DNA from: Gemmatimonadota bacterium
GTDB taxonomy: Bacteria; Gemmatimonadota; Gemmatimonadetes; Longimicrobiales; RSA9
DNA length: 64,000 bases
Assembly: GCA_007126035.1 (NCBI GenBank)
Contig: SLCC01000011.1
Location: 14,286-78,285, forward strand
Direction of reading: 5' to 3'
Shown here piece after piece: positions 1 to 64,000 of this stretch; positions within the stretch are counted from its first letter, which is position 1, and each line of letters begins with the position of its first letter. Position numbers and translations under genes: made by a program. Under the pieces are notes generated by a model. That model was not told the DNA's origin. It ran no database searches and was given only the letters and a program-made list of their open reading frames with translations.

Positions 1-859
1 CCTGACGGAACGCCACGCCGTACGCGTACGCCTCACCCAGACGATAGCTCTCCGCCAGGGTGAGGGCCGGGATCCGGGTGAGGGTGGGCTGGAGGGCCGG
101 GTTGATCCCGTGGGCCGAGACCATGCCCCTGATGCTCGATGGCCGGCCGGTGAAGGCCCGCAGGTGCAGGTACTGGGACATGCGCTGGCCGTCGTTGACC
201 GGGTAGTTGTCCCAGAGGAACGGCTTGCGACGGAGCTGGCCGGCCACTCGCTCCAGGTGCGCTGGCGACAGCTCCCGTGACACCACCTCCTCGCCCGTCC
301 AGAACAGCTCGATCGACGGGTCCAGGGCCTGGCCCAGCCGCTCCAGGTACCCCGCCGGGCGAGCGCCGAAGACCCGGTCCAGGACCGGGTCGTCAGAGTA
401 GTACGTGGGGCAGACCACGACGCGATCCGCTCGGGTCCGCGCCGCCGCCCATTCCACGATCTCCACCTGCCGGTCCGCAAGCGCCGGGTCGTCGCCCCGC
501 ATGTCGTCGAAGAGGAGGGCCAGGTCCTGGATACCCAGGTCATCGAAGAAGTCGAGCTTCCGGGCCAGGGCCGCGCGAGCCGCGTCGCCGAAGTCCAGCC
601 AGATCTCGTACGGGCTGAGCCCGATCCCGAACCGGACGCCGGATTCCCGGCACTCCCCGGCCAGGGACCGGAGCCGGTCCTCCAGCTCCGGCGGGTGGTC
701 CTCCTGCCAGCGGCGGCGCAGCCAGGGGTCCGCCTTGGGGGCGTACAGGAAGAACCGGTACCCGTGCGGTGCCAGGAAGGAGAGGGTCCCGGCCCGCTCC
801 TCCCAGCTCCAGGGCCGGCCGTAGAAGCCTTCGATGATGCCCAGCTCGACGTGTTCCAT
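1..859 (-). CDS. GH84-type beta-N-acetylglucosaminidase (O-GlcNAcase-like); C-terminal part lies outside the window
   Basis: Not in the ORF track because it runs off the window. Reverse translation from the ATG at 859-857 gives MEHVELGIIEGFYGRPWSWEER..LYAPKADP..LALLFDDMRGDD..WDNYPVND. These match the GH84 GxxEGFYGxPW motif and the catalytic DD pair. AGGAGG lies 6 nt upstream of the ATG. No signal peptide. Confidence 0.8.
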   Translation of the reverse strand, partial: MEHVELGIIEGFYGRPWSWEERAGTLSFLAPHGYRFFLYAPKADPWLRRRWQEDHPPELEDRLRSLAGECRESGVRFGIGLSPYEIWLDFGDAARAALARKLDFFDDLGIQDLALLFDDMRGDDPALADRQVEIVEWAAARTRADRVVVCPTYYSDDPVLDRVFGARPAGYLERLGQALDPSIELFWTGEEVVSRELSPAHLERVAGQLRRKPFLWDNYPVNDGQRMSQYLHLRAFTGRPSSIRGMVSAHGINPALQPTLTRIPALTLAESYRLGEAYAYGVAFRQ

Positions 860-1042
860 GGAGAGCCTCCTGGCGACGACGGTAGGGTCACGTCCGTTCG
901 GTGGTCAAGTACCGGGCCGCCATAGCGGAGAGGGCGGGGCAGAGCGCTCAGGAGCCGGGTCCGCCGGCTCGCGACGCCGTTGCCCGCCCATCCGTCGGCC
1001 ACTACGTTTCCCGCTGCCACGCCCCCCTGACCCGACGATCTC

Positions 1043-1453
1043 ATGCCACTCGAGCCCGTTACACCCCGACGCCTCCGCCAAGGCTTCCTCTTCCTGCTGC
1101 TCCCGGCCCTCCTGCTGGCCGGCTGCGACAGCGTGGACAGGAGTGGTCCAGGCGAGCGGATCATGGCCATCGTCTCACCCCACGGCCCCGAAGGGGCGGC
1201 GGTGCTGCGGCTCATCGGCGGCCACGTGGAGGAGGTGGAGGCCGCCCGGGGGCACGCCTTCGTCGATCGTTCCGGTGGCGACCTGGTCGTGGTCCTGGTC
1301 AACGCGGTGGCGGGAGAATTGGCGTTGCGTCTGCTACTGGACGACGTTTCTCGGTTACCGGCGGCGGAGCTAATCCAGGTCGCTGGTCCGGACAACCGGC
1401 TCCGGGATGAGCTCTCGGCCTACGGCGTCACCTTCCGGAGGCCGGAGCGATGA
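1043..1453 (+). CDS. hypothetical lipoprotein
   Basis: 136-aa ORF with signal peptide and lipobox (LLLPALLLAGC). Its stop overlaps the start of the next gene (ATGA at 1450-1453). Confidence 0.55.
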   Translation: MPLEPVTPRRLRQGFLFLLLPALLLAGCDSVDRSGPGERIMAIVSPHGPEGAAVLRLIGGHVEEVEAARGHAFVDRSGGDLVVVLVNAVAGELALRLLLDDVSRLPAAELIQVAGPDNRLRDELSAYGVTFRRPER

Positions 1454-3111
1454 GGGGGGCAGGTCTGGCCCGCCGTCGCCTGGCACCGGTCGGACCGTTC
1501 CCATTGATCGGGCTGCTGGCCATGTTATGCGGCTACGGGGTCCCCGCGCACCTTGCCGCCCAGGACATCGAGGTGCTCTCAGCGCTCTCCGGCCGTCCGC
1601 TACCTTCAGGCTACTACGAGCAGGTGGCCAGGCAGCCTGACTTCTTCCAGATCCAGGCCGGCTGGACTCAGCGGGTGTCACCCTCGTGGAAGGGTGTGCC
1701 GGCCCGGGGCACCCTGCCGGTGCTGGTGGTGAACGTGCTCTTCGCCGACTCGCCGGAACCCACGGTGGACGAGACAGAGGTCCGGCGAGCGCTGTTCGAC
1801 GGGCCCTCAGCCTACGGCACCGTCACTCAGTACTTCGAGGAGGTGTCCGGGGGGCGCATCACCCTGGATGGCGAGGTGACGGCCTGGGTCCGGACCAGCC
1901 TGACGCTGGCGGAGGTGGTGGGCAGCTCGTACGGCCTGGGCTCCGACTCACGCATGGGCCAGTTCCTATGGGAGGCGCTGACCGCCATCGACAGCTTGAT
2001 CGACTGGGGTCGTTTCGACAACGATGGCCCCGACGGCATCCCCAACAGCGGCGACGACGACGGCGAGGTGGATGTGGTGGCGTTCCAGTTCACCGAGGTG
2101 TCAGCGCCGTGCGGCGGACCCGGGCCCTGGCCCCACCGGGCCCGGATCCGGTCCTGGCGGCCCACGCCGTTCGTGACCAGCGGTCGCCGACCCGATGGCT
2201 CGCCCATCGTGGTCAACGACTACATCATCCAGAGCGCCGTCGATTGCGACGGCGTGGAGGCACAGACTCCCGCGGTGATCGCCCACGAATTGGGCCATGT
2301 CTTCGGTCTGCCCGACCTGTACGACTCCACCGGCGGTATCGAGCCCCAGCATCGCCGGTGGGTGGTGGGCTGCTGGTCACTCATGGCCGCCGGCGCCTGG
2401 GGGTGCGGGCCCGGCGACGCGCCCATCAACGCCCTCCGACCCACCCACATGGGGCCATGGGAGAAGGGCATCCTGGGCTGGCTGGACGAGGTGGTGTCTG
2501 TCCAGGGCGTCCGGGAGAAGGAGTACGTCCTGGCGCCGGTGCGCCAGAGCGGCCGGGTGCTCCGGGTGCCCCTGAACGACAACGAATACCTGCTCATCGA
2601 GTACAGGGACCAGGCTGGCTTCGATCAGGACCTGCCGGCGGGAGGCGTCCTCATCTATCACATCGACCCCACGCTCCCGCTCCGGCCCTGTGCCACCTGC
2701 GAGAAGGTCTACCGCGTGGCCCTGGTCGAGGCGGACGACAACGACGGACTGGTCAGGACCGCCCTCGAGGGTGGGAACAGGGGCGAGGCTGGCGACGCCT
2801 TCGCTCACGCCGGGGCCGCGTCCTACTCCCTGGCCACGCGACCCCGGCTCCGTCCCAATTCCGGGCCGGCGTCGCCCGTGGTGATCCATTCCATCACCGT
2901 GGCGGACGGGCTGGCGAGGGTGGTCATCTCCACGGACCGGATCCCGGCGGAGCGGCTCCTGGATCACTTCCTGGGCTCCATCCGCGCGGGCGAGGGGCAC
3001 GAGCTGAGCGAGGCGGAGCTGCGCTTCCTGGACGAGCTGGGAAACGGCAACGGACAGTTCGACGTGGGCGACCTGCGTGCGTACCTGAACGCCTTCGGCA
3101 TCGGTAGTTGA
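1450..3111 (+). CDS. secreted M6-family (immune inhibitor A-like) zinc metalloprotease
   Basis: 553 aa with an N-terminal hydrophobic signal and the zinc motif AHELGHVFGLPDLYD typical of M6 peptidases. The C-terminal GNGNGQFDVGDLRAYL resembles a dockerin/EF-hand-like Ca-binding repeat. Confidence 0.8.
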   Translation: MRGAGLARRRLAPVGPFPLIGLLAMLCGYGVPAHLAAQDIEVLSALSGRPLPSGYYEQVARQPDFFQIQAGWTQRVSPSWKGVPARGTLPVLVVNVLFADSPEPTVDETEVRRALFDGPSAYGTVTQYFEEVSGGRITLDGEVTAWVRTSLTLAEVVGSSYGLGSDSRMGQFLWEALTAIDSLIDWGRFDNDGPDGIPNSGDDDGEVDVVAFQFTEVSAPCGGPGPWPHRARIRSWRPTPFVTSGRRPDGSPIVVNDYIIQSAVDCDGVEAQTPAVIAHELGHVFGLPDLYDSTGGIEPQHRRWVVGCWSLMAAGAWGCGPGDAPINALRPTHMGPWEKGILGWLDEVVSVQGVREKEYVLAPVRQSGRVLRVPLNDNEYLLIEYRDQAGFDQDLPAGGVLIYHIDPTLPLRPCATCEKVYRVALVEADDNDGLVRTALEGGNRGEAGDAFAHAGAASYSLATRPRLRPNSGPASPVVIHSITVADGLARVVISTDRIPAERLLDHFLGSIRAGEGHELSEAELRFLDELGNGNGQFDVGDLRAYLNAFGIGS

Positions 3112-3138
3112 CGTCGGGTTGCGTGCCAGGGCGAGCGG

Positions 3139-3807
3139 TCACGCCTGCAATCGCTCCGCCTGCTCCCTCAACGTCCGCCCCCGCGCCAGGTAGTACAGGA
3201 TCCCTGTCACCGCGCCGCCCAGGTGCGCGCCGTGGCCGATGGGCAGGCCCTCACCCTCGACCTGCATGATCAGCCCCCAGATGTCGATGGCCACGAACGC
3301 GAGCGCCGCAACGATGGCGGGCAGGGGGATGAAGAAGAACAGGAGCACCCTGGCCTTGGGGAACGACAGGGAGAACAGGAGCAGCACCCCCGCCAGGGCG
3401 GAGGAGGCGCCCAGCGCCGGCTGGCCGGGCATGCCTATGAGGAAGCCGGACGTGAGGGCGTGGGCCAGGGAGCCGATCGCTCCCGCCACCAGGTAGAACA
3501 CGAGGAACTTCCCGGGGCCCATCACCCGCTCGAGCGGCGGCCCGAAGCTGAGCAGCACGATCATGTTGACCAGCAGGTGGAACAGCAGGACGTGGGAGAA
3601 TACGGCAGTCAGCAGCACCCAGACCCGGCCGGCCACCAGGTGCTCCCAGCTCACCAGGAAGTGTCCCGCCATCACCTCCAGCGGTACGCCCTCCCAGATC
3701 CAGACTAAGAAGACGACGACGTTCACCATTGCCAGCGCGTTCACCACTGTCACCGAGCTGCGGCGAGGTGCCGGCGGCTCGGCTACGTCGTCTATACGAG
3801 TCGCCAT
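3139..3807 (-). CDS. rhomboid-family intramembrane serine protease
   Basis: Multi-TM protein with the GASSALAG (GxSxxxG serine) motif and the HLGGAVTG histidine motif. Start re-set to MATRIDD (ATG 3807), 8 nt after the upstream stop; the 5' extension in the track is Pro/Ser/Arg-rich junk. Confidence 0.8.
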   Translation of the reverse strand: MATRIDDVAEPPAPRRSSVTVVNALAMVNVVVFLVWIWEGVPLEVMAGHFLVSWEHLVAGRVWVLLTAVFSHVLLFHLLVNMIVLLSFGPPLERVMGPGKFLVFYLVAGAIGSLAHALTSGFLIGMPGQPALGASSALAGVLLLFSLSFPKARVLLFFFIPLPAIVAALAFVAIDIWGLIMQVEGEGLPIGHGAHLGGAVTGILYYLARGRTLREQAERLQA

Positions 3808-3814
3808 CTGCTGC

Positions 3815-5902
3815 TCACAATCCGAAGGGGAACGTTTCGGGCAGCCCTTCCAGCTCCGCCCGGTGCTCTTCACCAATCTGCGTGACCGCTTCGCTCCGGT
3901 CGAACCAGATCCATTCGTCGAACTGGCGGGGCAGGGAGGCGGAGAAGTAGTGGCTCTGTAGCTCGGTCTCGGGGCGGTATATGACGCCAATGGCCCGCTC
4001 CAGGCGCTGCTCCATCAGCCGCTCCCTCAGTGCCGGTCGCTCCGGTTTCCTCAGGTGAAGCAAGAAGTTCTCGACGCCACTTTCGTGGGCCAGGTTCTCG
4101 TAGCTCCGGGGGTTGGACGGCCGCACGTCCATGACCTGCATGGGCTCGCCCCAGTTCGAGGCCGCGGCCACCGTCCCGGTGTGGGTGCCGAAGCCCACCA
4201 GATAGGCCTGGTCCCCGAACCGCTCCCGGGCAAGCTGCCCCACATTGTGCTCGCCACGGGCGCCCATGGCCGTGGCCGACGCGTCGCCCAGGTGCGAGTT
4301 GTGGGCCCAGACCACGCCCCGGGAGTCGGGGCCGTACAGGTCCAGCAGCATGCTCAGCGTATCGAACATGTGCTGGTCCCGGAGGTTCCACGACGACACC
4401 GAGCCACGGTACATGCTCCGGTAGTACTTCTCCGCGGCGGCCACGAGCCTGGCGTTCTGGATGGCATCCGCCAGCCTTGCCCCATCCCGGCGGATGTAGT
4501 CCATCCGTTTGCGCAGCAGGTCATTCAGCATGGCCACGACCTCCTCCTCGCAGGCCGCGAAGGAGCCGGTGAGCACCGCGCGCCCGTACAGCACCGGGTC
4601 GTTCTGCCAGGGCATGAGACAGGCGTAGCGGTGGCGGGCGACGGCGGCGGCGTCCGGGTCCACGTCGTCCAGATATTTGAGCACCGCCTCGATGGACGCG
4701 TGCATGGAATACAGGTCGATGCCGTGGAAACCGGCCATCTTCCGGTGGAGCTCTCCGCCGCCCTCACGCCGGCCAGCTCTCGCGCCTTCCGCACCGGCCG
4801 CGCGCTCCCCACCAGCCGGGCCTTCGTTGTGCTTCCGGAGCCAGCGCACGAAGTCCAGCACGTCGGTGTTCGCCCACATCCAGCGCGGGAACCGCTGGAA
4901 CGGCTTCTGGCCGGACCGCTCCGCCGGGTCGTGCCGCACGTACGCGTCGATCTCAGCGGCGTCCGGCCAGTCCGCTTCCACGGCCACGAAGTCGAAGCCC
5001 AGCTCCTCGATGAGAGCCCTGGTGATGCGCGCGCGCATCCGGTAGAACTCCGACGTCCCGTGGCTCGCCTCACCCAGGAGCACCAGGCGGGCGTCGCCGA
5101 TGCGGGACAGGAGCGGGCCCAGGTTCGCCGTGGCCAGGTGGTCGAACGGCTCCGCCGACGCGGCCATGAGCCCCGGCAGCGTCTCCGGCGACGGGGTCGC
5201 CCCACCTGCCGTCAAGCCCCCTGACTCCTCCTCCGGGGCCCAGCCCGCCGCGCCGATGAGCGGGACGAACTGGACCGCTCCCAGGCTCTCCTCCCGGAAG
5301 GACTCGCCATCCTCCGACTTCCGCACCCGGAGCAGCTCCTGGCCCCAGCGGGTACCGCCCCGCGGGATGATGAGCCGGCCGCCGGGCGCCAACTGCTCCT
5401 TCAGCGGCTCGGGCACCCTGCCGGGACCGCCTGCCGCCACGATGATGGCATCGAACGGCGCGTGCTCGGGCCAGCCCAGCGTCCCGTCCCGCACCGCCAC
5501 GTGAACGTTGTCGTAGCCCAGTCGCCGGAATCGAGCCTCCGCCTCCGCCGCCAGTGTCGGATGCCGCTCCACCGTGTAGACCTCGCGGGCGATCCGGCCG
5601 AACACCGCCGCCGCGTAGCCCGAGCCGGCACCCACCTCCAGGACCCGGTCCCCGGGCCGCAGCTCGGCGATCTCCGCCATCACCGCCACCATGTACGGCT
5701 GTGAGATCGTCTGCTCCTCGCCGATGGGGAGCGGGCGGTCGTGGTAGGCGAAGCGGACCAGCTCCTCGGGCACGAACTCCTCCCGCGGGACCTGGCCCAT
5801 GGCATGGAGGACCGCCGCGTCCTGGATCCCACGGGCCACCAGCTGGAGCTCCACCATGTTCGCTCTCGCGTCCGCGAGCCCGTTCCTGCCCCGAATGATC
5901 AT
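3815..5902 (-). CDS. fusion protein: protein-L-isoaspartate O-methyltransferase (Pcm) domain + erythromycin-esterase-like (EreA/ChaN superfamily) domain
   Basis: The N-terminal ~210 aa carry TISQPYMVAVMAE and LEVGAGSGYAAAVF (Pcm SAM motif). The C-terminal ~450 aa carry LVLLGEASHGTSEFY and VAVEADWPDA, typical of the erythromycin esterase family. Confidence 0.8.
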   Translation of the reverse strand: MIIRGRNGLADARANMVELQLVARGIQDAAVLHAMGQVPREEFVPEELVRFAYHDRPLPIGEEQTISQPYMVAVMAEIAELRPGDRVLEVGAGSGYAAAVFGRIAREVYTVERHPTLAAEAEARFRRLGYDNVHVAVRDGTLGWPEHAPFDAIIVAAGGPGRVPEPLKEQLAPGGRLIIPRGGTRWGQELLRVRKSEDGESFREESLGAVQFVPLIGAAGWAPEEESGGLTAGGATPSPETLPGLMAASAEPFDHLATANLGPLLSRIGDARLVLLGEASHGTSEFYRMRARITRALIEELGFDFVAVEADWPDAAEIDAYVRHDPAERSGQKPFQRFPRWMWANTDVLDFVRWLRKHNEGPAGGERAAGAEGARAGRREGGGELHRKMAGFHGIDLYSMHASIEAVLKYLDDVDPDAAAVARHRYACLMPWQNDPVLYGRAVLTGSFAACEEEVVAMLNDLLRKRMDYIRRDGARLADAIQNARLVAAAEKYYRSMYRGSVSSWNLRDQHMFDTLSMLLDLYGPDSRGVVWAHNSHLGDASATAMGARGEHNVGQLARERFGDQAYLVGFGTHTGTVAAASNWGEPMQVMDVRPSNPRSYENLAHESGVENFLLHLRKPERPALRERLMEQRLERAIGVIYRPETELQSHYFSASLPRQFDEWIWFDRSEAVTQIGEEHRAELEGLPETFPFGL

Positions 5903-6117
5903 CTTTCCCCCCGTAATGCATCCCGGTCGTGCATCCCGGTCCCTCCTCCTCCGTGACGGCGGACGCAGGCTGCACGAACCGAACCGGCGCAGCGCCCGAG
6001 AACCGGCGGTCCGAGCCGGGGGTACAACGCCGGTGGTCGGGCTCTCGGAGGGATGTGACTTTCCAACACGCCCGCTCGTCCTTATCGTAGACGCGTAACT
6101 ATCAGAGCGAGGGGCTC

Positions 6118-6786
6118 ATGAACGACCGCATCCATGCCTGGCTCGACGGAGAGCTTCCGTTCGAGGCGCTGACGCCGCAGGAGCAGGCGGAGGCGCGAGC
6201 CGTGGAACGCGCGGTCCAGGCCGTGTCCGAGCAGCTGACCCATACCGCGGCTCCTGACCTCAGGGCGCCAGTGATGAGCCGGCTGGCCTCGGCTCCCGCG
6301 CAACCGGCGGCGGTCCGGCCCGCTCAGGTCCGCCGGCGTACCGTCCGCGCCTGGCTCCACGACGCGATCCCTGCCGGTGGCTTCGGGTTACGCCCCGCCG
6401 CCGCGCTTGCCACGTTCTCGCTCCTCATCGGCTTTGCCCTGGGATCGCTGCTTACCGGCGACGCGCGGTCCGGTCTGAACGGAGCCATGGCCGGTATCGA
6501 CGCTACGGCCGCCGCCCCTCAGGTCTTCGTCCGATTCGAGCTGGAGGCCGCCGACGTCTCCGATGTCCGGCTCGCCGGGTCGTTTACCGGCTGGGAGGCC
6601 GACATCGAGATGACTCCCGTCGGAGACGGCCTGTGGCGCGCCACGGTGCCCCTCGAGCCGGGCGTCCACGACTACGTCTTCATCCTCGATGGCGACCGGC
6701 ACGTGATCGACCCCTACGCCCCCAGAGTCGCCGACGGCTTCGGCGGATACAGCAGCCGCCTGGCTCTTCTCGACCCCGGCTCCTGA
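6118..6786 (+). CDS. anti-sigma-factor-like single-pass membrane protein with C-terminal CBM48/AMPK-beta-like carbohydrate-binding module
   Basis: The N-terminus MNDRIHAWLDGELP is anti-sigma-like. There is one TM helix (ATFSLLIGFALGSLL). The C-terminal VRLAGSFTGWEADIEMTPVGDGLWRATVPLEPGVHDYVFILDGD matches the glycogen-binding module pattern. Confidence 0.6.
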   Translation: MNDRIHAWLDGELPFEALTPQEQAEARAVERAVQAVSEQLTHTAAPDLRAPVMSRLASAPAQPAAVRPAQVRRRTVRAWLHDAIPAGGFGLRPAAALATFSLLIGFALGSLLTGDARSGLNGAMAGIDATAAAPQVFVRFELEAADVSDVRLAGSFTGWEADIEMTPVGDGLWRATVPLEPGVHDYVFILDGDRHVIDPYAPRVADGFGGYSSRLALLDPGS

Positions 6787-6805
6787 GCGGGAGCGGTGCT
6801 ACGGC

Positions 6806-7912
6806 GTGCCCTTACTCCTCCTCCTGCTGATTCTCCTGCTGGCGCCGCCCTCGGGCGGGGCCAGCCAGACCGTGCTATGGGGGGGCTACGGCCAGAACAC
6901 CGATTACGCCACCGGGCTGGCCACCGGCGAGACCTTCACGGCCGGTGTCGCCCACCTTCGTTATACCTCCGGGATCGCCGCTACCGTCGGGCTCCCGGCT
7001 GATCCCGACGGCTCGATCCGCTGGGGCACGGCCGCGGGCTGGTTCGATCAGCGCGCCCTGGGCTCGCCGTACGGCGTGGCAGGCGGCGGCAGCGTATTCG
7101 CGTACAGCGATCCGATTTTGGAGCGGAGCGGCGCCGGGACCGTCGCCTGGCTGGACGGCTACCGGGTGGTCCGACTGGCCCCGGCCGAGCTACGACTTCG
7201 CCTCGGCGCGCGGCACGGGATGGCCGTGGACGGCGCGGTTGGGGGCGACGCCACGTCCCAGCGGCTGCTGGGCCGCGCGGGCACCGAGCTGGGGGTGAGA
7301 GCGGGGGTCCTGGACGTCCGCGGGATGATGGATCACTGGCGGGCCGGGGAGGGTGGCTACACCCAGGCGGGCGCACGTGTAGCGCTGGTGGACCGCCGGA
7401 TCCAGGCATGGGCCGGGCTCAGCACGTGGCTCGACGATGAGCTCTCCGGGACCGGCTGGGACGTGGGCGCTCAGCTGGCCCTGACCGATCGTGTCGGCAT
7501 CACCGCCCGCGGCGGCGTCCAGGCCCAGGACATCCTGTTCCAGATCCCGCGCCAGCGTAGCTGGTCCGTGGCGCTGCAGGTCCGCACCGGGGCAGCCCCA
7601 CCGCTGCCCGGGCTGCCCGTGCCAGTCGTCAGGGACGGCCGTCGGGGTGTGAGCCTCACCCTGGAGAGCGACGCTCTCCCCGAGAACTCCTCGCCGCCGG
7701 CGCCGCCCGCCGTGGCCGGGACCTTCTCCGGCTGGGAGCGGGTCCCCATGCGGCGGGAGGGCGGCCGGTGGGTCGTCGAGCTGACGCTGGAGCCGGGAGT
7801 GTACGAGTACGCCTTCGTCACCGCTGAGGGCGAATGGTTCGTGCCACCAGAAACGCCAGGCCGCAAGCCTGACGGCTTCGGTGGCCACGTAGCCCTGCTG
7901 ATCGTCCAATGA
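6806..7912 (+). CDS. secreted beta-rich protein with C-terminal CBM48-like module
   Basis: GTG start and Leu-rich signal peptide (PLLLLLLILLLAPPSGGA). The C-terminal VAGTFSGWERVPMRREGGRWVVELTLEPGVYEYAFVTAEGEWF is paralogous to the end of the preceding gene. Overlaps the next gene by 4 nt. Confidence 0.6.
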   Translation: MPLLLLLLILLLAPPSGGASQTVLWGGYGQNTDYATGLATGETFTAGVAHLRYTSGIAATVGLPADPDGSIRWGTAAGWFDQRALGSPYGVAGGGSVFAYSDPILERSGAGTVAWLDGYRVVRLAPAELRLRLGARHGMAVDGAVGGDATSQRLLGRAGTELGVRAGVLDVRGMMDHWRAGEGGYTQAGARVALVDRRIQAWAGLSTWLDDELSGTGWDVGAQLALTDRVGITARGGVQAQDILFQIPRQRSWSVALQVRTGAAPPLPGLPVPVVRDGRRGVSLTLESDALPENSSPPAPPAVAGTFSGWERVPMRREGGRWVVELTLEPGVYEYAFVTAEGEWFVPPETPGRKPDGFGGHVALLIVQ

Positions 7913-8454
7913 ACGACCGGAGCGAAGCCGAGCTGGTCCGGGCCGTGCTGGCGGGTGACCTGCCAGCCTACGAGCCCCTCGTCGGCCGCTACCAGGACCG
8001 GCTGTTCCGCCGCGCCCTGGCCCTGGTCGGGGATCCGGACCTGGCCGCGGATCTCGTACAGGAAACGTTCATCCGGGCCTACACCAGCCTGGACAACGCG
8101 GACCCCGGCCGCTTCGGCGCCTGGATCCAGCGCATCCTCCGCAACCTGTGCCTGGATGAGCTCCGCTCGCCCCGGCAGCGTACGACTGTCCTCCCCCAGG
8201 ACCTGATCGGCACAGCGGCCCCGGACCGGGAGCTGGACCGACGGGAGCTGGGCGACGCCATCGCCACCGCCCTGGGCGACCTCGGCCCCACCATCCGCGA
8301 AGCCTTCGTCATGAAGCACGTGGAGGGGCTCAGCTACGAGGAGATGTCCACCCTGACCGGAGCGGCTCCGGGCGCCCTCAAGATGCGGGTCAAACGGGCC
8401 AGGGAAGCGCTCCAGACGGCGCTGGACCCGCTGCACCGGGACCTGGCCGTGTGA
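7909..8454 (+). CDS. ECF (sigma-70 family group 4) RNA polymerase sigma factor
   Basis: 181 aa. Region 2 reads YEPLVGRYQDRLFRRALALVGDPDLAADLVQETFIRAY. Region 4 HTH reads LSYEEMSTLTGAAPGALKMRVKRAREAL. Confidence 0.9.
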   Translation: MNDRSEAELVRAVLAGDLPAYEPLVGRYQDRLFRRALALVGDPDLAADLVQETFIRAYTSLDNADPGRFGAWIQRILRNLCLDELRSPRQRTTVLPQDLIGTAAPDRELDRRELGDAIATALGDLGPTIREAFVMKHVEGLSYEEMSTLTGAAPGALKMRVKRAREALQTALDPLHRDLAV

Positions 8455-8524
8455 CCTCGGCCGCCCCTGACTCGTCATAGGGATGAACAAGGCGGATCAG
8501 ACACCGATCGAAACGGAGATAAAG

Positions 8525-9154
8525 ATGAGCGCCACGAGAATCCTCACCGCCGCATGCGCGCTGGCCGTACTGGCCGCGCCGCTGGCCGCGCAGAACCCGG
8601 AGCAGCGGATCCAGCACGCCATGGACCGGGTCCAGGCCCAGGGCATGCCCGCGGAACTGCTCCAGGACAAGCTCGCAGAGGGGCTGGCCAAGAACGTGCC
8701 CATGGACCGGATCGCGGCCGTGATCGAGACCCGTGCCCTGCACATGGCGCAGGCGCAGGTCGCTCTCCAACGTGCACAGCAGGGTCCGCCCTCCGCGGCC
8801 GATCTGGCCGTCGGCGCCGACGCCATCGGCGCGGGCGTGAGCGAGGCGGTGCTGGCGGAGATCGCGAGCGAAGCCGGCCCCGAGCGGCGGACTGTGGCGC
8901 TCGCGGCGCTGGCCTACCTGGCCGGTCCCGACGGTGGGCTGCCCGAGGCAGCTCGCGTCGACCACGCTCTTGAGATGGTCATGGAGGCCCTCGACCGCGG
9001 TGGCCCGGGGCTCGGCGATCTCCAGCAGATCGCCCAGCGGGCCCGCGAGCAGCAGGGGATCGGCGGCCCGCCCGCGGGCGTGCCCGCACCCGGTAAGCCG
9101 GGTGGCGTCGGCAGGCCCGGCCGCCCCGGCGGTGGCCCGCCGAACAGCCTCTAA
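8525..9154 (+). CDS. secreted hypothetical protein (alpha-helical, Gly/Pro-rich tail)
   Basis: Start re-set to MSATRILTAACALAVLAAPLAAQ (signal peptide). No recognisable family. Same strand as the ECF genes, 70 nt downstream. Confidence 0.5.
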   Translation: MSATRILTAACALAVLAAPLAAQNPEQRIQHAMDRVQAQGMPAELLQDKLAEGLAKNVPMDRIAAVIETRALHMAQAQVALQRAQQGPPSAADLAVGADAIGAGVSEAVLAEIASEAGPERRTVALAALAYLAGPDGGLPEAARVDHALEMVMEALDRGGPGLGDLQQIAQRAREQQGIGGPPAGVPAPGKPGGVGRPGRPGGGPPNSL

Positions 9155-9188
9155 CAACTCGACCCGGCGCGTCTGATCGAGCCGACAA

Positions 9189-9227
9189 CCGGGGGCGGCC
9201 CCGTCACCAGGACGGGGCCGCCCCCGG
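9189..9227 (+). terminator. perfect 17-bp GC-rich hairpin after the 8525-9154 gene
   Basis: ccgggggcggccccgtc (9189-9205) / loop accag / gacggggccgcccccgg (9211-9227). No U-tract follows. Confidence 0.5.
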
Positions 9228-9270
9228 CGCATCCGCCCGGGTCCAGCTCCGGCACCCGCCCGTCGGCCAG

Positions 9271-9362
9271 CCCGGGAGCAGCCCGGGAGCCGCTCGGGAA
9301 CCCGGTCGGGAGCCGCCCGGGAGCCGCTCGGGAACCCGGTCGGGAGCCAGTTCTGGGAGCCG
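9271..9362. repeat. helically phased (C/T)GGGA motif array including a perfect 34-bp tandem duplication
   Basis: gcccgggagccgctcgggaacccggtcgggagcc occurs at 9281-9314 and again at 9315-9348. CGGGA/TGGGA cores start at 9273, 9284, 9295, 9307, 9318, 9329, 9341 and 9354, giving spacings of 11, 11, 12, 11, 11, 12 and 13. Confidence 0.85.
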
Positions 9363-9459
9363 GCGGGCGGGCGGCCCCTGTGAACCGGTAGCGCGGCGGA
9401 GTTCCCCACGCCCGTTGCGCAAATTCCGCGTCGGGCTCTATGCTCGTTGGGCGCCACCT

Positions 9460-10986
9460 ATGACACGACCCGAACCCCGACGACACATTTTCTTCGACCC
9501 CCTGGTCCGCACGGCCACGACAGCGACGTCGCGATCAGCCGGGCCCCGGGACAGGCTCCGGGCGGCTCGCCTGCTGGCACTGGCCCTTCTCCTGGCCCTG
9601 GCCGTCCCGCCCCCGCTCCTGGCCCACCAGTACCTCCGGGCGTCGGCCCCCGCCGACGGCGCCCAGCTCGATGCGGTCCCGGCCGAAGTGCGGCTCACCT
9701 TCTCCGAGCCCGTCCGGTTGGACTTCACCGATGTGGCGATCCAGGGTCCCGACGGGCTCCTGGTCCTGGGCCCCGGGGCCCAGGACCAGGAAGACCCCCG
9801 GGTCCTGGTGGTCCCGGTGGAGGGGGGTTGGCACGCGGGCGAGTTCGTCGTGCGCTGGACCACCGTGGGCGCCGATGGTCATCGGACCAGCGGGTCGGTC
9901 TCCTTCACCGTGGCCACGGACGCGGCGGGGCTCCCGGAGCCCGAGCCCGACCCCGCCGTTGATCCGGATCCCGCCGCGGCAGCTCCTGATGCCCCGGCGG
10001 CGGACCTGCGCACGCCACATCACGACCCACGGCTCTTTCCGGAGACCCCTGCGTTCGGCCCCGAGTCCCCGGCGTACGTTGCGATCCGCGCCGTGCTCTT
10101 CTCGGCGCTGGTCGCCCTGATCGGCGTCGTGGCGCTCAGGCTCACTGTCTTCCCGGCGGTCCGGCGGCGCTGGCCGGACCGGGGGGGCTGGCTGGTGGGT
10201 GGTATCGACCGGGGCGGGGCCCGGCTGGGCCTGGTGGCCAGCGCGCTCCTCATCCTGGCCGCCCTGGCCCGGCTGTGGGCCCAGTCCGCGTCGCTGTTCG
10301 GCACCGACGGGGCCCTGGCCCGCGATCGCCTGGCCCAGGCCCTGTCCCTCGAGCCCTGGGCCACTGGGTGGTGGCTACAGGTGACGGCGGCGGTGTTGGC
10401 GCTGGTCGGGTTCGCCCTGGTCCCGCGCGTTCCCGTCGCGGGCTGGGCGGTGGCTGCCCTGGCCGCCACTGCGGCGGCGATCACACCGGCCCTCTCCGGC
10501 CACGCTGTCGCCCTGTCCGATCTCAGCTGGTTCGCCGTGCCCGTTGACGCGGTGCACGTGCTGGCGGCAGGCGGCTGGATCGGCGGGCTGCTGGCGCTGG
10601 TGGTGGTGGGACTGCCCACAGCCCTGGGCCTCTCGCCGGAGCGCCGGGGCCCCGCCGCTTCCGCCCTGGTCCAGAGCTTCTCCCCCGCCGCCCTGGCCTT
10701 CACCGCCGCGCTGCTCGTGACCGGCGTGGTCTCGGCCTGGCTGCACCTGGGCGATGTCCAGGCGCTCTGGACCAGCGCCTACGGCCGCACCCTCCTCCTG
10801 AAGGTGGCGATCTTCTCCGCTGTAGCCCTGCTCGGGGCTTACAACTTCCTCCGGCTCCGACCCACCGTCGAGAGCGAGGATGGGTCCCGTAGGCTCCGGC
10901 GCTCCGGCGCCGTGGAGCTGGTGCTGGCGCTGGCGGTCATAGCCGTGACCGCCGTGCTGGTGGCCATCCCGCCGCCGGCTGACTGA
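9460..10986 (+). CDS. copper resistance protein, CopC-CopD fusion
   Basis: After the signal peptide, HQYLRASAPADGAQLDAVPAEVRLTFSEPV is a CopC-type periplasmic domain. It is followed by ~8 TM helices of CopD type. The start is uncertain (ATG 9415 or 9460). Confidence 0.8.
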   Translation: MTRPEPRRHIFFDPLVRTATTATSRSAGPRDRLRAARLLALALLLALAVPPPLLAHQYLRASAPADGAQLDAVPAEVRLTFSEPVRLDFTDVAIQGPDGLLVLGPGAQDQEDPRVLVVPVEGGWHAGEFVVRWTTVGADGHRTSGSVSFTVATDAAGLPEPEPDPAVDPDPAAAAPDAPAADLRTPHHDPRLFPETPAFGPESPAYVAIRAVLFSALVALIGVVALRLTVFPAVRRRWPDRGGWLVGGIDRGGARLGLVASALLILAALARLWAQSASLFGTDGALARDRLAQALSLEPWATGWWLQVTAAVLALVGFALVPRVPVAGWAVAALAATAAAITPALSGHAVALSDLSWFAVPVDAVHVLAAGGWIGGLLALVVVGLPTALGLSPERRGPAASALVQSFSPAALAFTAALLVTGVVSAWLHLGDVQALWTSAYGRTLLLKVAIFSAVALLGAYNFLRLRPTVESEDGSRRLRRSGAVELVLALAVIAVTAVLVAIPPPAD

Positions 10987-11083
10987 CGGTCCCGCCGCCC
11001 GAGACACTCCACCGCTGCCTGCGATCCTCGCCGGTCGGGCTGGGCTCGGCATCCCGGCCGCTCGCTCTGGCGCGAGTGATCGC

Positions 11084-13060
11084 CTACTCCAGGTACGTAT
11101 ATCCGTCCAGCCCCTCGTCCAGGAACCGGCGCAGGCTCACCGCTTCGTCCAGGGTCAGGCGCTTGTTCGCCAGCGCCGCCTCAACCTCTCGTCGGAGCGT
11201 GCGCCGGATGGCGTCCGGGTTGTACTGCACGGAGCTGAGAACCTCCCGGACCGAGTCGCCCTCCACCACCTCCTCGAGCTGCCACTGCCCGTCAGTCCCC
11301 AGCTTGACGTGCACGGCGTGGGTGTCACCGAACAGGTTGTGCAGGTCGCCCAGCGTCTCCTGGTAGGCTCCCGTGAGGAAGGCGCCCAGGTAGTAGGGCT
11401 CGTATGCCACGGAGGGCCCGCCGTTGGGCCGGAGCGGCTGGAGCGCGTGCAGGGGCAGGGTCTTCTCCGGGCCCATCCGTCCCGGGAAGGCGTCCACGCG
11501 GCCGTCGGAGTCGCAGGTGATGTCCGCCAGCGTGGCCCGCCGCGTGGGGGCTTCGTTCAAGCGGTGGATCGGGATGATGGGGAACAGCTGGTCGATGCCC
11601 CATGAGTCGATCAGGGACTGGAACAGGCTGAAGTTGGAGAAGTAGAGGTCCCCCAGCCGGTCCGCCAGGTCGCCGAACTCCTCCGGCAGGTCTTCGGCGA
11701 AGTCCCGGAGCACCTGGTTGCCGATGGCCCAGTACAGCTCCTCGCAGGCGGCGCGGGCGATGATGGACATGTAGCCCAGGTTGAACAGGCTCATGGCCTC
11801 GCCCAGGGCGTGCTCCGCGTCATGGTAGACCTCCGCCGCGTCCACCTCCGGGTCGCCCAGCCGCTCGAAGGCGTCCACCAGGTCCAGCAGCGGCTGGGGC
11901 GTCTCGTCCTCCGGGACCTCCGCCAACGCCCGCTCGATGAGCTTGCCGTCCGGCTTGACCGGGAAGACGCGGCTGCCCAGGACCTCGAAGACCAACACGC
12001 CGGAATGGGCCACCAGCGCCCGGCCGGATTCGGTGATGATCTGGGGGTGCGGCACCTCGGCGTCGTCGCATATGAACTGGACCCGGTGGATGATGTCCGC
12101 GGCGTACTGCTCCAGCGTGTAGTTGATGGACGACTGGGTGGCCGATTGGGTCCCGTCGTAGTCCACCCCGAGCCCGCCGCCCAGGTCCAGGATCCCCATG
12201 GGCGCGCCCAGCTTCACCAGCTCCACGTACAGGTGGGTCAGCTCGTTCACCGCGTACTTGATGGTCCGGATGTCATAGATCTGCGACCCGATGTGGCAGT
12301 GCAGCATCACCAGCCCCTCCAGCAGCCCCTCCTCCCGCAGGTAGTCCACCGATGACAGGATCTGGCTCACCGACAGGCCGAACTTGCCACGGAAGCCGCC
12401 GGACCCCGCCCAGCGACCCACGCCGCTAGTGGCCAGCTTGGCCCGCACGCCGAACCGGGGCGTGACCCGATGCGCCCGCGCGGACCGGACGATCAGCTCG
12501 AGCTCGAACGGCTGCTCGGCCACCGGCAAGACGTTACGGCCCATCTTCGCCGCCAGGATTGTCGTCTCGATGAACTCGCTGTCCTTGAAACCGTTGCAGA
12601 CCAGCGGCATGTCGGGCAGGCCGGCGGTTAGCGCCAACCCCGCCAGCAGCTCGGGCTTCGAGCCCGCCTCCAGCCCAAAACCCAGCTCCCTGCCCAGGTC
12701 TCGGATCTCTTCCGCCAGGTACCGCTCCTGGTTCACCTTCAGCGGGTAGACGCAGGTGTAGCCGCCCTGGTACTCCGCCTCGGCGATGGCCTCGTCGAAC
12801 GCCCGGCGCATGTGGCGCATGCGGTGGGCCAACACGCCCGAGAACCGGACGACGACCGGCGGGTTGATGTGCCTGGCCGAGAGCCCCTCCACCACGTCCA
12901 GCAGGTCGATGGTCTTCTCGTCGCCGTCGGGGTGGACCTGGACGGTGCCACGCTCGGATACGCTGAAATAGGGCGCGCCCCAGTCCTCGAGACCGTAAAG
13001 CTCGGCGGAGTCGGCGGAGGTCCAGACGCGGTCCTGCGACGGCAATGGCGTCTCTAGCAT
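11084..13060 (-). CDS. speA: biosynthetic arginine decarboxylase
   Basis: ~658 aa with full-length resemblance to SpeA (SAELYGLEDWGAPYFSV.., YPLKVNQ, HCHIGSQ, DITCDSDG). Start re-set to MLETPLP (ATG 13060). Confidence 0.9.
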   Translation of the reverse strand: MLETPLPSQDRVWTSADSAELYGLEDWGAPYFSVSERGTVQVHPDGDEKTIDLLDVVEGLSARHINPPVVVRFSGVLAHRMRHMRRAFDEAIAEAEYQGGYTCVYPLKVNQERYLAEEIRDLGRELGFGLEAGSKPELLAGLALTAGLPDMPLVCNGFKDSEFIETTILAAKMGRNVLPVAEQPFELELIVRSARAHRVTPRFGVRAKLATSGVGRWAGSGGFRGKFGLSVSQILSSVDYLREEGLLEGLVMLHCHIGSQIYDIRTIKYAVNELTHLYVELVKLGAPMGILDLGGGLGVDYDGTQSATQSSINYTLEQYAADIIHRVQFICDDAEVPHPQIITESGRALVAHSGVLVFEVLGSRVFPVKPDGKLIERALAEVPEDETPQPLLDLVDAFERLGDPEVDAAEVYHDAEHALGEAMSLFNLGYMSIIARAACEELYWAIGNQVLRDFAEDLPEEFGDLADRLGDLYFSNFSLFQSLIDSWGIDQLFPIIPIHRLNEAPTRRATLADITCDSDGRVDAFPGRMGPEKTLPLHALQPLRPNGGPSVAYEPYYLGAFLTGAYQETLGDLHNLFGDTHAVHVKLGTDGQWQLEEVVEGDSVREVLSSVQYNPDAIRRTLRREVEAALANKRLTLDEAVSLRRFLDEGLDGYTYLE

Positions 13061-13423
13061 TGGTAGGTCTTTGCTGCGCTTCACGCTGATGATCTTGTAA
13101 TCCAGGACGCACAAGAGTCACCCACTCAGGGCCTTCCCACAAGACCCGACTCTCCAGCAACCTCGGGGCGAGCCGTTGCAGGAACCTTTCCAGTTGTGTT
13201 TCCCGGTAGCCTGTGGACGGACAGAGATCTGACCGGTCCGGGCTGTATCTCGTAATGGAGCGGCCCGAGCCCCCGGGCCGCCCCGGCCTTGCTGCACGGA
13301 TCTTGCCTCTGCTCCACCAGCGTTCTGTGCAGGGAGTGCCGTTGACGCGGGGCTCGCTGTTGGCCGGAGGGGGCCGTTCGACCGACGGGCCCCTATTTCT
13401 GTTGCCTGGAGCCGAGGCGGATT

Positions 13424-14188
13424 ATGGCGGGACGAGGCTCGGACCAGCCGACGGCGGTGCTGGGCAGGGACCGGGTGGAGGCGGAGGTGCGCCGGCTGGG
13501 CCCCTGGTTCCATGACCTGGACCTGGGCGGCGTCCGTACCGCCCCTGACCACCCGTTGGGCGGATTCCTCGGTGACCTGTGGTCGACGGTAGAGGCTGCT
13601 TTCCCCGCCGACATGACGGGCAAGCGGGTGCTGGACATCGGCTGCAACGCCGGCTTCTACTCGTTCCAGCTCCGCCGCCGTGGCGCCCGGGTCCTGGGCA
13701 TCGACCACGATCCACGCTACCTGGCGCAGGCCCGTTTCGCCGCCGGCGTCCTGGGCCTGGACGTGGAGTTCCGTGAGCTGGAGGTCTACGACGTGGTCGA
13801 GTTGGGCGAGACGTTCGACTACGTCCTGTTCATGGGCGTGCTGTACCACCTGCGCTACCCCCTCCTGGCCCTTGACCGGGTAGCCCGAGTGGTCGAGGAG
13901 ACCCTGGTCGTGCAGAGTATGGTCCGCGGGGCGGCGCCACCGGCGGCGGTCTCGACTGACGCTCCACTCGAAGAGGAGCGGATGTTCCATGAGCCGGGTT
14001 TCCCTGGCATGTACTTCGTCGAGCACAGCTACGCGGGGGACCCGAGCAACTGGTGGATCCCCAACGAGGCGGGCCTCCAGGCCATGCTCCGCTCCGCCGG
14101 TCTCGTCATCCGAGAGCACCCGGGCCCCGGCATATACTTCTGCGGTCCGAACGTCGACTTCACACGTTGGGGTAACGCATGGCGGTGA
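13424..14188 (+). CDS. class I SAM-dependent methyltransferase (CmoB/DUF1698-like)
   Basis: VLDIGCNAGFYSF..GA.VLGIDHD is the SAM motif I / post-I. From unverified memory, this type is annotated as a TIGR04290-family methyltransferase. First gene of the coupled operon. Confidence 0.75.
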   Translation: MAGRGSDQPTAVLGRDRVEAEVRRLGPWFHDLDLGGVRTAPDHPLGGFLGDLWSTVEAAFPADMTGKRVLDIGCNAGFYSFQLRRRGARVLGIDHDPRYLAQARFAAGVLGLDVEFRELEVYDVVELGETFDYVLFMGVLYHLRYPLLALDRVARVVEETLVVQSMVRGAAPPAAVSTDAPLEEERMFHEPGFPGMYFVEHSYAGDPSNWWIPNEAGLQAMLRSAGLVIREHPGPGIYFCGPNVDFTRWGNAWR

Positions 14189-15273
14189 AACCGGTACTCG
14201 TGACAGGTGGCGCCGGGTTCATTGGCAGCAATCTGGTGGATACGCTCCTTTCCGACGGTGAGCGCGTCGTGGTAGTGGACAATCTGTCCCGGCCCGGCTC
14301 GGTCCGGAACGCCGAGTGGCTCAGTCGTCGCCATGGCGAGCGGGTGGCCATCGAACGGGTCGACGTCGGGGACGAGCCGACCATGCGACGGCTGGTGGGA
14401 GGTTCCAGGGCGGTCTACCACATGGCGGCGCAGGTAGCGGTCACCACGTCGATCGTCGATCCGGTCCTGGACTTCGAGACCAACCTCCAGGGCACGTTCA
14501 ACATCCTGGAGGCCGCCCGCCGGTCCGAGCCGCCGCCGCCAGTCCTGTTCACCTCCACCAACAAGGTCTACGGTGGCCTCGACGACATCCCCGTGGAGTT
14601 GGACGGTGAACGTTATGTCCTGACGGGTACACCGGCAGGGGTCGGCGAAGACCGGCCGCTGGACTTTCACTCGCCCTACGGCTGTTCGAAGGGCGCCGCG
14701 GACCAGTATGTCCGGGACTACGGCCGGGTCTTCGGTGTGCCCGCCGTGGTCCTGCGCATGAGCTGCGTCTATGGCCGGCGCCAGTGGGGCACGGAAGACC
14801 AGGGCTGGGTAGCCCATTTCGGACGGGCCCTGCTGAAGAACGCTCCCATCACCATCTACGGCGACGGGTTCCAGGTCCGGGACATCCTCTGGGTCGACGA
14901 CCTGGTGGCTGCCATGCGATGCGCAGTGGCCGCCGCCGTCGGTGCGACGCCCCGGATCTACAACATCGGCGGCGGGCCGGACAACGCGGTTTCCGTCAGG
15001 GAGGTTGTGGACCGCCTGGCCGCGCTCATCGGTGTGAACCCCAAGCTGGTGCTCAACGACTGGCGCCCCGGGGATCAGCGGGTGTACGTGACCGACACCC
15101 GCAGGATCAACGAGGAGCTGGGCTGGAGACCGAGCGTCGCGGTGGAGGAAGGACTGGTGCGCCTGCTGGAGTGGCTCCGGGAGGCGGAGGGGACCAAGGC
15201 AATGAGGCCGTCGCCCCGGATCGGAACGGGCCGGGGTCGGGGCTCCCGGGCGGCTGCGGGCGCCAGCTCGTGA
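14179..15273 (+). CDS. NAD-dependent sugar epimerase/dehydratase, CDP-paratose 2-epimerase-like SDR
   Basis: VLVTGGAGFIGSNL, YGCSKGAADQY (YxxxK) and the GTEDQGWVAHF segment that I associate with CDP-tyvelose/paratose epimerases. Overlaps the upstream gene by 10 nt. Confidence 0.8.
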   Translation: MAVKPVLVTGGAGFIGSNLVDTLLSDGERVVVVDNLSRPGSVRNAEWLSRRHGERVAIERVDVGDEPTMRRLVGGSRAVYHMAAQVAVTTSIVDPVLDFETNLQGTFNILEAARRSEPPPPVLFTSTNKVYGGLDDIPVELDGERYVLTGTPAGVGEDRPLDFHSPYGCSKGAADQYVRDYGRVFGVPAVVLRMSCVYGRRQWGTEDQGWVAHFGRALLKNAPITIYGDGFQVRDILWVDDLVAAMRCAVAAAVGATPRIYNIGGGPDNAVSVREVVDRLAALIGVNPKLVLNDWRPGDQRVYVTDTRRINEELGWRPSVAVEEGLVRLLEWLREAEGTKAMRPSPRIGTGRGRGSRAAAGASS

Positions 15274-15314
15274 GTCGGGGCGTGGGCACTCCCGCCTCGC
15301 CAGACCGCGCCACG

Positions 15315-16277
15315 ATGAGCGCTGCCGTCCTGACGGCGCCAGGCCGGGTCAGGTTGGACCGGGTGCGGCGGCCGGACCCCGGGCCGGGTCAGGTCAGGAT
15401 CCGGCTCGAGGGGAGCGGTGTCTGTGGCTCGGACCTGGCCCAGTGGAGGGGCGCCCCCTGGTTCAGCTATCCGTTACCGCCGGGTCAGCCCGGCCACGAG
15501 GGGTGGGGCGAGGTCGACGCGCTGGGCAGTGGCGTGGAGGCGCCGGCCCCGGGCACCAGGGTCGCCACCCTCGCCATCGGCGCCTACGCCAACTACGCAC
15601 TGGACCATGCCAGCGCCGTGGTCCCGCTGCCGGACTCGCTGGCGGACCGGCCGTTCCCAGCGGAGCCGCTGGGCTGCGCCATGAACGTGTTCAGGCGCAG
15701 CCATGTCGCTCCGGATGACGCGGTGGTGGTGGTCGGTATCGGGTTCCTGGGCGCTCTCCTCACCCGTCTGGCCGTGGTTGCCGGCGCCCGGGTCATGGCC
15801 GTCTCCCGGCGGCGCTTCGCCCGGGACGTGGGCAAGCAGGCCGGCGCGGAGGTGGTGGCGGAGCTGGACCACGGTCCCGCCGCCCTGGAGGAGTGGGTCC
15901 GTGACTGGAACAGCGGCCGGCTCGCGGATAGCGTCATCGAGGTCACCGGCACACAGTCGGGGCTGGACGCGGCGTCCCGGCTGCCCCGGGTCCGCGGCCG
16001 GCTGGTCATTGCCGGCTACCACCAGGGCGGCCCGCGGACGGTGGACCTCCAGGGCTGGAACTGGCGCGGGCTGGACGTTATCAACGCCCACGAGCGGGAC
16101 CAGGCCGAGTACGTGCGCGGGATGCGCGAGGCCATCACGGCCGTGGAGACGGGTCGCCTGGATCCGTGGCCCCTCATCACCCACACCTTCCCACTGGACC
16201 TCCTGGACCAGGCACTGGACATGGCACGGAGCCGACCGGACGGGTTCCTCAAGGCGGTGGTGATCCACGATGGCTAG
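15315..16277 (+). CDS. zinc-dependent alcohol/polyol dehydrogenase (MDR family)
   Basis: Start re-set to MSAAVLTAPGRV. Contains EGSGVCGSDL (catalytic Zn Cys), GHEGWG and a Rossmann VVVVGIGFLG. The long 5' extension in the track overlaps the epimerase out of frame. Confidence 0.8.
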   Translation: MSAAVLTAPGRVRLDRVRRPDPGPGQVRIRLEGSGVCGSDLAQWRGAPWFSYPLPPGQPGHEGWGEVDALGSGVEAPAPGTRVATLAIGAYANYALDHASAVVPLPDSLADRPFPAEPLGCAMNVFRRSHVAPDDAVVVVGIGFLGALLTRLAVVAGARVMAVSRRRFARDVGKQAGAEVVAELDHGPAALEEWVRDWNSGRLADSVIEVTGTQSGLDAASRLPRVRGRLVIAGYHQGGPRTVDLQGWNWRGLDVINAHERDQAEYVRGMREAITAVETGRLDPWPLITHTFPLDLLDQALDMARSRPDGFLKAVVIHDG

Positions 16278-17358
16278 TGGAGCACTCCCCCGGTCAGGTG
16301 AGCGCTGGGAGCGCGGCGCCGCCGGCGAGACCGCTCGCGCCCGCGCGGCCAGGGGCGGCGAGGTCGGTGTGCCACGAGTCGGCTTCGCAGGCGTGGGCTG
16401 GATCGGCCGCCATCGCATGGAGGCCATCGTGGAGGCGGGCCCGGTCCAGGTCGCGGCCATCGTGGACCCTGACCCGGCCGCCACGTCCGCCGCCTCGGCG
16501 CTGGCCCCGTCCGCTGCCATCGTGGACTCGTTCGAGCGTCTCCTGGACCTGGAACTGGACGGCGTGGTGATCGCCACACCCAGCGCTGCCCACGCCGAGC
16601 AGGCGACGGCGGCCCTGGAGAGAGGCGCCGCCGTCTTCTGCCAGAAGCCCCTGGGCCGGACCGCCGCTGAGACGGAGGCGGTGGTGTCGGCGGCCAGGAC
16701 GGCGGACCGGCTGCTGGGCGTTGACCTGTGCTATCGGCGGACCGCTGCCATGGAGCGGGTGCGGGAGGCTGTGGTGGCGGGCGAGCTGGGCCGCGTGCAC
16801 GCCGCGGACCTCACCTTCCACAACGCCTACGGGCCGGACAGGTCCTGGTTCTACGACCCCGGCCTCGCCGGTGGCGGGTGTCTGGTGGACCTGGGCACCC
16901 ACCTGGTCGACCTGGCCCTGTGGGTCCTGGGCTTCCCCTCCGTGGACAGGATAAGCTCCCGGCTCTACCACCGGGGCCGGCTGGTTCGGCCCTCTGACCA
17001 GGTGGCCGAGGACCATGCACTGGTCGAGCTGGGGCTGGACGGCGGTGCGACCGTGCGCATCGCCTGCTCGTGGAACCTCCACGCCGGGCGGGACGCCGTC
17101 ATCGAGGCAGCCTTCTACGGGGACGAGGGTGGCGCGGCCATGAGGAACGTGGCGGGCTCCTTCTACGACTTCACCGCTGACCTCTACCGCGGCACCAGCG
17201 CCCGGCGGCTGGCGGACCCGCCGGACGCCTGGGGCGGGCGCACCATCGTCGGGTGGGCGAAGAGCCTGGCCCGGGGCCACGGGTTCGATCCGGACATAGG
17301 GCAGGCCATCGACGTGGCCCGTGTCCTGGACCGGGTATACGAGCGATGCGCATACTGA
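16270..17358 (+). CDS. Gfo/Idh/MocA-family oxidoreductase
   Basis: VGFAGVGWIGRHRMEAI is the N-terminal Rossmann; the body is typical of the family. The ATG at 16270 overlaps the upstream stop. An alternative GTG at 16369 has GAGG 5 nt upstream. Confidence 0.75.
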   Translation: MASGALPRSGERWERGAAGETARARAARGGEVGVPRVGFAGVGWIGRHRMEAIVEAGPVQVAAIVDPDPAATSAASALAPSAAIVDSFERLLDLELDGVVIATPSAAHAEQATAALERGAAVFCQKPLGRTAAETEAVVSAARTADRLLGVDLCYRRTAAMERVREAVVAGELGRVHAADLTFHNAYGPDRSWFYDPGLAGGGCLVDLGTHLVDLALWVLGFPSVDRISSRLYHRGRLVRPSDQVAEDHALVELGLDGGATVRIACSWNLHAGRDAVIEAAFYGDEGGAAMRNVAGSFYDFTADLYRGTSARRLADPPDAWGGRTIVGWAKSLARGHGFDPDIGQAIDVARVLDRVYERCAY

Positions 17359-18455
17359 TCACGACAGACGTCCTGGGCGGCGTCTGGGACCACACTGTCA
17401 CCCTGGTCCGGGAGCTGGCCGACGCAGGCGACGAGTGCCTGGTCGCCGTGATCGGCGCGCCGTCGGCGGCGCACCTCCGGCAGCTGCCCCACAACGTCGA
17501 GGTCGAGTACGGGGACTTCCTTCTGGAGTGGATGCCGGATGCGGAAAGGGACATCGCGTCCGCCACCGCCTGGTTGAGGGGGTTGGCGGGGAGATGGGGC
17601 GCCGAGCTCGTCCACTTCAACCAGTTCGCCTACTCTGCGGTCGATCACGACGTGCCGGTGGTGGTGGTGGCCCACAGCGACGTCTGCTCCTGGCACGCGG
17701 AGGTGACGGGGCAGGAGGCGCCGGCGGAATGGGACAGCTACCGGGCGAGGGTCCGGGCCGGGCTCCGGGCCGCCGACCGCATCGTGGCGCCCAGCCGATA
17801 TCAGTCCGACCTCCTGGCCCGACACTTCGGCCAGCCAGCCCACCACGTCATCCACAACGGTATCGGCTCCGGCAGCCGGCGGGACCTGCCGCCGGCCTCG
17901 GCCCGACCGTGGATTTGCAGTGCGGGCCGCGCCTGGGACCCGGCCAAGGGCATGGCTACGCTGGAGCGGGCGGCCCGCATGCTGGGCGACGCCGGGCCGC
18001 CCATCCGCGTGGCCGGGCCGCTCCAGGGCCCCGACAACACCCGCTTCGACCCGGGCCGGCTCGTGGCCCTGGGCCCCCGCTCCCGGGCCGATATGGACCG
18101 TCTCTTCGCCAGCACCGCGATCTACGTGGGCACCTCCCTCTACGAGCCCTTCGGCCTGGCGCCACTGGAAGCTGCCGACCATGGCTGTGCACTGGTGCTC
18201 TCGGACCTGGGGTCCTTCCGGGAGCTGTGGGACGACGTGGCGGCCTTCTTCCCTCCCGGCGACGCGGACGCCCTGGCCGGGTGCCTCCGTGACCTGGTCC
18301 GCGACCCCGCCCGCATGGACGAGATGGGGCGATCGGCGCGGCGCAGGGCTGGGGGCCGTTACACCGCCACCGCCATGGCGACAGCATACCGCCGGCTGTA
18401 CGCCGACCTGGTGGAAACGCGCCACGCCACCCGTGTGGAGGGGCAGGCCGTATGA
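17346..18455 (+). CDS. GT4-type (GT-B, group 1) glycosyltransferase
   Basis: Start re-set to MRILITTDVLGGVWDH. The C-terminal YEPFGLAPLEAADHGCALV is the E-x7-E-like GT4 motif. Overlaps upstream by 13 nt. Confidence 0.8.
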   Translation: MRILITTDVLGGVWDHTVTLVRELADAGDECLVAVIGAPSAAHLRQLPHNVEVEYGDFLLEWMPDAERDIASATAWLRGLAGRWGAELVHFNQFAYSAVDHDVPVVVVAHSDVCSWHAEVTGQEAPAEWDSYRARVRAGLRAADRIVAPSRYQSDLLARHFGQPAHHVIHNGIGSGSRRDLPPASARPWICSAGRAWDPAKGMATLERAARMLGDAGPPIRVAGPLQGPDNTRFDPGRLVALGPRSRADMDRLFASTAIYVGTSLYEPFGLAPLEAADHGCALVLSDLGSFRELWDDVAAFFPPGDADALAGCLRDLVRDPARMDEMGRSARRRAGGRYTATAMATAYRRLYADLVETRHATRVEGQAV

Positions 18456-19558
18456 AGCTGGTCTTCTTCACCCACAGCGTGGCCTCCGACTGGAACCACG
18501 GCAATGCCCACTTCCTCCGGGGTCTCCTGGACGCCCTGGCCCGGAAGGGCCATCCGGTCACCAGCGCCGAGCCGGTGGCGGGCTGGTCCCTGACCAACCT
18601 GGTCGAGGATGCCGGCGCCGCGCCTGTGGTCCGGTTCGCCCGGGAATTCCCCCGGATCGACGTCGTCAACTACCACGTCGACAAGGACCTCCCCGACCGC
18701 ATCCGGGAGATCACCGCCGGCGCCGACGCCGTCGTCGTCCACGAATGGACCGACCCAGCCGTGGTGGGGCTGCTGGCCCTGGAGCGGATCCGGCGCGACG
18801 ACTTCGTCCTGCTGTTCCACGACACGCACCACCGTGCCGTCAGCGCGCCGGGCGCCATGGCCGCTTTCAACCTGGGCCCGTACGACGGCGTCCTGGCCTT
18901 CGGCGACTCGCTCCGTGAGGTCTACGAGCGCAGGTACGGAGTTCAACGCGCCTGGACCTTCCACGAGGCGGCGGACACCGACCGCTTCCGCCCCCTGGAC
19001 CTCGAGCAGCGGGACGACGTGATCTGGATCGGGAACTGGGGCGACGAGGAGCGGAGCGACGAGTTGCGGACATACTGGCTGGACAGCGCCATGGCCCACC
19101 CCCACCTCCGGTTCGTGGCCTACGGGGCCCGTTACCCCGAGGACGCCCTGGAAGAGCTGGAGGCGGCGGGCGTCGACTTCCGCGGCTGGGCGCCGTCCCT
19201 GGATGTGCCCGAGCTCTTCGCCCGTAGCAGAATCACCCTGCACATCCCGAGACGCCTCTACGTGGAGGACCTGCCGGGCATCCCCACCATCCGTGTCTTC
19301 GAGGCGCTGGCCTGCGGGATCCCTCTGGTCTCCACGCCCTGGAAGGACACCGAGAGCCTGTTCCGTGACGACGACTTCGCCCTGGTCGACTCGCCGGCCG
19401 AGATGCGCCGCGTCATCGGTCGCCTCTACGCCGACCCGGACGTCCGGGCCGGGCAGGCGGAGCGGGGGCTGGAGACGATCCGGGCACGCCACACCTGCCG
19501 CCACCGGGCCGACCAGCTCCTGGAGATCCTGGCCGGGCTCGGGCACGACGGGTCCTGA
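18452..19558 (+). CDS. CgeB-like glycosyltransferase (Glyco_trans_1_2 type), paralogue 1
   Basis: MKLVFFTHSVASDWNHGNAHFLRGLL..; C-terminal RVFEALACGIPLVS. ATGA overlap with the upstream gene. Confidence 0.7.
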   Translation: MKLVFFTHSVASDWNHGNAHFLRGLLDALARKGHPVTSAEPVAGWSLTNLVEDAGAAPVVRFAREFPRIDVVNYHVDKDLPDRIREITAGADAVVVHEWTDPAVVGLLALERIRRDDFVLLFHDTHHRAVSAPGAMAAFNLGPYDGVLAFGDSLREVYERRYGVQRAWTFHEAADTDRFRPLDLEQRDDVIWIGNWGDEERSDELRTYWLDSAMAHPHLRFVAYGARYPEDALEELEAAGVDFRGWAPSLDVPELFARSRITLHIPRRLYVEDLPGIPTIRVFEALACGIPLVSTPWKDTESLFRDDDFALVDSPAEMRRVIGRLYADPDVRAGQAERGLETIRARHTCRHRADQLLEILAGLGHDGS

Positions 19559-19571
19559 GACTGGAGGAGCA

Positions 19572-20663
19572 ATGGCTCGACCGCATATCACATTCTTCGG
19601 ATCGTCCCTGGTGTCGTCCTACTGGAACGGTGCCGCAACCTACTACCGGGGGCTGCTACGACAGCTGGCGGGCCGGGGCTACGACATAACCTTCTGCGAG
19701 CCCGATGCCTACGATCGCCAGGCGCACCGGGACCTGGCCGAGGACCCGACCTGGGCCCGCATCTGCGTATACGACTCCGCCGCGCAGAGAGACCGCCTGC
19801 TGGACCGGGCCTTCCGGGAAAGCGACTGGGTGGTCAAGTGCAGCGGCGTCGGCGTCTGGGACCAGGAGTTGGAGCTCGCCCTGGCCGAGGGAGCAGGCGG
19901 CACCGCCCGCACCGCCTTCTGGGACGTGGACGCTCCCGCCACCCTGGCCGCCCTGGACCGGGACCCGGACATGCCCCTCAACAGGGCGATCCCCAACCTC
20001 GACCACGTCTTCACCTACGGCGGCGGGCCGCCTGTGGTCCGGCGGTACCTTGCCGCCGGCGCCAGGCAGTGCACGCCCATCTACAACGGGCTGGACCCAG
20101 AAGAGCACCGTCCCCCTGAGCGGCCAGGACCACCACGGTGGGACGCGCTGTTCATGGGCAACCGGCTCCCGGACCGGGAGGAGCGGGTCGACCGCTTCTT
20201 CTTCCGCGTGGCCCGCAGCCTGCCAGACCGGCGCTTCGCCCTGGGCGGCGAAGGCTGGGACAGCACGCGGATGCCGCACAACGTGGACCGGCTGGGGCAC
20301 GTGCCCACCAGCCGCCACAACGAGATCAATGGCGCCAGCCGGCTGGTCGTCAACATCCACCGTGACTCCATGGTGGCGAACGGGTACTCCCCAGCCACGC
20401 GGATGTTCGAGGCCGCCGGGGCCGGCGCCTGCCAGGTTACCGACAGCTGGCAGGGGATCGAGGAGTTCTTCGAGCCGGGGAGCGAGATCCTGGTCGCGGC
20501 GGATACAGAGGAGATGGTCAGGCACCTGGTCGAGACCGACGACCAACGCGCCGCGGCCATCGGTGGCGCAGCCCGGGACCGGGCCCTGAACGACCACACC
20601 TACCGCCGCCGCGCCGCCCGGCTGGACCAGGTGCTACGCAGCTACAAGGGAGTCGCCGCATGA
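19572..20663 (+). CDS. CgeB-like glycosyltransferase, paralogue 2
   Basis: Start re-set to MARPHITFFGSSLVSSYWNGAATYYRGLL, with GGAGGAG 3 nt upstream. C-terminal RMFEAAGAGACQVTD. Confidence 0.7.
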   Translation: MARPHITFFGSSLVSSYWNGAATYYRGLLRQLAGRGYDITFCEPDAYDRQAHRDLAEDPTWARICVYDSAAQRDRLLDRAFRESDWVVKCSGVGVWDQELELALAEGAGGTARTAFWDVDAPATLAALDRDPDMPLNRAIPNLDHVFTYGGGPPVVRRYLAAGARQCTPIYNGLDPEEHRPPERPGPPRWDALFMGNRLPDREERVDRFFFRVARSLPDRRFALGGEGWDSTRMPHNVDRLGHVPTSRHNEINGASRLVVNIHRDSMVANGYSPATRMFEAAGAGACQVTDSWQGIEEFFEPGSEILVAADTEEMVRHLVETDDQRAAAIGGAARDRALNDHTYRRRAARLDQVLRSYKGVAA

Positions 20664-21781
20664 AGCTCGTCGTCTTCGGCCTGTCCCTCTCCTCGAGCTG
20701 GGGGAACGGCCACGCCACCACCTATCGGGCCCTGCTCCGGGGGTTCGCGCGCCGCGGGCACGACGTCGTCTTCTACGAGTGGGACGCGCCCTGGTACCGG
20801 GGACACCGCCGGGACCTGCCCGACCCGGACTTCTGCCAGCTGCACCTCTACCCCGACTGGGAACAGGTGGCGCCCGACGCCCTGGCCCGGGCGCGAGAGG
20901 CGGACGCCGTGGTGGTGGGCTCCTACGTCGAGCGCGGGCCCCGCGTCATCGACGACCTCCTCGCCGCCGGCATCGCGCCCGCCTTCTACGACATCGACAC
21001 CCCCGTCACCGTCGCCCAGCTCCGCCGCGGTGAGACGGTGTCACTCCGGCCCGACCAGGTGCCCGATCTGCGGCTGTACCTGTCCTTCACCGGCGGCCCC
21101 TTCCTCCGCCAGGTGCTGGAAGGAGAGCTGGCGGCACGGTCCGCGTACCCCCTCTACTGCTGCGTCGAGGAAGAGAGCTACCAGCCCGTGGAGCGCGACC
21201 CCGACCTGGCCGCGGACCTGGCGTACATGGGGACCTACGCGCCGGACCGCCAGCCCGGCCTCGAGCGGCTCCTCAGCGAGCCGGCCAGGCTCCTGGAGCG
21301 GCGCAGCTTCATGGTGGCGGGACCCCAGTATCCAGACCACATCACCTGGCCCACCAACGTCAGGCGCCTGGACCACCTGCCGCCGGCGAGGCATCCTGCC
21401 TTCTACTCCAGCGCCGGCTGGCAGCTGAACCTCACCCGGGCCGACATGCGCCGGGCGGGGTGGTCGCCGTCGGTCAGACTGTTCGAGGCCGCCGCTTGTG
21501 CCGCACCCATGCTCTCGGACCACTGGGACGGGCTGGACGCGTTCTTCACCCCGGGCAGGGAGGTTCTGCTGCCCGAGAGCGGGGAGGAGGTGGTGGGGAT
21601 CCTCGAGTCCTTCCACGACGACGACCGCCGGGCCATCGGCGTCGCCGCCAGGCAGCGGGTCCTGGCGGAGCACACCGCCAGCCACAGGGCGGCGGAGCTG
21701 GAGGGGCTGCTCCTGGAGCGGCCCGCTCCCAGTACAGCGCATGCAGGGGAAACCGTGGACAGGAGTGGCCCCCGATCATGA
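20660..21781 (+). CDS. CgeB-like glycosyltransferase, paralogue 3
   Basis: MKLVVFGLSLSSSWGNGHATTYRALL..; C-terminal RLFEAAACAAPMLSD. ATGA overlaps at both ends. Confidence 0.7.
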   Translation: MKLVVFGLSLSSSWGNGHATTYRALLRGFARRGHDVVFYEWDAPWYRGHRRDLPDPDFCQLHLYPDWEQVAPDALARAREADAVVVGSYVERGPRVIDDLLAAGIAPAFYDIDTPVTVAQLRRGETVSLRPDQVPDLRLYLSFTGGPFLRQVLEGELAARSAYPLYCCVEEESYQPVERDPDLAADLAYMGTYAPDRQPGLERLLSEPARLLERRSFMVAGPQYPDHITWPTNVRRLDHLPPARHPAFYSSAGWQLNLTRADMRRAGWSPSVRLFEAAACAAPMLSDHWDGLDAFFTPGREVLLPESGEEVVGILESFHDDDRRAIGVAARQRVLAEHTASHRAAELEGLLLERPAPSTAHAGETVDRSGPRS

Positions 21782-22605
21782 CCGGGACCGCGAACCAGGT
21801 GCCCACGATCCAGCTGCCCGGCGGCGTCGCCATGCCGCAACTCGGCCTGGGCACCTGGGAGCTCAGGGGCGACGAGTGCGAACGGGCCGTCCGGTTCGCC
21901 ATCGAAGTCGGATACAGGCACATCGACACCGCCGAGGGCTACGGCAACGAAGACGCCGTGGGGCGCGGCATCCGCGGCGTCGACCGGGAGAGCCTCTTCA
22001 TCACGTCCAAGGTGTGGAGGAGCCGTCTCGGCCGCTCGGACCTGGTGGCCGTCTGCGAGAACTCTCTCCGTGAGCTGGGGACCGAGTACCTGGACCTGCT
22101 CCTGGTCCACTGGCCTAACAGCGACATCCCCATCGGCGAGACCGTCGAAGGCTTCATGGACCTCCGCCAGGCGGGGAAGATACGGGCGTGGGGGGTCAGC
22201 AACTTCACCGAATCCCACCACCGGGAAACGGTGGCCCACCACACGCCGGCCACCAACCAGGTCGAGCTACACCCCTTCTTCAACCAGAGGCAGCTCAGCG
22301 CCGTGTGCCGTGACCTGGGCGTGCCCGTCACCGCCTACTCGCCCCTGGCCAGAGGACGTGTGGCAGCGGACCCGACCATCCGTGGGATCGCCGACTCGCA
22401 CGGCGTCACTCCCGCCCAGGTGGCCGTGCGATGGGCTATCCAGCATGGTTACGCCGTCATCCCCAAGTCCGCTGACCCCGGAAGGATGCGGTCGAACCTC
22501 AACGTCTTCGGATTCCAGTTGTCGGGCCAGGAGATTACCGCCATCGACGCCCTGCCTCAGGGGGACAGATTGGTTGACGGGAGCTGGTCGGAGTTCCACC
22601 GCTGA
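21778..22605 (+). CDS. aldo/keto reductase
   Basis: Start re-set to MTGTANQVPTIQLPGGVAMPQLGLGTWEL. Contains GYRHIDTAEGYGNE and LDLLLVHWP (AKR catalytic Asp/Tyr/Lys/His context). Confidence 0.85.
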   Translation: MTGTANQVPTIQLPGGVAMPQLGLGTWELRGDECERAVRFAIEVGYRHIDTAEGYGNEDAVGRGIRGVDRESLFITSKVWRSRLGRSDLVAVCENSLRELGTEYLDLLLVHWPNSDIPIGETVEGFMDLRQAGKIRAWGVSNFTESHHRETVAHHTPATNQVELHPFFNQRQLSAVCRDLGVPVTAYSPLARGRVAADPTIRGIADSHGVTPAQVAVRWAIQHGYAVIPKSADPGRMRSNLNVFGFQLSGQEITAIDALPQGDRLVDGSWSEFHR

Positions 22606-22724
22606 CGTGGGCCCACACCGGCGACGTGGCATGTGAATCGCGCCGGCAGTGAAACGGTCGGTCGGGCTGAACGGCCGATCGGTGAGCCGGGACCGGTCGG
22701 TCGGCAACGCCCAGGCGGCAGAGT

Positions 22725-23759
22725 TCAGGCGGTCTTGACCTTTGGCCTGGCGGCCAGGGCACGACGGAGCGCCCCGTACGCCGGCTTCTCCTGCCCAGCC
22801 ACCAGAAACCCATCCCGGTACCGGATCAGCCCCATGTGATACTCCGCCTCCTCACGGGGGCCTCCATGGGCTTCCTCGATGGCCACCCGGCTCGGGGGCA
22901 GGTCGAACAGCGTGTACCAGTACATCCGCTCAGCCGGCGCCGTCAGCGCTTCATGCAACCGGGCCATCTGCACATCCTCACGACACCGGATGTCTTCACC
23001 CTTGTGGTAGGTGGCCAGCCCGGTCTCCGTTACCCAGACCGGTAGCCCGCTGGTCCGCTCCAGCTCGCCTATCCTGTGCTCCCAGCCGTACCAGTGGCTC
23101 GGATGGTCCCAGGACGTGGCGTAGGGCTCCCACATCTGGGGGAACGCATGGATGCCCAGCACGTCCATGTGCTCGAGCACGCCGTGCCGGGCCATTGTCC
23201 GCACGAACTCGTAGTCCAGGAGGGTGATCCCACCCAGAACAGTCACCTTGCCGCGCTGGCGAGCCGAGTTGCCCGCATCGCTCACCATCTCCGCGAAGAT
23301 CTCGTGATCCGGGTCGTAACGGGGGTCCCACTTGTACGGGTTGTTCGGCTCGTTCCACAGCTCGATGGCGTCGAAAACGGTACCGTAGGAGCGGATCGTC
23401 TCATCGATGAAGTCCGCATAGTCACGGGGCCGAACGGGGGGAAGCGCCGAATTGCCGCCAGCCGGGTCCGCCGTGATCGATGGCGGCGTGTGCCAGACCG
23501 ACAGCAGCACCTCCAGGTCGCTGCTACCCAGGACCTGCATCAGGTGGTCGTACCAGGCCCGGCCACGGGGGCGATGGTAGTCCGCCCATGACAGGCCGGT
23601 CCGGAGGTGCCGCACACCCAGCTCGTCCAGCGCCTCCACCGTCGCATCAAGGAGCCGCCAGTCCTCGTAGTGGAACCACTGACAGATGCCGAACCGGTCC
23701 GCAAGGTTGTCGTTCTCTATCGATGCCGGGGGCTTCGGGTGGCTCGGGTGTTGGGCCAT
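22725..23759 (-). CDS. cytoplasmic clan GH-A glycoside hydrolase ((beta/alpha)8; GH5/GH39-like)
   Basis: Start re-set to MAQHPSHP. ELWNEPN is the acid/base motif and VWVTETG the nucleophile motif. No signal peptide. Confidence 0.65.
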   Translation of the reverse strand: MAQHPSHPKPPASIENDNLADRFGICQWFHYEDWRLLDATVEALDELGVRHLRTGLSWADYHRPRGRAWYDHLMQVLGSSDLEVLLSVWHTPPSITADPAGGNSALPPVRPRDYADFIDETIRSYGTVFDAIELWNEPNNPYKWDPRYDPDHEIFAEMVSDAGNSARQRGKVTVLGGITLLDYEFVRTMARHGVLEHMDVLGIHAFPQMWEPYATSWDHPSHWYGWEHRIGELERTSGLPVWVTETGLATYHKGEDIRCREDVQMARLHEALTAPAERMYWYTLFDLPPSRVAIEEAHGGPREEAEYHMGLIRYRDGFLVAGQEKPAYGALRRALAARPKVKTA

Positions 23760-23964
23760 GGGAGATGTCCGTTCCGGAGGATCGCCGCCGTGGTGATTCT
23801 CGTCCGGCCGTACGACCGGGCAAGGACCGTTCCAGAATGTGCGGGTCTCCGTGACGGAGCGGTCCCGAGCGGAGCTGCCCTGGAAGGATCGGGGACTGAG
23901 ATAGGTAGACCGGGTGGCGCGGCGAGGAGGGCGGGGGCGCGAGTTGAGCCACATCTCCCGGTGG

Positions 23965-24459
23965 TCAGGCCACATCGCGTCGCGGCTCTGCCCCTGCCGG
24001 CGCCAGGTCGAAGCGGCGCTCGAGCTCGCGGCGGGTCCTGTCGAGGGCTCTCAGGTCGGTGGTGACGTTGCAGTCCAGGTGGCAATGACGTAGGCCGTTC
24101 TGCTCCAGGACCTGGTAGTCGCGGTTGGAGAGGCCGTCTCCGTTCTCTATCCAAACGAACTCCCTGCCCATGGCCAGGTGCTCGACCCAGGAGATGCCGT
24201 CCACCTTGGTGCCGCTGTAATCCCAGTTCCAGCCCTGGATGCTTGCGAGCTCGCCGGGATCGATCCGGACCATCTTCGCCAGGTCGACCAGGAGATGCTC
24301 CGGCATGGTGCCGGACGGGCACCACCGGGTCAGCCATCGGACCTCGAAGTGATCGAGGGCCCATCGCATGAATGCGTGTGTTCCCGGGACGGGCCTCGGT
24401 TTGCCGTCAGCCCAGTTCAGCAGCGTGTCATCTATGTCCAGGTACAACACGGGAGCCAC
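23965..24459 (-). CDS. small HAD-superfamily phosphatase-like protein
   Basis: The N-terminal LYLDIDDTLL is the DxDxT motif of HAD phosphatases. 164 aa with no cap domain evident. Confidence 0.55.
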   Translation of the reverse strand: MAPVLYLDIDDTLLNWADGKPRPVPGTHAFMRWALDHFEVRWLTRWCPSGTMPEHLLVDLAKMVRIDPGELASIQGWNWDYSGTKVDGISWVEHLAMGREFVWIENGDGLSNRDYQVLEQNGLRHCHLDCNVTTDLRALDRTRRELERRFDLAPAGAEPRRDVA

Positions 24460-24492
24460 GTCAGCACCCCTAGAGTCGGTGTTCTGACCGCC

Positions 24493-25467
24493 TCAGGTTG
24501 CAGGTGCTGTACCATTGGTTCGGCGGCGGAGCGATTCGGCCCGGTCGGCAGCGGATGCGGCCACCGCCGCGGCGTGCTCGGCGTGGCCCACGTGCGCGGA
24601 GAAGAAGCCCAGGTTGAGGAGGTGGTAGAGTGCGAACCAGTCCATGGCGAAGGGGTCCAGTTCGAGACCGTAGCCGGCCTGGACCTCTCTGAACCAGTCC
24701 TCTGGCAGTGGCTGGTCGAAATGGGGGCCGTGGAGGACCACCAGGTTGGCCAGGTCCATCTCCCTGGGCCCGCCGCCCGCTCCTTCGAGATCGATGAACC
24801 CGTCACAGGTGGCGGCGTAGCCGGTGCACATCACGTTCCTTGCGTGGGGATCGCCATGGAGCAGGACCCGGGGCTGGTCGCCTACTCGGCGCTCCAGCTC
24901 GGGCAGTGTTGCCAGAGCCGTCTTCAGCGAGTCGTAGCCGGCGGGCCACTCCCCCGCCACGGCCGGTCCCAGCCGGTGCCCCACGTCCCGTCCCAGGAAG
25001 TGCTCCAGCGGCTCGTCCTTGCCCTCACCCAGACGACCCACGCTGTCCAGGTCGACCTCGTGGACCCGTCGCAGGAGCCCACCCCAGGTGCGGAGCACCC
25101 GGCGCTGCGCTTCACCATTCAGGCGGGGCCAGATGGAGGCCTTCGTCTCCAGCTCGATACGCCAGTAGCAGAGAACCGGCCGCCCCGCCACCATGTCCGG
25201 GATGGGCAGGTGATGGGGCACCACCACGTCACGGTCCTGGAGGAGGCGGGCAGCCTGCCGCTCCGCCTCGAACCCGGGCGCCGCCCAGCGAAAGCGAGCC
25301 AGCTTGACCATCAGCACGCGGCCGTCGTCCAGCTCGATCCGGCCCACATCGTTACTGTGCTGTCGCCAGGTGACCTTGACCACGCTGTGCTCCGGCTGAC
25401 CGATGGCCGCCACCACCTGCCGGAGCACCTGTCCTCGTGTCGTCTCTTCCGCCATCTCGTACGCCAT
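24493..25467 (-). CDS. aminoglycoside-phosphotransferase-fold (APH/ChoK-like) small-molecule kinase
   Basis: LLHGDPHARNVM is the HGDxxxxN catalytic loop, with FIDLEGAG downstream. 33 nt upstream of the HAD-like gene on the same strand. Confidence 0.75.
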   Translation of the reverse strand: MAYEMAEETTRGQVLRQVVAAIGQPEHSVVKVTWRQHSNDVGRIELDDGRVLMVKLARFRWAAPGFEAERQAARLLQDRDVVVPHHLPIPDMVAGRPVLCYWRIELETKASIWPRLNGEAQRRVLRTWGGLLRRVHEVDLDSVGRLGEGKDEPLEHFLGRDVGHRLGPAVAGEWPAGYDSLKTALATLPELERRVGDQPRVLLHGDPHARNVMCTGYAATCDGFIDLEGAGGGPREMDLANLVVLHGPHFDQPLPEDWFREVQAGYGLELDPFAMDWFALYHLLNLGFFSAHVGHAEHAAAVAASAADRAESLRRRTNGTAPAT

Positions 25468-25633
25468 TCCCGCTTCCGCTCGCGTTGACCCGTTGTCTTG
25501 TGCTCGGCCTCATTACCCGCCTGGGTCGCCGAGGTGGCACGGGAGCGACGCCCGCTGGTGGAGCCCCTCCGTTGCTAGCGTCGGGCGCGTCCCCGATTGT
25601 TGGTGGCCTCTCCGGGTTATAGCTTCTGCCACC

Positions 25634-26119
25634 ATGACCATCAGACTATTCGTTACCGGCGGGACGTTCGACAAGGAATACGACGAGATCCACGGCCGGC
25701 TCTACTTCCAGGACACCCACCTCCCTCAGATGCTGGAGCTGGGGCGATGCAGGCTCGATATCGAGATCCGCACCATCATGATGGTGGATTCCCTGGAGAT
25801 GACCGCCTCGGACCGCGAGCTCGTAGCCCGCCAGTGCGTGGACGCGCCCGAGAACCGCATCGTCATAACCCACGGCACCGATACCATGGTGGAGACTGCC
25901 GCTGTCCTGGCGGAAACGGTCCCGGGCAAGACGGTGGTCCTGACTGGCGCCATGATACCCATAGCTTTCGGCAGCTCCGACGGCCTCTTCAACCTGGGCG
26001 GCGCACTGGCCGTGGTGCAGGTCCTGCCGCCGGGCGTGTACCTGGTCATGAACGGTAGGGTGTTCCACTGGGACCGGGTGCGGAAGAATCGGAAGACCGG
26101 CGTTTTCGAGAGTCTATAG
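25634..26119 (+). CDS. stand-alone asparaginase/GatD-type N-terminal domain protein
   Basis: Start re-set to MTIRLFVTGGTFDKEY. Contains VTGGTFD and ITHGTDTM (the two Thr motifs of type I asparaginases). Only 161 aa, with no C-terminal domain. Confidence 0.7.
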   Translation: MTIRLFVTGGTFDKEYDEIHGRLYFQDTHLPQMLELGRCRLDIEIRTIMMVDSLEMTASDRELVARQCVDAPENRIVITHGTDTMVETAAVLAETVPGKTVVLTGAMIPIAFGSSDGLFNLGGALAVVQVLPPGVYLVMNGRVFHWDRVRKNRKTGVFESL

Positions 26120-26981
26120 TCCGACACGGACTGAGGGGGTCGACCCGGCCGGTTCCGACGGCCACCGCCGAGACCTCATCCAGGTCCAGTGCCGGAACGC
26201 AGACCTTCAGCCCGTGAGCAGTCGGCCCCTCCGCAACCCCGAGCCGCAGCAGGAATCCGTCCCGGTCGAGCAGACCCACGAGGCGGCCGCTCCACTCCTG
26301 GTCGCGGTCCGGCAGGTGGCCGTGTACCGGGATTTCCGGCGGTACCGTCCGGGATCTGGCCCCGGCCAGGGCTGCCCGGAAGCGGGCGACCCGCCATTCC
26401 CGGCGCGCTGCGCGACTCCGCTCCACCACCGCTGGCGACGGCCGGAGCTCGTGCACCGCGGGTCGTCGGCGTCGGCGCAGCGAAGCCAGGACGGGTTCCA
26501 GGGCGGTGGCGTCCAACGCCACCAGGTGGTCCAGCTCGAGCACTTCGATCAACCGGAGGTGGAAGGCGTGACCCGCTGGGAAGTCCAGGAACCCAGGTGG
26601 GTCCACCACCATGAACCGGACGCCCGACCGGTCGGCTCGTCGTGCCAGCCGCACGAGACCCGCTGCCATGTCCAGAAGGTGCCGGGCCGGTGACGTGGCA
26701 CCCACGAACCAGAGCGCCCGCAAACTGGTTCCTCGGCCTGACTCGAAGCCGAGGCCGATAGTACCCGGCGGCCCGATCCGGCCCTGGCCGGGGTCCGCGT
26801 CGAGGATCGCCGTGGACGCGGTCTCCGACAGGGAGCGAGACAGCCAACTGGCCAGCGTCGACTTCCCTGAGCCGGTTCGACCGACAACCCCCACACGGGC
26901 TCCGTCCGCGGCGCGCCGCACCACTTCCAGCACTTCGTGCCAGTCCGGCTCGATGCGGATCGCTGCTGGTCGAGGACTCAT
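26046..26981 (-). CDS. Clp1/Grc3/Nol9-like P-loop polynucleotide 5'-hydroxyl-kinase homologue
   Basis: Start re-set to MSPRPAAIRIEP (ATG 26981). Contains VVGRTGSGKSTLASWL (Walker A), then ILDADPGQGRIGPPGTIGL, in the order characteristic of the Clp1 P-loop domain. The last 74 nt overlap the convergent gene 25634-26119. Confidence 0.65.
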   Translation of the reverse strand: MSPRPAAIRIEPDWHEVLEVVRRAADGARVGVVGRTGSGKSTLASWLSRSLSETASTAILDADPGQGRIGPPGTIGLGFESGRGTSLRALWFVGATSPARHLLDMAAGLVRLARRADRSGVRFMVVDPPGFLDFPAGHAFHLRLIEVLELDHLVALDATALEPVLASLRRRRRPAVHELRPSPAVVERSRAARREWRVARFRAALAGARSRTVPPEIPVHGHLPDRDQEWSGRLVGLLDRDGFLLRLGVAEGPTAHGLKVCVPALDLDEVSAVAVGTGRVDPLSPCRTIDSRKRRSSDSSAPGPSGTPYRS

Positions 26982-27246
26982 CGGCTCGTTACCGTCTCCT
27001 CGCTCCGGGAAACAGAATGGGCGAAACGCCGTATGTGCGCCTGCGGCAAACATGCCACTGTGGATCCGGGGGCAGTCGGGCGGATCTTGAACAGGAGGTC
27101 GGCATGGTTGCGCGCTCACAGGTCGAGAGGTGCACCCGACAGCGGAGAGCCTTCTGGTGCGGTGTATGCGTCACGATGCGCCGCACGCGGCCAGCGACCC
27201 GCCGCTGGCATGCAACCGCGACCAGGTCGAGGGAAAAGGAGTCGCC

Positions 27247-28035
27247 ATGAGGAGCGCAGCCAGCTTCAAGGGCCATCCCATCCACGCTATGCTGATCCCG
27301 TTCCCCATCGCGTTTCTGGTGGGGGCATTCTTCGCCGACCTGGTCGGGATGATCTGGGCCGCCGAGGCGCTGTGGATGGCGGGCGGATTGCTAGCCATCG
27401 CCGGGGTCGTCATGGGCCTGGTCGCCGCCGTGCCCGGCACCGTCGACTACTTCCGTACCGTCCCCCCCGACAGCACCGGGAAGCAGCGGGCGACCCGGCA
27501 CGCCCTGGTCAACGTGGGCGCTGTCGTCCTTTTCGTCGTGGGGCTCTGGGTCCGCGGCGGCATCGATGGGCCGCCATCGCCGCTGGCCCTGGTGGTGTGG
27601 GCCGTGGCACTCGTGCTACTCACCATGGGCGGCTGGATGGGCGGCACGCTGGTCTACCGGAACCAGATCGGGGTGGATCACCGCTACGCCGGGGCAGGGA
27701 AGTGGAGTGAGACCCGGAAGTCCTCTCCATCGCCGGTGGTGGCCCGCAGCGATGAGCTGGACGTGGACCAGATGAGGCTCGTCCACCTGGACGGCCGGCG
27801 CATCGTGCTGGCCCGGACCGAGGACGGGTACGTGGCCTTCGACGACCGCTGCCCCCACCGCGGCGGCTCACTGGCGGGCGGCGCCATGATGTGCGGCACC
27901 GTGCAGTGCCCCTGGCACGGGTCTCAGTTCACCGTCCGGGACGGGGACGTCCGCGCCGGACCCGCCGCCGACCGAGTCCGCACCTATCAGATCCGGGAGG
28001 AGGACGGCGAAGTGCGGATCCTGACCCAAGCCTGA
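27247..28035 (+). CDS. DUF2231-type membrane domain fused to a Rieske [2Fe-2S] domain
   Basis: Start re-set to MRSAASFKGHPIHAMLIPFPIAF, with GGAG upstream. Has 4 TM helices. The C-terminal CPHRGGSL..CPWHGSQF is the Rieske CxH..CxxH. Confidence 0.75.
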   Translation: MRSAASFKGHPIHAMLIPFPIAFLVGAFFADLVGMIWAAEALWMAGGLLAIAGVVMGLVAAVPGTVDYFRTVPPDSTGKQRATRHALVNVGAVVLFVVGLWVRGGIDGPPSPLALVVWAVALVLLTMGGWMGGTLVYRNQIGVDHRYAGAGKWSETRKSSPSPVVARSDELDVDQMRLVHLDGRRIVLARTEDGYVAFDDRCPHRGGSLAGGAMMCGTVQCPWHGSQFTVRDGDVRAGPAADRVRTYQIREEDGEVRILTQA

Positions 28036-28048
28036 GCAACCACAAGGG

Positions 28049-30457
28049 TCAGTCCGAGCCGTACAGGCCCTGGTAGATCGCCATGTTACGGGTCAGGATC
28101 TTCACATAGTCTCGCGTCTCGCGGAACGGGATCCGCTCCGTGAACAGCTCGGCGTCACCGTACTCCGGGAACTCGCTCCACCACTCCACCCGGTGCGACC
28201 CCGCGTTGTACGCCGAGAAGACCGCCGGCAGGAAGCCGTCGTAGCTGTCCATGTGCTGCGCCACGTAGCGCGTGCCCAGGTGCACGTTGATCTCCGGATG
28301 GTACAGCACCTCCGTATCCCACTCCTCCAGACCCGCCGCGTCCGCCAGGAGCCGGCCCGTGACCGGCATGATCTGCATCAGACCGCGGGCGCCCGCGGGT
28401 GACGTTATCAGTGTCTCGAACATGGATTCCTGACGCGTCAGCGCCGAGACCAGGAAGGGATCCAGCCCGCGGTCGCGAGCCTCCTCCGTTATCAGCGTGC
28501 GGTACGCGAACGGATACAGGATGCGTAACAGACGCCGGTTTGGCTGCGCGGAGCCCGGGAGACCGTGGCCTATCCGGATGGCGCGTTGCGCGTATCCGCG
28601 CTCCGCCAGCGCCTCCGCCAGGGCATAACGCGTAGGCACATCCCCTCCAGCTCCGCTGACCACACGGTCCACTTCCCCGGACGCCTCGTACGGGAACCCC
28701 GCCTGCCGTAGCAGATCGATTCCCGTCAGCCAGCGGGCCACGATACGGTCCGCTTCGACCGTCGTCGCCGGACCCACACCACCGGGCAGCGGCCAGAATG
28801 GAACACCCAATCGCTCACTCGCCAGCAGCGCGTAATACGAATCCCGCTCCCGCTGCCGAACCGCTTCGAACTGAGCGCGCGCCGTGGCCGCCTCCCCCAA
28901 CTCCTCGTGGGCCAGGCCCGACCAGTACGTGGCCTGCAACCACAACTGCCCACGAGGATAACGACTCCGGTATTCCTCCCACAGCCGCGCCGCCTCCCGG
29001 TGATCCCCCTCGAGGTAGGCCATGCCTGCCAGCCGCATCATGGCCAGTCCCATGTACGCTGTCCCGGGATAACGTGTCACTACACGTCCATACAGGTCCC
29101 GGGCTCGCTTCGGGTGGCCGTGGTCGTGCCATGAGCTGGCGGCGAGGTACAGGGCCAGGACGCCGGTGGCCGTACCGGCCGCTCTGTTGGCCACGCCCAG
29201 GTACAGGCGAGCTGCCTCTTCCGGATTGCCCATGTGGCTCTCGGTCCGTGCCATGAGCATATGTGCTTCGTTCCGTCGAGCGACGGGCGCCAGGGCCTCG
29301 GCCACTTCGTCGTAGCGGAACGAGTAGAAGAGGGCGTTGGCGTGCTCCACGTGCACGGCGGCTCGTTCGGCCGTGGTGCCGGCACCGGCGGCCAGCCACT
29401 GGCGGTAGCCGTCGATGGCGGCTTCGTGGAGCCCCTGTGCGGAATAGACCCGTGCCACCGCCAGGTGGTCGTGCGGGCTCATCGGTCCTTCCCGCAGCAG
29501 GTCTGCGGCGATCCTGGCGTAGGGTGTGGCCGGTGAGAGGTCGATGGCGCTGCGCAGGGCGGCGCGACCGGGTGCGGTGTCGCCCATGGCCATCGCCAGT
29601 CTTGCGGCGGTCACGAGGAACTCGGCGCGTGTGAGTTCGGTTCGAGCCCAGGCCCGGGCCTGGTTCGCCAGGGCTCGTGCGCCGGCCAGGTCGCCGGCCT
29701 GGCGGGCCGCTTCCACCCTGGCCCGTCTGGCCCGGAGTCCTGGCACACCGTCGTCGAAGGGGGCAACCAGGCGGCGCACCGCGGCGGTGTCGCCAGTGGC
29801 CGCCAGGGCGTCCGCCTCCAGGAGCTCCAGCCATAGACCGGCCCCGGCGGCGGTCTCGGCCGCTGCCGCCAGCTCCGGCCGGGCCGCCTCTCTGTCACCG
29901 GCCCGGATCAGAGCCAGGCCCAGTCGGAGTCGCGCTGCGGCGCGCTGATCGTCCAGCGTCCCGCCGGCAGGTGAAAGGTCCAGGAAGGCCCGGTACAGCG
30001 CCGCCGCTCCAGTGGCATCGCCGGCCTCGTCCCGGGCACGACCCAGCAGGTAGAGACCGATCCCTCCCTCATACGTATCCAGGTTCGGCACGCCCTCCAG
30101 CAGCTCCTGGACTTGTGGCCAGCCGCCCCAACCCGCCTCCGCCCGGGCGGCCAGCAGGCGATGGTCCGCCGGTGGGTCCGTCACCGCCTCCATGTATCGG
30201 CGCATCACGCGCGCCGCTCGCCACGGCCGGCCGGTCTCCAGGAAGGCCGCCGCCCGTGCGGGCAATTCCGTAACATCCGCCCGGACCACTTCTTCCGCCA
30301 CGTCCCCCGGCACCTGGTCACGGATCGGGTCATGCGGTCCCTCGTGCGGGAACAGGAGCAGCGGAATGGCGAGGGCCAGGGCCAGCACCGCCACGATCCC
30401 CAGTACTACTCTTGCAGACACCCGTGTGTCCTTGCGGTCGTGATCATCTGTTTGCAT
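28049..30457 (-). CDS. soluble lytic murein transglycosylase (Slt70-like) with TPR/superhelical N-domain
   Basis: 802 aa with an N-terminal membrane anchor or signal and long Ala/Arg-rich TPR-like repeats. The C-terminal SLT domain reads ALTRQESMFE..AGARGLMQIMP..YNAG. Confidence 0.85.
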   Translation of the reverse strand: MQTDDHDRKDTRVSARVVLGIVAVLALALAIPLLLFPHEGPHDPIRDQVPGDVAEEVVRADVTELPARAAAFLETGRPWRAARVMRRYMEAVTDPPADHRLLAARAEAGWGGWPQVQELLEGVPNLDTYEGGIGLYLLGRARDEAGDATGAAALYRAFLDLSPAGGTLDDQRAAARLRLGLALIRAGDREAARPELAAAAETAAGAGLWLELLEADALAATGDTAAVRRLVAPFDDGVPGLRARRARVEAARQAGDLAGARALANQARAWARTELTRAEFLVTAARLAMAMGDTAPGRAALRSAIDLSPATPYARIAADLLREGPMSPHDHLAVARVYSAQGLHEAAIDGYRQWLAAGAGTTAERAAVHVEHANALFYSFRYDEVAEALAPVARRNEAHMLMARTESHMGNPEEAARLYLGVANRAAGTATGVLALYLAASSWHDHGHPKRARDLYGRVVTRYPGTAYMGLAMMRLAGMAYLEGDHREAARLWEEYRSRYPRGQLWLQATYWSGLAHEELGEAATARAQFEAVRQRERDSYYALLASERLGVPFWPLPGGVGPATTVEADRIVARWLTGIDLLRQAGFPYEASGEVDRVVSGAGGDVPTRYALAEALAERGYAQRAIRIGHGLPGSAQPNRRLLRILYPFAYRTLITEEARDRGLDPFLVSALTRQESMFETLITSPAGARGLMQIMPVTGRLLADAAGLEEWDTEVLYHPEINVHLGTRYVAQHMDSYDGFLPAVFSAYNAGSHRVEWWSEFPEYGDAELFTERIPFRETRDYVKILTRNMAIYQGLYGSD

Positions 30458-30565
30458 AACTCCTGAAGTTGGCAGGTTCCGCGCCGGGACGGCACCCGTA
30501 GGTCGCCCGACCCGGAATCAGGAATACTCCCATTGCCGGCACGGTGCCCGGCATCATAACATCGC

Positions 30566-30579
30566 GGGTATATATACCC
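30566..30579. promoter_or_regulatory. perfect 14-bp palindrome GGGTATATATACCC upstream of the LeuCD-like gene
   Basis: Read directly at 30566-30579, 36 nt upstream of ATG 30616. It is the only AT-rich element in this intergenic region and could be a -10 element and/or an operator. Confidence 0.4.
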
Positions 30580-30615
30580 ATCTATCCGCTACCCGCTAAC
30601 CGGAAGGGGTCGTCC

Positions 30616-32493
30616 ATGGGCAGGACCATCATCGAGAAGATCATCAGTGCCCACGCTGGTCGTGACGTAGTGCCGGGTGACATGGTGGACATCGAGATCG
30701 ACGCCCGCATCGCGCGTGACTTCGGCGGTGCCAACGTGGTGAAGAACCTGCGGGACCACGGGCTCCCCATCGCCGATCCAGGGCGTACCTTCTTCACGTT
30801 CGACTGCAACCCCGGGGGCTCGGACCAGAGCTACGCGTCGAACCAGCACGTCTGCCGGCTGTTCGCGCGGGAGCATGGCATTCGTGTATACGACATCGAT
30901 GCCGGCATCGGCACGCACGTGGCCATCGACGAGGGACTGGTCGGCCCGGGCGGCACGCTGGTCTCCACCGACTCCCACGCCAATATCCTCGGCGCGATCG
31001 GCGCGTTCGGTCAGGGCATGGGCGACCAGGACATCGCCCACGCCTTCGCCTACGGCACCACCTGGTTCGTTGTCCCGCGCACGTTGCGGGTCACGCTGAA
31101 GGGGAGGCCGAGCCCGGCGGCGACGCCGAAGGACGTGACGCTGGCCCTGACGCGTCATTTCGGCGCCAACGGCCTGCTGGGGTATGCCGCGGAGCTGTAC
31201 GGCCCCTACGTGGAGGAGCTCGACCTGGCCGGACGGGTGACGTTGGCGTCCATGTGCACGGAGATGGGAGGCATAGTGCTGCTGTTCCCACCGAACGATC
31301 AGGTCCTGGAGTACTGTCGGCGGGCGCGTGAGCGGTTCCTCGCCGCCTCGGGCGGTCAGGCGGTGGCGAGCGACCTGCCGTCCATCGAGCCGGTCCTCGC
31401 GGACGCCGACGCCAGCTACGCCGGCGAGGTGGTGGTGGACATCGACGGTCTCGAGCCGCTGGTCTCGCGGCCGGGTCATCCGGAGGACGTGGTGCCGGTG
31501 GCTTCGGTCCAGGGCAAGCCGGTGGATTCGGTCTTCATCGGCTCGTGCACCAACGGCCGTTACGAGGACCTGGTGGCTGCCGCCCGCGTGCTGGAGGGTC
31601 GCCGTGTGGCGCCTGGCGTGGTTTTGAAGGTGGTGCCGGCCACCGACGCCATCTGGCGCCGTCTCCTGGATGACGGCTCGTTGCAGCTGTTCAAGGATGC
31701 GGGCGCTCTGCTGAGCAACGCCGGGTGCGCGGGTTGTGCCGCGGGCCAGGTCGGCCAGAACGGGCCTGGCGAGGTGACGGTGAGTACCGGCAACAGGAAC
31801 TTCGTGGGCAAGCAGGGGAAGGGCGAGGTCTACCTGGGCTCGCCGGAGACAGCTGCGGCCTCCGCCGTGGCCGGTGTGATAGCCAGCGTCGACGCGCTGG
31901 GCTCCATCGAGGTCCGTCCCGCGGCGTCGCCGGTGGTGGCCGCTTCGTCGGCGTCGGCAGCGCCGGCGGTGAAGCCACAGGTCCACGACCCGGAGGGTGG
32001 CGAGCGGCCGGTGGTGGTGAAGGGCAGGGCGTGGGTCATACCGGTGGACAACATCGATACGGATATGATCTACCACAACCGTTACCTGGCCATAACTGAT
32101 CCTGCGCTCATGGGCCAGTACACCTTCGACAATCTGAGCGGCTGGGAGGACTTCGCGCAGAAGGCGCAGCCCGGCGACATAGTGGTCACCGGCAAGAACT
32201 TCGGTTGCGGCAGCTCTCGCCAGCAGGCGGTGGATTGCTTCCTGACGCTGGGCATCGCCGCAATCGTGGCCGATTCCTTCGGCGCCATCTACGAGCGGAA
32301 CGCCGTGAACGCGGGCCTGGCCATCATGATGGCCGAGGGCGCCGCTGGCGCCATCCAGGACGGCGAGGAGATCGAAGTCGACTTCCAGGCCGGCACGATC
32401 CGACGGCCGGACGGCTCGCAGATCGAGGGGCGGCCGTTCTCCGACGCCCAGCTCCGGATCTACCAGCGCGGCGGTCTGTTGGTCGGCGCCTGA
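30616..32493 (+). CDS. aconitase-family dehydratase, fused large (LeuC/HacA-type) and small (LeuD/HacB-type) subunits
   Basis: Start re-set to MGRTIIEKIISAHAG. The large subunit has the GSCTNGR and NAGCAGCAAG cluster motifs. After an Ala/Pro/Ser linker, the small-subunit part carries GKNFGCGSSRQQA. Confidence 0.8.
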   Translation: MGRTIIEKIISAHAGRDVVPGDMVDIEIDARIARDFGGANVVKNLRDHGLPIADPGRTFFTFDCNPGGSDQSYASNQHVCRLFAREHGIRVYDIDAGIGTHVAIDEGLVGPGGTLVSTDSHANILGAIGAFGQGMGDQDIAHAFAYGTTWFVVPRTLRVTLKGRPSPAATPKDVTLALTRHFGANGLLGYAAELYGPYVEELDLAGRVTLASMCTEMGGIVLLFPPNDQVLEYCRRARERFLAASGGQAVASDLPSIEPVLADADASYAGEVVVDIDGLEPLVSRPGHPEDVVPVASVQGKPVDSVFIGSCTNGRYEDLVAAARVLEGRRVAPGVVLKVVPATDAIWRRLLDDGSLQLFKDAGALLSNAGCAGCAAGQVGQNGPGEVTVSTGNRNFVGKQGKGEVYLGSPETAAASAVAGVIASVDALGSIEVRPAASPVVAASSASAAPAVKPQVHDPEGGERPVVVKGRAWVIPVDNIDTDMIYHNRYLAITDPALMGQYTFDNLSGWEDFAQKAQPGDIVVTGKNFGCGSSRQQAVDCFLTLGIAAIVADSFGAIYERNAVNAGLAIMMAEGAAGAIQDGEEIEVDFQAGTIRRPDGSQIEGRPFSDAQLRIYQRGGLLVGA

Positions 32494-32548
32494 GGTCGAC
32501 GGACGGATATCGACGTGGCGGGCGGGGTAGCGGGAGGACCAGCGGTCC

Positions 32549-33361
32549 TCAGCGCGCCCCGTCCGTTGTCTCTGCCCTGGTCTGGCCGGGTGGGTGGCCC
32601 TGCCCGCTTGCCCCGGTAGCGCCGTAGATCTCTCGTTGCAGGTCTGACCTCGCGCTGGCGATCATCTCTCGTACCCGGTCCCGCAGCGCCGGCACGTCTT
32701 TCGGGCCGAGTCCTGCGGTTTCCACCGGCTCGAGTACCCGGACCACGGCCCGGGCGCGATTGAAGCGCATGGATCCCTTGGCCATGGCGTTGCGTGTGCC
32801 GGCCACCGCCATGGGGAGCACGGGTGTGCCAGTCTCCACCGCCACCCGGAAGGCGCCATCGCGGAAGGGCAGGAGGTCACCGTTTCCGGAGCGCGTGCCT
32901 TCCGGCATGATGATGACCGACACCTGTTTCCTGAGCCGGTCCCGTACCTCATTGAGGGCCTGGGCACGGCTCTTCACCTCACCGCGCCGGACGGGGATGT
33001 CTCCGGCCATACGCATCATCCAGCCCATCACCGGGATCCGGAAGATGGCCTCCTTTGACAGCCACTTCATCTCCCATGGCAGGTGGCTGATCAGGAAGAT
33101 GTCGGCGTAGGATTCATGGTTCGAGACGGCCACGTAGGGGCGACGAGGGTCACTGATGCGGACGCCGTCGGTGCGGAAGTCCCAGAAGGGGATGAGCTTC
33201 ACCGCCGTCACCGCCGACCGGCGGAACCAACGTCCCACCCGGTAGCGGCCCGGATCGAATGGCGCGGTGGCCATGAAGATCACCGCCAGGAGCGGGAGCC
33301 AGGCCAGGGCCAGCAGCCCGATTGCCGCCCACAAGCCGTACGATACAACTGTCCGGATCAT
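32549..33361 (-). CDS. plsC: 1-acyl-sn-glycerol-3-phosphate acyltransferase
   Basis: N-terminal TM helix, the VSNHESYADIF (HxxxxD) motif and the MPEGTRS motif. Confidence 0.8.
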   Translation of the reverse strand: MIRTVVSYGLWAAIGLLALAWLPLLAVIFMATAPFDPGRYRVGRWFRRSAVTAVKLIPFWDFRTDGVRISDPRRPYVAVSNHESYADIFLISHLPWEMKWLSKEAIFRIPVMGWMMRMAGDIPVRRGEVKSRAQALNEVRDRLRKQVSVIIMPEGTRSGNGDLLPFRDGAFRVAVETGTPVLPMAVAGTRNAMAKGSMRFNRARAVVRVLEPVETAGLGPKDVPALRDRVREMIASARSDLQREIYGATGASGQGHPPGQTRAETTDGAR

Positions 33362-33375
33362 ACCTCGTCCTCTGA

Positions 33376-34392
33376 TCAGAATACCCGCACCCGGACCTCT
33401 GGTCGGAACTCGCGCGGGTCGTCCCGGATGGCCTGGATCAGGTTCTGCACGTCCACGATGGCGCGAAGGAGCTGGTCGTACAACTCCGGGTCTTCCATCA
33501 GTCGGCGCACGGTGCCATCCGCCTCGGTCAGGTCCAGCACGAGACCCTCCACCCCTGCGAGTGTGGTGTCCGCCCGATCGACGATGCGGAGTATCCCTTC
33601 ATACAGGCCGTCGTCGTGGAGGAGTCGGCCCATCGTCCCCTGGCCTCCCATGACCATGGCAGCCAGGGAATCCAGGCGCGCCAGCGCCACGTCCATCCGC
33701 TCGTACATGGTGGGGTCGTGGATCAGGCGGGAGAGCGTGCCGTCCGCGTGATTGATCGAGTTCAGGAGCGTGGCCAGCTCAGCGCTGGCCACCATCATCC
33801 GCTGGTACAGCCGGTCGTCGGTGAGCAGCGCCCCCAACGTCCCCTCCCCCCTGGCCAGCCGCTCCGTCGTCACCTGGAGGTCCGCCGCGATGACCTGCAC
33901 GTGGTCCAGCGTGCGTGCCGCCGTCTCCAGAACCACCTCGATGTCCAGCGGTGGCTCGACCACTATGGTGTCGCCCGGCTCGAGCATGGGACGGGTGGGT
34001 GAGCCCGGTTTGATATCGATGAACCGGTCACCCAGCAGGCCCTGGGTCCGTAACATGGCCCGGCTGTCATCCCGGATCTGGTCCTGCACCGCCCGGTTCA
34101 CCCCGAGCCTGATCACGATGTTCTCCTCGCTCACCCGCTCGTGCACCGGGATGAGCCGCACCTCCTCCACCTGGCCCACCCGCTGGCCTGCCAGCGTGAC
34201 TGGTGCGCCGGGAATGATGCCGCCTGCGCTCTCCACCAGCGTGATCAGGTTGTACCGTGGCGCGAAGACGTCGAACAGCCGGCCCACCTGGTAGGTGCCG
34301 AAGATCAGGAAGATGATGCCAAGTACCAGCACCAGCCCCACCCGCACCTGGCTGGCCCTCTGCGTCCCCCGGCTCAGCTTCCCTCGCGCCAT
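33376..34392 (-). CDS. MlaD/MCE-family substrate-binding protein
   Basis: N-terminal TM anchor and an MCE domain (..GIIPGAPVTLAGQRVGQVEEV..). Located directly downstream of the ABC ATPase and permease genes. Confidence 0.8.
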   Translation of the reverse strand: MARGKLSRGTQRASQVRVGLVLVLGIIFLIFGTYQVGRLFDVFAPRYNLITLVESAGGIIPGAPVTLAGQRVGQVEEVRLIPVHERVSEENIVIRLGVNRAVQDQIRDDSRAMLRTQGLLGDRFIDIKPGSPTRPMLEPGDTIVVEPPLDIEVVLETAARTLDHVQVIAADLQVTTERLARGEGTLGALLTDDRLYQRMMVASAELATLLNSINHADGTLSRLIHDPTMYERMDVALARLDSLAAMVMGGQGTMGRLLHDDGLYEGILRIVDRADTTLAGVEGLVLDLTEADGTVRRLMEDPELYDQLLRAIVDVQNLIQAIRDDPREFRPEVRVRVF

Positions 34393-34402
34393 GTCACCTC
34401 TC

Positions 34403-35266
34403 TCAGCTCAGCGCCAGGAAGCGCTGGATGTAGGCATCGTCTTCGGCGATCATATCCTCCGGCGTCCCGTCGAACACGATCTGGCCGTCCCGGATCAGGT
34501 TCACCCGCGACGCGACCCGAAAGCCCGCCCGGATATCGTGGGTGACCACGATGGACGTGACGCCCAGCTCCCGCTGCAGCTTCTGGATCAGGTCACCGAT
34601 GGTGCCCACCGTCAGCGGATCCAGACCCGCCGTGGGCTCGTCGTAAAGCACGATCTGTGGGTCCGTGGCGATCGCCCGGGCTATCCCCACACGCTTCTTC
34701 ATCCCACCAGACAGCTCGTCCGGCAGCTTTTCACACACCGTCTCCGGGTCGAGGTCCACGAACTCGAGCCGCTCCCGCACAACGGTCTCGATCTGCGGCT
34801 CCGGCAGGTCCGTGTTTTCCCGGAGCGGGTACGCAACGTTGTCGTAGACGTTGACCGAATCGAACAGGGCCGCGTTCTGGAAGACCATGCCGATCTTACG
34901 ACGCATATCCAGCGCCTCCTCGAACGACAGGTCCCTGGTCTCCCGGCCCAGCACCGTGACCGACCCCTGGTCGGGCACCAGCAGCCGCAGGATCAGCTTC
35001 AGGATCGTCGACTTGCCGATGCCAGACTCGCCCAGCACCAGGAGAGTCTCTCCTTCATGGACTTCCAGCGACGTACCTCGCAAGACCGGCTGGTCGAACG
35101 ACAGGTGCACGTCCTCCATCCGGATCACAACCTGCCCCGACGCCGCGGCGGCGCCGTGGGGTTCTCCATCCGGCCCCAGCTCCCGACGGATCACCTGCCG
35201 CAGGACCGGGTCGTCCATTTCGAGCCGGTCCCTCCGCCGCATCCCCTCTCCCATGCCCCTGCTCAT
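34403..35266 (-). CDS. ABC transporter ATP-binding protein, MlaF-like
   Basis: LGESGIGKST (Walker A), LSGGMKKRVGIARA (signature) and VLYDEPTAGLD (Walker B). Start set to the ATG that overlaps the MlaE stop (ATGA at 35263-35266). The rest of the 592-aa track ORF is a shadow of mlaE. Confidence 0.8.
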   Translation of the reverse strand: MSRGMGEGMRRRDRLEMDDPVLRQVIRRELGPDGEPHGAAAASGQVVIRMEDVHLSFDQPVLRGTSLEVHEGETLLVLGESGIGKSTILKLILRLLVPDQGSVTVLGRETRDLSFEEALDMRRKIGMVFQNAALFDSVNVYDNVAYPLRENTDLPEPQIETVVRERLEFVDLDPETVCEKLPDELSGGMKKRVGIARAIATDPQIVLYDEPTAGLDPLTVGTIGDLIQKLQRELGVTSIVVTHDIRAGFRVASRVNLIRDGQIVFDGTPEDMIAEDDAYIQRFLALS

Positions 35267-36090
35267 CCCCGCGCCGGCATCAGGACCATGAGGAGCTGGG
35301 TCAGGAAGTAGTTGACCACCAGCACCAGGATCGAGGCCGTCACCACCGCTCGCGTCGTGGCCAGCCCCACTCCCTCCGTGCCGCCCCTCGCCGCCATCCC
35401 GTAATAGCAGCCGGTCAGTGCGATGACGCCGCCGAAGACCAGCGGCTTGGCCAGGCCGACCACGAAGTCCCGGGGGAAGACACCGAAAATGAATCCCGAC
35501 TGGGCCAGGGTGCTCCACACGCCGGACAGGTACACGTCCGCCGATATCCCCACCGCGTACACCGTCACGACCAAGCCGCCGAAGATGCCCACCGCGTTGG
35601 TCACAATCGTCAGGATGGGGAGCATGCTCACCCCTGCGATGATCCGGGGAGTCACCAGCTTCTTGATAGGGTCCGTCCCGAAGCTCTGCAACGCGTCCAG
35701 CTGCTCCGTCACCCGCATGGACCCGATCTCCGCCGCGATGCCCGAGCCCACGCGCCCGGCGAAGATCAGCGCCGCCAGCACCGGGCCCAGCTCCCGCACC
35801 ATGGACACCCCTACCAGGCTCCCCACGTACATGTCCGCGCCGAAGCGCTGGAGCGCCACCGAGCTCTGTAGTGCCAGGACCATGCCCGTGAAGAGGCCGG
35901 TGAGCAGGAGGATGGGCAGCGTCCCGACCCCCATCCGGTCCATCTGGCGCAGGGCGTCTCGCCAGTAGAAGGGACGCGCCACGATGAACCGGGAAGCCCG
36001 GCCCGCCAGTGTGAAGTACTGATACACACCGATGGCCGTGCCCTGAATCCATCCATCGACTTTGGCGACAATGCCAGCCATCCCGTTCAT
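35263..36090 (-). CDS. ABC transporter permease, MlaE-like
   Basis: 275 aa, polytopic, with typical MlaE/YrbE sequence (..FIVARPFYWRDALRQMDRMGVGTLPILLL..). Confidence 0.8.
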   Translation of the reverse strand: MNGMAGIVAKVDGWIQGTAIGVYQYFTLAGRASRFIVARPFYWRDALRQMDRMGVGTLPILLLTGLFTGMVLALQSSVALQRFGADMYVGSLVGVSMVRELGPVLAALIFAGRVGSGIAAEIGSMRVTEQLDALQSFGTDPIKKLVTPRIIAGVSMLPILTIVTNAVGIFGGLVVTVYAVGISADVYLSGVWSTLAQSGFIFGVFPRDFVVGLAKPLVFGGVIALTGCYYGMAARGGTEGVGLATTRAVVTASILVLVVNYFLTQLLMVLMPARG

Positions 36091-36199
36091 CCCGGTTGCC
36101 TCTGCCGGGCTCTGGAGCTTTACACACTGGGGTCCTCAGGGATACCTTCTCGCGGCCCGGTTCGAGCCTGCTCAGACACAAGTTCCGTGCCTGCTGCCG

Positions 36200-37207
36200 A
36201 TGCCGAAAATCGAAATTGAACGAGCTGCCGAGCTACTGGAGCGGATCCGCGGCATCCGTGTCCTGGTGGTAGGCGATCTCATGCTGGACGTCTACCTCCG
36301 GGGCGGCGCCACCAGGATATCACCGGAGGCACCGGTGCCGGTGGTCCGTGTGGACCGGCAGTGGCGCGGGCTGGGCGGTGCGGCCAACGTCGCGGCCAAT
36401 CTCGCGGTCCTGGGTGCGGATACGGAGCTCGTCGGTGTGATCGGTGGGGACGGAGCGGGCGTCGAGTTCGAGCAGGCCTGCGACGAGCTGGGCATTGGCA
36501 GGGTAGGGGCCCGCCCGGTCCCGGGCCGGCCCACTACCGTCAAGACGCGGGTCCTGGTCGGCTACCAGCAGGTAGCGCGGTACGACCGGGAATCAGACGA
36601 TGATCTGGCCCCTGCCGACGCCGAGGCGCTGCGTCGACACGTAGAGAGTGCGGCTGAGGCCGCCAGCGCCATTGTCGTGGAGGACTACGACAAGGGCGTC
36701 ATGGTTCCCGCGGTCATCGAAGCGGCGCTGGACTGCGGCAGGCGCAACGGGATACCGGTGGTGGTGGACCCGAAGGCGAAGCGCTTCTCCCAGTATGCCG
36801 GTTGCACCGTGTTCAAGCCCAATCGGTCCGAGCTGGCGTCGGCGCTGAGGGCCAACGTAAACACCGCCGACGCCGAGTGGATGGAGCGGACGAGGAGGCG
36901 CCTGGAGTGCGACCATCTCCTGGTCACCCTCGGGCAGGACGGTATGGCTTTGATGCCAGGGGACGCGGGTCAGCTCCTGCTCGTGCCCGCCGTGGCCCGC
37001 GCCGTCTACGACGTCTCGGGCGCCGGTGACACGGTCACGGCGGTGGTGACGGCCGTGCTGGCGGCGGGCGGTACCGGCCAGGAGGGTGCAGTGCTCGCCA
37101 CTCACGCCGCAGGCATCGAGGTGGGAAAGGCCGGGGTCGCTACCGTCACGGCCGACGAGATACTGGACAGCCTCCGGGATCACGCCGGTGCGCACATCGA
37201 CTCATAA
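36200..37207 (+). CDS. hldA: D-glycero-beta-D-manno-heptose-7-phosphate kinase (RfaE domain I, PfkB family)
   Basis: Start re-set to [42 protein letters not shown] is the hallmark RfaE-I N-terminus. The C-terminal DVSGAGDT is the PfkB motif. Confidence 0.8.
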
Positions 37208-37233
37208 CCCGAATTCCGAGGGAGAGCTACGAT

Positions 37234-37623
37234 ATGTCAGAGTTGAAGAGGATCGAGACGTCCGCGGCCCCCGCCGCCATTGGCCCGTACAGCCAGGCAA
37301 TGAAGGTGGGGGAGCTGGTCTTCACAGCCGGCCAGATCCCACTGGACCCCGAATCAATGGAGCTGGTGGGCGGCAACGACGTGGCCGCCCAGACCGAACA
37401 GGTCATGAAGAACCTGAAGGCGATTCTCGAGAACGCCGGCGCCGGACTGGACACGGTGGTGAAGACCACCGTCTACCTGACCGACATGGCGGATTTCGCC
37501 GCCATGAACGCCGTCTATGGTAGCTTCCTCGACGAGCACCGCCCCGCGCGCGCCACCGTGGAGGTCTGCCGGCTGCCCATGGACGTCCGCATCGAGATCG
37601 ACGCCGTCGCCCTCGTGAAGTAA
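37234..37623 (+). CDS. ridA: RidA/YjgF-family reactive intermediate deaminase
   Basis: 129 aa containing [37 protein letters not shown]. Confidence 0.9.
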
Positions 37624-37691
37624 GGCTGAGGCCACGAAAGGTCGGCGGCGGTCACCTGGTGGGTCGGGTCGTGGGCCGGCCGGCCGCTACC

Positions 37692-39500
37692 TCAGTCTTC
37701 CACCATATACGCCACGCCCCACGCCCCGCGCCCGATATGGGTGGCCAGGACCGGTGTGGCGGGGCCCAGCAGGATGTCTCGTGGCCCGTAGCGTTCCAGG
37801 AGGGCGCCGCGCACCTCCTCCGCGGCGGCGTCGGCGTCCACGTGCACCACACCGAAGCGGAACTCATTGGCGTCGCCGATCCGCTGGTCGAGCATGGCGA
37901 GCACCCGCGGCAGGAGTCTCTCCGCGCCCCGCACCTTGGCTTCGGGTCGGATCGCGCCGGCCTGATCGGTCCCCAGGATCGGCTTGATCCCCAGAACCCG
38001 TGCCAGCCAGCCGCGGCCGCGGCTGACCCGTCCGGATGCGATCAGCCGGTCGAAGGTGTCCAGGGTGAAGAAGATGCCGGACCTGTCCCGGATCCGCTCC
38101 ACCTCGCGCACGATCTCTTCCGGCGGCATGCCCAGCTCGCCCAGCTCCGCCGCCTTCAGCGCCAGCAGCCCCTGGCCCATGGACCCTGCACGGGAGTCGA
38201 CCAGGTGGATCGGCACTCCCTCAACCTGCTTCGCCGCCGTCTGGGCCGATGCGAAGGTGCCGGACAGCGCTCCCGAGATCAGGACCGTGACCAGCGCCTC
38301 ACCGTCCTTCGACGCCCGTTCGTAGGCATCGAAGAACGCCGATGGCGGCGGTTGGGACGTGGTGGGGTGCTCGCCCCGGCGCAGTCGCTCGATGAAGGTA
38401 GCCGGATCGATGTCGATCCCGTCCCGTAACACTCGCTCATCGTAGATCAGGGACAGGGGTACAACGTGGATCCCGTGCGCCCGGACCACTGCCTCGGGCA
38501 GGTCGCACGCGCTGTCGGTTATCACCGTCACCGGCCGCCTCGCCGTCCCGACCCGGCCCCGGCCCACCGCCTGGTGCTGGGCGACCATGTCCTCGGCCTT
38601 GTGGGACTCGAGCCGGCCCACGCCCCGGAGATAGGTCAGGACCCCGTCGGGGTCATCGGTGTGGACGTGGACCTTGAGCAGGTCGGCGCTGCGGATCACG
38701 ATCAGCGAGTCACCCATGTCCCTCAGCACCGAACGCACCACCGGCTCCGCCGGCAGCGTGTCCCCCCGGACCAGGACCTCGGTGCAGTAGCGGAAGCCCC
38801 CACCTTCCCTGGGGAACTCGGCGCTGGCCACTGGCTCTGCGTCACCGAACTCCACAGGGGCTTCGGAAGCGGCTACAGGATCGCCGTGGATCAGGGCGCC
38901 CACTCCCTCCAGCCAGTGGACGAAGCCCTTGGCCCCCGCGTCCACCACTCCCGCCTTCCGCAGCGTGGGCAGCAGGTCCGGTGTCCGGGCCAGCGCGTCG
39001 CGGGCACGAGCCAGGATCTGGGTGTGGAACACCGTCAGGTCCGAGGTGGTGCTCCGCTCCGCTTCCTCCGCCGTCTCCCGCATCACCGTGAGCATGGTCC
39101 CTTCCACGGGCTTCTCCAGCGCGCCGTAGATGTGATCAGCGGCGTGACGGAGGGCCCGCTTCAGGTCGTCCACGTTGACGCGGCTCCGCTCCCGCAGCGC
39201 TTCGGAGAACCCGATGAGCCAGTGGGAGAGGATCATCCCGCAGTTGCCCCGGGCGCCCATGATCCCCGCGGACGCGGCTGCCCGCGCTACCGAGCCCGCG
39301 TCGTGGTCCTGGTTGCGGCGTAGCTCGTCGGCGACCGACGACACGGTCAGCGCCAGGTTGGTGCCGGTGTCGCCGTCGGGGACAGGGAAGACGTTGATCC
39401 GGTTCAGCTCCGCCTTCGATTCGCGGGCATGCTCACACGCCGCCAACAGTGCCCGGCGTAGTCGCTCACCATCGAGGTACCGGATCTTCATGGCCGTCAT
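37692..39500 (-). CDS. Dak2 (FakA-type N + middle domains) fused to a bona fide DegV/FakB fatty-acid-binding domain
   Basis: The N-terminal INVFPVPDGDTGTNL is Dak2. The middle segment has YCTEVLV..GDSLIVI..KVHVHTDDP. The C-terminal ~290 aa are textbook DegV (VITDSACDLP, TSQPPP, ISGALSGTF, VDSRAGSMGQG). Confidence 0.8.
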   Translation of the reverse strand: MTAMKIRYLDGERLRRALLAACEHARESKAELNRINVFPVPDGDTGTNLALTVSSVADELRRNQDHDAGSVARAAASAGIMGARGNCGMILSHWLIGFSEALRERSRVNVDDLKRALRHAADHIYGALEKPVEGTMLTVMRETAEEAERSTTSDLTVFHTQILARARDALARTPDLLPTLRKAGVVDAGAKGFVHWLEGVGALIHGDPVAASEAPVEFGDAEPVASAEFPREGGGFRYCTEVLVRGDTLPAEPVVRSVLRDMGDSLIVIRSADLLKVHVHTDDPDGVLTYLRGVGRLESHKAEDMVAQHQAVGRGRVGTARRPVTVITDSACDLPEAVVRAHGIHVVPLSLIYDERVLRDGIDIDPATFIERLRRGEHPTTSQPPPSAFFDAYERASKDGEALVTVLISGALSGTFASAQTAAKQVEGVPIHLVDSRAGSMGQGLLALKAAELGELGMPPEEIVREVERIRDRSGIFFTLDTFDRLIASGRVSRGRGWLARVLGIKPILGTDQAGAIRPEAKVRGAERLLPRVLAMLDQRIGDANEFRFGVVHVDADAAAEEVRGALLERYGPRDILLGPATPVLATHIGRGAWGVAYMVED

Positions 39501-39533
39501 AATACAGCATCTCTCCCGGCGGGCAATGTCCGG

Positions 39534-40934
39534 TCAGGAAGTCCGGCCCGCGCCGTCCAGGGCCTGGAGCGCGCGGCGGGCCGCGTCCTCCACCTTACCC
39601 AGGTCTGTCGGGTCCTCGATCCGCCGGCGGGCGTCCCTCATGATGGCACCCACCTGCCCCTCTACCGGCTTGGTAGCGTCACGGGGAAGCAGCTCCCCGA
39701 GTTGGGCCAGACGGTCCAGTAGCGCGGCCGCGAACTGGGGGTTGCCCACCCCGAAATGGCGGATCTGGTCGAAGGCCGTGTCCACCAACCGCTCGAATTC
39801 CGTTCTGGGCAGGATCAGAACGCCGCCGTTCTCCCGCCGTCGGACCCGGCCGGGGGAGCCGTGGTGCGCCAGGGCCAGCAGGATCTCCGCCAGCCTGTCC
39901 ACGCAGAGTACCGCCGTCGTCGGGTCGTTCACGGAAGGGGACAACCCCTTTATCGCCATGTCCACCAGCTCGATCACCCCGTGCTCTATGTCCATGTACT
40001 GCGTGCGTTCCACACCCAGGATGTAGGACCGCCGGACGCTGTCCGCCACTTCGCCATCGTCCTGGACAGTAGCCGGCCACACCCTGCCCAGCACCGATCC
40101 GGTCAGCACGAAGTCGCCCACCTCCCGGTCCAGCCTTATGGTCAGCATCTCCTTGTCGAGCAGGGCCGAAATACCGTGCGGGTCGATACCCTGCACATAG
40201 CCGCTCTCCCGCGCCGTCACGATCGTGCCCTGGGCCCGGGGCGTCACTCCTTCCACCCTCATTTCCGCCGGCTCGCCGAAACGCTCAGGCACCAGACGCT
40301 TCATGGTGTCCAGCGTGTCCCTCGTTACCCGATGGATGATCACCGACGCCTGGATCGACCGGGCCAGGTGGTTGATGAAGAAGATCAGGAAGCCGATGCT
40401 CACCAACGTCAGGATCACCGCCACCACGATTGACAGGTGGGGTATGAAGTAGTCCTCCTCCTCCAATGCTACCGGGTCCTCACCACGGACCACCCGCAGC
40501 ACCAGCAAGGCGTAGGTGAACGTGCCGATGAACACGCCCAGCACCACCTGGCTGGCCCGGTCGCCGACGAAGTTCCTGAGCACACGGGGCGAGTACTGCG
40601 TCGATGCCAGCTGGAGCGCCACGATGGTCACCGAGAAGACCACGCCTGTCACGGTGATGATGCCCTGTGCGATGGCCGTGAGCACCCCGCGGGCTCCGGC
40701 AGACGAACCCGTGTACAGCCAGACGGGGTCGTCTCGCTCTGGCAGGATCCCACGGTAGTCCAGCTCCACCATGAGCACCGCCAGCGCAATGCCCACCAGC
40801 GTGAGAAGCGCAGGCAGAAACCAGAGGCTGTCCTGGATGCTCTTCCAGATCGCGCCCAGCTTGTTGATACCCACGGCCACCCCCGAGGTGTGATGTGCCA
40901 ACGCAGACCGCCGTAGCCTCCGCGGCGGCTCCAC
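39534..40934 (-). CDS. DUF2254-family membrane protein
   Basis: 466 aa. The N-terminal 4-TM region begins IWKSIQDSLWFLPALL. It is followed by a large soluble domain, an architecture I associate with DUF2254. Confidence 0.6.
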   Translation of the reverse strand: MEPPRRLRRSALAHHTSGVAVGINKLGAIWKSIQDSLWFLPALLTLVGIALAVLMVELDYRGILPERDDPVWLYTGSSAGARGVLTAIAQGIITVTGVVFSVTIVALQLASTQYSPRVLRNFVGDRASQVVLGVFIGTFTYALLVLRVVRGEDPVALEEEDYFIPHLSIVVAVILTLVSIGFLIFFINHLARSIQASVIIHRVTRDTLDTMKRLVPERFGEPAEMRVEGVTPRAQGTIVTARESGYVQGIDPHGISALLDKEMLTIRLDREVGDFVLTGSVLGRVWPATVQDDGEVADSVRRSYILGVERTQYMDIEHGVIELVDMAIKGLSPSVNDPTTAVLCVDRLAEILLALAHHGSPGRVRRRENGGVLILPRTEFERLVDTAFDQIRHFGVGNPQFAAALLDRLAQLGELLPRDATKPVEGQVGAIMRDARRRIEDPTDLGKVEDAARRALQALDGAGRTS

Positions 40935-40956
40935 AACCGGGCAGGTTGCGTGCCCG

Positions 40957-41853
40957 TCAGCCCCGCCGCGCCAGACCCGCCGTGGCCAGGACTATCACCA
41001 GCGCACCGGCACCGCCCCAGAAGTCGGGGAACTCGGCGAAGAAGATCAGACCCCATACGGCGGCGAATACTATCTGCATGTACCCGACGGCCATGGCACG
41101 ACCCGCCTGCTCCTCACGCAGGCCCTTGGTCAGGAATACCTGCGCCGCCTGCGTCACAACACCGATACCCGCCAGCGCCACCCACTCCCACCCTGTGGGC
41201 AGCACCGGGTTCACCGCCGTGAGCGGGATCGAGCCCGCAGTCGCCACCAGGGCGAAATAGAATACGATGACCACCGGGTCCTCCGTGCGGCTCAGCCGAC
41301 GGACCGTCACGTACGCCCCGGCGCTGAACACCGCACCCGCCAGCGCCACGATCACCGCCACCGGGTCAAGACCCGCGTCCAGCCCGCCGAACAGCACCGC
41401 GGGACGCGTCATGAGGACCACGCCGCCCAGGCTCACAAGGACCAGCAGCAGGTCACGAGGCCGGATCAGCTCCGCCAGGAAGATGGCCGCCAGCACCGCC
41501 GTGAAGACCGGATTCGTGTACTGGATGACCGTCGCCTCCGCCAACGGCAGATGCACCAGCGCATAGAAGAAACAGCTGAGGCCCGCGTAGCCCAGAAGGC
41601 CACGGGCAAGAAGCAGCCACCTTCGCTCCCCCCAGAGGGAGATGCCACGCCGGCGCAACGAATACACGCATATGGCAAGGCCGACTGACGAGCGCGCCAG
41701 CACCACCTCCTGCACCGGTAGACGCTGTCCCGCGACCTTCACCAGCAGGCTCATGATGCTGAAGAACAACGCCGCCGCCGCCATGTAGCGGATGCCGAGG
41801 GCGACACCGGGCAGCAACGTCCCAGAGGGTCGTGGGGCAGGTTCAACACTCAT
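40957..41853 (-). CDS. EamA/DMT-superfamily transporter
   Basis: 298 aa with ten hydrophobic segments in a duplicated EamA pattern. Confidence 0.75.
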   Translation of the reverse strand: MSVEPAPRPSGTLLPGVALGIRYMAAAALFFSIMSLLVKVAGQRLPVQEVVLARSSVGLAICVYSLRRRGISLWGERRWLLLARGLLGYAGLSCFFYALVHLPLAEATVIQYTNPVFTAVLAAIFLAELIRPRDLLLVLVSLGGVVLMTRPAVLFGGLDAGLDPVAVIVALAGAVFSAGAYVTVRRLSRTEDPVVIVFYFALVATAGSIPLTAVNPVLPTGWEWVALAGIGVVTQAAQVFLTKGLREEQAGRAMAVGYMQIVFAAVWGLIFFAEFPDFWGGAGALVIVLATAGLARRG

Positions 41854-42103
41854 CCAAAACGCTCACCAATCACTGCGTCGAGCGCCGAAGCTACCAGCCC
41901 GACGGTCCGCCTGCCAGCGCAGGAGGAAATGAGCATGGGTGGTGCGGGGCGGTCGGAGTTCGGGAAAGGAGGGAGCAATGAGCCTGGAACAGAGAGTCGC
42001 CAGCCGCAGGAGAGCACCCCGCCGCCTGAGCCGGCCTGCCCCCAACCCGCCAAGGGCCCCCGGACCCAGGCTCACCGCCGAGGCCAGGCAAACACCTCCC
42101 CTC

Positions 42104-42132
42104 TTGACCTTCCGTTGACCTAGGGGGTAATC
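42104..42132 (+). promoter_or_regulatory. candidate sigma70-type promoter with TTGACCT direct repeat
   Basis: TTGACC (42104-42109), a 17-nt spacer, then GTAATC (42127-42132). A second TTGACCT at 42115-42121 makes a direct repeat with 11-nt periodicity. AGGAG RBS before ATG 42176. Confidence 0.35.
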
Positions 42133-42175
42133 GATCCCGGTAGAGGAATGATTATCGTTATCTGGTAGGAGAATC

Positions 42176-42703
42176 ATGCGGACAAGAGCTTTGATACCGC
42201 TGGCCATGGTTACGGCGATCTTTGCGCTCACGGGGTGTGACGGGGCGCAGGAGTCGCGGCCCTCCGTGGAGCCGACCGCCGCGGAGCAGTCGGACGCGGA
42301 CATGGTGGTATACAAGTCACCTGCGTGCGGGTGCTGCGACCTGTGGATCGACCATGTGGAAGAGAACGGCTTCAGTGTAGCCACGGTGGACATAGTGGAG
42401 TACGACGCCATCGTGGCGCAGAAGCGTGAGCATGGCGTGGCCCTGGACCTGGGATCGTGCCACACCACCGTGGTGGGAGGCTACGTGGTTGAGGGTCATG
42501 TACCGGCACATGTGATCCAACGGCTGCTGGAGGAGCAGCCCGACATCCACGGGATTGCCGTGCCCGGCATGCCTATCGGCTCGCCCGGGATGGCGGGCCC
42601 GAATCCCATGCCCTACCAGGTGATAGCTATAGGGCGGGATGGCTCGCGTAGCATCTTCGAGACGGTCGATCCCCGTCTGGGTGACGGAGGAAGCGGGCAA
42701 TAG
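42176..42703 (+). CDS. DUF411-family (CopG-like) periplasmic metal-binding protein
   Basis: Lipoprotein signal (LTGC). Contains YKSPACGCCDLW..GSCHTT..GHVPA and a Met-rich GMPIGSPGM. Confidence 0.8.
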   Translation: MRTRALIPLAMVTAIFALTGCDGAQESRPSVEPTAAEQSDADMVVYKSPACGCCDLWIDHVEENGFSVATVDIVEYDAIVAQKREHGVALDLGSCHTTVVGGYVVEGHVPAHVIQRLLEEQPDIHGIAVPGMPIGSPGMAGPNPMPYQVIAIGRDGSRSIFETVDPRLGDGGSGQ

Positions 42704-42721
42704 AGCCGGCCTCTTCTGGTG

Positions 42722-43132
42722 CTACCGCACGCGCCCCGAGTAGACTGCGTAGCTGGACATGGGTAACCAGTTCTCAAGGTTCCACTCGATTCGTTCTCCT
42801 GGTCGTACCAGGATCTCGTCCGTCATATGTGTGCGCGTGGAGCCGATGGGCGAAGCCATGAGCCTGATGCTGCCCGCCCCCGCGATCATCGTGTCAGGCA
42901 CCCGGAACGTCCTGGTTTCATTGCTCTCCACCGTCCCCAGCCGGGAGCGCATGGACGAGCGCACCGCGTAGACGTTGATCGTCGCCCAGTTGTGGTTCGA
43001 AACCTCAACCGTGGCAGGCGCCTGAGACGGGGAATCAGTCCCGGACGTCCTATCCACGTGAGCGCACCCGCTCAACAGCATGACCGCAGCCGCTACGGGC
43101 AATCCGCCCCGGATCATTTTATTCATAGCCAA
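42722..43132 (-). CDS. hypothetical lipoprotein
   Basis: 136 aa with signal peptide and lipobox (AAVMLLSGC). No recognisable family. Confidence 0.55.
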   Translation of the reverse strand: MAMNKMIRGGLPVAAAVMLLSGCAHVDRTSGTDSPSQAPATVEVSNHNWATINVYAVRSSMRSRLGTVESNETRTFRVPDTMIAGAGSIRLMASPIGSTRTHMTDEILVRPGERIEWNLENWLPMSSYAVYSGRVR

Positions 43133-43165
43133 CCTCTAATGCTGCTGCTCAAAGTCTTCATAGCG

Positions 43166-43190
43166 AAAAAGGGCGCCTTCCAGCGCCCTT
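43166..43190 (-). terminator. intrinsic terminator on the minus strand
   Basis: The minus strand reads AAGGGCGC-TGGAAG-GCGCCCTTTTTCGC: a GC stem (43171-43176 / 43183-43188) followed by a T5 run (complement of 43166-43170). It sits upstream of, not after, the minus-strand lipoprotein gene. Confidence 0.6.
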
Positions 43191-43374
43191 CACCTGTCTC
43201 CTGTGGGAAGCCCCGATCCAGGCCTTCCCCGCCCCTTCCCAGGTGCACGTTGCATGCCGCCGGGAAATGCCTAAGTGTCGGTGCAGCAACGCCTTAGCGG
43301 GGCAGCGGAGCACGTCGTTGCTTGCCCGGTATACACGGTTGGTGTACCATCAGTGTCCGGCCTGTAACGGCCGA

Positions 43375-43468
43375 GGGGGTGCATGGGGCCTGGTGGTCCT
43401 CGGCGGCTTCAAACCGTCTGCGGCGACCCACGGGGTTGCTGGGTGGGTTCGATTCCCACACACTCCCG
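43375..43468 (+). tRNA. selC: tRNA-Sec (anticodon TCA)
   Basis: Hand-folded. Acceptor GGGGGTGC / ACACTCCC (7 bp plus a terminal C-A mismatch). 6-bp D-stem GGGGCC/GGTCCT with the 4-nt loop TGGT. Anticodon stem GGCGG/CCGTC with loop CTTCAAA (TCA at 43409-43411). Long extra arm GCGACCC-ACG-GGGTTGC. T-arm GTGGG-TTCGATT-CCCAC. Discriminator G; CCA not encoded. Confidence 0.75.
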
Positions 43469-43566
43469 TGAATGGGGAGGGACGTTCGTCACCGCTGTCC
43501 ACATGTTCGACCCATGCCACGAAGTCGCCAGGTACCGAAGTGGCGATCTGAGGTTACACCACCTCC

Positions 43567-44241
43567 ATGCGGATCACCAAGATTACCGTTCATGCCCGCC
43601 GGGAACGGGCGGTCATCCATGTGGACGAGGAGGACGAGCCCCGTACGGAGCTGGCGCTGGACCTCGTGGTCCGTTCGGGACTGGTGGTGGGCGACCTTCT
43701 CGATGCCGGGCGGCTCGAGGAGCTGGAGGCCGAGGACCAGGTGCTTCTGGCCCGTGACGCGTCGCTCCGCCTCCTGGCCCATCGGGCCAGGTCGGAACAG
43801 GAGGTCCGCCGGCGCCTGGCGGCGCGAAGCATTCCCGACCGGGTGGTGGAGGACACCATCTCCTGGCTCGACGAGCGAGGTTATCTGGACGACCGCGCCT
43901 TCGCCGAATCCTTCGTGCGAGACCGGCTCCGGTTCCGTCCCCGGGGTCGACGGGCCTTGATACAAGAGCTTCGACGCAGAGGTGTGGACGAATCCACGGC
44001 GGTCACCGCCATCGAGTCGGTCCTGGCCGGCGACGAAGTGGATGAGGCGGTCCTGGCGCTGGAGGCCGCCCGGGCCTGGGCCCGCAAGAATGGCGACCTG
44101 CTGCGGGCGTCGGGCCGCACGGCGGAGGACGGTCATCGGGCCAGGCGGCGGCTGTACGGTCACCTGGTTCGTCGCGGCTTCGATCCTGGCGCGGTGAGCA
44201 CCGCCGTCGCCACCATTCTGGATGAAGTGGGCAGCGATTGA
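43567..44241 (+). CDS. recX: recombination regulator RecX
   Basis: 224 aa with a three-repeat helical pattern (..AHRARSEQEVRRRLAARSIPDRVVEDTISWLDERGYLDDRAFAESFVRDR..RGRRALIQELRRRGV..). Confidence 0.8.
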   Translation: MRITKITVHARRERAVIHVDEEDEPRTELALDLVVRSGLVVGDLLDAGRLEELEAEDQVLLARDASLRLLAHRARSEQEVRRRLAARSIPDRVVEDTISWLDERGYLDDRAFAESFVRDRLRFRPRGRRALIQELRRRGVDESTAVTAIESVLAGDEVDEAVLALEAARAWARKNGDLLRASGRTAEDGHRARRRLYGHLVRRGFDPGAVSTAVATILDEVGSD

Positions 44242-44273
44242 CCTGCTGCTGCGGCGCCTGTAGCATCAGGTCC

Positions 44274-45200
44274 ATGCCTAGAGCCAGGATAATTCTCAAT
44301 CCCACCGCCGGGGGTGGGCGCGCCAGCCAGATGTCGGAGCACATCCTGGTGGGGATGGAGCGCCGGGGGATCAGCGCGGAGATCGTGGCCACCACCGCGC
44401 CGCGGGAGGCCGTGCGGCTGGGCCTGGAAGCTGCCCGGTCAGGTGTAGACCTGGTGGTGGCCGCTGGTGGTGACGGTACAGTCCACGAAACGGCGAACGG
44501 TCTGCTTCGAGCCCTGTTCCAGGGAGTCGAGGGCCCGGTCCTGGGCGTCCTGCCCGTGGGCAGTGGCAACGACTTCGCCAAGCTGGTCGGCCCGCTGGAC
44601 GACATCGACCGGTCACTGGACATCCTGATCCAGGGGCAGATGCGCCGCTTCGATGCGGCCCACGCCGTCTGGCAGGGCGCGGAGCACTGGTTCATCAATG
44701 CCGCCGGCACCGGCATCGATGTGGAGGTGGTCCGTCAGATCCTCAGGAAGCGAGGTCGTGCGACCCCGGGCGTGGGCCGCTACCTCTCCGCGGTGCTCCG
44801 CGCGCTGGTCCGCTACAAGGCCATCCCCATGCGCATCCGCCTGGACGGCAGTGCCATAGAGCGGGAAGTAATGATCATCGCCGCCGCCAACGGGCGCTGC
44901 ATCGGCGGCGGCTTCTGGATCTGCCCCGACGCGGAACCTGAAGACGGCAGGTTCGATATCTGTATTGTGAACCGCGTGTCGTACCTGGGCGCCCTGCGCG
45001 CCCTGCCGATGGTCATGCGAGGGAAGCACGAGAAGCACCCGAAGGTGGAGATGTACCGCGCTGCACAGGTCGAGATAGAGGCCCTCGGGCCGGACCCGTT
45101 ATTCTTCCAGATGGATGGCGAGCTGCACGAGCCGCCCGAAGCCCGCACCCTGAGCCTACGGGTGCTGCCGAAGGCGCTGCCCGTCATGACCGGGCTATAA
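44274..45200 (+). CDS. diacylglycerol-kinase-family lipid kinase (YegS/BmrU-like)
   Basis: Start re-set to MPRARIILNPTAGGG. Contains the VVAAGGDGTVHE (GGDGT) motif. Confidence 0.8.
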   Translation: MPRARIILNPTAGGGRASQMSEHILVGMERRGISAEIVATTAPREAVRLGLEAARSGVDLVVAAGGDGTVHETANGLLRALFQGVEGPVLGVLPVGSGNDFAKLVGPLDDIDRSLDILIQGQMRRFDAAHAVWQGAEHWFINAAGTGIDVEVVRQILRKRGRATPGVGRYLSAVLRALVRYKAIPMRIRLDGSAIEREVMIIAAANGRCIGGGFWICPDAEPEDGRFDICIVNRVSYLGALRALPMVMRGKHEKHPKVEMYRAAQVEIEALGPDPLFFQMDGELHEPPEARTLSLRVLPKALPVMTGL

Positions 45201-45202
45201 CC

Positions 45203-45895
45203 ATGGGACGTCATATCCTGTTGACGCTCGCCCTGGTCGCCGGCGGCGTCGGCGGTCTGGGCGCCCAGGTCCCGGACACGGTCCCCGTTCCCATCGACAC
45301 GTTGCCCCTCCTCCCGGACACGGTCCCGCTGCTGGAAGAGCCGGTGCTGGAGCCAGCGATCCCGGAAGACGAGATCAGGCCCATGTCCCCCGGTGGGGCC
45401 TTCATCCGGTCACTGGTCATACCTGGCTGGGGGCAGGCCGCCTTCGGCGCCTACACCCGTGGCGGGATCTACTTCTCCGGGTGGGCAGGGAACTGGTTCA
45501 TGAATTTCAAGAACCAGACCCGGCTCCAGGAGGCACGGAACCGGCTCGACATCCGGACCGCCCACGTCCGTGACTCCCTCATCTATGCGCCGCCGGGTCC
45601 CGGTCTGCCCGCCAACCCGGACTCCATGCGCGCTGTCCTCGATACCACGAACCTCCTGGGCAACACGTTACAGAATGACCTTGTCGGCAGCGACCTGAGA
45701 GGGCTGATCCAGTCGCGGGAGCAGCAGCGGGAGGACTGGATAGCGTGGTCCCTGTTCTGGCTTCTGGCTTCCGGGATCGATGCCTTCGTCACCGCGCACC
45801 TGGCCGACTTCCCCGGCACCATAGGCATGGAGCCCCAGGCGGACGGCGGCGTCTCGTTCCGCGTCGAGGTGCCGCTGCCCCGGAGACGACCATGA
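45203..45895 (+). CDS. secreted/membrane protein, DUF5683-like
   Basis: Signal peptide and a Pro-rich linker, then SLVIPGWGQAAFGAYTRGGIYF, which resembles the PG(L/W)GQ motif region of DUF5683 proteins. Confidence 0.45.
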   Translation: MGRHILLTLALVAGGVGGLGAQVPDTVPVPIDTLPLLPDTVPLLEEPVLEPAIPEDEIRPMSPGGAFIRSLVIPGWGQAAFGAYTRGGIYFSGWAGNWFMNFKNQTRLQEARNRLDIRTAHVRDSLIYAPPGPGLPANPDSMRAVLDTTNLLGNTLQNDLVGSDLRGLIQSREQQREDWIAWSLFWLLASGIDAFVTAHLADFPGTIGMEPQADGGVSFRVEVPLPRRRP

Positions 45896-46752
45896 CGTCC
45901 CTCCTGACGGCGCTGGAGCGGGACCGCCCCATCGGCGTCTTCGACTCCGGTCTGGGCGGCCTGACGGTGGCGGCGGCGCTGGCTCGTCGTCTGCCCAGCG
46001 AGTCCATCCTCTACTTCGGGGACACCGCCCGGGTCCCGTACGGCTCCAAGTCTCCGGACGTGGTCCGCAGGTTCTCCCGTCAGGCCGCCAGGTTGCTTCT
46101 TTCCAGGGACGTGAAGCTCCTGGTCGTTGCCTGCAACACCGCGACCGCCCACGCGGAAGAGGCTCTTCGTCAAGAGCTGGAGGTCCCGGTCGTGGGGGTC
46201 ATCGAGCCTGGGGCCAGCGCTGCGGTGGAGGCCACTCGCACGGGAAGGATCGGCGTTCTCGGCACCTCCGGGACAATCGGCTCGGGCGCATACGACCTGG
46301 CCCTCCGCCGTCGTCTGGGTGAGGACGGCCGGGTGTACGCCCAGCCCTGCCCCCTCTTCGTGCCACTGGTGGAGGAAGGCTGGATCGACCACCCCGTAAC
46401 CAGGGCCGTGGCCGCCGAGTACCTGCGCCCGCTCGAGGAGGTGGACGTGGACGTGGTCATCCTCGGCTGCACCCATTACCCCCTGCTCCGTGGCCTGCTT
46501 CAGGACCAGGTGGGCTCCGACGTGCGCCTGGTGGACTCCGGAGAGGAGACGGCGACGGCGGTGGCCCGGATCCTGGCCGACCGGCGGATGGCACGGACCG
46601 ACGGCCCTCCCGTCCATTCGTTCCTGGTGAGCGACTCACCCCTCAAGTTCCGTGAGTTCGGCACCCGCGCTACCCACGGGCTGGTGGTGGACGTGAGCCA
46701 TGTGGACATCGACGGTTTCGGCCTGCACACCGAGCGGCTGGAGAACGGATAG
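45892..46752 (+). CDS. murI: glutamate racemase
   Basis: Start re-set to MTSLLTALERDRPIGVFDSGLGGLTV (ATGA overlap with the upstream stop). Contains VVACNTA and ILGCTHYP (the two catalytic Cys motifs). Confidence 0.9.
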   Translation: MTSLLTALERDRPIGVFDSGLGGLTVAAALARRLPSESILYFGDTARVPYGSKSPDVVRRFSRQAARLLLSRDVKLLVVACNTATAHAEEALRQELEVPVVGVIEPGASAAVEATRTGRIGVLGTSGTIGSGAYDLALRRRLGEDGRVYAQPCPLFVPLVEEGWIDHPVTRAVAAEYLRPLEEVDVDVVILGCTHYPLLRGLLQDQVGSDVRLVDSGEETATAVARILADRRMARTDGPPVHSFLVSDSPLKFREFGTRATHGLVVDVSHVDIDGFGLHTERLENG

Positions 46753-46777
46753 GCGCCGGCCAGGTGGCCGGATCAGG

Positions 46778-47521
46778 TCAGTCGGACCTCGGCCAGCTGT
46801 GGAGCACCGGGTCGCCGCCGTCGTTCACGGTGATATAGCTCCAGTGGGTGAGCCAGTCGCCGCCATTCAGGTAGTACTGACCCGGAGCGGCCTGGCTAAC
46901 GGCCGGCCGGTGGGAGTGCCCGCACACCACCCAGCCCAGGTCCGGCTCCGCCGCCAGCTGCTCCAGCGCCCACTCCTCGAGGAAGCGGGACCGGTCCATG
47001 GACCCCTCCTCGGGGGTCGGGCCCGCCTTGGTCTTCGTGGACGACGCCCGCCGGGCGATCCGCAGGCCCAGCTCCGGGTGGAGGACCCGGAAGGCGCCCA
47101 CCAGCGGTCGGCTCCGGATCAGCGCCTTCAGGGCCCGGTAGTGCAGGTCCCCCCGGCCCAGCCCGTCGCCGTGGACCATCAGGGCGGTCCGACCCGCTAT
47201 CTCCGTGCGCACACGGTCCGGGTGGAAGGTCATACCTACGTGGTCCCGCAGGAAGCCGCCGCCCCAGGCGTCATGGTTGCCGCCGGTCAGCAGGACCTCG
47301 ATGCCCGCATCCACCAGCTCAGCCAGCGCGGCCAGAACGCGGAAATGGCGGCCCAGGATGACCTCGCCGTACTCGAACCAGAAGTCGAACAGGTCGCCCG
47401 CGATGAGCAGCTTCTCTCCCTCGGCGCCCACGTGGTCCAGGAACTCCAGGAAGGCACGCTCGGTCCCACGAGGTACGGCGCCCAGGTGGATGTCGGAAGT
47501 GATGAATGCGGGCTTCGACAT
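46778..47521 (-). CDS. lpxH: UDP-2,3-diacylglucosamine diphosphatase
   Basis: Start re-set to MSKPAFITSDIHLG. Contains GDLFDFW and GNHD (calcineurin-like metallophosphoesterase motifs in LpxH order). Confidence 0.8.
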   Translation of the reverse strand: MSKPAFITSDIHLGAVPRGTERAFLEFLDHVGAEGEKLLIAGDLFDFWFEYGEVILGRHFRVLAALAELVDAGIEVLLTGGNHDAWGGGFLRDHVGMTFHPDRVRTEIAGRTALMVHGDGLGRGDLHYRALKALIRSRPLVGAFRVLHPELGLRIARRASSTKTKAGPTPEEGSMDRSRFLEEWALEQLAAEPDLGWVVCGHSHRPAVSQAAPGQYYLNGGDWLTHWSYITVNDGGDPVLHSWPRSD

Positions 47522-47623
47522 GCGCGCGAAGGTAGGCGCCTGGAGCCGGATACGCCATGGCACCGTATCCCGATCGCCCATATGTTGCCGCCGTCACTGA
47601 TGATTCCACCGACCGGAGCGCCC

Positions 47624-48034
47624 ATGATCCGCCACACGTCCAGCTCGTTCAGGGTACGTTACGGAGAGACCGACCAGATGGGCGTCGCCTACCACCCCAA
47701 CTACCTGGCATGGTGTGAGATCGGGCGGACCGAATACATCCGCCGTCTCGGTCTCCCATACGCCGAGATCGAGAGGCAGGGCTGCTTCCTCGCCGTGGCT
47801 GATGCGGCCGTCCGCTACGCCTCGCCGGCACGATACGACGACCTGATTCGGGTGGAGACCTGGCTCGACTCGGTGAAGTCCAGGGCCCTGGACTTCCGCT
47901 ACCAGGTCCACCGGGAGGAGCCGAGCCCGGCACTCCTGGCCACGGCCCGGACCACCCTTGTCGCCCTGGACGCCCATGGCCGGCCCCGCCGGCTGCCTGA
48001 ATCGATCCTGAACCTCTTCCGGGAGGCCATGTGA
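47624..48034 (+). CDS. YbgC/4HBT-family acyl-CoA thioesterase
   Basis: Start re-set to MIRHTSSSFRVRYGETDQMGVAYHPNYL (hot-dog thioesterase N-terminal motif). Confidence 0.8.
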   Translation: MIRHTSSSFRVRYGETDQMGVAYHPNYLAWCEIGRTEYIRRLGLPYAEIERQGCFLAVADAAVRYASPARYDDLIRVETWLDSVKSRALDFRYQVHREEPSPALLATARTTLVALDAHGRPRRLPESILNLFREAM

Positions 48035-50130
48035 GCCGTATACTAGCCGCCGCACTCGTCGCTTGCCTGGGCAGCGCCGCCTGCGCGCCCCGCGCCCCGT
48101 CCTTCCCACCGGGACCCGACCGGCAGCAGACGGTGCTCACCGATGAGGCTCTCGACGACATCGCCACCATCCTTCGCCTCGAGGATCATCGCACATTCGA
48201 CCCGGAGCGCTTCCGGCAGTTCACCTCGACGCCCAACACCGAAGTCCGACGGCGAGCCGTCACCGCCGCCGGTCGGATCGGCGATGTCGGCGCAGTCCCG
48301 CTCCTGGCCCAGATCATCCGCCAGGACCCCAACGCCCTGGTCCGCGCCGATGCCGCTTTCGCGCTGGGCCTCCTGGGTGACACGTCGGCCACCACACTCG
48401 ACGCCCTGCGCGGGGCCGCGCCCGCGGACTGGGTGCCCGTGAGAGGCGAGGAGACGAAGGTAGTGGTCGAGATCGTGGGAGCCATGGGCCGCCTGGGCAG
48501 CGACGCCGCCCGCGCCCAAGTGGTGGACGTCCTCCGCCGCGCCTATCCCGCCGAAGATGCCATCTCATCGGCCATAGCCGGTGAGGCGCTCCTGGCGGTC
48601 TGGCGGTTCGCCGCCGGTCCGGGTCGCGCCGTCTCAGCCGCCCGCTTCCTCCAGCACCCGGACCCGGAGCTCCGCTGGCGCGCCGCCCTGGCACTCACCA
48701 GGATTGGCGACGCCGAGACCGCAGGTTGGCTGCTCCCGGGCCTCGAGGACGACGACGCCCGCGTCCGCGCCCTCGCCGCCCGCGGCCTCGCCGCCAGAAT
48801 CGCCGATCCCGCAGGCCTCGGCGAGCCCGCCCTGGAAGGCCTCACGGACGCCGCCGGTGATCAGCACCCCCATGTCCGCATCAACGCCCTACGGGCCCTG
48901 GGCACATTCGGCGAGAGAGCGCCCCTGGGGCTCCTGGCCGCCGGACTCCGGGATCAGGACCCCAACGTCAGCGTGGCCACGGCAGCCGTCATTGCCGAGC
49001 TGGGCCATGCGGTGGCCGACACCCTCGTCGCTTTCGTCGAGGACCAGCAGGCCTCGATCCCGGTCCGGGCCGCCGCCCTGGCCGCACTCGGCACTGTCGA
49101 ACCGGAAGTGGCGCTGCCGATCGTCACCGAGTGGAGCAGCGGGAGCCTGGAGGCCAGGTACGCGGCTGCACGGACGCTCCCGCCCCTGAGCTGGCCGGCG
49201 GCGGCGCCCCTCCTCGAGGCACTCATGGGCGATCCCGATCCCCGGGTGGCTGTGGCTGCCACCGAAGCGGCTGGTGCGCTGGCCGGCCGGCCGGCGCTGG
49301 ACCACGCCGCCACCGCAACCCTCCGCGGCCTCCTGCTCGATGCCGTGGGGGCGGACGACCCCCGTCAGCGGACGGTGGCCCTCCGCGGCCTGGGGCCACT
49401 ACTGCGGCAGCAGGACGCGCCCGTTATCATGGATGCCTATCAGCGGACGGTCGACGACCCGCAGGCACGGGCCACCGCCATCGCCGCCGTACGCGCGCTC
49501 GGCACCATCGAGACACTGTCCCCTGGACCTGCCGCCGCCTTCTTTCAGCGGTTCCAGCCGCCCGCCGACCGCTGGATCCGCATAGCTGTGGCCGACGCCC
49601 TGGGCGACCGGTGGGGACCGCCGCCAGCCGCGGCGGCCGCCGATGACCACGAGTTCTATCGTCACATCGTCCAGCAGTACGTGGCACCGGCACTGTCGGA
49701 AGCCCGCCGGCCGGTGGCAAACCTCCAGACCCGTCACGGCGACATCCGGGTCGAGCTGCTGGCGGAGGAGGCGCCCCTGACCGTTCATAATTTCGTGACA
49801 CTGGCCGCCGCGGAATACTATGACGATGGCGTCTGGCACAGGGTCGTGCCAAACTTCGTGCTCCAGGACGGCGCGCCCGCCGGGGACCCCAGCGGAGGGC
49901 CGGGCTGGACTATACGAGATGAGATCAACAGGCTCAGGTACGGTCGTGGCGTCATGGGAATGGCCCTGTCCGGTCCCGACACCGGCGGGAGCCAGTGGTT
50001 CATCACCCACTCGTCCCAGCCGCACCTGGACGGGGGCTACACCGTCTTCGGCCGTGTCCTGTCCGGCCATGGTGCGATGGACCGGGTAGTGCAGGGCGAC
50101 ATGCTGCCGACCATCCGTATCAGCCACTGA
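48031..50130 (+). CDS. lipoprotein with HEAT-repeat N-region and C-terminal cyclophilin-type peptidyl-prolyl isomerase
   Basis: GTG start overlapping the upstream stop; lipobox LGSAAC. Repeated ..VR..AA.ALG.. HEAT-like units. C-terminal HNFV..YDDGVWHRVVPNFVLQDG..GGSQWFITH..LDGGYTVFGRV. Confidence 0.8.
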   Translation: MSRILAAALVACLGSAACAPRAPSFPPGPDRQQTVLTDEALDDIATILRLEDHRTFDPERFRQFTSTPNTEVRRRAVTAAGRIGDVGAVPLLAQIIRQDPNALVRADAAFALGLLGDTSATTLDALRGAAPADWVPVRGEETKVVVEIVGAMGRLGSDAARAQVVDVLRRAYPAEDAISSAIAGEALLAVWRFAAGPGRAVSAARFLQHPDPELRWRAALALTRIGDAETAGWLLPGLEDDDARVRALAARGLAARIADPAGLGEPALEGLTDAAGDQHPHVRINALRALGTFGERAPLGLLAAGLRDQDPNVSVATAAVIAELGHAVADTLVAFVEDQQASIPVRAAALAALGTVEPEVALPIVTEWSSGSLEARYAAARTLPPLSWPAAAPLLEALMGDPDPRVAVAATEAAGALAGRPALDHAATATLRGLLLDAVGADDPRQRTVALRGLGPLLRQQDAPVIMDAYQRTVDDPQARATAIAAVRALGTIETLSPGPAAAFFQRFQPPADRWIRIAVADALGDRWGPPPAAAAADDHEFYRHIVQQYVAPALSEARRPVANLQTRHGDIRVELLAEEAPLTVHNFVTLAAAEYYDDGVWHRVVPNFVLQDGAPAGDPSGGPGWTIRDEINRLRYGRGVMGMALSGPDTGGSQWFITHSSQPHLDGGYTVFGRVLSGHGAMDRVVQGDMLPTIRISH

Positions 50131-50142
50131 AGGAGTGCTGCC

Positions 50143-50805
50143 GTGACCGAGTACCGTGCGATCATCCCGCTCGCGGCGCTGCTGGTAACCGGCTGCGCCG
50201 TCGGTCCGCCGTCGCCCTCCACTGCCCAACCTCACGTGGCCGCCACCATCGTGGAGGCGACGGCGCCCGATCGTCCGCTCCGGGTGGTCTTCGCCTGGGA
50301 GGGCATGGAAGGTGATGCCCGCTTCACGGGTCAGGGAGTGGCCCGGATCGAGCCTCCGTACCAGGCCCGCCTGGACCTCTTTGGCCCTCGTGGGGATACC
50401 TATCTTAGCGCGGCGCTGGTGGGCGCGGATCTGCGCCTGCCGCCAGGGGTCCAGGGCCCGATGATCCCGCCGCCGGCGTTGATGTGGGCGGTCCTGGGCG
50501 TGGTGGCGCCGCCAGCCAACGCGGTGTTGGTCGGAACGCGCGAGCAGGCCGACCAGACGGAGTTGTACTACGAGGTGGGGGGCGGTACCCTCTGGTACAT
50601 ACTGTACCGGGGTCGGCTCCGGACCGTCCGGTGGGACGAGCCGGGGCGGCGACTGGCGGTGGAGCTTCGTGGAGAGATGGAGCCTCGACTCCCGGCGCGG
50701 GCCGTCTATCAGGATCCCGCCGCAGTCGCGGAGTTGATGTTGAACCTGGAGAGGGTGGATGAAGTCGAGCCATTTCCGCCGGACATCTGGACGCCGGGCC
50801 GTTGA
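50143..50805 (+). CDS. hypothetical outer-membrane lipoprotein (LolB/DUF4292-like, tentative)
   Basis: GTG start; lipobox LLVTGC. Beta-rich sequence; the family assignment is only an impression. Confidence 0.45.
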   Translation: MTEYRAIIPLAALLVTGCAVGPPSPSTAQPHVAATIVEATAPDRPLRVVFAWEGMEGDARFTGQGVARIEPPYQARLDLFGPRGDTYLSAALVGADLRLPPGVQGPMIPPPALMWAVLGVVAPPANAVLVGTREQADQTELYYEVGGGTLWYILYRGRLRTVRWDEPGRRLAVELRGEMEPRLPARAVYQDPAAVAELMLNLERVDEVEPFPPDIWTPGR

Positions 50806-51301
50806 GCTGGGCCTGGCCCTGGCCGTGGTGGCCGTCCTGGGCGGGTGCAACTACGGGTTCGAAGGGGGCGGGTTCCCGCCTCACATCCGGACCATCTACA
50901 TCGAGCCGTTCCAGAACGAGACGCCCCAGTTCGACCTGGACCAGAAGCTGTATGCGGCGATGCTGGATGAGCTGCCCGGCAAGCTGGGCGTCCGCGTGGC
51001 TGGCGAGCAGGCTGCCCACGCCATCGTCCGGGGCGTCATATCTTCATACGACGACGCGGCGCAGAGCTTCACCCCCACCGCACCCGGTCAACCGGCTCCC
51101 GCCGCCTCGGCGCACGAGGTCCGCATAACGGTCTCGGTCCAGCTCATAGATGTGCGGGACCATCTCATCCGGTGGGAGTCCCAGCGCGTCCTCGGTCGGG
51201 GCGCCTACCGTCCCGATACGCAGTCCGATGCCATGGGGCAGGAAGAGGCCATCGCCAGCATCATCCAGCAGATCATCGACGGCGCCCAGTCCCAATGGTG
51301 A
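50759..51301 (+). CDS. LptE-like LPS-assembly lipoprotein
   Basis: Lipobox VLGGC followed by [14 protein letters not shown].., typical of the LptE/RlpB family. Overlaps the upstream gene by 47 nt if ATG 50759 is the real start. Confidence 0.6.
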
Positions 51302-51777
51302 TCCGGCCGGAACACAAGATTCAGGACCGCGAGACATTGATCCGGCAATTCGGTCGGCCCCGTACCGGCCGACTGGTCTTCACCAACGGCTGCTTCGACC
51401 TCCTGCACCGGGGCCACGTGGAGTACCTGTACGCGGCGCGGCAACTCGGAGACGAGCTGGTGGTTGGCGTGAATACCGACGATTCAGTGGTCCGGCTCAA
51501 GGGAGAGGGTCGTCCGTTGGTGTCCTTGGGTGACCGTCTGTACGTCCTGGCCGGCCTGGGCTGCATCGATGCCGTGACGCCGTTCCCGGAAGACACGCCA
51601 CGCCAGCTGATCGCTCGGCTCCTCCCCGACGTGCTGGTCAAGGGCGGGGACTACCGCGCCGAGGACGTGGTGGGTGCGGCGGAGGTCCGGGCCGCCGGCG
51701 GTGAGGTCGTGATCCTGCCCTTCGTCGCCGGCCGCTCCACCACTCGTCTGATCCAGCGGCTGGAGACCCATGGCTGA
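51295..51777 (+). CDS. hldC: D-glycero-beta-D-manno-heptose-1-phosphate adenylyltransferase (RfaE domain II)
   Basis: Start re-set to [61 protein letters not shown] closely matches the RfaE-II pattern. Confidence 0.85.
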
Positions 51778-52501
51778 ACCCAGAACCGACCGTACCGCTG
51801 GCGAGCTGCGCGCCGTCGTGCTCGAGCGCCATGTGGCGCCCCACGCCGAGGGTTCGTGCCGCGTTAGCTTCGGGCGCACCCAGGTCCTGTGTACGGCCTC
51901 AGTGGAGGAAGGCGTGCCCTCCTGGCGCAAGGGTGCCGGCGCAGGCTGGGTCACTGCCGAGTACGCCATGCTGCCCCGGGCCACCCATACCCGAAGTCAG
52001 CGGGAGCGCGGACGGGTGGGCGGCAGGACGCAGGAGATCCAGAGGCTGATCGGCAGGTCGCTGAGGGCCACCATCGACCTGGCCGGCCTGGGCGAGCGCA
52101 CCATCCTGGTGGATTGCGACGTGATAGTGGCGGATGGCGGCACCCGCACCGCCGCAATCACCGGCGGCGCCATCGCTCTGGCCGATGCCTGTGGGTGGCT
52201 GGCGGGGCGGGGGCGCATCGACCGATCTCCCATGCGCCAGTTGGTGGCCGCCGTGAGCGTGGGCCTGGTGGCCGGAGACCCGCGGTTGGACCTGGACTAC
52301 ACCGAGGACGTGGCCGCCGAGGTCGACATGAACGTGGTCATGCTCGAGGACGGCGGCCTGGTCGAGGTGCAGGGGACAGGAGAGCACGGCACGTTCTCAC
52401 GGGCACAGCTGGACCTGCTGCTGGACCTGTCCACCGATGGGATCCGCCGACTCCACCAGCTCCAGCACCTGGCACTGGAGCAGACAGCGCCTCGCCCATG
52501 A
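51770..52501 (+). CDS. rph: ribonuclease PH
   Basis: 243 aa containing R.DGR...ELR, EGSC.V.FG.T.VLC, GW.TAEY.MLPRAT and [12 protein letters not shown]. Confidence 0.9.
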
Positions 52502-53139
52502 CCAGCATACTCCTGGCCACCCGTAGCGAGCCCAAGGCCAGGGAGATCCAGGCCATCCTCCGACCCCTGCGCCTCGAGGTGGCCGACCTCCGGCAACTGG
52601 ACGTGCCATTCGACCCAGTCGAGGACGAGCTGGAAGAGTTCGACACCTTCCGCGACAATGCCCTGGCCAAGGCCCGATGGTTCGCCAGCCGCCTCCAGCG
52701 TGTGACCATGGCCGATGATTCCGGCCTCCGGGTCGACGCCCTGGGCGGTCGGCCCGGGGTCCGGACGAAACGCTTCTCAGGCAGGGACGACCTGTCGGGT
52801 CTGGACCTGGATGAGGCCAACAATCAGCGCCTGATCCAGGAGCTCGAGGGCGTGCCGGAGGACCGGCGAGGAGCCCGCTACGTCTGCTGTGCGGCCATCG
52901 CCTGGCCCGATGGTAACGCCCTGGTCACCCTGGGCACGGTGGGTGGGGCGATCACCCGTGAGCCCAGGGGCGGGGGAGGGTTCGGATACGATCCCCTGTT
53001 CCAGGTGCCCGAGCTCGGCGCCCGCTTCGCGGAGGTGCCCGTCTCCGTCAAGAACGCCATGAGCCACCGCGCCCGCGCCTTCCGCGCCCTCGGTGCCCTC
53101 ATCATCAGGGCGCCCTGGCCCCTGCGCCCGACAGGCTGA
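52498..53139 (+). CDS. rdgB: RdgB/HAM1-family non-canonical purine NTP pyrophosphatase
   Basis: Start re-set to [13 protein letters not shown] (ATGA overlap with the rph stop). Contains [25 protein letters not shown] and MSHRARAF. Confidence 0.85.
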
Positions 53140-53222
53140 GCCTGGCTGGCCGAGGCCAGGCACGCTCCGTGCGCGCGCAACGCGAGAGAGAGCATTGCCT
53201 GACCGACGAACAGGAGCGCATC

Positions 53223-53348
53223 ATGGAGATGTCCAGGGAGCTCAAGCTCATAGCACTGATCGCCGCTGGAATGGTGGCAACACGCTTCGTCATCCTGGCG
53301 CTGGATGCCATAGCCGAGTCCGTCGAGCGACGAACCCTCTACCGCTGA
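53223..53348 (+). CDS. candidate 41-aa single-TM small protein
   Basis: Below the track's size cut-off. ATG at 53223 with AGGAG 6 nt upstream. Translation: MEMSRELKLIALIAAGMVATRFVILALDAIAESVERRTLYR. Its TGA is embedded in TGAGGAGGA, the RBS of the next gene (TTG 53359). Confidence 0.4.
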   Translation: MEMSRELKLIALIAAGMVATRFVILALDAIAESVERRTLYR

Positions 53349-53358
53349 GGAGGATACA

Positions 53359-54444
53359 TTGAACCACCCGCACCTGCCGCTGGCCCTTCTGGCTCTGGTC
53401 GCCTGCCTGGGGGGCATCGGGCTGGCTACGACGGTCCCGGTTGCCGCCAGCACCGCCATCCCCGCCGACGCACCCGCGGACCAGGGCCGCCTGCTCGTTG
53501 TGAACAAGGGCGAATCCACCCTCTCGATCGTGGATCCGCGGTCGGGCGACGAGGTGGCTCGTATCCCCACGGGAAACGCGCCCCACGAGGTGGCGGTGTC
53601 TCCGGACGGACGCCTTGCGGTGGTGAGCAACTACGGCACCCGGGAGGCGCCGGGCAACACTCTCACGTTGGTGGACCTGGCCCAGCTATCGGCGGTGGCC
53701 ACCATCGACCTGGCTGAGCAGACCCGACCCCATGGCCTGGTCTGGCACCCCGACGGACGCCGGGTGCTCGTCACCACGGAGGGCAATGGCACCCTCACCA
53801 TTGTGGATGTCCCGGAACGCCGGGTGCTCGCCGCCGTGCCCACTGGAGCCAGGGTCTCCCACGAGGTGGCCATCACGCCTGACGGCAGTCGCGCTTTCGT
53901 CGCCAACATCGGCTCGGGGAGCGTCACCGTGGTCGATGTCGCCTCCGCCAGCGTCGTGCGGAGCATACCGACGGGCGACGGCGCGGAGGGCGTAGCCGTC
54001 ACGCCGGATGGACGGGAGGTCTGGGTGAGCAACCGGGCGGAGAACACTATCACCGTGCTGGACGCCGTGGAACTGGATGTCCTGGCCACGGTGCCGTCCG
54101 CCGACTTTCCCATCAGGGTGGTCTTTTCGCCGGACGGCCAGCTGGCCATGGTGACCAACGCCCGTTCGGCGGAGCTACGGGTCTTCCGGGTCGCTGATCG
54201 GCAGGAGGAACTGGTGGCGCCGATCAAGGCCCCTGTGGTCGACGAGGGGCCCCAGGTCCTGGCTTTCGAGGGGAGCGCCGTACCAATTGGCGTACTTGCG
54301 GACCCCGATGGTCGGCACGTATACGTAGCCGCGGCCAGCGCAGATGTGGTGGCGGTCGTGGACCTGGAGGTCGGTGAGGTCGTTCGCCTGATCCCTGTGG
54401 GACGCGAGCCGGACGGTCTGGCCTGGGCCGCACCGACATACTGA
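53359..54444 (+). CDS. secreted YVTN-type beta-propeller repeat protein
   Basis: TTG start and signal peptide. Has 7-8 repeats of the ~40-aa pattern ..G..P.GVAV.PDG..(A/V)(Y/V)V(A/S)N..S..(V/L)(S/T)V(I/V)D.. Confidence 0.8.
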   Translation: MNHPHLPLALLALVACLGGIGLATTVPVAASTAIPADAPADQGRLLVVNKGESTLSIVDPRSGDEVARIPTGNAPHEVAVSPDGRLAVVSNYGTREAPGNTLTLVDLAQLSAVATIDLAEQTRPHGLVWHPDGRRVLVTTEGNGTLTIVDVPERRVLAAVPTGARVSHEVAITPDGSRAFVANIGSGSVTVVDVASASVVRSIPTGDGAEGVAVTPDGREVWVSNRAENTITVLDAVELDVLATVPSADFPIRVVFSPDGQLAMVTNARSAELRVFRVADRQEELVAPIKAPVVDEGPQVLAFEGSAVPIGVLADPDGRHVYVAAASADVVAVVDLEVGEVVRLIPVGREPDGLAWAAPTY

Positions 54445-54459
54445 ACCCCGACTGATCAG

Positions 54460-54807
54460 ATGCGTCTTCGCTCCGTCGCGCCCGTCCTGGCCCTGGCACT
54501 CGCCTGCACTGTCGTCGTCGGCTGCGAGGAGCCGGAGCCGTCCGTGGTAGGCCAATGGTCGGCGGTGGACCACGACATGGACTGGATCGTGGAGTTGCGG
54601 GAGGACAGCACGTGGTCCATGCAGGCGGGCGCCCTGTCCGGCGAGGGGACGTACACAGCCATCCCGGACCGGGAGGGGATCTATCTCCGGCCCACGGGGC
54701 GGCTGGCGGATGTGGTCCCTGACGGCTACCGGGCCAGGCTCGAGGCGGACACGCTGCGGCTCTGTCGCGAAGCCCACTGCACCGACATGGTGCGCGTCGA
54801 GCCCTGA
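54460..54807 (+). CDS. hypothetical lipoprotein
   Basis: 115 aa with lipobox (VVVGC). No recognisable family. Confidence 0.5.
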   Translation: MRLRSVAPVLALALACTVVVGCEEPEPSVVGQWSAVDHDMDWIVELREDSTWSMQAGALSGEGTYTAIPDREGIYLRPTGRLADVVPDGYRARLEADTLRLCREAHCTDMVRVEP

Positions 54808-54815
54808 AGGTGATA

Positions 54816-54845
54816 GAGGGGCCGGCGCGCGACCGCCGGCCCCTC
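54816..54845. terminator. perfect 12-bp GC hairpin between convergent genes
   Basis: gaggggccggcg (54816-54827) / loop cgcgac / cgccggcccctc (54834-54845). Lies between the stops at 54807 (+) and 54901 (-). Confidence 0.55.
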
Positions 54846-54900
54846 ACAACTATCGCTCCACTTCCGGCGCTTTGCGGCCAGCGCCGTCAACCCCGTCGGA

Positions 54901-57045
54901 TCAACCGTCCGCCAGGTACCGGTCCAGCCAGTCGTGGACCTGCTGGTAGAAAAATCGGCTGTTCTCCCCGGTCATGATCCAGTGGTTCTCCGTCGGGAAC
55001 GAGATCAGTCGACTCGGTATCTGGAGCCGCTGGAGCAGGTTCCAGGCCTCGATGGTGGTGTTCAACGGGACCCGGTAGTCCAGCTCGCCGATGGTGAGCA
55101 GCATTGGCGTGGAGAAGTTGGCCGCGTGACGGATCGGGTTCTGGTCCCGCCACACCGGGCCCTGCTCCCAGACGGGACCCAGGAAGTTCACCTCCCGGTG
55201 GTAGATCGAGTCGCTGGTGCCCCACTGGCTCTCCATGTTGATGGCGCCGGCGTGGGCAATCAGCGTGCGGTACCGGTCCGTCACACCGTTCATCCAGTAG
55301 GCCAGATGACCGCCGTAGCTGGCGCCGCCCGCCGCCTGGCGGCTGCCGTCGATGAAGGGGAAGCGACGGATGGCCTCATCGGCCGCCAGGCTGATCTCGT
55401 CCGCTGGCCCACGCAGCGGGTCGCCCTGTATCGACTGGGCGAAAGCCTCGCTGAACCCCGTCGAGCCCTTGTAGTTGGTCAACAGGACCACGTACCCGGG
55501 GCTGCCCAGGAGGTGGTAGTTCCAGCGCAGGTGGGACTGGTCCTTCCACGCGCTGTGGGGGCCGCCGTGCATCAGGACCAGCAGCGGGTAGCTGCCGTTC
55601 TCGTCGAAGCCGGGCGGCAGGACCAGGAAGTTGTGGATCTCCTCACCCTCGGGGCTCGTGAACCAGAACGTGCGCAACGGCTGCACGTCCACCCCGTCCA
55701 GCAGGCCTTCGTTGAACGAGGTGATCTCCCGGTGGGCGCCGTCCCGGACGTTCACCCGCACTATCTCCATGGGTGACACCGCGCTCTGCCACTGAGCCAC
55801 CAGCACCGGGCTCCGGGATGACCCGCCCACGCTCAGCCCGCCGTACACGCCCGACAACTCATCGTTCAGAGGCCGCACATCACCGCCCCTGGCGGGCATG
55901 GACCAGATCCGGTCGTGACCCGCGTCCTCGCCCAGGATGTAGATGGTCCGACCGTCAGGCGCCGGGACGAAGGCCGAAACCGAACGATCCCAGCCCGCCG
56001 TCAGGACGCGGCGGTCGCCCACGGCCGGCCATGAGAACGAGGCCAGTCGGGTGTGGTTGTAGACGAACTCGTTCCTCGGTCGGAACGAAGCGTACAGAAC
56101 ACGACCATCCGGAGAGAAGGTAGGGTTGCCGTAGTTACCGGCACCCTCGGTCAGGCGCCGGGGCTCACCGCCGGCCACGTCCACCTGGTAGAGGTGCATG
56201 GCCGCGGACGAATAGGCCGTGGCGTCACGGTCCGTGGTGGCGACGAACACCACACCGGCGCCGTCCGGCGTCCAGGTGGCACCCAGGTCACCGGGCCCGT
56301 CGAAGCCGGCCTGCGCCACCAGGTCCGTCCCGCCCAACAAGTCCACGGGTGGCTGCTCCCCGTCCAGCACCTGCACGAACAGCCGGGGCTGGATGTCGTC
56401 GAGCCAGTGATCCCAGTTCCGGATGGGAAAGCCATCGTAGACGCGGGCGTTGTGCTTGCGGCCCCTCCGCTCGTCGGCGACCTGCTGGTGGGCCTCCACA
56501 TCCTCCGCATCCCGGAACATCGTGCTGGCGAACAGGATCGCGCCGCCATCAGGGCGCCAGTTGGGGGAGCGGGCCCCCGTGGCGATACTCGTCACACGCT
56601 GGGCCTCGCCGCCTGCCTCCAGGTCCAGCACGTAGATCTGGGACGCGTCGTCACCGTCACGACGAGCCGAGAAGGCGATCCGGCTCCCGTCCGGGCTCCA
56701 CGCCACACCGCTCTCGCCCCCACGGCGAGAAGTCAGGCGACGCGCCGCGGACGAGCCGTCCGTGGCTACGATCCACAGGTCCGTCGACTGGTCCGCCGCC
56801 GCGTACGCCGGCTCCAGCAGGGAGAAGACGGCCCATCGGCCGTCCGGGCTCACAGCCGGCGCGCCAGGCCGCTTCGCAAGCCACACGTCCTCGTGGGTTA
56901 TGGGACGAAGCTCCCCCGTAGCCGCCTGCGCCGCGCCGAGCGGCTCCTGCGACACCACCGCCGTGGCACCAGGCCACGCCAGCAGACCGACAACCCAGAT
57001 CGCCGTCCACAGCGATCCGTTTCCAAGGCCACGACACCTAAGCAT
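54901..57045 (-). CDS. S9-family serine peptidase (prolyl oligopeptidase / acylaminoacyl peptidase type) with N-terminal beta-propeller
   Basis: Signal peptide; WD40/TolB-like repeats (..SPDG....F..). C-terminal alpha/beta hydrolase with GGASYGGH (GxSxGG). AAGGAG RBS. Confidence 0.85.
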   Translation of the reverse strand: MLRCRGLGNGSLWTAIWVVGLLAWPGATAVVSQEPLGAAQAATGELRPITHEDVWLAKRPGAPAVSPDGRWAVFSLLEPAYAAADQSTDLWIVATDGSSAARRLTSRRGGESGVAWSPDGSRIAFSARRDGDDASQIYVLDLEAGGEAQRVTSIATGARSPNWRPDGGAILFASTMFRDAEDVEAHQQVADERRGRKHNARVYDGFPIRNWDHWLDDIQPRLFVQVLDGEQPPVDLLGGTDLVAQAGFDGPGDLGATWTPDGAGVVFVATTDRDATAYSSAAMHLYQVDVAGGEPRRLTEGAGNYGNPTFSPDGRVLYASFRPRNEFVYNHTRLASFSWPAVGDRRVLTAGWDRSVSAFVPAPDGRTIYILGEDAGHDRIWSMPARGGDVRPLNDELSGVYGGLSVGGSSRSPVLVAQWQSAVSPMEIVRVNVRDGAHREITSFNEGLLDGVDVQPLRTFWFTSPEGEEIHNFLVLPPGFDENGSYPLLVLMHGGPHSAWKDQSHLRWNYHLLGSPGYVVLLTNYKGSTGFSEAFAQSIQGDPLRGPADEISLAADEAIRRFPFIDGSRQAAGGASYGGHLAYWMNGVTDRYRTLIAHAGAINMESQWGTSDSIYHREVNFLGPVWEQGPVWRDQNPIRHAANFSTPMLLTIGELDYRVPLNTTIEAWNLLQRLQIPSRLISFPTENHWIMTGENSRFFYQQVHDWLDRYLADG

Positions 57046-57276
57046 CTCGAGCAGCTCCTTGAACAGTTGGGTACACCTCGCCCTGGAAGGTCAGCACAGA
57101 GCGGTGTCGGCGCAACTGTTGGCAATGAGGAGTTATCATTCTCATGCCTCGGGGCGAGCCGAACATTCCAACAGCATGAAACGGAGGGCTCCGAAACAGC
57201 GTGACACGGAAGGCGCGGAGAAGACCGAGGACGCGGAGACCAGAGCCGTACGAGCGCTGGCGCAGAATGGGGGGAA

Positions 57277-57310
57277 TTACACGTACGTTATACGTATATC
57301 GCACGTGTAA
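57277..57310. promoter_or_regulatory. 34-bp nested AT-rich near-palindrome (operator- or cruciform-like)
   Basis: TTACACGT (57277-57284) and ACGTGTAA (57303-57310) are inverted repeats. They are centred on the perfect 10-bp palindrome TATACGTATA (57289-57298). 15 of 17 positions pair. Confidence 0.5.
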
Positions 57311-57441
57311 CGTGTTGAGGGGCTGTATTGCCATACCCTTACCCATACCCACTCCGCGTCCTCCGACTCGTCCGCGCCCTCCGTGTCAAGCTGTTCGAAG
57401 ATTGTGCCACCCTCGAAGCCTGCGGGTGTGCCAGACAGCCT

Positions 57442-57497
57442 CTCGGAGTTCGGAGCTCGGAGTTCGGAGGGAGTTCGGAGTTCGATGCTCGAAGCCC
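57442..57497. repeat. tandem heptamer array TCGGAG(T/C), flanked by a 9-nt direct repeat
   Basis: CGGAG cores at 57444, 57451, 57458, 57465 (spacing 7) and 57476. CTCGAAGCC occurs at 57412-57420 and again at 57488-57496. Confidence 0.8.
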
Positions 57498-57545
57498 AGT
57501 CCGACGCCGGGCGAGCAGGTCCGGCGCCGGCGGGGCGCGCCGGGT

Positions 57546-59030
57546 TCAGCGCAGCCGCGTCTCGAGCCGACTGTGGCGCTCCAACGCTCTGGCATGGAGC
57601 AGGTGGCGCTCCGGGTCGGGCTCGATGGTGGTGCTGGGAGGGGCCTGTACGCCCGCCACGTCCAGTACGCCGGCCGCCTCCAGGGCCAGCAGGGCCGCGC
57701 CGCGGCTCGACGCCTCCGGGTCCGAGGTGAGCAGGAGCGGTTCTCCCAGGGCGTCAGCCACGAGTTGGGCCCAGGCGGGGGAGCGCCGGAGGGCGCCGCC
57801 GCTGGCCACCACCGCCACCGCTTCCGGCACCGCTTCCCGGAGCAGCCGCCGCAGCAGGACGAGCCGGTAGGCCACCGACTCGAGACCCGCTTGAAAGACA
57901 TCCAGGGCGCTGGTGGCCAGGCTGATGCCTGAGAAGGTCGCAGCCGCGCTCAGCGGCCAGTGGGGGCTCCGCTCACCAGCCAGGAAGGGCAGGACCGCGA
58001 GACCGTGGCCGCCTGGCTCACGTGCGTCCAGTAACGCGTCCAGCTCCGCGCCCCGGGCCGGGAGACGCAGGAGATTCTCCAGCCACTCCTTCACCACGCC
58101 ACCATTGGAAATGGCGCCGCCGAGCACCGTACGGTCCCGGTCCATGCGGTAACACCACAGGCCCCTGGGCGGGCTCCGCCAACCGCCCGGGACGACAACG
58201 CGCAGCGCCGCCGAGGTGCCCACGCTCAGGGCCGCGCCCGTCGGATCGTGGCAGCCGCTACCGATGTTGGCGCACGCCCCATCGCCTACCGGCAGGCGCC
58301 AGAGCGCATCCCGCAACCGCGGCCAGCGGGCGGCTCCGGCCACCCCGCTGCCCGGAAAGGCGGTCTCCCCGGCGCCGACCAGCACCTTGCCCAGCTGTTC
58401 CACGCCCACTCCGCACACTTCCAGGACCTCTCCATCCCACTCCACTGCCCGCTGATCGAGGAGGCCACTGGCGGCCGCCACGGACAGGTCCACCACGTGC
58501 TCACCCGTCAGCCTCAGCCACAGGTACTCGGGCAGCGACAGCCAGCGGCTAGCCCGGCCGAACAGCTCAGGCTTCGCATCCCGGAGCCAGCGCAGCTTCG
58601 CCGGCGGATAGCTGGGATGCAGGACCACGCCGGTTCTCCGGTGCACGCCGGCCTCGTCGAGCTCGGCGCGGAGCGCCGCGGCCGCGGCGCTCGACCGGGT
58701 GTCGCTCCAGCCATAGACAGGCGTGACGGGTCGACCACGCCCGTCCACCCCGAGCAGCGTGTGCCAGAGCGCCGAGAAACCCACTGCAGAAACGGTAGCG
58801 CCCGGCCACAGCGTGGCCGTCGCCCCGTCCATGGCAGCATACACCAGCTCCACGATCCGGTCCGCGTCGCCCTCGACCGAGCCGTCCAACCCGGTACGCC
58901 AACGATACGGCAGCCGGACCCCGCCCAGCCTGCGCCCGGTGCCAGTAAGGACGAATGCCCGGGCGGAGCCGGTACCCAGATCCACGCCAAGGGCCAGGGC
59001 TTCCGATTCCACGCCGTCGCCAACACGCAA
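57546..59030 (-). CDS. FGGY-family carbohydrate kinase (gluconokinase/xylulokinase-like)
   Basis: 494 aa with the N-terminal LGVDLGTGSARAF (FGGY phosphate-1 motif). Divergent from a 6-phosphogluconate dehydrogenase gene, which favours gluconate as substrate (inference). Confidence 0.75.
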   Translation of the reverse strand: MRVGDGVESEALALGVDLGTGSARAFVLTGTGRRLGGVRLPYRWRTGLDGSVEGDADRIVELVYAAMDGATATLWPGATVSAVGFSALWHTLLGVDGRGRPVTPVYGWSDTRSSAAAAALRAELDEAGVHRRTGVVLHPSYPPAKLRWLRDAKPELFGRASRWLSLPEYLWLRLTGEHVVDLSVAAASGLLDQRAVEWDGEVLEVCGVGVEQLGKVLVGAGETAFPGSGVAGAARWPRLRDALWRLPVGDGACANIGSGCHDPTGAALSVGTSAALRVVVPGGWRSPPRGLWCYRMDRDRTVLGGAISNGGVVKEWLENLLRLPARGAELDALLDAREPGGHGLAVLPFLAGERSPHWPLSAAATFSGISLATSALDVFQAGLESVAYRLVLLRRLLREAVPEAVAVVASGGALRRSPAWAQLVADALGEPLLLTSDPEASSRGAALLALEAAGVLDVAGVQAPPSTTIEPDPERHLLHARALERHSRLETRLR

Positions 59031-59119
59031 GGTCCCGGCCCGCCCATTGCAACGGTGCGCTGCTCGAACTCAGCCTCGATGGGAGCCTGCTCATGGAATC
59101 CGCCAACCATCCCACCCGC

Positions 59120-60058
59120 ATGCAGCTCGGCCTCATCGGCCTGGGCCGCATGGGCGCCAACATGGCCACTCGCCTCCTCCATGCCGGCCACGAGTTGTTC
59201 GTCTACGACATCGACACCGACGCCGCGTCGTCCATGGCGGAGCGCGGAGCTACCGTCGCCAGTTCCCCCGCGGAGTTGGCGAGCCTGCTGCCGCAGCCGC
59301 GTCACGTCTGGATCATGGTGCCCGCCGGTGCCCCCACGCAGCTGACCGTCGAGGCCATCGCGCCACAGCTCGACCAGGACGACGCCCTCATCGACGGCGG
59401 GAACAGCCGCTACACCGACTCCGTCCAGCGAGCCGCCGAGCTCGCCAGCCGGGGAGTTCACTTCCTGGACGTAGGCACCAGTGGTGGGATCTGGGGGTCG
59501 AGGGAAGGATACTGCCTCATGGTGGGCGGCGACCATGCCGTGGTCCAGCGACTACGCCCGGTCCTCGAGGACCTGGCACCCGCGCCCGACCGGGGCTGGG
59601 CACATGTGGGGCCCCCAGGCGCCGGGCACTTCACCAAGATGGTCCACAACGGCATCGAGTACGGACTCATGCAGGCCTACGCCGAGGGCTTCGCCATACT
59701 GAAGGCCAGAAAGGACATGGACCTCGACCTGGCGGCCATAGCCGAGGTTTGGCGACACGGGAGCGTCGTCAGGTCCTGGCTTCTCGACCTCACCGCCAGC
59801 GTACTGGCGGCAGACGCGGACCTGGCCGGCGTGGCCCCGTACGTCGAGGATTCCGGCGAGGGGCGTTGGACGGTGGCCGAGGCGATCGAACTGAACGTGC
59901 CAGCACCGGTCATCACCCTGTCGCTCATCCAGCGCCTCCGGTCCCGGCAGCCCGACTCCTATGGTGACCGCCTCCTGGCTGCCTTGCGCCGGGAGTTCGG
60001 CGGTCACGCGGTGCGGGGTGCGCAGGGCCACGATGGCCCGACTACCGGCCCATCCTGA
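59120..60058 (+). CDS. gnd: 6-phosphogluconate dehydrogenase, decarboxylating (short ~300-aa type)
   Basis: Start re-set to MQLGLIGLGRMGANMATRL (Rossmann). Contains GGNS.Y.D, GTSGGIWG and HF.KMVHNGIEYG.MQAYAEG. Confidence 0.85.
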   Translation: MQLGLIGLGRMGANMATRLLHAGHELFVYDIDTDAASSMAERGATVASSPAELASLLPQPRHVWIMVPAGAPTQLTVEAIAPQLDQDDALIDGGNSRYTDSVQRAAELASRGVHFLDVGTSGGIWGSREGYCLMVGGDHAVVQRLRPVLEDLAPAPDRGWAHVGPPGAGHFTKMVHNGIEYGLMQAYAEGFAILKARKDMDLDLAAIAEVWRHGSVVRSWLLDLTASVLAADADLAGVAPYVEDSGEGRWTVAEAIELNVPAPVITLSLIQRLRSRQPDSYGDRLLAALRREFGGHAVRGAQGHDGPTTGPS

Positions 60059-60267
60059 GACGCCGGACCTGATATCCCGCCGCACGGTGGGCACGCCGGA
60101 CAGGGAGCATTATGGGTGGCCGGGGGTGGACTGAGAACCCCGGATGTACGATCATCCCGCCCACTTCCAGGGGACGCGGCCAAGGAGACGGCGGTGGCGC
60201 ATTGACTCGAGAGCACGAAGAACCTGGCTACGGGGCCCGTGGTGCGCAGGCGGGCGGGCCCGTGCCG

Positions 60268-61167
60268 ATGGCGGGGGGCGGCGGAGACGGAGGGCTCCTT
60301 CTCCTGGTGCTCATCTGGGGTGCCAACTTCGCCATCGTGAAGAGGGCGTTGGACGCGTTCGCGCCGCTCGCGTTCAACTCGCTTCGGTTCCTGCTGGCCT
60401 CGGCCTTCGTCTTCGCTGCACTCCATTTCCGGGGCGCTCTCCGCATGCCGCGTGGGGACTGGCTCCCGCTCCTGGGCCTCGGCATCCTGGGCAACGTCGT
60501 CTACCAGCTCCTGTTCGTTCTCGGCATCGATCTGACCCGGGCGGGGAACGCCAGCCTGATCCTGGCGCTCATACCCATCATCACGGCCACGCTCTCGGTC
60601 GCGGTCGGACACGAGCGCTTGAGCCCGCTGGTATGGGTGGGGGCGGTGGGATCGGTTGTGGGGGTCGTACTCGTCAGTGGGGAGGCGCTGAGGCTCGAGG
60701 GCGATCCCCGGGGCCTGCTGGGAGACCTCCTGATGCTGGCCGCCGCTTTCGGCTGGGCAGGATATACCGTCGGCTCCAGACAGCTGATCGTCCGCCACGG
60801 CTCGCTCACGGTCACCGCCTGGACCATGTGGCTCGGCTCGCTCGTCCTCGTGCCAATAGGAATCCCGTCCCTGCTACGCCAGGACTGGCAGGCGGTGGAT
60901 CCAGTGGCCTGGGGCGGACTCGTCTACTCGGCCTGCCTCTCCATCGGCCTGGCCTACCTCCTGTGGTATCGACAGGTCGAGCGCATCGGCAACACCCGAA
61001 CCTCCGTCTACGTCAACATGGCACCATTGGTGGCCCTGACAGTGGCCGCCGTCTGGCTGGGCGAGCGCCTCACACCACTCGCCGTCCTCGGCGCAGCATG
61101 CACCATCGGAGGCGTACTGCTGGTGAGGCTCCGGGGTCTGGTGAGCAATAGGCTCGAACAGCGTTGA
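60268..61167 (+). CDS. EamA/DMT-superfamily transporter
   Basis: Start re-set to MAGGGGDGGLLLLVLIWGANFAIVKRAL. Ten hydrophobic segments. Confidence 0.75.
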   Translation: MAGGGGDGGLLLLVLIWGANFAIVKRALDAFAPLAFNSLRFLLASAFVFAALHFRGALRMPRGDWLPLLGLGILGNVVYQLLFVLGIDLTRAGNASLILALIPIITATLSVAVGHERLSPLVWVGAVGSVVGVVLVSGEALRLEGDPRGLLGDLLMLAAAFGWAGYTVGSRQLIVRHGSLTVTAWTMWLGSLVLVPIGIPSLLRQDWQAVDPVAWGGLVYSACLSIGLAYLLWYRQVERIGNTRTSVYVNMAPLVALTVAAVWLGERLTPLAVLGAACTIGGVLLVRLRGLVSNRLEQR

Positions 61168-61314
61168 ACCAACGATGGCCGAAGATCAGCTTCAACAGAG
61201 GTGAGGGTCGCCTCTCAGACTGAAGTCGGTCCCAGACGGTAACGGCAGCTCGGTCAGTACCACGAGCATGGCGGGGCTGGCCGGGTTGGAGGCCGAGGCT
61301 GCTGAGCGGTCTGG

Positions 61315-61968
61315 TCAGCCTGGCTTGTTGCGGAAGATGGCGACGTTGGGGTGGGGCAGGTGGAGTGACCAGTCGAACCGGTGGGCCAGCCACTCCATGG
61401 TTCGCAGGCGGTAGAAGCATACGTGGGTGGGATCGCGGGCGTAGCGCCAGGCGGCCAGGTCGGGAGGGCTGGTTCCTGGGACCATCTGGGTCATGACGGC
61501 GAGATAGGCACCGGGGCGGAGGAGGCTGTGGAGGCGTTGGAACTCGTCGTGAGGTTGGAAGAAGTGCTCGGCCGTCTCGGTGCAGGTGATGAAGTCGTAA
61601 GTGGTCTGGAGAGCTGTTTTCTCGGGGGCGAAGAAGGGGTCGTAGAGGGTCATATGGAAGCCCTGCTCCTGGAGCAATACGGAGAGGGTCGGCCCTGGCC
61701 CCGACCCGTAGTCCAGGCCCCGGGCGCCCGCGGGCAGGCGGCGGACCAGCGGGCCCGCCAGGCGCTGGAGGAATGCCCTGTAGCCTGCGTCCGCCGGGTC
61801 GTTCTCGTGGGTCAGGTAGTGCTCCCGCTCCTCGTCCTGTCCGGGCCTGTGCTCCTGTGCCATGTGGATGAGTCCGCACCCCGGGCAGTCGAAGTAGTCG
61901 CGACCGTGTGCCCGCTGGAGCCAGGTTGCGTGTTCGTGACAGAGCGGACAGCGACCAGGTGCTACCAT
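61315..61968 (-). CDS. class I SAM-dependent methyltransferase with N-terminal zinc-ribbon
   Basis: CPLCHEH..CPGCGLIH (4-Cys ribbon) followed by GLDYGSGPG (SAM motif I). Confidence 0.7.
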   Translation of the reverse strand: MVAPGRCPLCHEHATWLQRAHGRDYFDCPGCGLIHMAQEHRPGQDEEREHYLTHENDPADAGYRAFLQRLAGPLVRRLPAGARGLDYGSGPGPTLSVLLQEQGFHMTLYDPFFAPEKTALQTTYDFITCTETAEHFFQPHDEFQRLHSLLRPGAYLAVMTQMVPGTSPPDLAAWRYARDPTHVCFYRLRTMEWLAHRFDWSLHLPHPNVAIFRNKPG

Positions 61969-61978
61969 AGAGCCCTCA

Positions 61979-62023
61979 GACCGCGAGCCTCGGACCGCGA
62001 GCTTCGCCCTGTGAGGCTCGCGG
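61979..62023 (-). promoter_or_regulatory. 14-nt tandem repeat able to form two mutually exclusive hairpins with one downstream arm
   Basis: gaccgcgagcctcg (61979-61992) and gaccgcgagcttcg (61993-62006) are tandem copies. gaggctcgcgg (62013-62023) is the perfect complement of 61981-61991 and a 10/11 complement of 61995-62005. Confidence 0.45.
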
Positions 62024-62043
62024 GTTCGATGTTCGGGTCTCCT

Positions 62044-63978
62044 CTATTGCCATGCACCGGCGCCGCCCACCACCGGGATGGTGAGGGAGGTGGCGTCGAG
62101 CTCGACGGTGAGTCGGGTGCCGGGGCGGGGCCAGAGGGTGTACTCCCGGTCGCTGGAGAAGATCATCATGGCGATGCGCTTGCCGGCCGGGATCACCTGG
62201 TCCGTGGGCTGGAGTGTGAAGGTCAGGTCCCGGAACTGGCCGGGGATCATAGGCACGCTCTCGGTCAGGGACCGGTAGTTCTGGGGGTCGGCCCAGCCTC
62301 TGGTGATGACGCTGAAGTTCGGCTGTCTGGGCGCTGCCTCTTCCCAGGGCAGGGCCACGAGCCAGACCGACAGGTTGGCCGCGGGCCGGTCCAGGGCCAG
62401 GCGGATCGTGACCTCGGGCGTTCCGGAGATGTGTACGGGCGCCTCCAGCTCGTGGGTGGCGTAGAGGAGGCGGTGTGGCGACCGCTCCTTCTGGGCCAGC
62501 TCCGCTCCGGTGTGGGCCACGTCGTCCACCAGCATTTCCCGCACGGGCGCGGCCCCTGTGGTTCCAGCGGCGGCATTGGCGGGGCGTTCGATTGTCAGGC
62601 TGCCGGCGGCCTCGCCGCCCGGACCGGGACGGAGTGTAACGGGCTGGGTGCCGGGCACCGGCCAGTCGAGGTACGGGGTAGGCGCGAGCCTGTTGTCGCC
62701 CTCTCGTACGATCCAGGCCCGGGGGTCGTCTTCCACGCCGTTCTCGACGCCCAGCACGTAGCGGGTGAACCAGCGGTTCATCATCTCCATGGGCGGTGCG
62801 CCGCCGTGGCCGCCCTGGTGGAAGTACATCTGGAGGGGAGTGCCTCGCTCCTTGAGCCGCTCTATGACGCGGACCGAGTGCTCGGGCATGACGTTCCAGT
62901 CGTTCCAGGCGTGGGCCATGAGGACGGCGGCCTGGAGGGAGTCGAGCTGGAGGACGTAGTCCCGGCTTGCCCAGAAGTCGTTCCAGTTGCCGGTGACCCG
63001 GTCCAGGTTGGCCAGGAGCTCGCCCTCGCGCACGACGGTGTTGCAGTAATCCCGCCGGTCCTCGGGTCCTGAGAACACGAAGTCGTACAGCGAATCGATG
63101 TCTTCGCCCAGGTAACCGCCGGGCGACCGGATCAGGCCGTGCGAGCGGTAGTAGTGCCAGTAGGAGGTGTTGGGTGCGATGGGGATGATGGCTTTCAACC
63201 CCTGGACGCCGGTGGTGGCCGCCGCCAGCGGGAGGGTGCCGTTGAAGGAGGTACCGGTCATGCCCACGCGGCCGGCGGACCAGGTGGCGAAGACCTCCTC
63301 GTCGCCGTCGGACGTGGTGAAGCCGCGGGCCTGGCCGGTGAGCCACTGGACCACGGCCCTGGGCGCCAGCGTCTCGTTGAGCCCGCCCATGGTGGGGCAG
63401 CCATCGCTCAGTCCGGTGCCCGGCGCCTCGGAGTGGACGACGGCGAAGCCTCGCGGCACCCACGCGGCCACGTGGGAGTTGGCGATCCGATCGCCCCGGT
63501 CACCCCGGTGGGGCACGTGTGGCTGGGGTCCCCGGGGCGGCGGCTCGGTGTAGAGCTCCTGGTTCACGTCCCAGAGGATCTCCCGCACCGGCGCGGTGCC
63601 GGCGTAGTAGGGGCTGGTCTCGAAGATCACCGGGACCTGGATCCCGTGGGTCTCGGTCTGGCGCGGCCTGACCACGCTCACGTGGACCCGGTCCGGGCGG
63701 CCGTCACCGTCTGAATCGATGGCCGTCTCCACCCAGAGGCGCTCGCGGATCCATTCCGTCGAGTCGGCGAAGGCTGCCACTACCTGGACCTGACTGTCCA
63801 TGATCACGAGCCCCGCGTCCGCCGGTGCCCATTCGGCCGTGGGGGCTTCCGCTTGCGGGGGCGGGTCGGGCATGGCGGGGATGGCCTGGCGCGCGCACGC
63901 GGGGGCCGCGGTCAGGGCGGCCAGGGTGAGCAGAACGGTCCGGGCGAAGCCCATCGGCGCTGGGCGATATGGCATCAT
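62044..63978 (-). CDS. S15-family X-Pro dipeptidyl-peptidase / CocE-NonD-type hydrolase
   Basis: 644 aa with signal peptide or lipobox (LTAAPAC). Contains ..DGDGRPDRV.V...RP.., GMTGTSFNG (GxSxxG nucleophile elbow) and the C-terminal beta-sandwich typical of the PepX/CocE family. Confidence 0.8.
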   Translation of the reverse strand: MMPYRPAPMGFARTVLLTLAALTAAPACARQAIPAMPDPPPQAEAPTAEWAPADAGLVIMDSQVQVVAAFADSTEWIRERLWVETAIDSDGDGRPDRVHVSVVRPRQTETHGIQVPVIFETSPYYAGTAPVREILWDVNQELYTEPPPRGPQPHVPHRGDRGDRIANSHVAAWVPRGFAVVHSEAPGTGLSDGCPTMGGLNETLAPRAVVQWLTGQARGFTTSDGDEEVFATWSAGRVGMTGTSFNGTLPLAAATTGVQGLKAIIPIAPNTSYWHYYRSHGLIRSPGGYLGEDIDSLYDFVFSGPEDRRDYCNTVVREGELLANLDRVTGNWNDFWASRDYVLQLDSLQAAVLMAHAWNDWNVMPEHSVRVIERLKERGTPLQMYFHQGGHGGAPPMEMMNRWFTRYVLGVENGVEDDPRAWIVREGDNRLAPTPYLDWPVPGTQPVTLRPGPGGEAAGSLTIERPANAAAGTTGAAPVREMLVDDVAHTGAELAQKERSPHRLLYATHELEAPVHISGTPEVTIRLALDRPAANLSVWLVALPWEEAAPRQPNFSVITRGWADPQNYRSLTESVPMIPGQFRDLTFTLQPTDQVIPAGKRIAMMIFSSDREYTLWPRPGTRLTVELDATSLTIPVVGGAGAWQ

Positions 63979-64000
63979 GGCACACAGGTCAGGGTTATGG

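Follow-up and report, generated by a model that had tools for sequence, protein, structure and literature searches.

Organization of the locus

The window analysed here, a 64-kb stretch of DNA from a Gemmatimonadota MAG, contains an operon of nine genes on the + strand (13424-22605) and a hydrolase gene convergent with it. The following features were assigned:

13115-13423, + strand: upstream intergenic region, presumed promoter/leader (309 nt, from the divergent arginine decarboxylase gene to the first operon gene)
13424-14188, + strand: class I SAM-dependent methyltransferase of the TIGR04290 family (317.9 bits, curated cutoff 300)
14179-15273, + strand: extended SDR, CDP-tyvelose 2-epimerase-like NDP-hexose epimerase (PF01370/PF16363)
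15315-16277, + strand: Zn-dependent MDR alcohol/polyol dehydrogenase, Zn-ADH (ADH_N and ADH_zinc_N)
16270-17358, + strand: Gfo/Idh/MocA oxidoreductase (Gfo), glycoside/cyclitol dehydrogenase-like (PF01408 and PF22725)
17346-18455, + strand: GT4 glycosyltransferase, first of the GT4-CgeB1-CgeB2-CgeB3 block (PF13439, PF13692 and PF00534)
18452-19558, + strand: CgeB-type GT-B glycosyltransferase, orthogroup 1 (PF13524, E = 9.5e-36)
19572-20663, + strand: CgeB-type GT-B glycosyltransferase, orthogroup 2 (PF13524, E = 3.4e-40)
20660-21781, + strand: CgeB-type GT-B glycosyltransferase, orthogroup 3 (PF13524, E = 1.1e-39)
21778-22605, + strand: DkgA/B-like aldo/keto reductase, AKR (PF00248, E = 7.7e-57), ATGA-coupled to the preceding gene
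22725-23759, - strand: PslG-like clan GH-A (beta/alpha)8 glycoside hydrolase, predicted cytoplasmic, convergent with the operon

The ORF coordinates are unchanged from the initial annotation, and all nine ORFs were also called independently on three public contigs with the same DNA. Adjacent genes overlap by 10 nt (14179/14188), 8 nt (16270/16277), 13 nt (17346/17358) or an ATGA start/stop overlap (18452, 20660 and 21778), and the remaining junctions are gaps of 41 nt and 13 nt. A GC3 of 85-93% in the frames as called supports the coding status of the nine ORFs. Coordinates, overlaps, gaps and independent calls thus bear out the initial annotation, which had described nine coupled same-strand genes, and its domain calls for all nine were reproduced by profile searches (Pfam, NCBIfam) and PDB matches. 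Neither a TM helix nor a signal peptide was found in the nine proteins by a Kyte-Doolittle 19-mer scan, as had been stated by eye; the hydropathy maximum (2.36) falls on the GxGxxG strand of the Rossmann fold in the Zn-ADH.

In the upstream region, no sigma-70-like site was found and Rfam gave no match at E ≤ 1. A weak terminator-like hairpin is located at 13376-13390, and a GGAAC at 13181 is not accompanied by CGTT at EcfG spacing.

Methyltransferase, epimerase and redox enzymes

The methyltransferase had been suspected to belong to TIGR04290, and its score exceeds the curated cutoff of this model. The DIGCNxG SAM motif is invariant, and more than 8000 homologues exist. In profile searches, the closest relative of solved structure is EvdMO1 (E = 2e-15), an oligosaccharide O-methyltransferase of everninomicin biosynthesis; the window protein is probably a sugar O-methyltransferase as well. 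For comparison across genomes, 47 loci of at least 19 kb, each with a TIGR04290 homologue and together representing at least 8 phyla, were used.

The best solved relatives of the SDR are CDP-tyvelose 2-epimerases (PDB 9rl0, E = 2e-81; 1orr, E = 1e-74). It is found in 27 of the 47 loci and is fused to a GH domain in R. leguminosarum. The Zn-ADH is closest to sorbitol, threonine and scyllo-inosose dehydrogenases. For the Gfo protein, NCBIfam matches below cutoff include inositol 2-dehydrogenase, levoglucosan dehydrogenase and glycoside 3-dehydrogenases, and the top PDB matches include DgpA, 6a3f (levoglucosan dehydrogenase) and glucuronide-3-dehydrogenase. The AKR reaches 229 bits against the DkgB model, under its cutoff of 327.

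DgpA and 6a3f are catabolic enzymes, and these relatives, with a GH and an AKR present, would suit a locus for the breakdown of an imported glycoside, in which hydrolase, glycoside 3-dehydrogenase and reductases act together. Such a role is highly improbable given the biosynthetic character of the four glycosyltransferases, the NDP-sugar epimerase and the methyltransferase, the lack of a transporter, kinase or sugar-responsive regulator within the operon or next to it, and the nucleotidyltransferase of fuller cassettes. Gene identities and co-conservation instead uphold the earlier description of a biosynthetic glycan or glycoside operon.

Glycosyltransferases

The order GT4-CgeB1-CgeB2-CgeB3 is kept in about 30 of the 47 loci, where GT4 orthologues (33-54% identity) lie directly upstream of CgeB1. 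CgeB1 shares 45-68% identity with its positional orthologues across phyla (42-43% for a few split or partial matches) versus only 26% with its in-window paralogues. Orthologues of CgeB2 are 49-70% identical (two at 44-45%) and those of CgeB3 46-71%. A fourth CgeB paralogue (40-50%), which travels with a nucleotidyltransferase in other genomes, is missing from the window. The AlphaFold model of CgeB2 (pLDDT 86.5) has a GT-B fold with BshA, PimB', MshA, sucrose-phosphate synthase and the mannosyltransferase of mycobacterial 3-O-methylmannose polysaccharide (MMP; 7qsg) as best PDB matches. The CgeB-type fold is thereby nearest to those of soluble GT4 enzymes of the cytoplasm, the MMP mannosyltransferase among them.

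Convergent hydrolase and extent of the conserved unit

The hydrolase has no match in Pfam and is related to PslG by sequence at E = 1.9e-5. Its AlphaFold model (pLDDT 88.7) matches PslG in Foldseek with E = 1.7e-17 and a TM score of 0.71. The motifs WNEPN (E137) and TETG (E245) are invariant, the catalytic glutamates are intact, and no signal peptide or anchor was found. Fold, glutamates and missing signal peptide agree with the earlier proposal of a neighbouring cytoplasmic glycosidase.

A homologue of the hydrolase adjoins the methyltransferase in 44 of the 47 loci, sometimes fused to the epimerase as a GH-SDR gene, and the hydrolase belongs to the core of the cassette. The AKR, in turn, occurs in one of the 47 broad loci, with the same arrangement only in one relative, and is a lineage-specific add-on limited to close relatives. 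Hence, the nine genes proposed as a unit do form an operon, but the conserved unit drops the AKR and adds the hydrolase.

Conservation of the cassette

Unrelated genomes carry the operon genes in the same order, far beyond chance, and the cassette is present in at least 594 species of many bacterial phyla. The co-conservation check suggested with the initial annotation accordingly found the genes in fixed order over at least 8 phyla, whereas the flanking genes were unrelated in every genome examined. Copies also reside on pSymB of S. meliloti 1021 and on R. leguminosarum plasmids, annotated with generic names only. More complete cassettes also carry a nucleotidyltransferase, a fourth CgeB-like transferase and a second epimerase. 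None of the three is present in the window, which holds a reduced variant of the Zn-ADH/Gfo type and may therefore specify a different or truncated product. Accessory biosynthetic genes of other copies are the nucleotidyltransferase, a histidine phosphatase (seven cassettes), inositol-1-phosphate synthase (one) and UDP-glucose dehydrogenase.

Among 44 loci, Zn-ADH plus Gfo was found in 17, a B12 radical-SAM gene (TIGR04295) in 18 and both in none (Fisher's exact test, P = 5e-6). The two alternatives usually occupy the same slot, and wherever a cassette has the Zn-ADH, Gfo is its partner. By gene position alone, radical-SAM enzyme and Zn-ADH/Gfo pair appear to be equivalent in role.

In four alphaproteobacterial loci, an EcfG-type promoter motif lies 38-59 nt upstream of cluster blocks (0.12 expected), so the cassette may be stress-induced in some Alphaproteobacteria.

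Export genes

ORFs across the 64-kb window were scanned for domains of Wzx/Wzy, ABC/OPX polysaccharide exporters, polyprenyl-phosphate transferases and nucleotidyltransferases, and none was found; tblastn with a nucleotidyltransferase from another cassette also gave no match in the window. This agrees with the earlier statement that the locus lacks exporter, priming transferase and nucleotidyltransferase. Five other fully annotated cassette contexts were equally free of priming transferase, flippase, polymerase and OPX genes. A fused MsbA/NdvA-like ABC exporter was present in 2 of the 47 loci, both myxobacterial; with flanks that vary per genome, the cassette lies outside classical export loci, in agreement with the initial annotation. 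The absence of export genes suggests that the product is probably retained in the cytoplasm. A missing nearby exporter is not proof of retention, since unlinked transporters could act.

Assembly might accordingly take place in the cytoplasm, with a lipid or protein as acceptor, and unlinked machinery might then export the glycan as a surface glycan, glycoprotein or periplasmic glucan-like molecule. We regard this as somewhat unlikely. PslG, the closest solved relative of the hydrolase, serves the secreted Psl polysaccharide, but the window enzyme has no signal peptide or anchor, unlike PslG. Fold neighbours of the CgeB-type protein include the lipid-acting PimA/PimB' and PglA, and the two myxobacterial exporters point the same way; their rarity and the lack of priming transferase, flippase, polymerase and OPX among the ORFs scanned in the window argue against it. 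The acceptor could be a protein or lipid, as a protein is the presumed target of the namesake CgeB: in B. subtilis, this enzyme is linked to glycosylation of the crust protein CgeA (PMC13577073). No co-conserved candidate acceptor protein was found for the cassette.

Proposed function

With moderate confidence, and judging from gene content, we propose that operon and hydrolase assemble an oligo- or polysaccharide (or glycoside) in the cytoplasm, O-methylate it and process it or turn it over by hydrolysis. The tyvelose-2-epimerase-like SDR would interconvert an NDP-hexose from general metabolism, e.g. between gluco and manno forms. The GT4 enzyme would add one specific residue or linkage onto a soluble acceptor, as would each of the three CgeB-type transferases, whose divergence is ancient. 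Zn-ADH and Gfo/Idh/MocA enzyme would oxidise a sugar hydroxyl and re-reduce it via a keto intermediate, resulting in net epimerisation or another redox edit, a task which the B12-radical-SAM enzyme would take over in other lineages; the redox pair could instead act on the NDP-sugar, not the glycan. The TIGR04290 enzyme would O-methylate the glycan, and the PslG-like glycosidase would cleave the product for length control, priming or turnover. In the window lineage, the AKR would reduce the carbonyl of a keto-sugar or of the reducing end.

A small-molecule natural product (pseudo-oligosaccharide, cyclitol glycoside) or compatible-solute glycoside, rather than a polymer, is an unlikely alternative outcome. 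It would be consistent with the weak, below-cutoff matches of Zn-ADH and Gfo to inositol, scyllo-inosose and glycoside 3-dehydrogenases, with the inositol-1-phosphate synthase of one cassette and with the histidine phosphatases, as in phospho-intermediate glycoside pathways. The likeness of the methyltransferase to EvdMO1 and an aminoglycoside precedent for the radical-SAM/Zn-ADH swap also fit, and the possible general-stress promoter would suit an osmoprotectant or desiccation protectant. However, no aminotransferase, cyclase or resistance gene is present, four conserved transferases and a dedicated endo-type hydrolase suggest a product larger than a disaccharide solute, and a secondary metabolite pathway would not usually be 50-70% identical across phyla and occur in at least 594 species. 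Should the product be a short methylated oligosaccharide, this alternative merges with the cytoplasmic glycan proposed above.

Comparison with known systems

The cassette is already registered in NCBIfam/TIGRFAMs by two models, TIGR04290 (meth_Rta_06860) and TIGR04295 (B12_rSAM_oligo), the latter described as 'rhizo-twelve system'. As both are 'hypothetical equivalogs', no function is attached to them. The window shares with rhizobial, myxobacterial, acidobacterial and other copies the relative order of GT4-CgeB x3, tyvelose-epimerase-like SDR and GH-A hydrolase; compared to TIGR04295-type cassettes, it has Zn-ADH and Gfo in place of the radical-SAM gene and has gained the AKR. No characterised pathway or product of the cassette was found in the literature, in line with the initial annotation, which knew of none with such a gene set.

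The exchange of redox enzymes resembles 2-deoxystreptamine biosynthesis, in which BtrN (radical SAM) and NeoA (Zn-ADH, an NAD-dependent MDR dehydrogenase) alternate for one step in otherwise collinear clusters. The cassette differs in that its radical-SAM enzyme has a B12-binding domain and is replaced by two enzymes.

B. subtilis CgeB, a spore-crust maturation glycosyltransferase which works in the cytoplasm of the mother cell, has the C-terminal GT-B domain PF13524 in common with the window transferases, a similarity at domain level only. The window host belongs to Gemmatimonadota, a phylum not known to form spores; no cgeA-like partner was seen, and the cassette keeps three distinct orthogroups alongside sugar-modifying enzymes.

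P. aeruginosa PslG, a GH39-like endoglycosidase of the Psl operon, is the best sequence and fold match of the window hydrolase and shares the clan GH-A catalytic glutamates. The identity is only 22-23% and the lengths differ (414 versus 344 aa); PslG carries an extra C-terminal beta-sandwich domain, which the window hydrolase would lack. In contrast to the psl locus, no Wzx/Wzy and no PslA-type priming enzyme occur near the window hydrolase.

The MMP cluster of mycobacteria consists of four genes (MeT1, pMeT3, ManT and MmpH) and demonstrates that a glycosyltransferase, methyltransferases and a cytoplasmic endohydrolase without exporter can yield an intracellular methylated polysaccharide (PMC9883506). 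The cassette likewise combines GT-B transferases, a SAM methyltransferase and a dedicated, predicted cytoplasmic endohydrolase without exporter, and the CgeB-type protein has ManT (7qsg) as one of its fold neighbours. MMP has one transferase and two methyltransferases, whereas the cassette combines four transferases with one methyltransferase and three or four redox/epimerase enzymes; MMP is restricted to Actinobacteria, whereas the cassette spans many phyla. The analogy drawn initially therefore stands for the functional logic and fails for the hydrolases, as MmpH, a GH-L-like inverting enzyme, folds into an (alpha/alpha)6 barrel (PMC9883506) and the window enzyme is a (beta/alpha)8 GH-A, PslG-like protein. 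The likeness of the cassette to MMP would be one of function, not of homology.

Gene content and junctions of the operon

Nine ORFs on the forward strand were called by independent gene callers at exactly the coordinates of the initial annotation, and a convergent ORF on the reverse strand lies 119 nt past the operon end. The ORFs are as follows:

13424-14188 (+), methyltransferase (TIGR04290)
14179-15273 (+), SDR
15315-16277 (+), Zn-ADH
16270-17358 (+), Gfo/Idh/MocA oxidoreductase (Gfo)
17346-18455 (+), GT4 transferase
18452-19558 (+), CgeB-type transferase (PF13524), CgeB1
19572-20663 (+), CgeB-type transferase (PF13524), CgeB2
20660-21781 (+), CgeB-type transferase (PF13524), CgeB3
21778-22605 (+), aldo/keto reductase (AKR)
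22725-23759 (-), hydrolase

The junctions were likewise as described, with overlaps of 10, 8 and 13 nt, three ATGA overlaps and two gaps of 41 and 13 nt. The G+C content of the window is about 70% and the called frames have a GC3 of 85-93%. The same DNA is also present on the Gemmatimonadota MAG GCA_007120925.1 and on two further public contigs.

All motif-level domain assignments were borne out by Pfam and NCBIfam. For the first gene, a comparison with TIGR04290 had been proposed; it gave 317.9 bits against a curated cutoff of 300, and the match is full-length (2-226 of 226). The operon proteins had been described as free of TM helices and signal peptides, and neither feature was found in any of them; TM segments are absent from all eleven proteins checked. 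An exporter, a priming transferase and a nucleotidyltransferase had been reported missing, and none was present among the scanned ORFs of the 64-kb window. A Pfam scan covering the operon, its flanks and further ORFs of the window yielded no Wzx/Wzy, ABC-2/OPX or synthase exporter and no polyprenyl-phosphate priming transferase. The further ORFs are housekeeping or unrelated genes, including Mla lipid transport, aconitase and peptidases. A classical O-antigen, EPS or capsule export locus was rejected, as export and priming genes were not found in the scanned ORFs.

Further features of the window were recorded:

3815-5902 (-), protein-L-isoaspartate O-methyltransferase (PCMT) fused to an erythromycin-esterase-family domain
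6118-6786 and 6806-7912, two proteins with an AMPK1_CBM/CBM48 glycogen-binding module and without a catalytic domain
7909-8454, ECF-type sigma factor gene, next after the CBM48 pair and about 5 kb upstream of the operon
43375-43467 (+), selenocysteine tRNA gene (Rfam RF01852, 64.3 bits), implying that the organism makes selenoproteins

Properties of individual proteins

The best solved relatives of the SDR are CDP-tyvelose 2-epimerases (E=2e-81 and 1e-74). In the profile search, the methyltransferase matched EvdMO1, an oligosaccharide O-methyltransferase, best, with CmoB behind. For the CgeB-type protein 19572-20663, the AlphaFold model (pLDDT 86.5) has a GT-B fold, and its closest fold matches are the soluble GT4 enzymes BshA, PimB', MshA, sucrose-phosphate synthase and the mannosyltransferase of the mycobacterial 3-O-methylmannose polysaccharide (MMP) system. 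The latter (7qsg) ranks 17th by fold with E=2.9e-12 and 14% identity, which is generic GT-B/GT4 similarity.

The Zn-ADH is akin to polyol dehydrogenases, and the Gfo protein to glycoside/cyclitol dehydrogenases, namely DgpA, 6a3f (levoglucosan dehydrogenase), glucuronide 3-dehydrogenase and IolG. A small glycoside or a cyclitol as product is one of the two main alternatives to the reading favoured below. The window operon is without the sugar aminotransferase and the cyclitol-forming enzyme domains (DOI synthase, Ino1) of an aminoglycoside/cyclitol-type cluster; among the related loci, Ino1 occurs in one distant copy only (L053).

The convergent ORF 22725-23759 has no Pfam match and no signal peptide. 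It matches PslG by sequence (E=1.9e-5) and by fold (model pLDDT 88.7; E=1.7e-17, TM 0.71), and the catalytic motifs WNEPN and TETG are invariant across the family. Its predicted product is a cytoplasmic clan GH-A glycosidase.

Distribution and composition of the cassette

Homologues of the methyltransferase were found in more than 8000 metagenomic proteins, and at least 594 species genomes encode the locus (one genome per species scanned). Eighty of these loci were retrieved for comparison, with Gemmatimonadota, Acidobacteriota, Myxococcota (including Sorangium cellulosum So ce56), Alphaproteobacteria, Verrucomicrobiota, Bacteroidota, Chloroflexota, Actinomycetota and others represented. Onto these loci, the proteins of the window and four further proteins of the cassette were mapped, and components were tallied over the 47 loci of at least 19 kb. 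The counts are lower bounds, because the clusters often extend past the 10-kb flanks.

Cassette components in the 47 loci of at least 19 kb
GH-A hydrolase adjoining the methyltransferase: 44
GT4-CgeB1-CgeB2-CgeB3 block, order kept: about 30 (30-32)
Tyvelose-epimerase-like SDR: 27
Second, GalE-like epimerase: 24
Fourth CgeB-type transferase and nucleotidyltransferase: 20
Zn-ADH and Gfo: 13-14
TIGR04295 radical-SAM protein: 12
AKR: 1

The CgeB-type genes form three separate orthogroups, mostly with 45-57% identity to their positional orthologues across phyla, while the paralogues within the window share 26-37% identity with one another. The genes flanking the cassette differed in each genome examined. 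The other main alternative is that the glycan is exported by unlinked machinery, on a lipid or protein acceptor; inside the cassette, an exporter (fused ABC type) was found in two loci only, both myxobacterial.

Further accessory genes within cassettes encode a histidine phosphatase (7 loci), inositol-1-phosphate synthase, UDP-glucose dehydrogenase and a metalloenzyme-family phosphomutase, and hint at a phosphorylated primer and lineage-specific sugars. Accessory genes are located at:

L014, 7619-8227
L083, 9258-9992
L053, 8134-9411
L017, 13729-15168
L065, 11688-12938
L026, 16561-18597

In many genomes a four-gene sub-block, CgeB4-nucleotidyltransferase-methyltransferase-GH, stands alone within 20 kb (L011, L012, L015, L025, L033, L051, L055, L062 and L064, around positions 8000-11600). 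It is either a minimal self-sufficient module, or the remaining cassette genes lie elsewhere in the genome.

Many of the gap ORFs inside clusters of high-GC loci are probably spurious; two recurrent families of them (L062/L016/L070/L074 and L021/L044) have no Pfam match. The second GH-like ORF of one locus (L085:10594-11598) can be aligned with the hydrolase of the window only as two swapped pieces, residues 232-334 followed by 41-218; either the ORF or frame was wrongly chosen in a high-GC locus, or the permutation is real.

The cassette is carried by 133 plasmids, including pSymB of S. meliloti 1021 and pR132503 of R. leguminosarum WSM1325. On pSymB it lies at about 242.5-253.3 kb, and in WSM1325 it comprises RLEG_RS30760-30805. 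The S. meliloti copy (L086, pSymB record 228496-257176) contains Gfo, Zn-ADH, two epimerases, GT4, three CgeB-type genes, a UXS-like SDR and the methyltransferase, but a GH-A hydrolase could not be detected in this 28.7-kb stretch. In some rhizobia the hydrolase is fused to the tyvelose-epimerase-like SDR, as in the 680-AA protein RLEG_RS30775 of R. leguminosarum (L087:8416-10458). Many stand-alone hydrolases of the family (proteins P0244-P0355) bear the JGI name 'CDP-paratose 2-epimerase', probably because the annotation was transferred from such fusions. Several cassette proteins are generically or wrongly named, the family methyltransferases also being mislabelled as 'tRNA (mo5U34)-methyltransferase' and further proteins being called 'spore maturation protein CgeB'.

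Proposed alternative genes for one tailoring step

Displacement was analyzed in the 44 loci with a visible transferase block. A B12-binding radical-SAM gene is present in 18 of them and Zn-ADH and/or Gfo in 17, and none contains both (Fisher P=5e-6). The radical-SAM homologue of L085 (2463-3755) matches TIGR04295 with 686 bits (cutoff 400). The radical-SAM gene lies directly upstream of GT4 in each of the 18 loci that have it. In the window (15315-17358), as in most of the collinear loci with Zn-ADH/Gfo, the pair fills the slot between SDR and GT4. Mutual exclusion and the usually shared slot are read as non-orthologous displacement; from gene position, it looks as if the radical-SAM protein and Zn-ADH/Gfo were alternatives for one tailoring step. 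The alternation of BtrN and NeoA in aminoglycoside pathways is a precedent for displacement between a radical-SAM enzyme and a dehydrogenase. The displacement provides a handle on the reaction of the TIGR04295 family.

Possible regulatory signals

The EcfG-type consensus GGAAC-N16-17-CGTT was searched in 20 alphaproteobacterial loci (760 kb). It occurs 14 times. In four cases the motif precedes the leading gene of a cassette block by 38-59 nt, where 0.12 such cases would be expected (Poisson P=7e-6; consensus matches only):

L031, 13107-13131
L036, 11974-11950 (-)
L079, 13089-13114
L055, 7995-8020

These matches suggest general-stress control of the cassette in some alphaproteobacterial lineages. 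Upstream of the window operon, neither the EcfG-type motif nor an Rfam match to a riboswitch or leader RNA was found, and no σ70 promoter or clear terminator above shuffle expectation was present at the operon ends. The 309-nt leader contains a terminator-like hairpin with a T-rich tail (13376-13390), 34 nt before the first start codon; the count of such hairpins is not above shuffle expectation and it has no Rfam match.

Proposed pathway and significance

The reading with the best support is that a defined glycan is assembled in the cytoplasm. The four GT-B transferases would assemble it from NDP-sugars, with a donor supplied by the NDP-hexose C2-type epimerase. Zn-ADH and Gfo would carry out a redox edit, the TIGR04290 enzyme would O-methylate the glycan, and the GH-A hydrolase would cleave the product. 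A catabolic role of the operon is unlikely. A defence role has no support: with PADLOC, only the methyltransferase gave a hit, a generic SAM-fold match to mad2, and the remaining nine proteins gave none; anti-phage defence was rejected.

TIGR04290 and TIGR04295 are NCBIfam 'hypothetical equivalogs', i.e., families defined without function, and in TIGRFAMs TIGR04295 is, as we understand it, the B12/radical-SAM protein of the 'rhizo-twelve system'. RefSeq gives only generic names to the cassette proteins of pSymB and pR132503, as do exact-sequence cluster look-ups of the S. meliloti and R. leguminosarum proteins. No paper on the cassette was found in the literature covered, which was without most subscription journals. 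Given the function-less models and the literature result, the cassette is treated as catalogued but uncharacterized: it is already indexed as a family without assigned function, and its putative glycan pathway is apparently uncharacterized.

To our knowledge, intracellular methylated polysaccharides have so far been regarded as peculiar to mycobacteria and close relatives. A cassette of the same logic in at least 594 species genomes and on 133 plasmids, in many phyla and in rhizobia, points to an unrecognized, widespread class of bacterial glycans. Tentatively, and as a proposal that we consider rather doubtful, the product may be an intracellular, O-methylated oligo- or polysaccharide that has not been described before and is common among soil bacteria from many phyla, corresponding in function to the polymethylated polysaccharides of mycobacteria; it would be recycled or sized by its own GH-A hydrolase, receive one tailoring step from either the B12-radical-SAM protein or Zn-ADH/Gfo, and be induced by general stress in at least some Alphaproteobacteria. 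The question can be addressed directly in S. meliloti 1021 and R. leguminosarum, both of which carry the cassette and are amenable to genetics.

Comparison with known systems

With regard to the Cge spore-crust glycosylation of B. subtilis, a spore former, the PF13524 domain is present three times in the window; the host is a Gemmatimonadota MAG, and no CgeA-like gene was recognized among the annotated neighbours. The hydrolase fold resembles PslG of the Psl system, but the protein is without a signal or anchor sequence and other psl-like genes are absent. The window does not match a Psl-type exopolysaccharide system, with a periplasmic or anchored PslG and companion psl genes.

In the MMP system, which is established by experiment, no exporter takes part: a methylated polysaccharide is made and recycled inside the cell by a GT-B mannosyltransferase, methyltransferases and a cytoplasmic endohydrolase, the hydrolase MmpH being an (alpha/alpha)6 barrel of the endomannosidase type (PMC9883506). 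The logic of the cassette matches, whereas the gene sets differ; the window hydrolase is a (beta/alpha)8 barrel with PslG as best match, and an (alpha/alpha)6 protein is absent. Membership in the MMP system was rejected on account of this difference in hydrolase fold.

By its gene content, the window copy is a reduced Zn-ADH/Gfo variant of the TIGR04290/TIGR04295 cassette. No radical-SAM gene, nucleotidyltransferase, GalE-like second epimerase or fourth CgeB-type gene was detected anywhere in the 64 kb by tblastn, so that the TIGR04295 protein and the sub-block of nucleotidyltransferase and fourth CgeB-type gene are missing. The AKR, translationally coupled at the 3' end of the operon, is shared only with L090, a relative whose AKR is 57% identical to that of the window and which likewise carries the convergent downstream gene. 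The initial observation is correct and its interpretation was largely right, except for the boundaries of the unit: the hydrolase is a member and the AKR is optional. The window shares with the cassette the methyltransferase above cutoff, the adjoining PslG-like GH-A hydrolase and the ordered GT4-CgeB1-CgeB2-CgeB3 block (17346-21781), with Zn-ADH and Gfo in the slot as in 17 of 44 loci.
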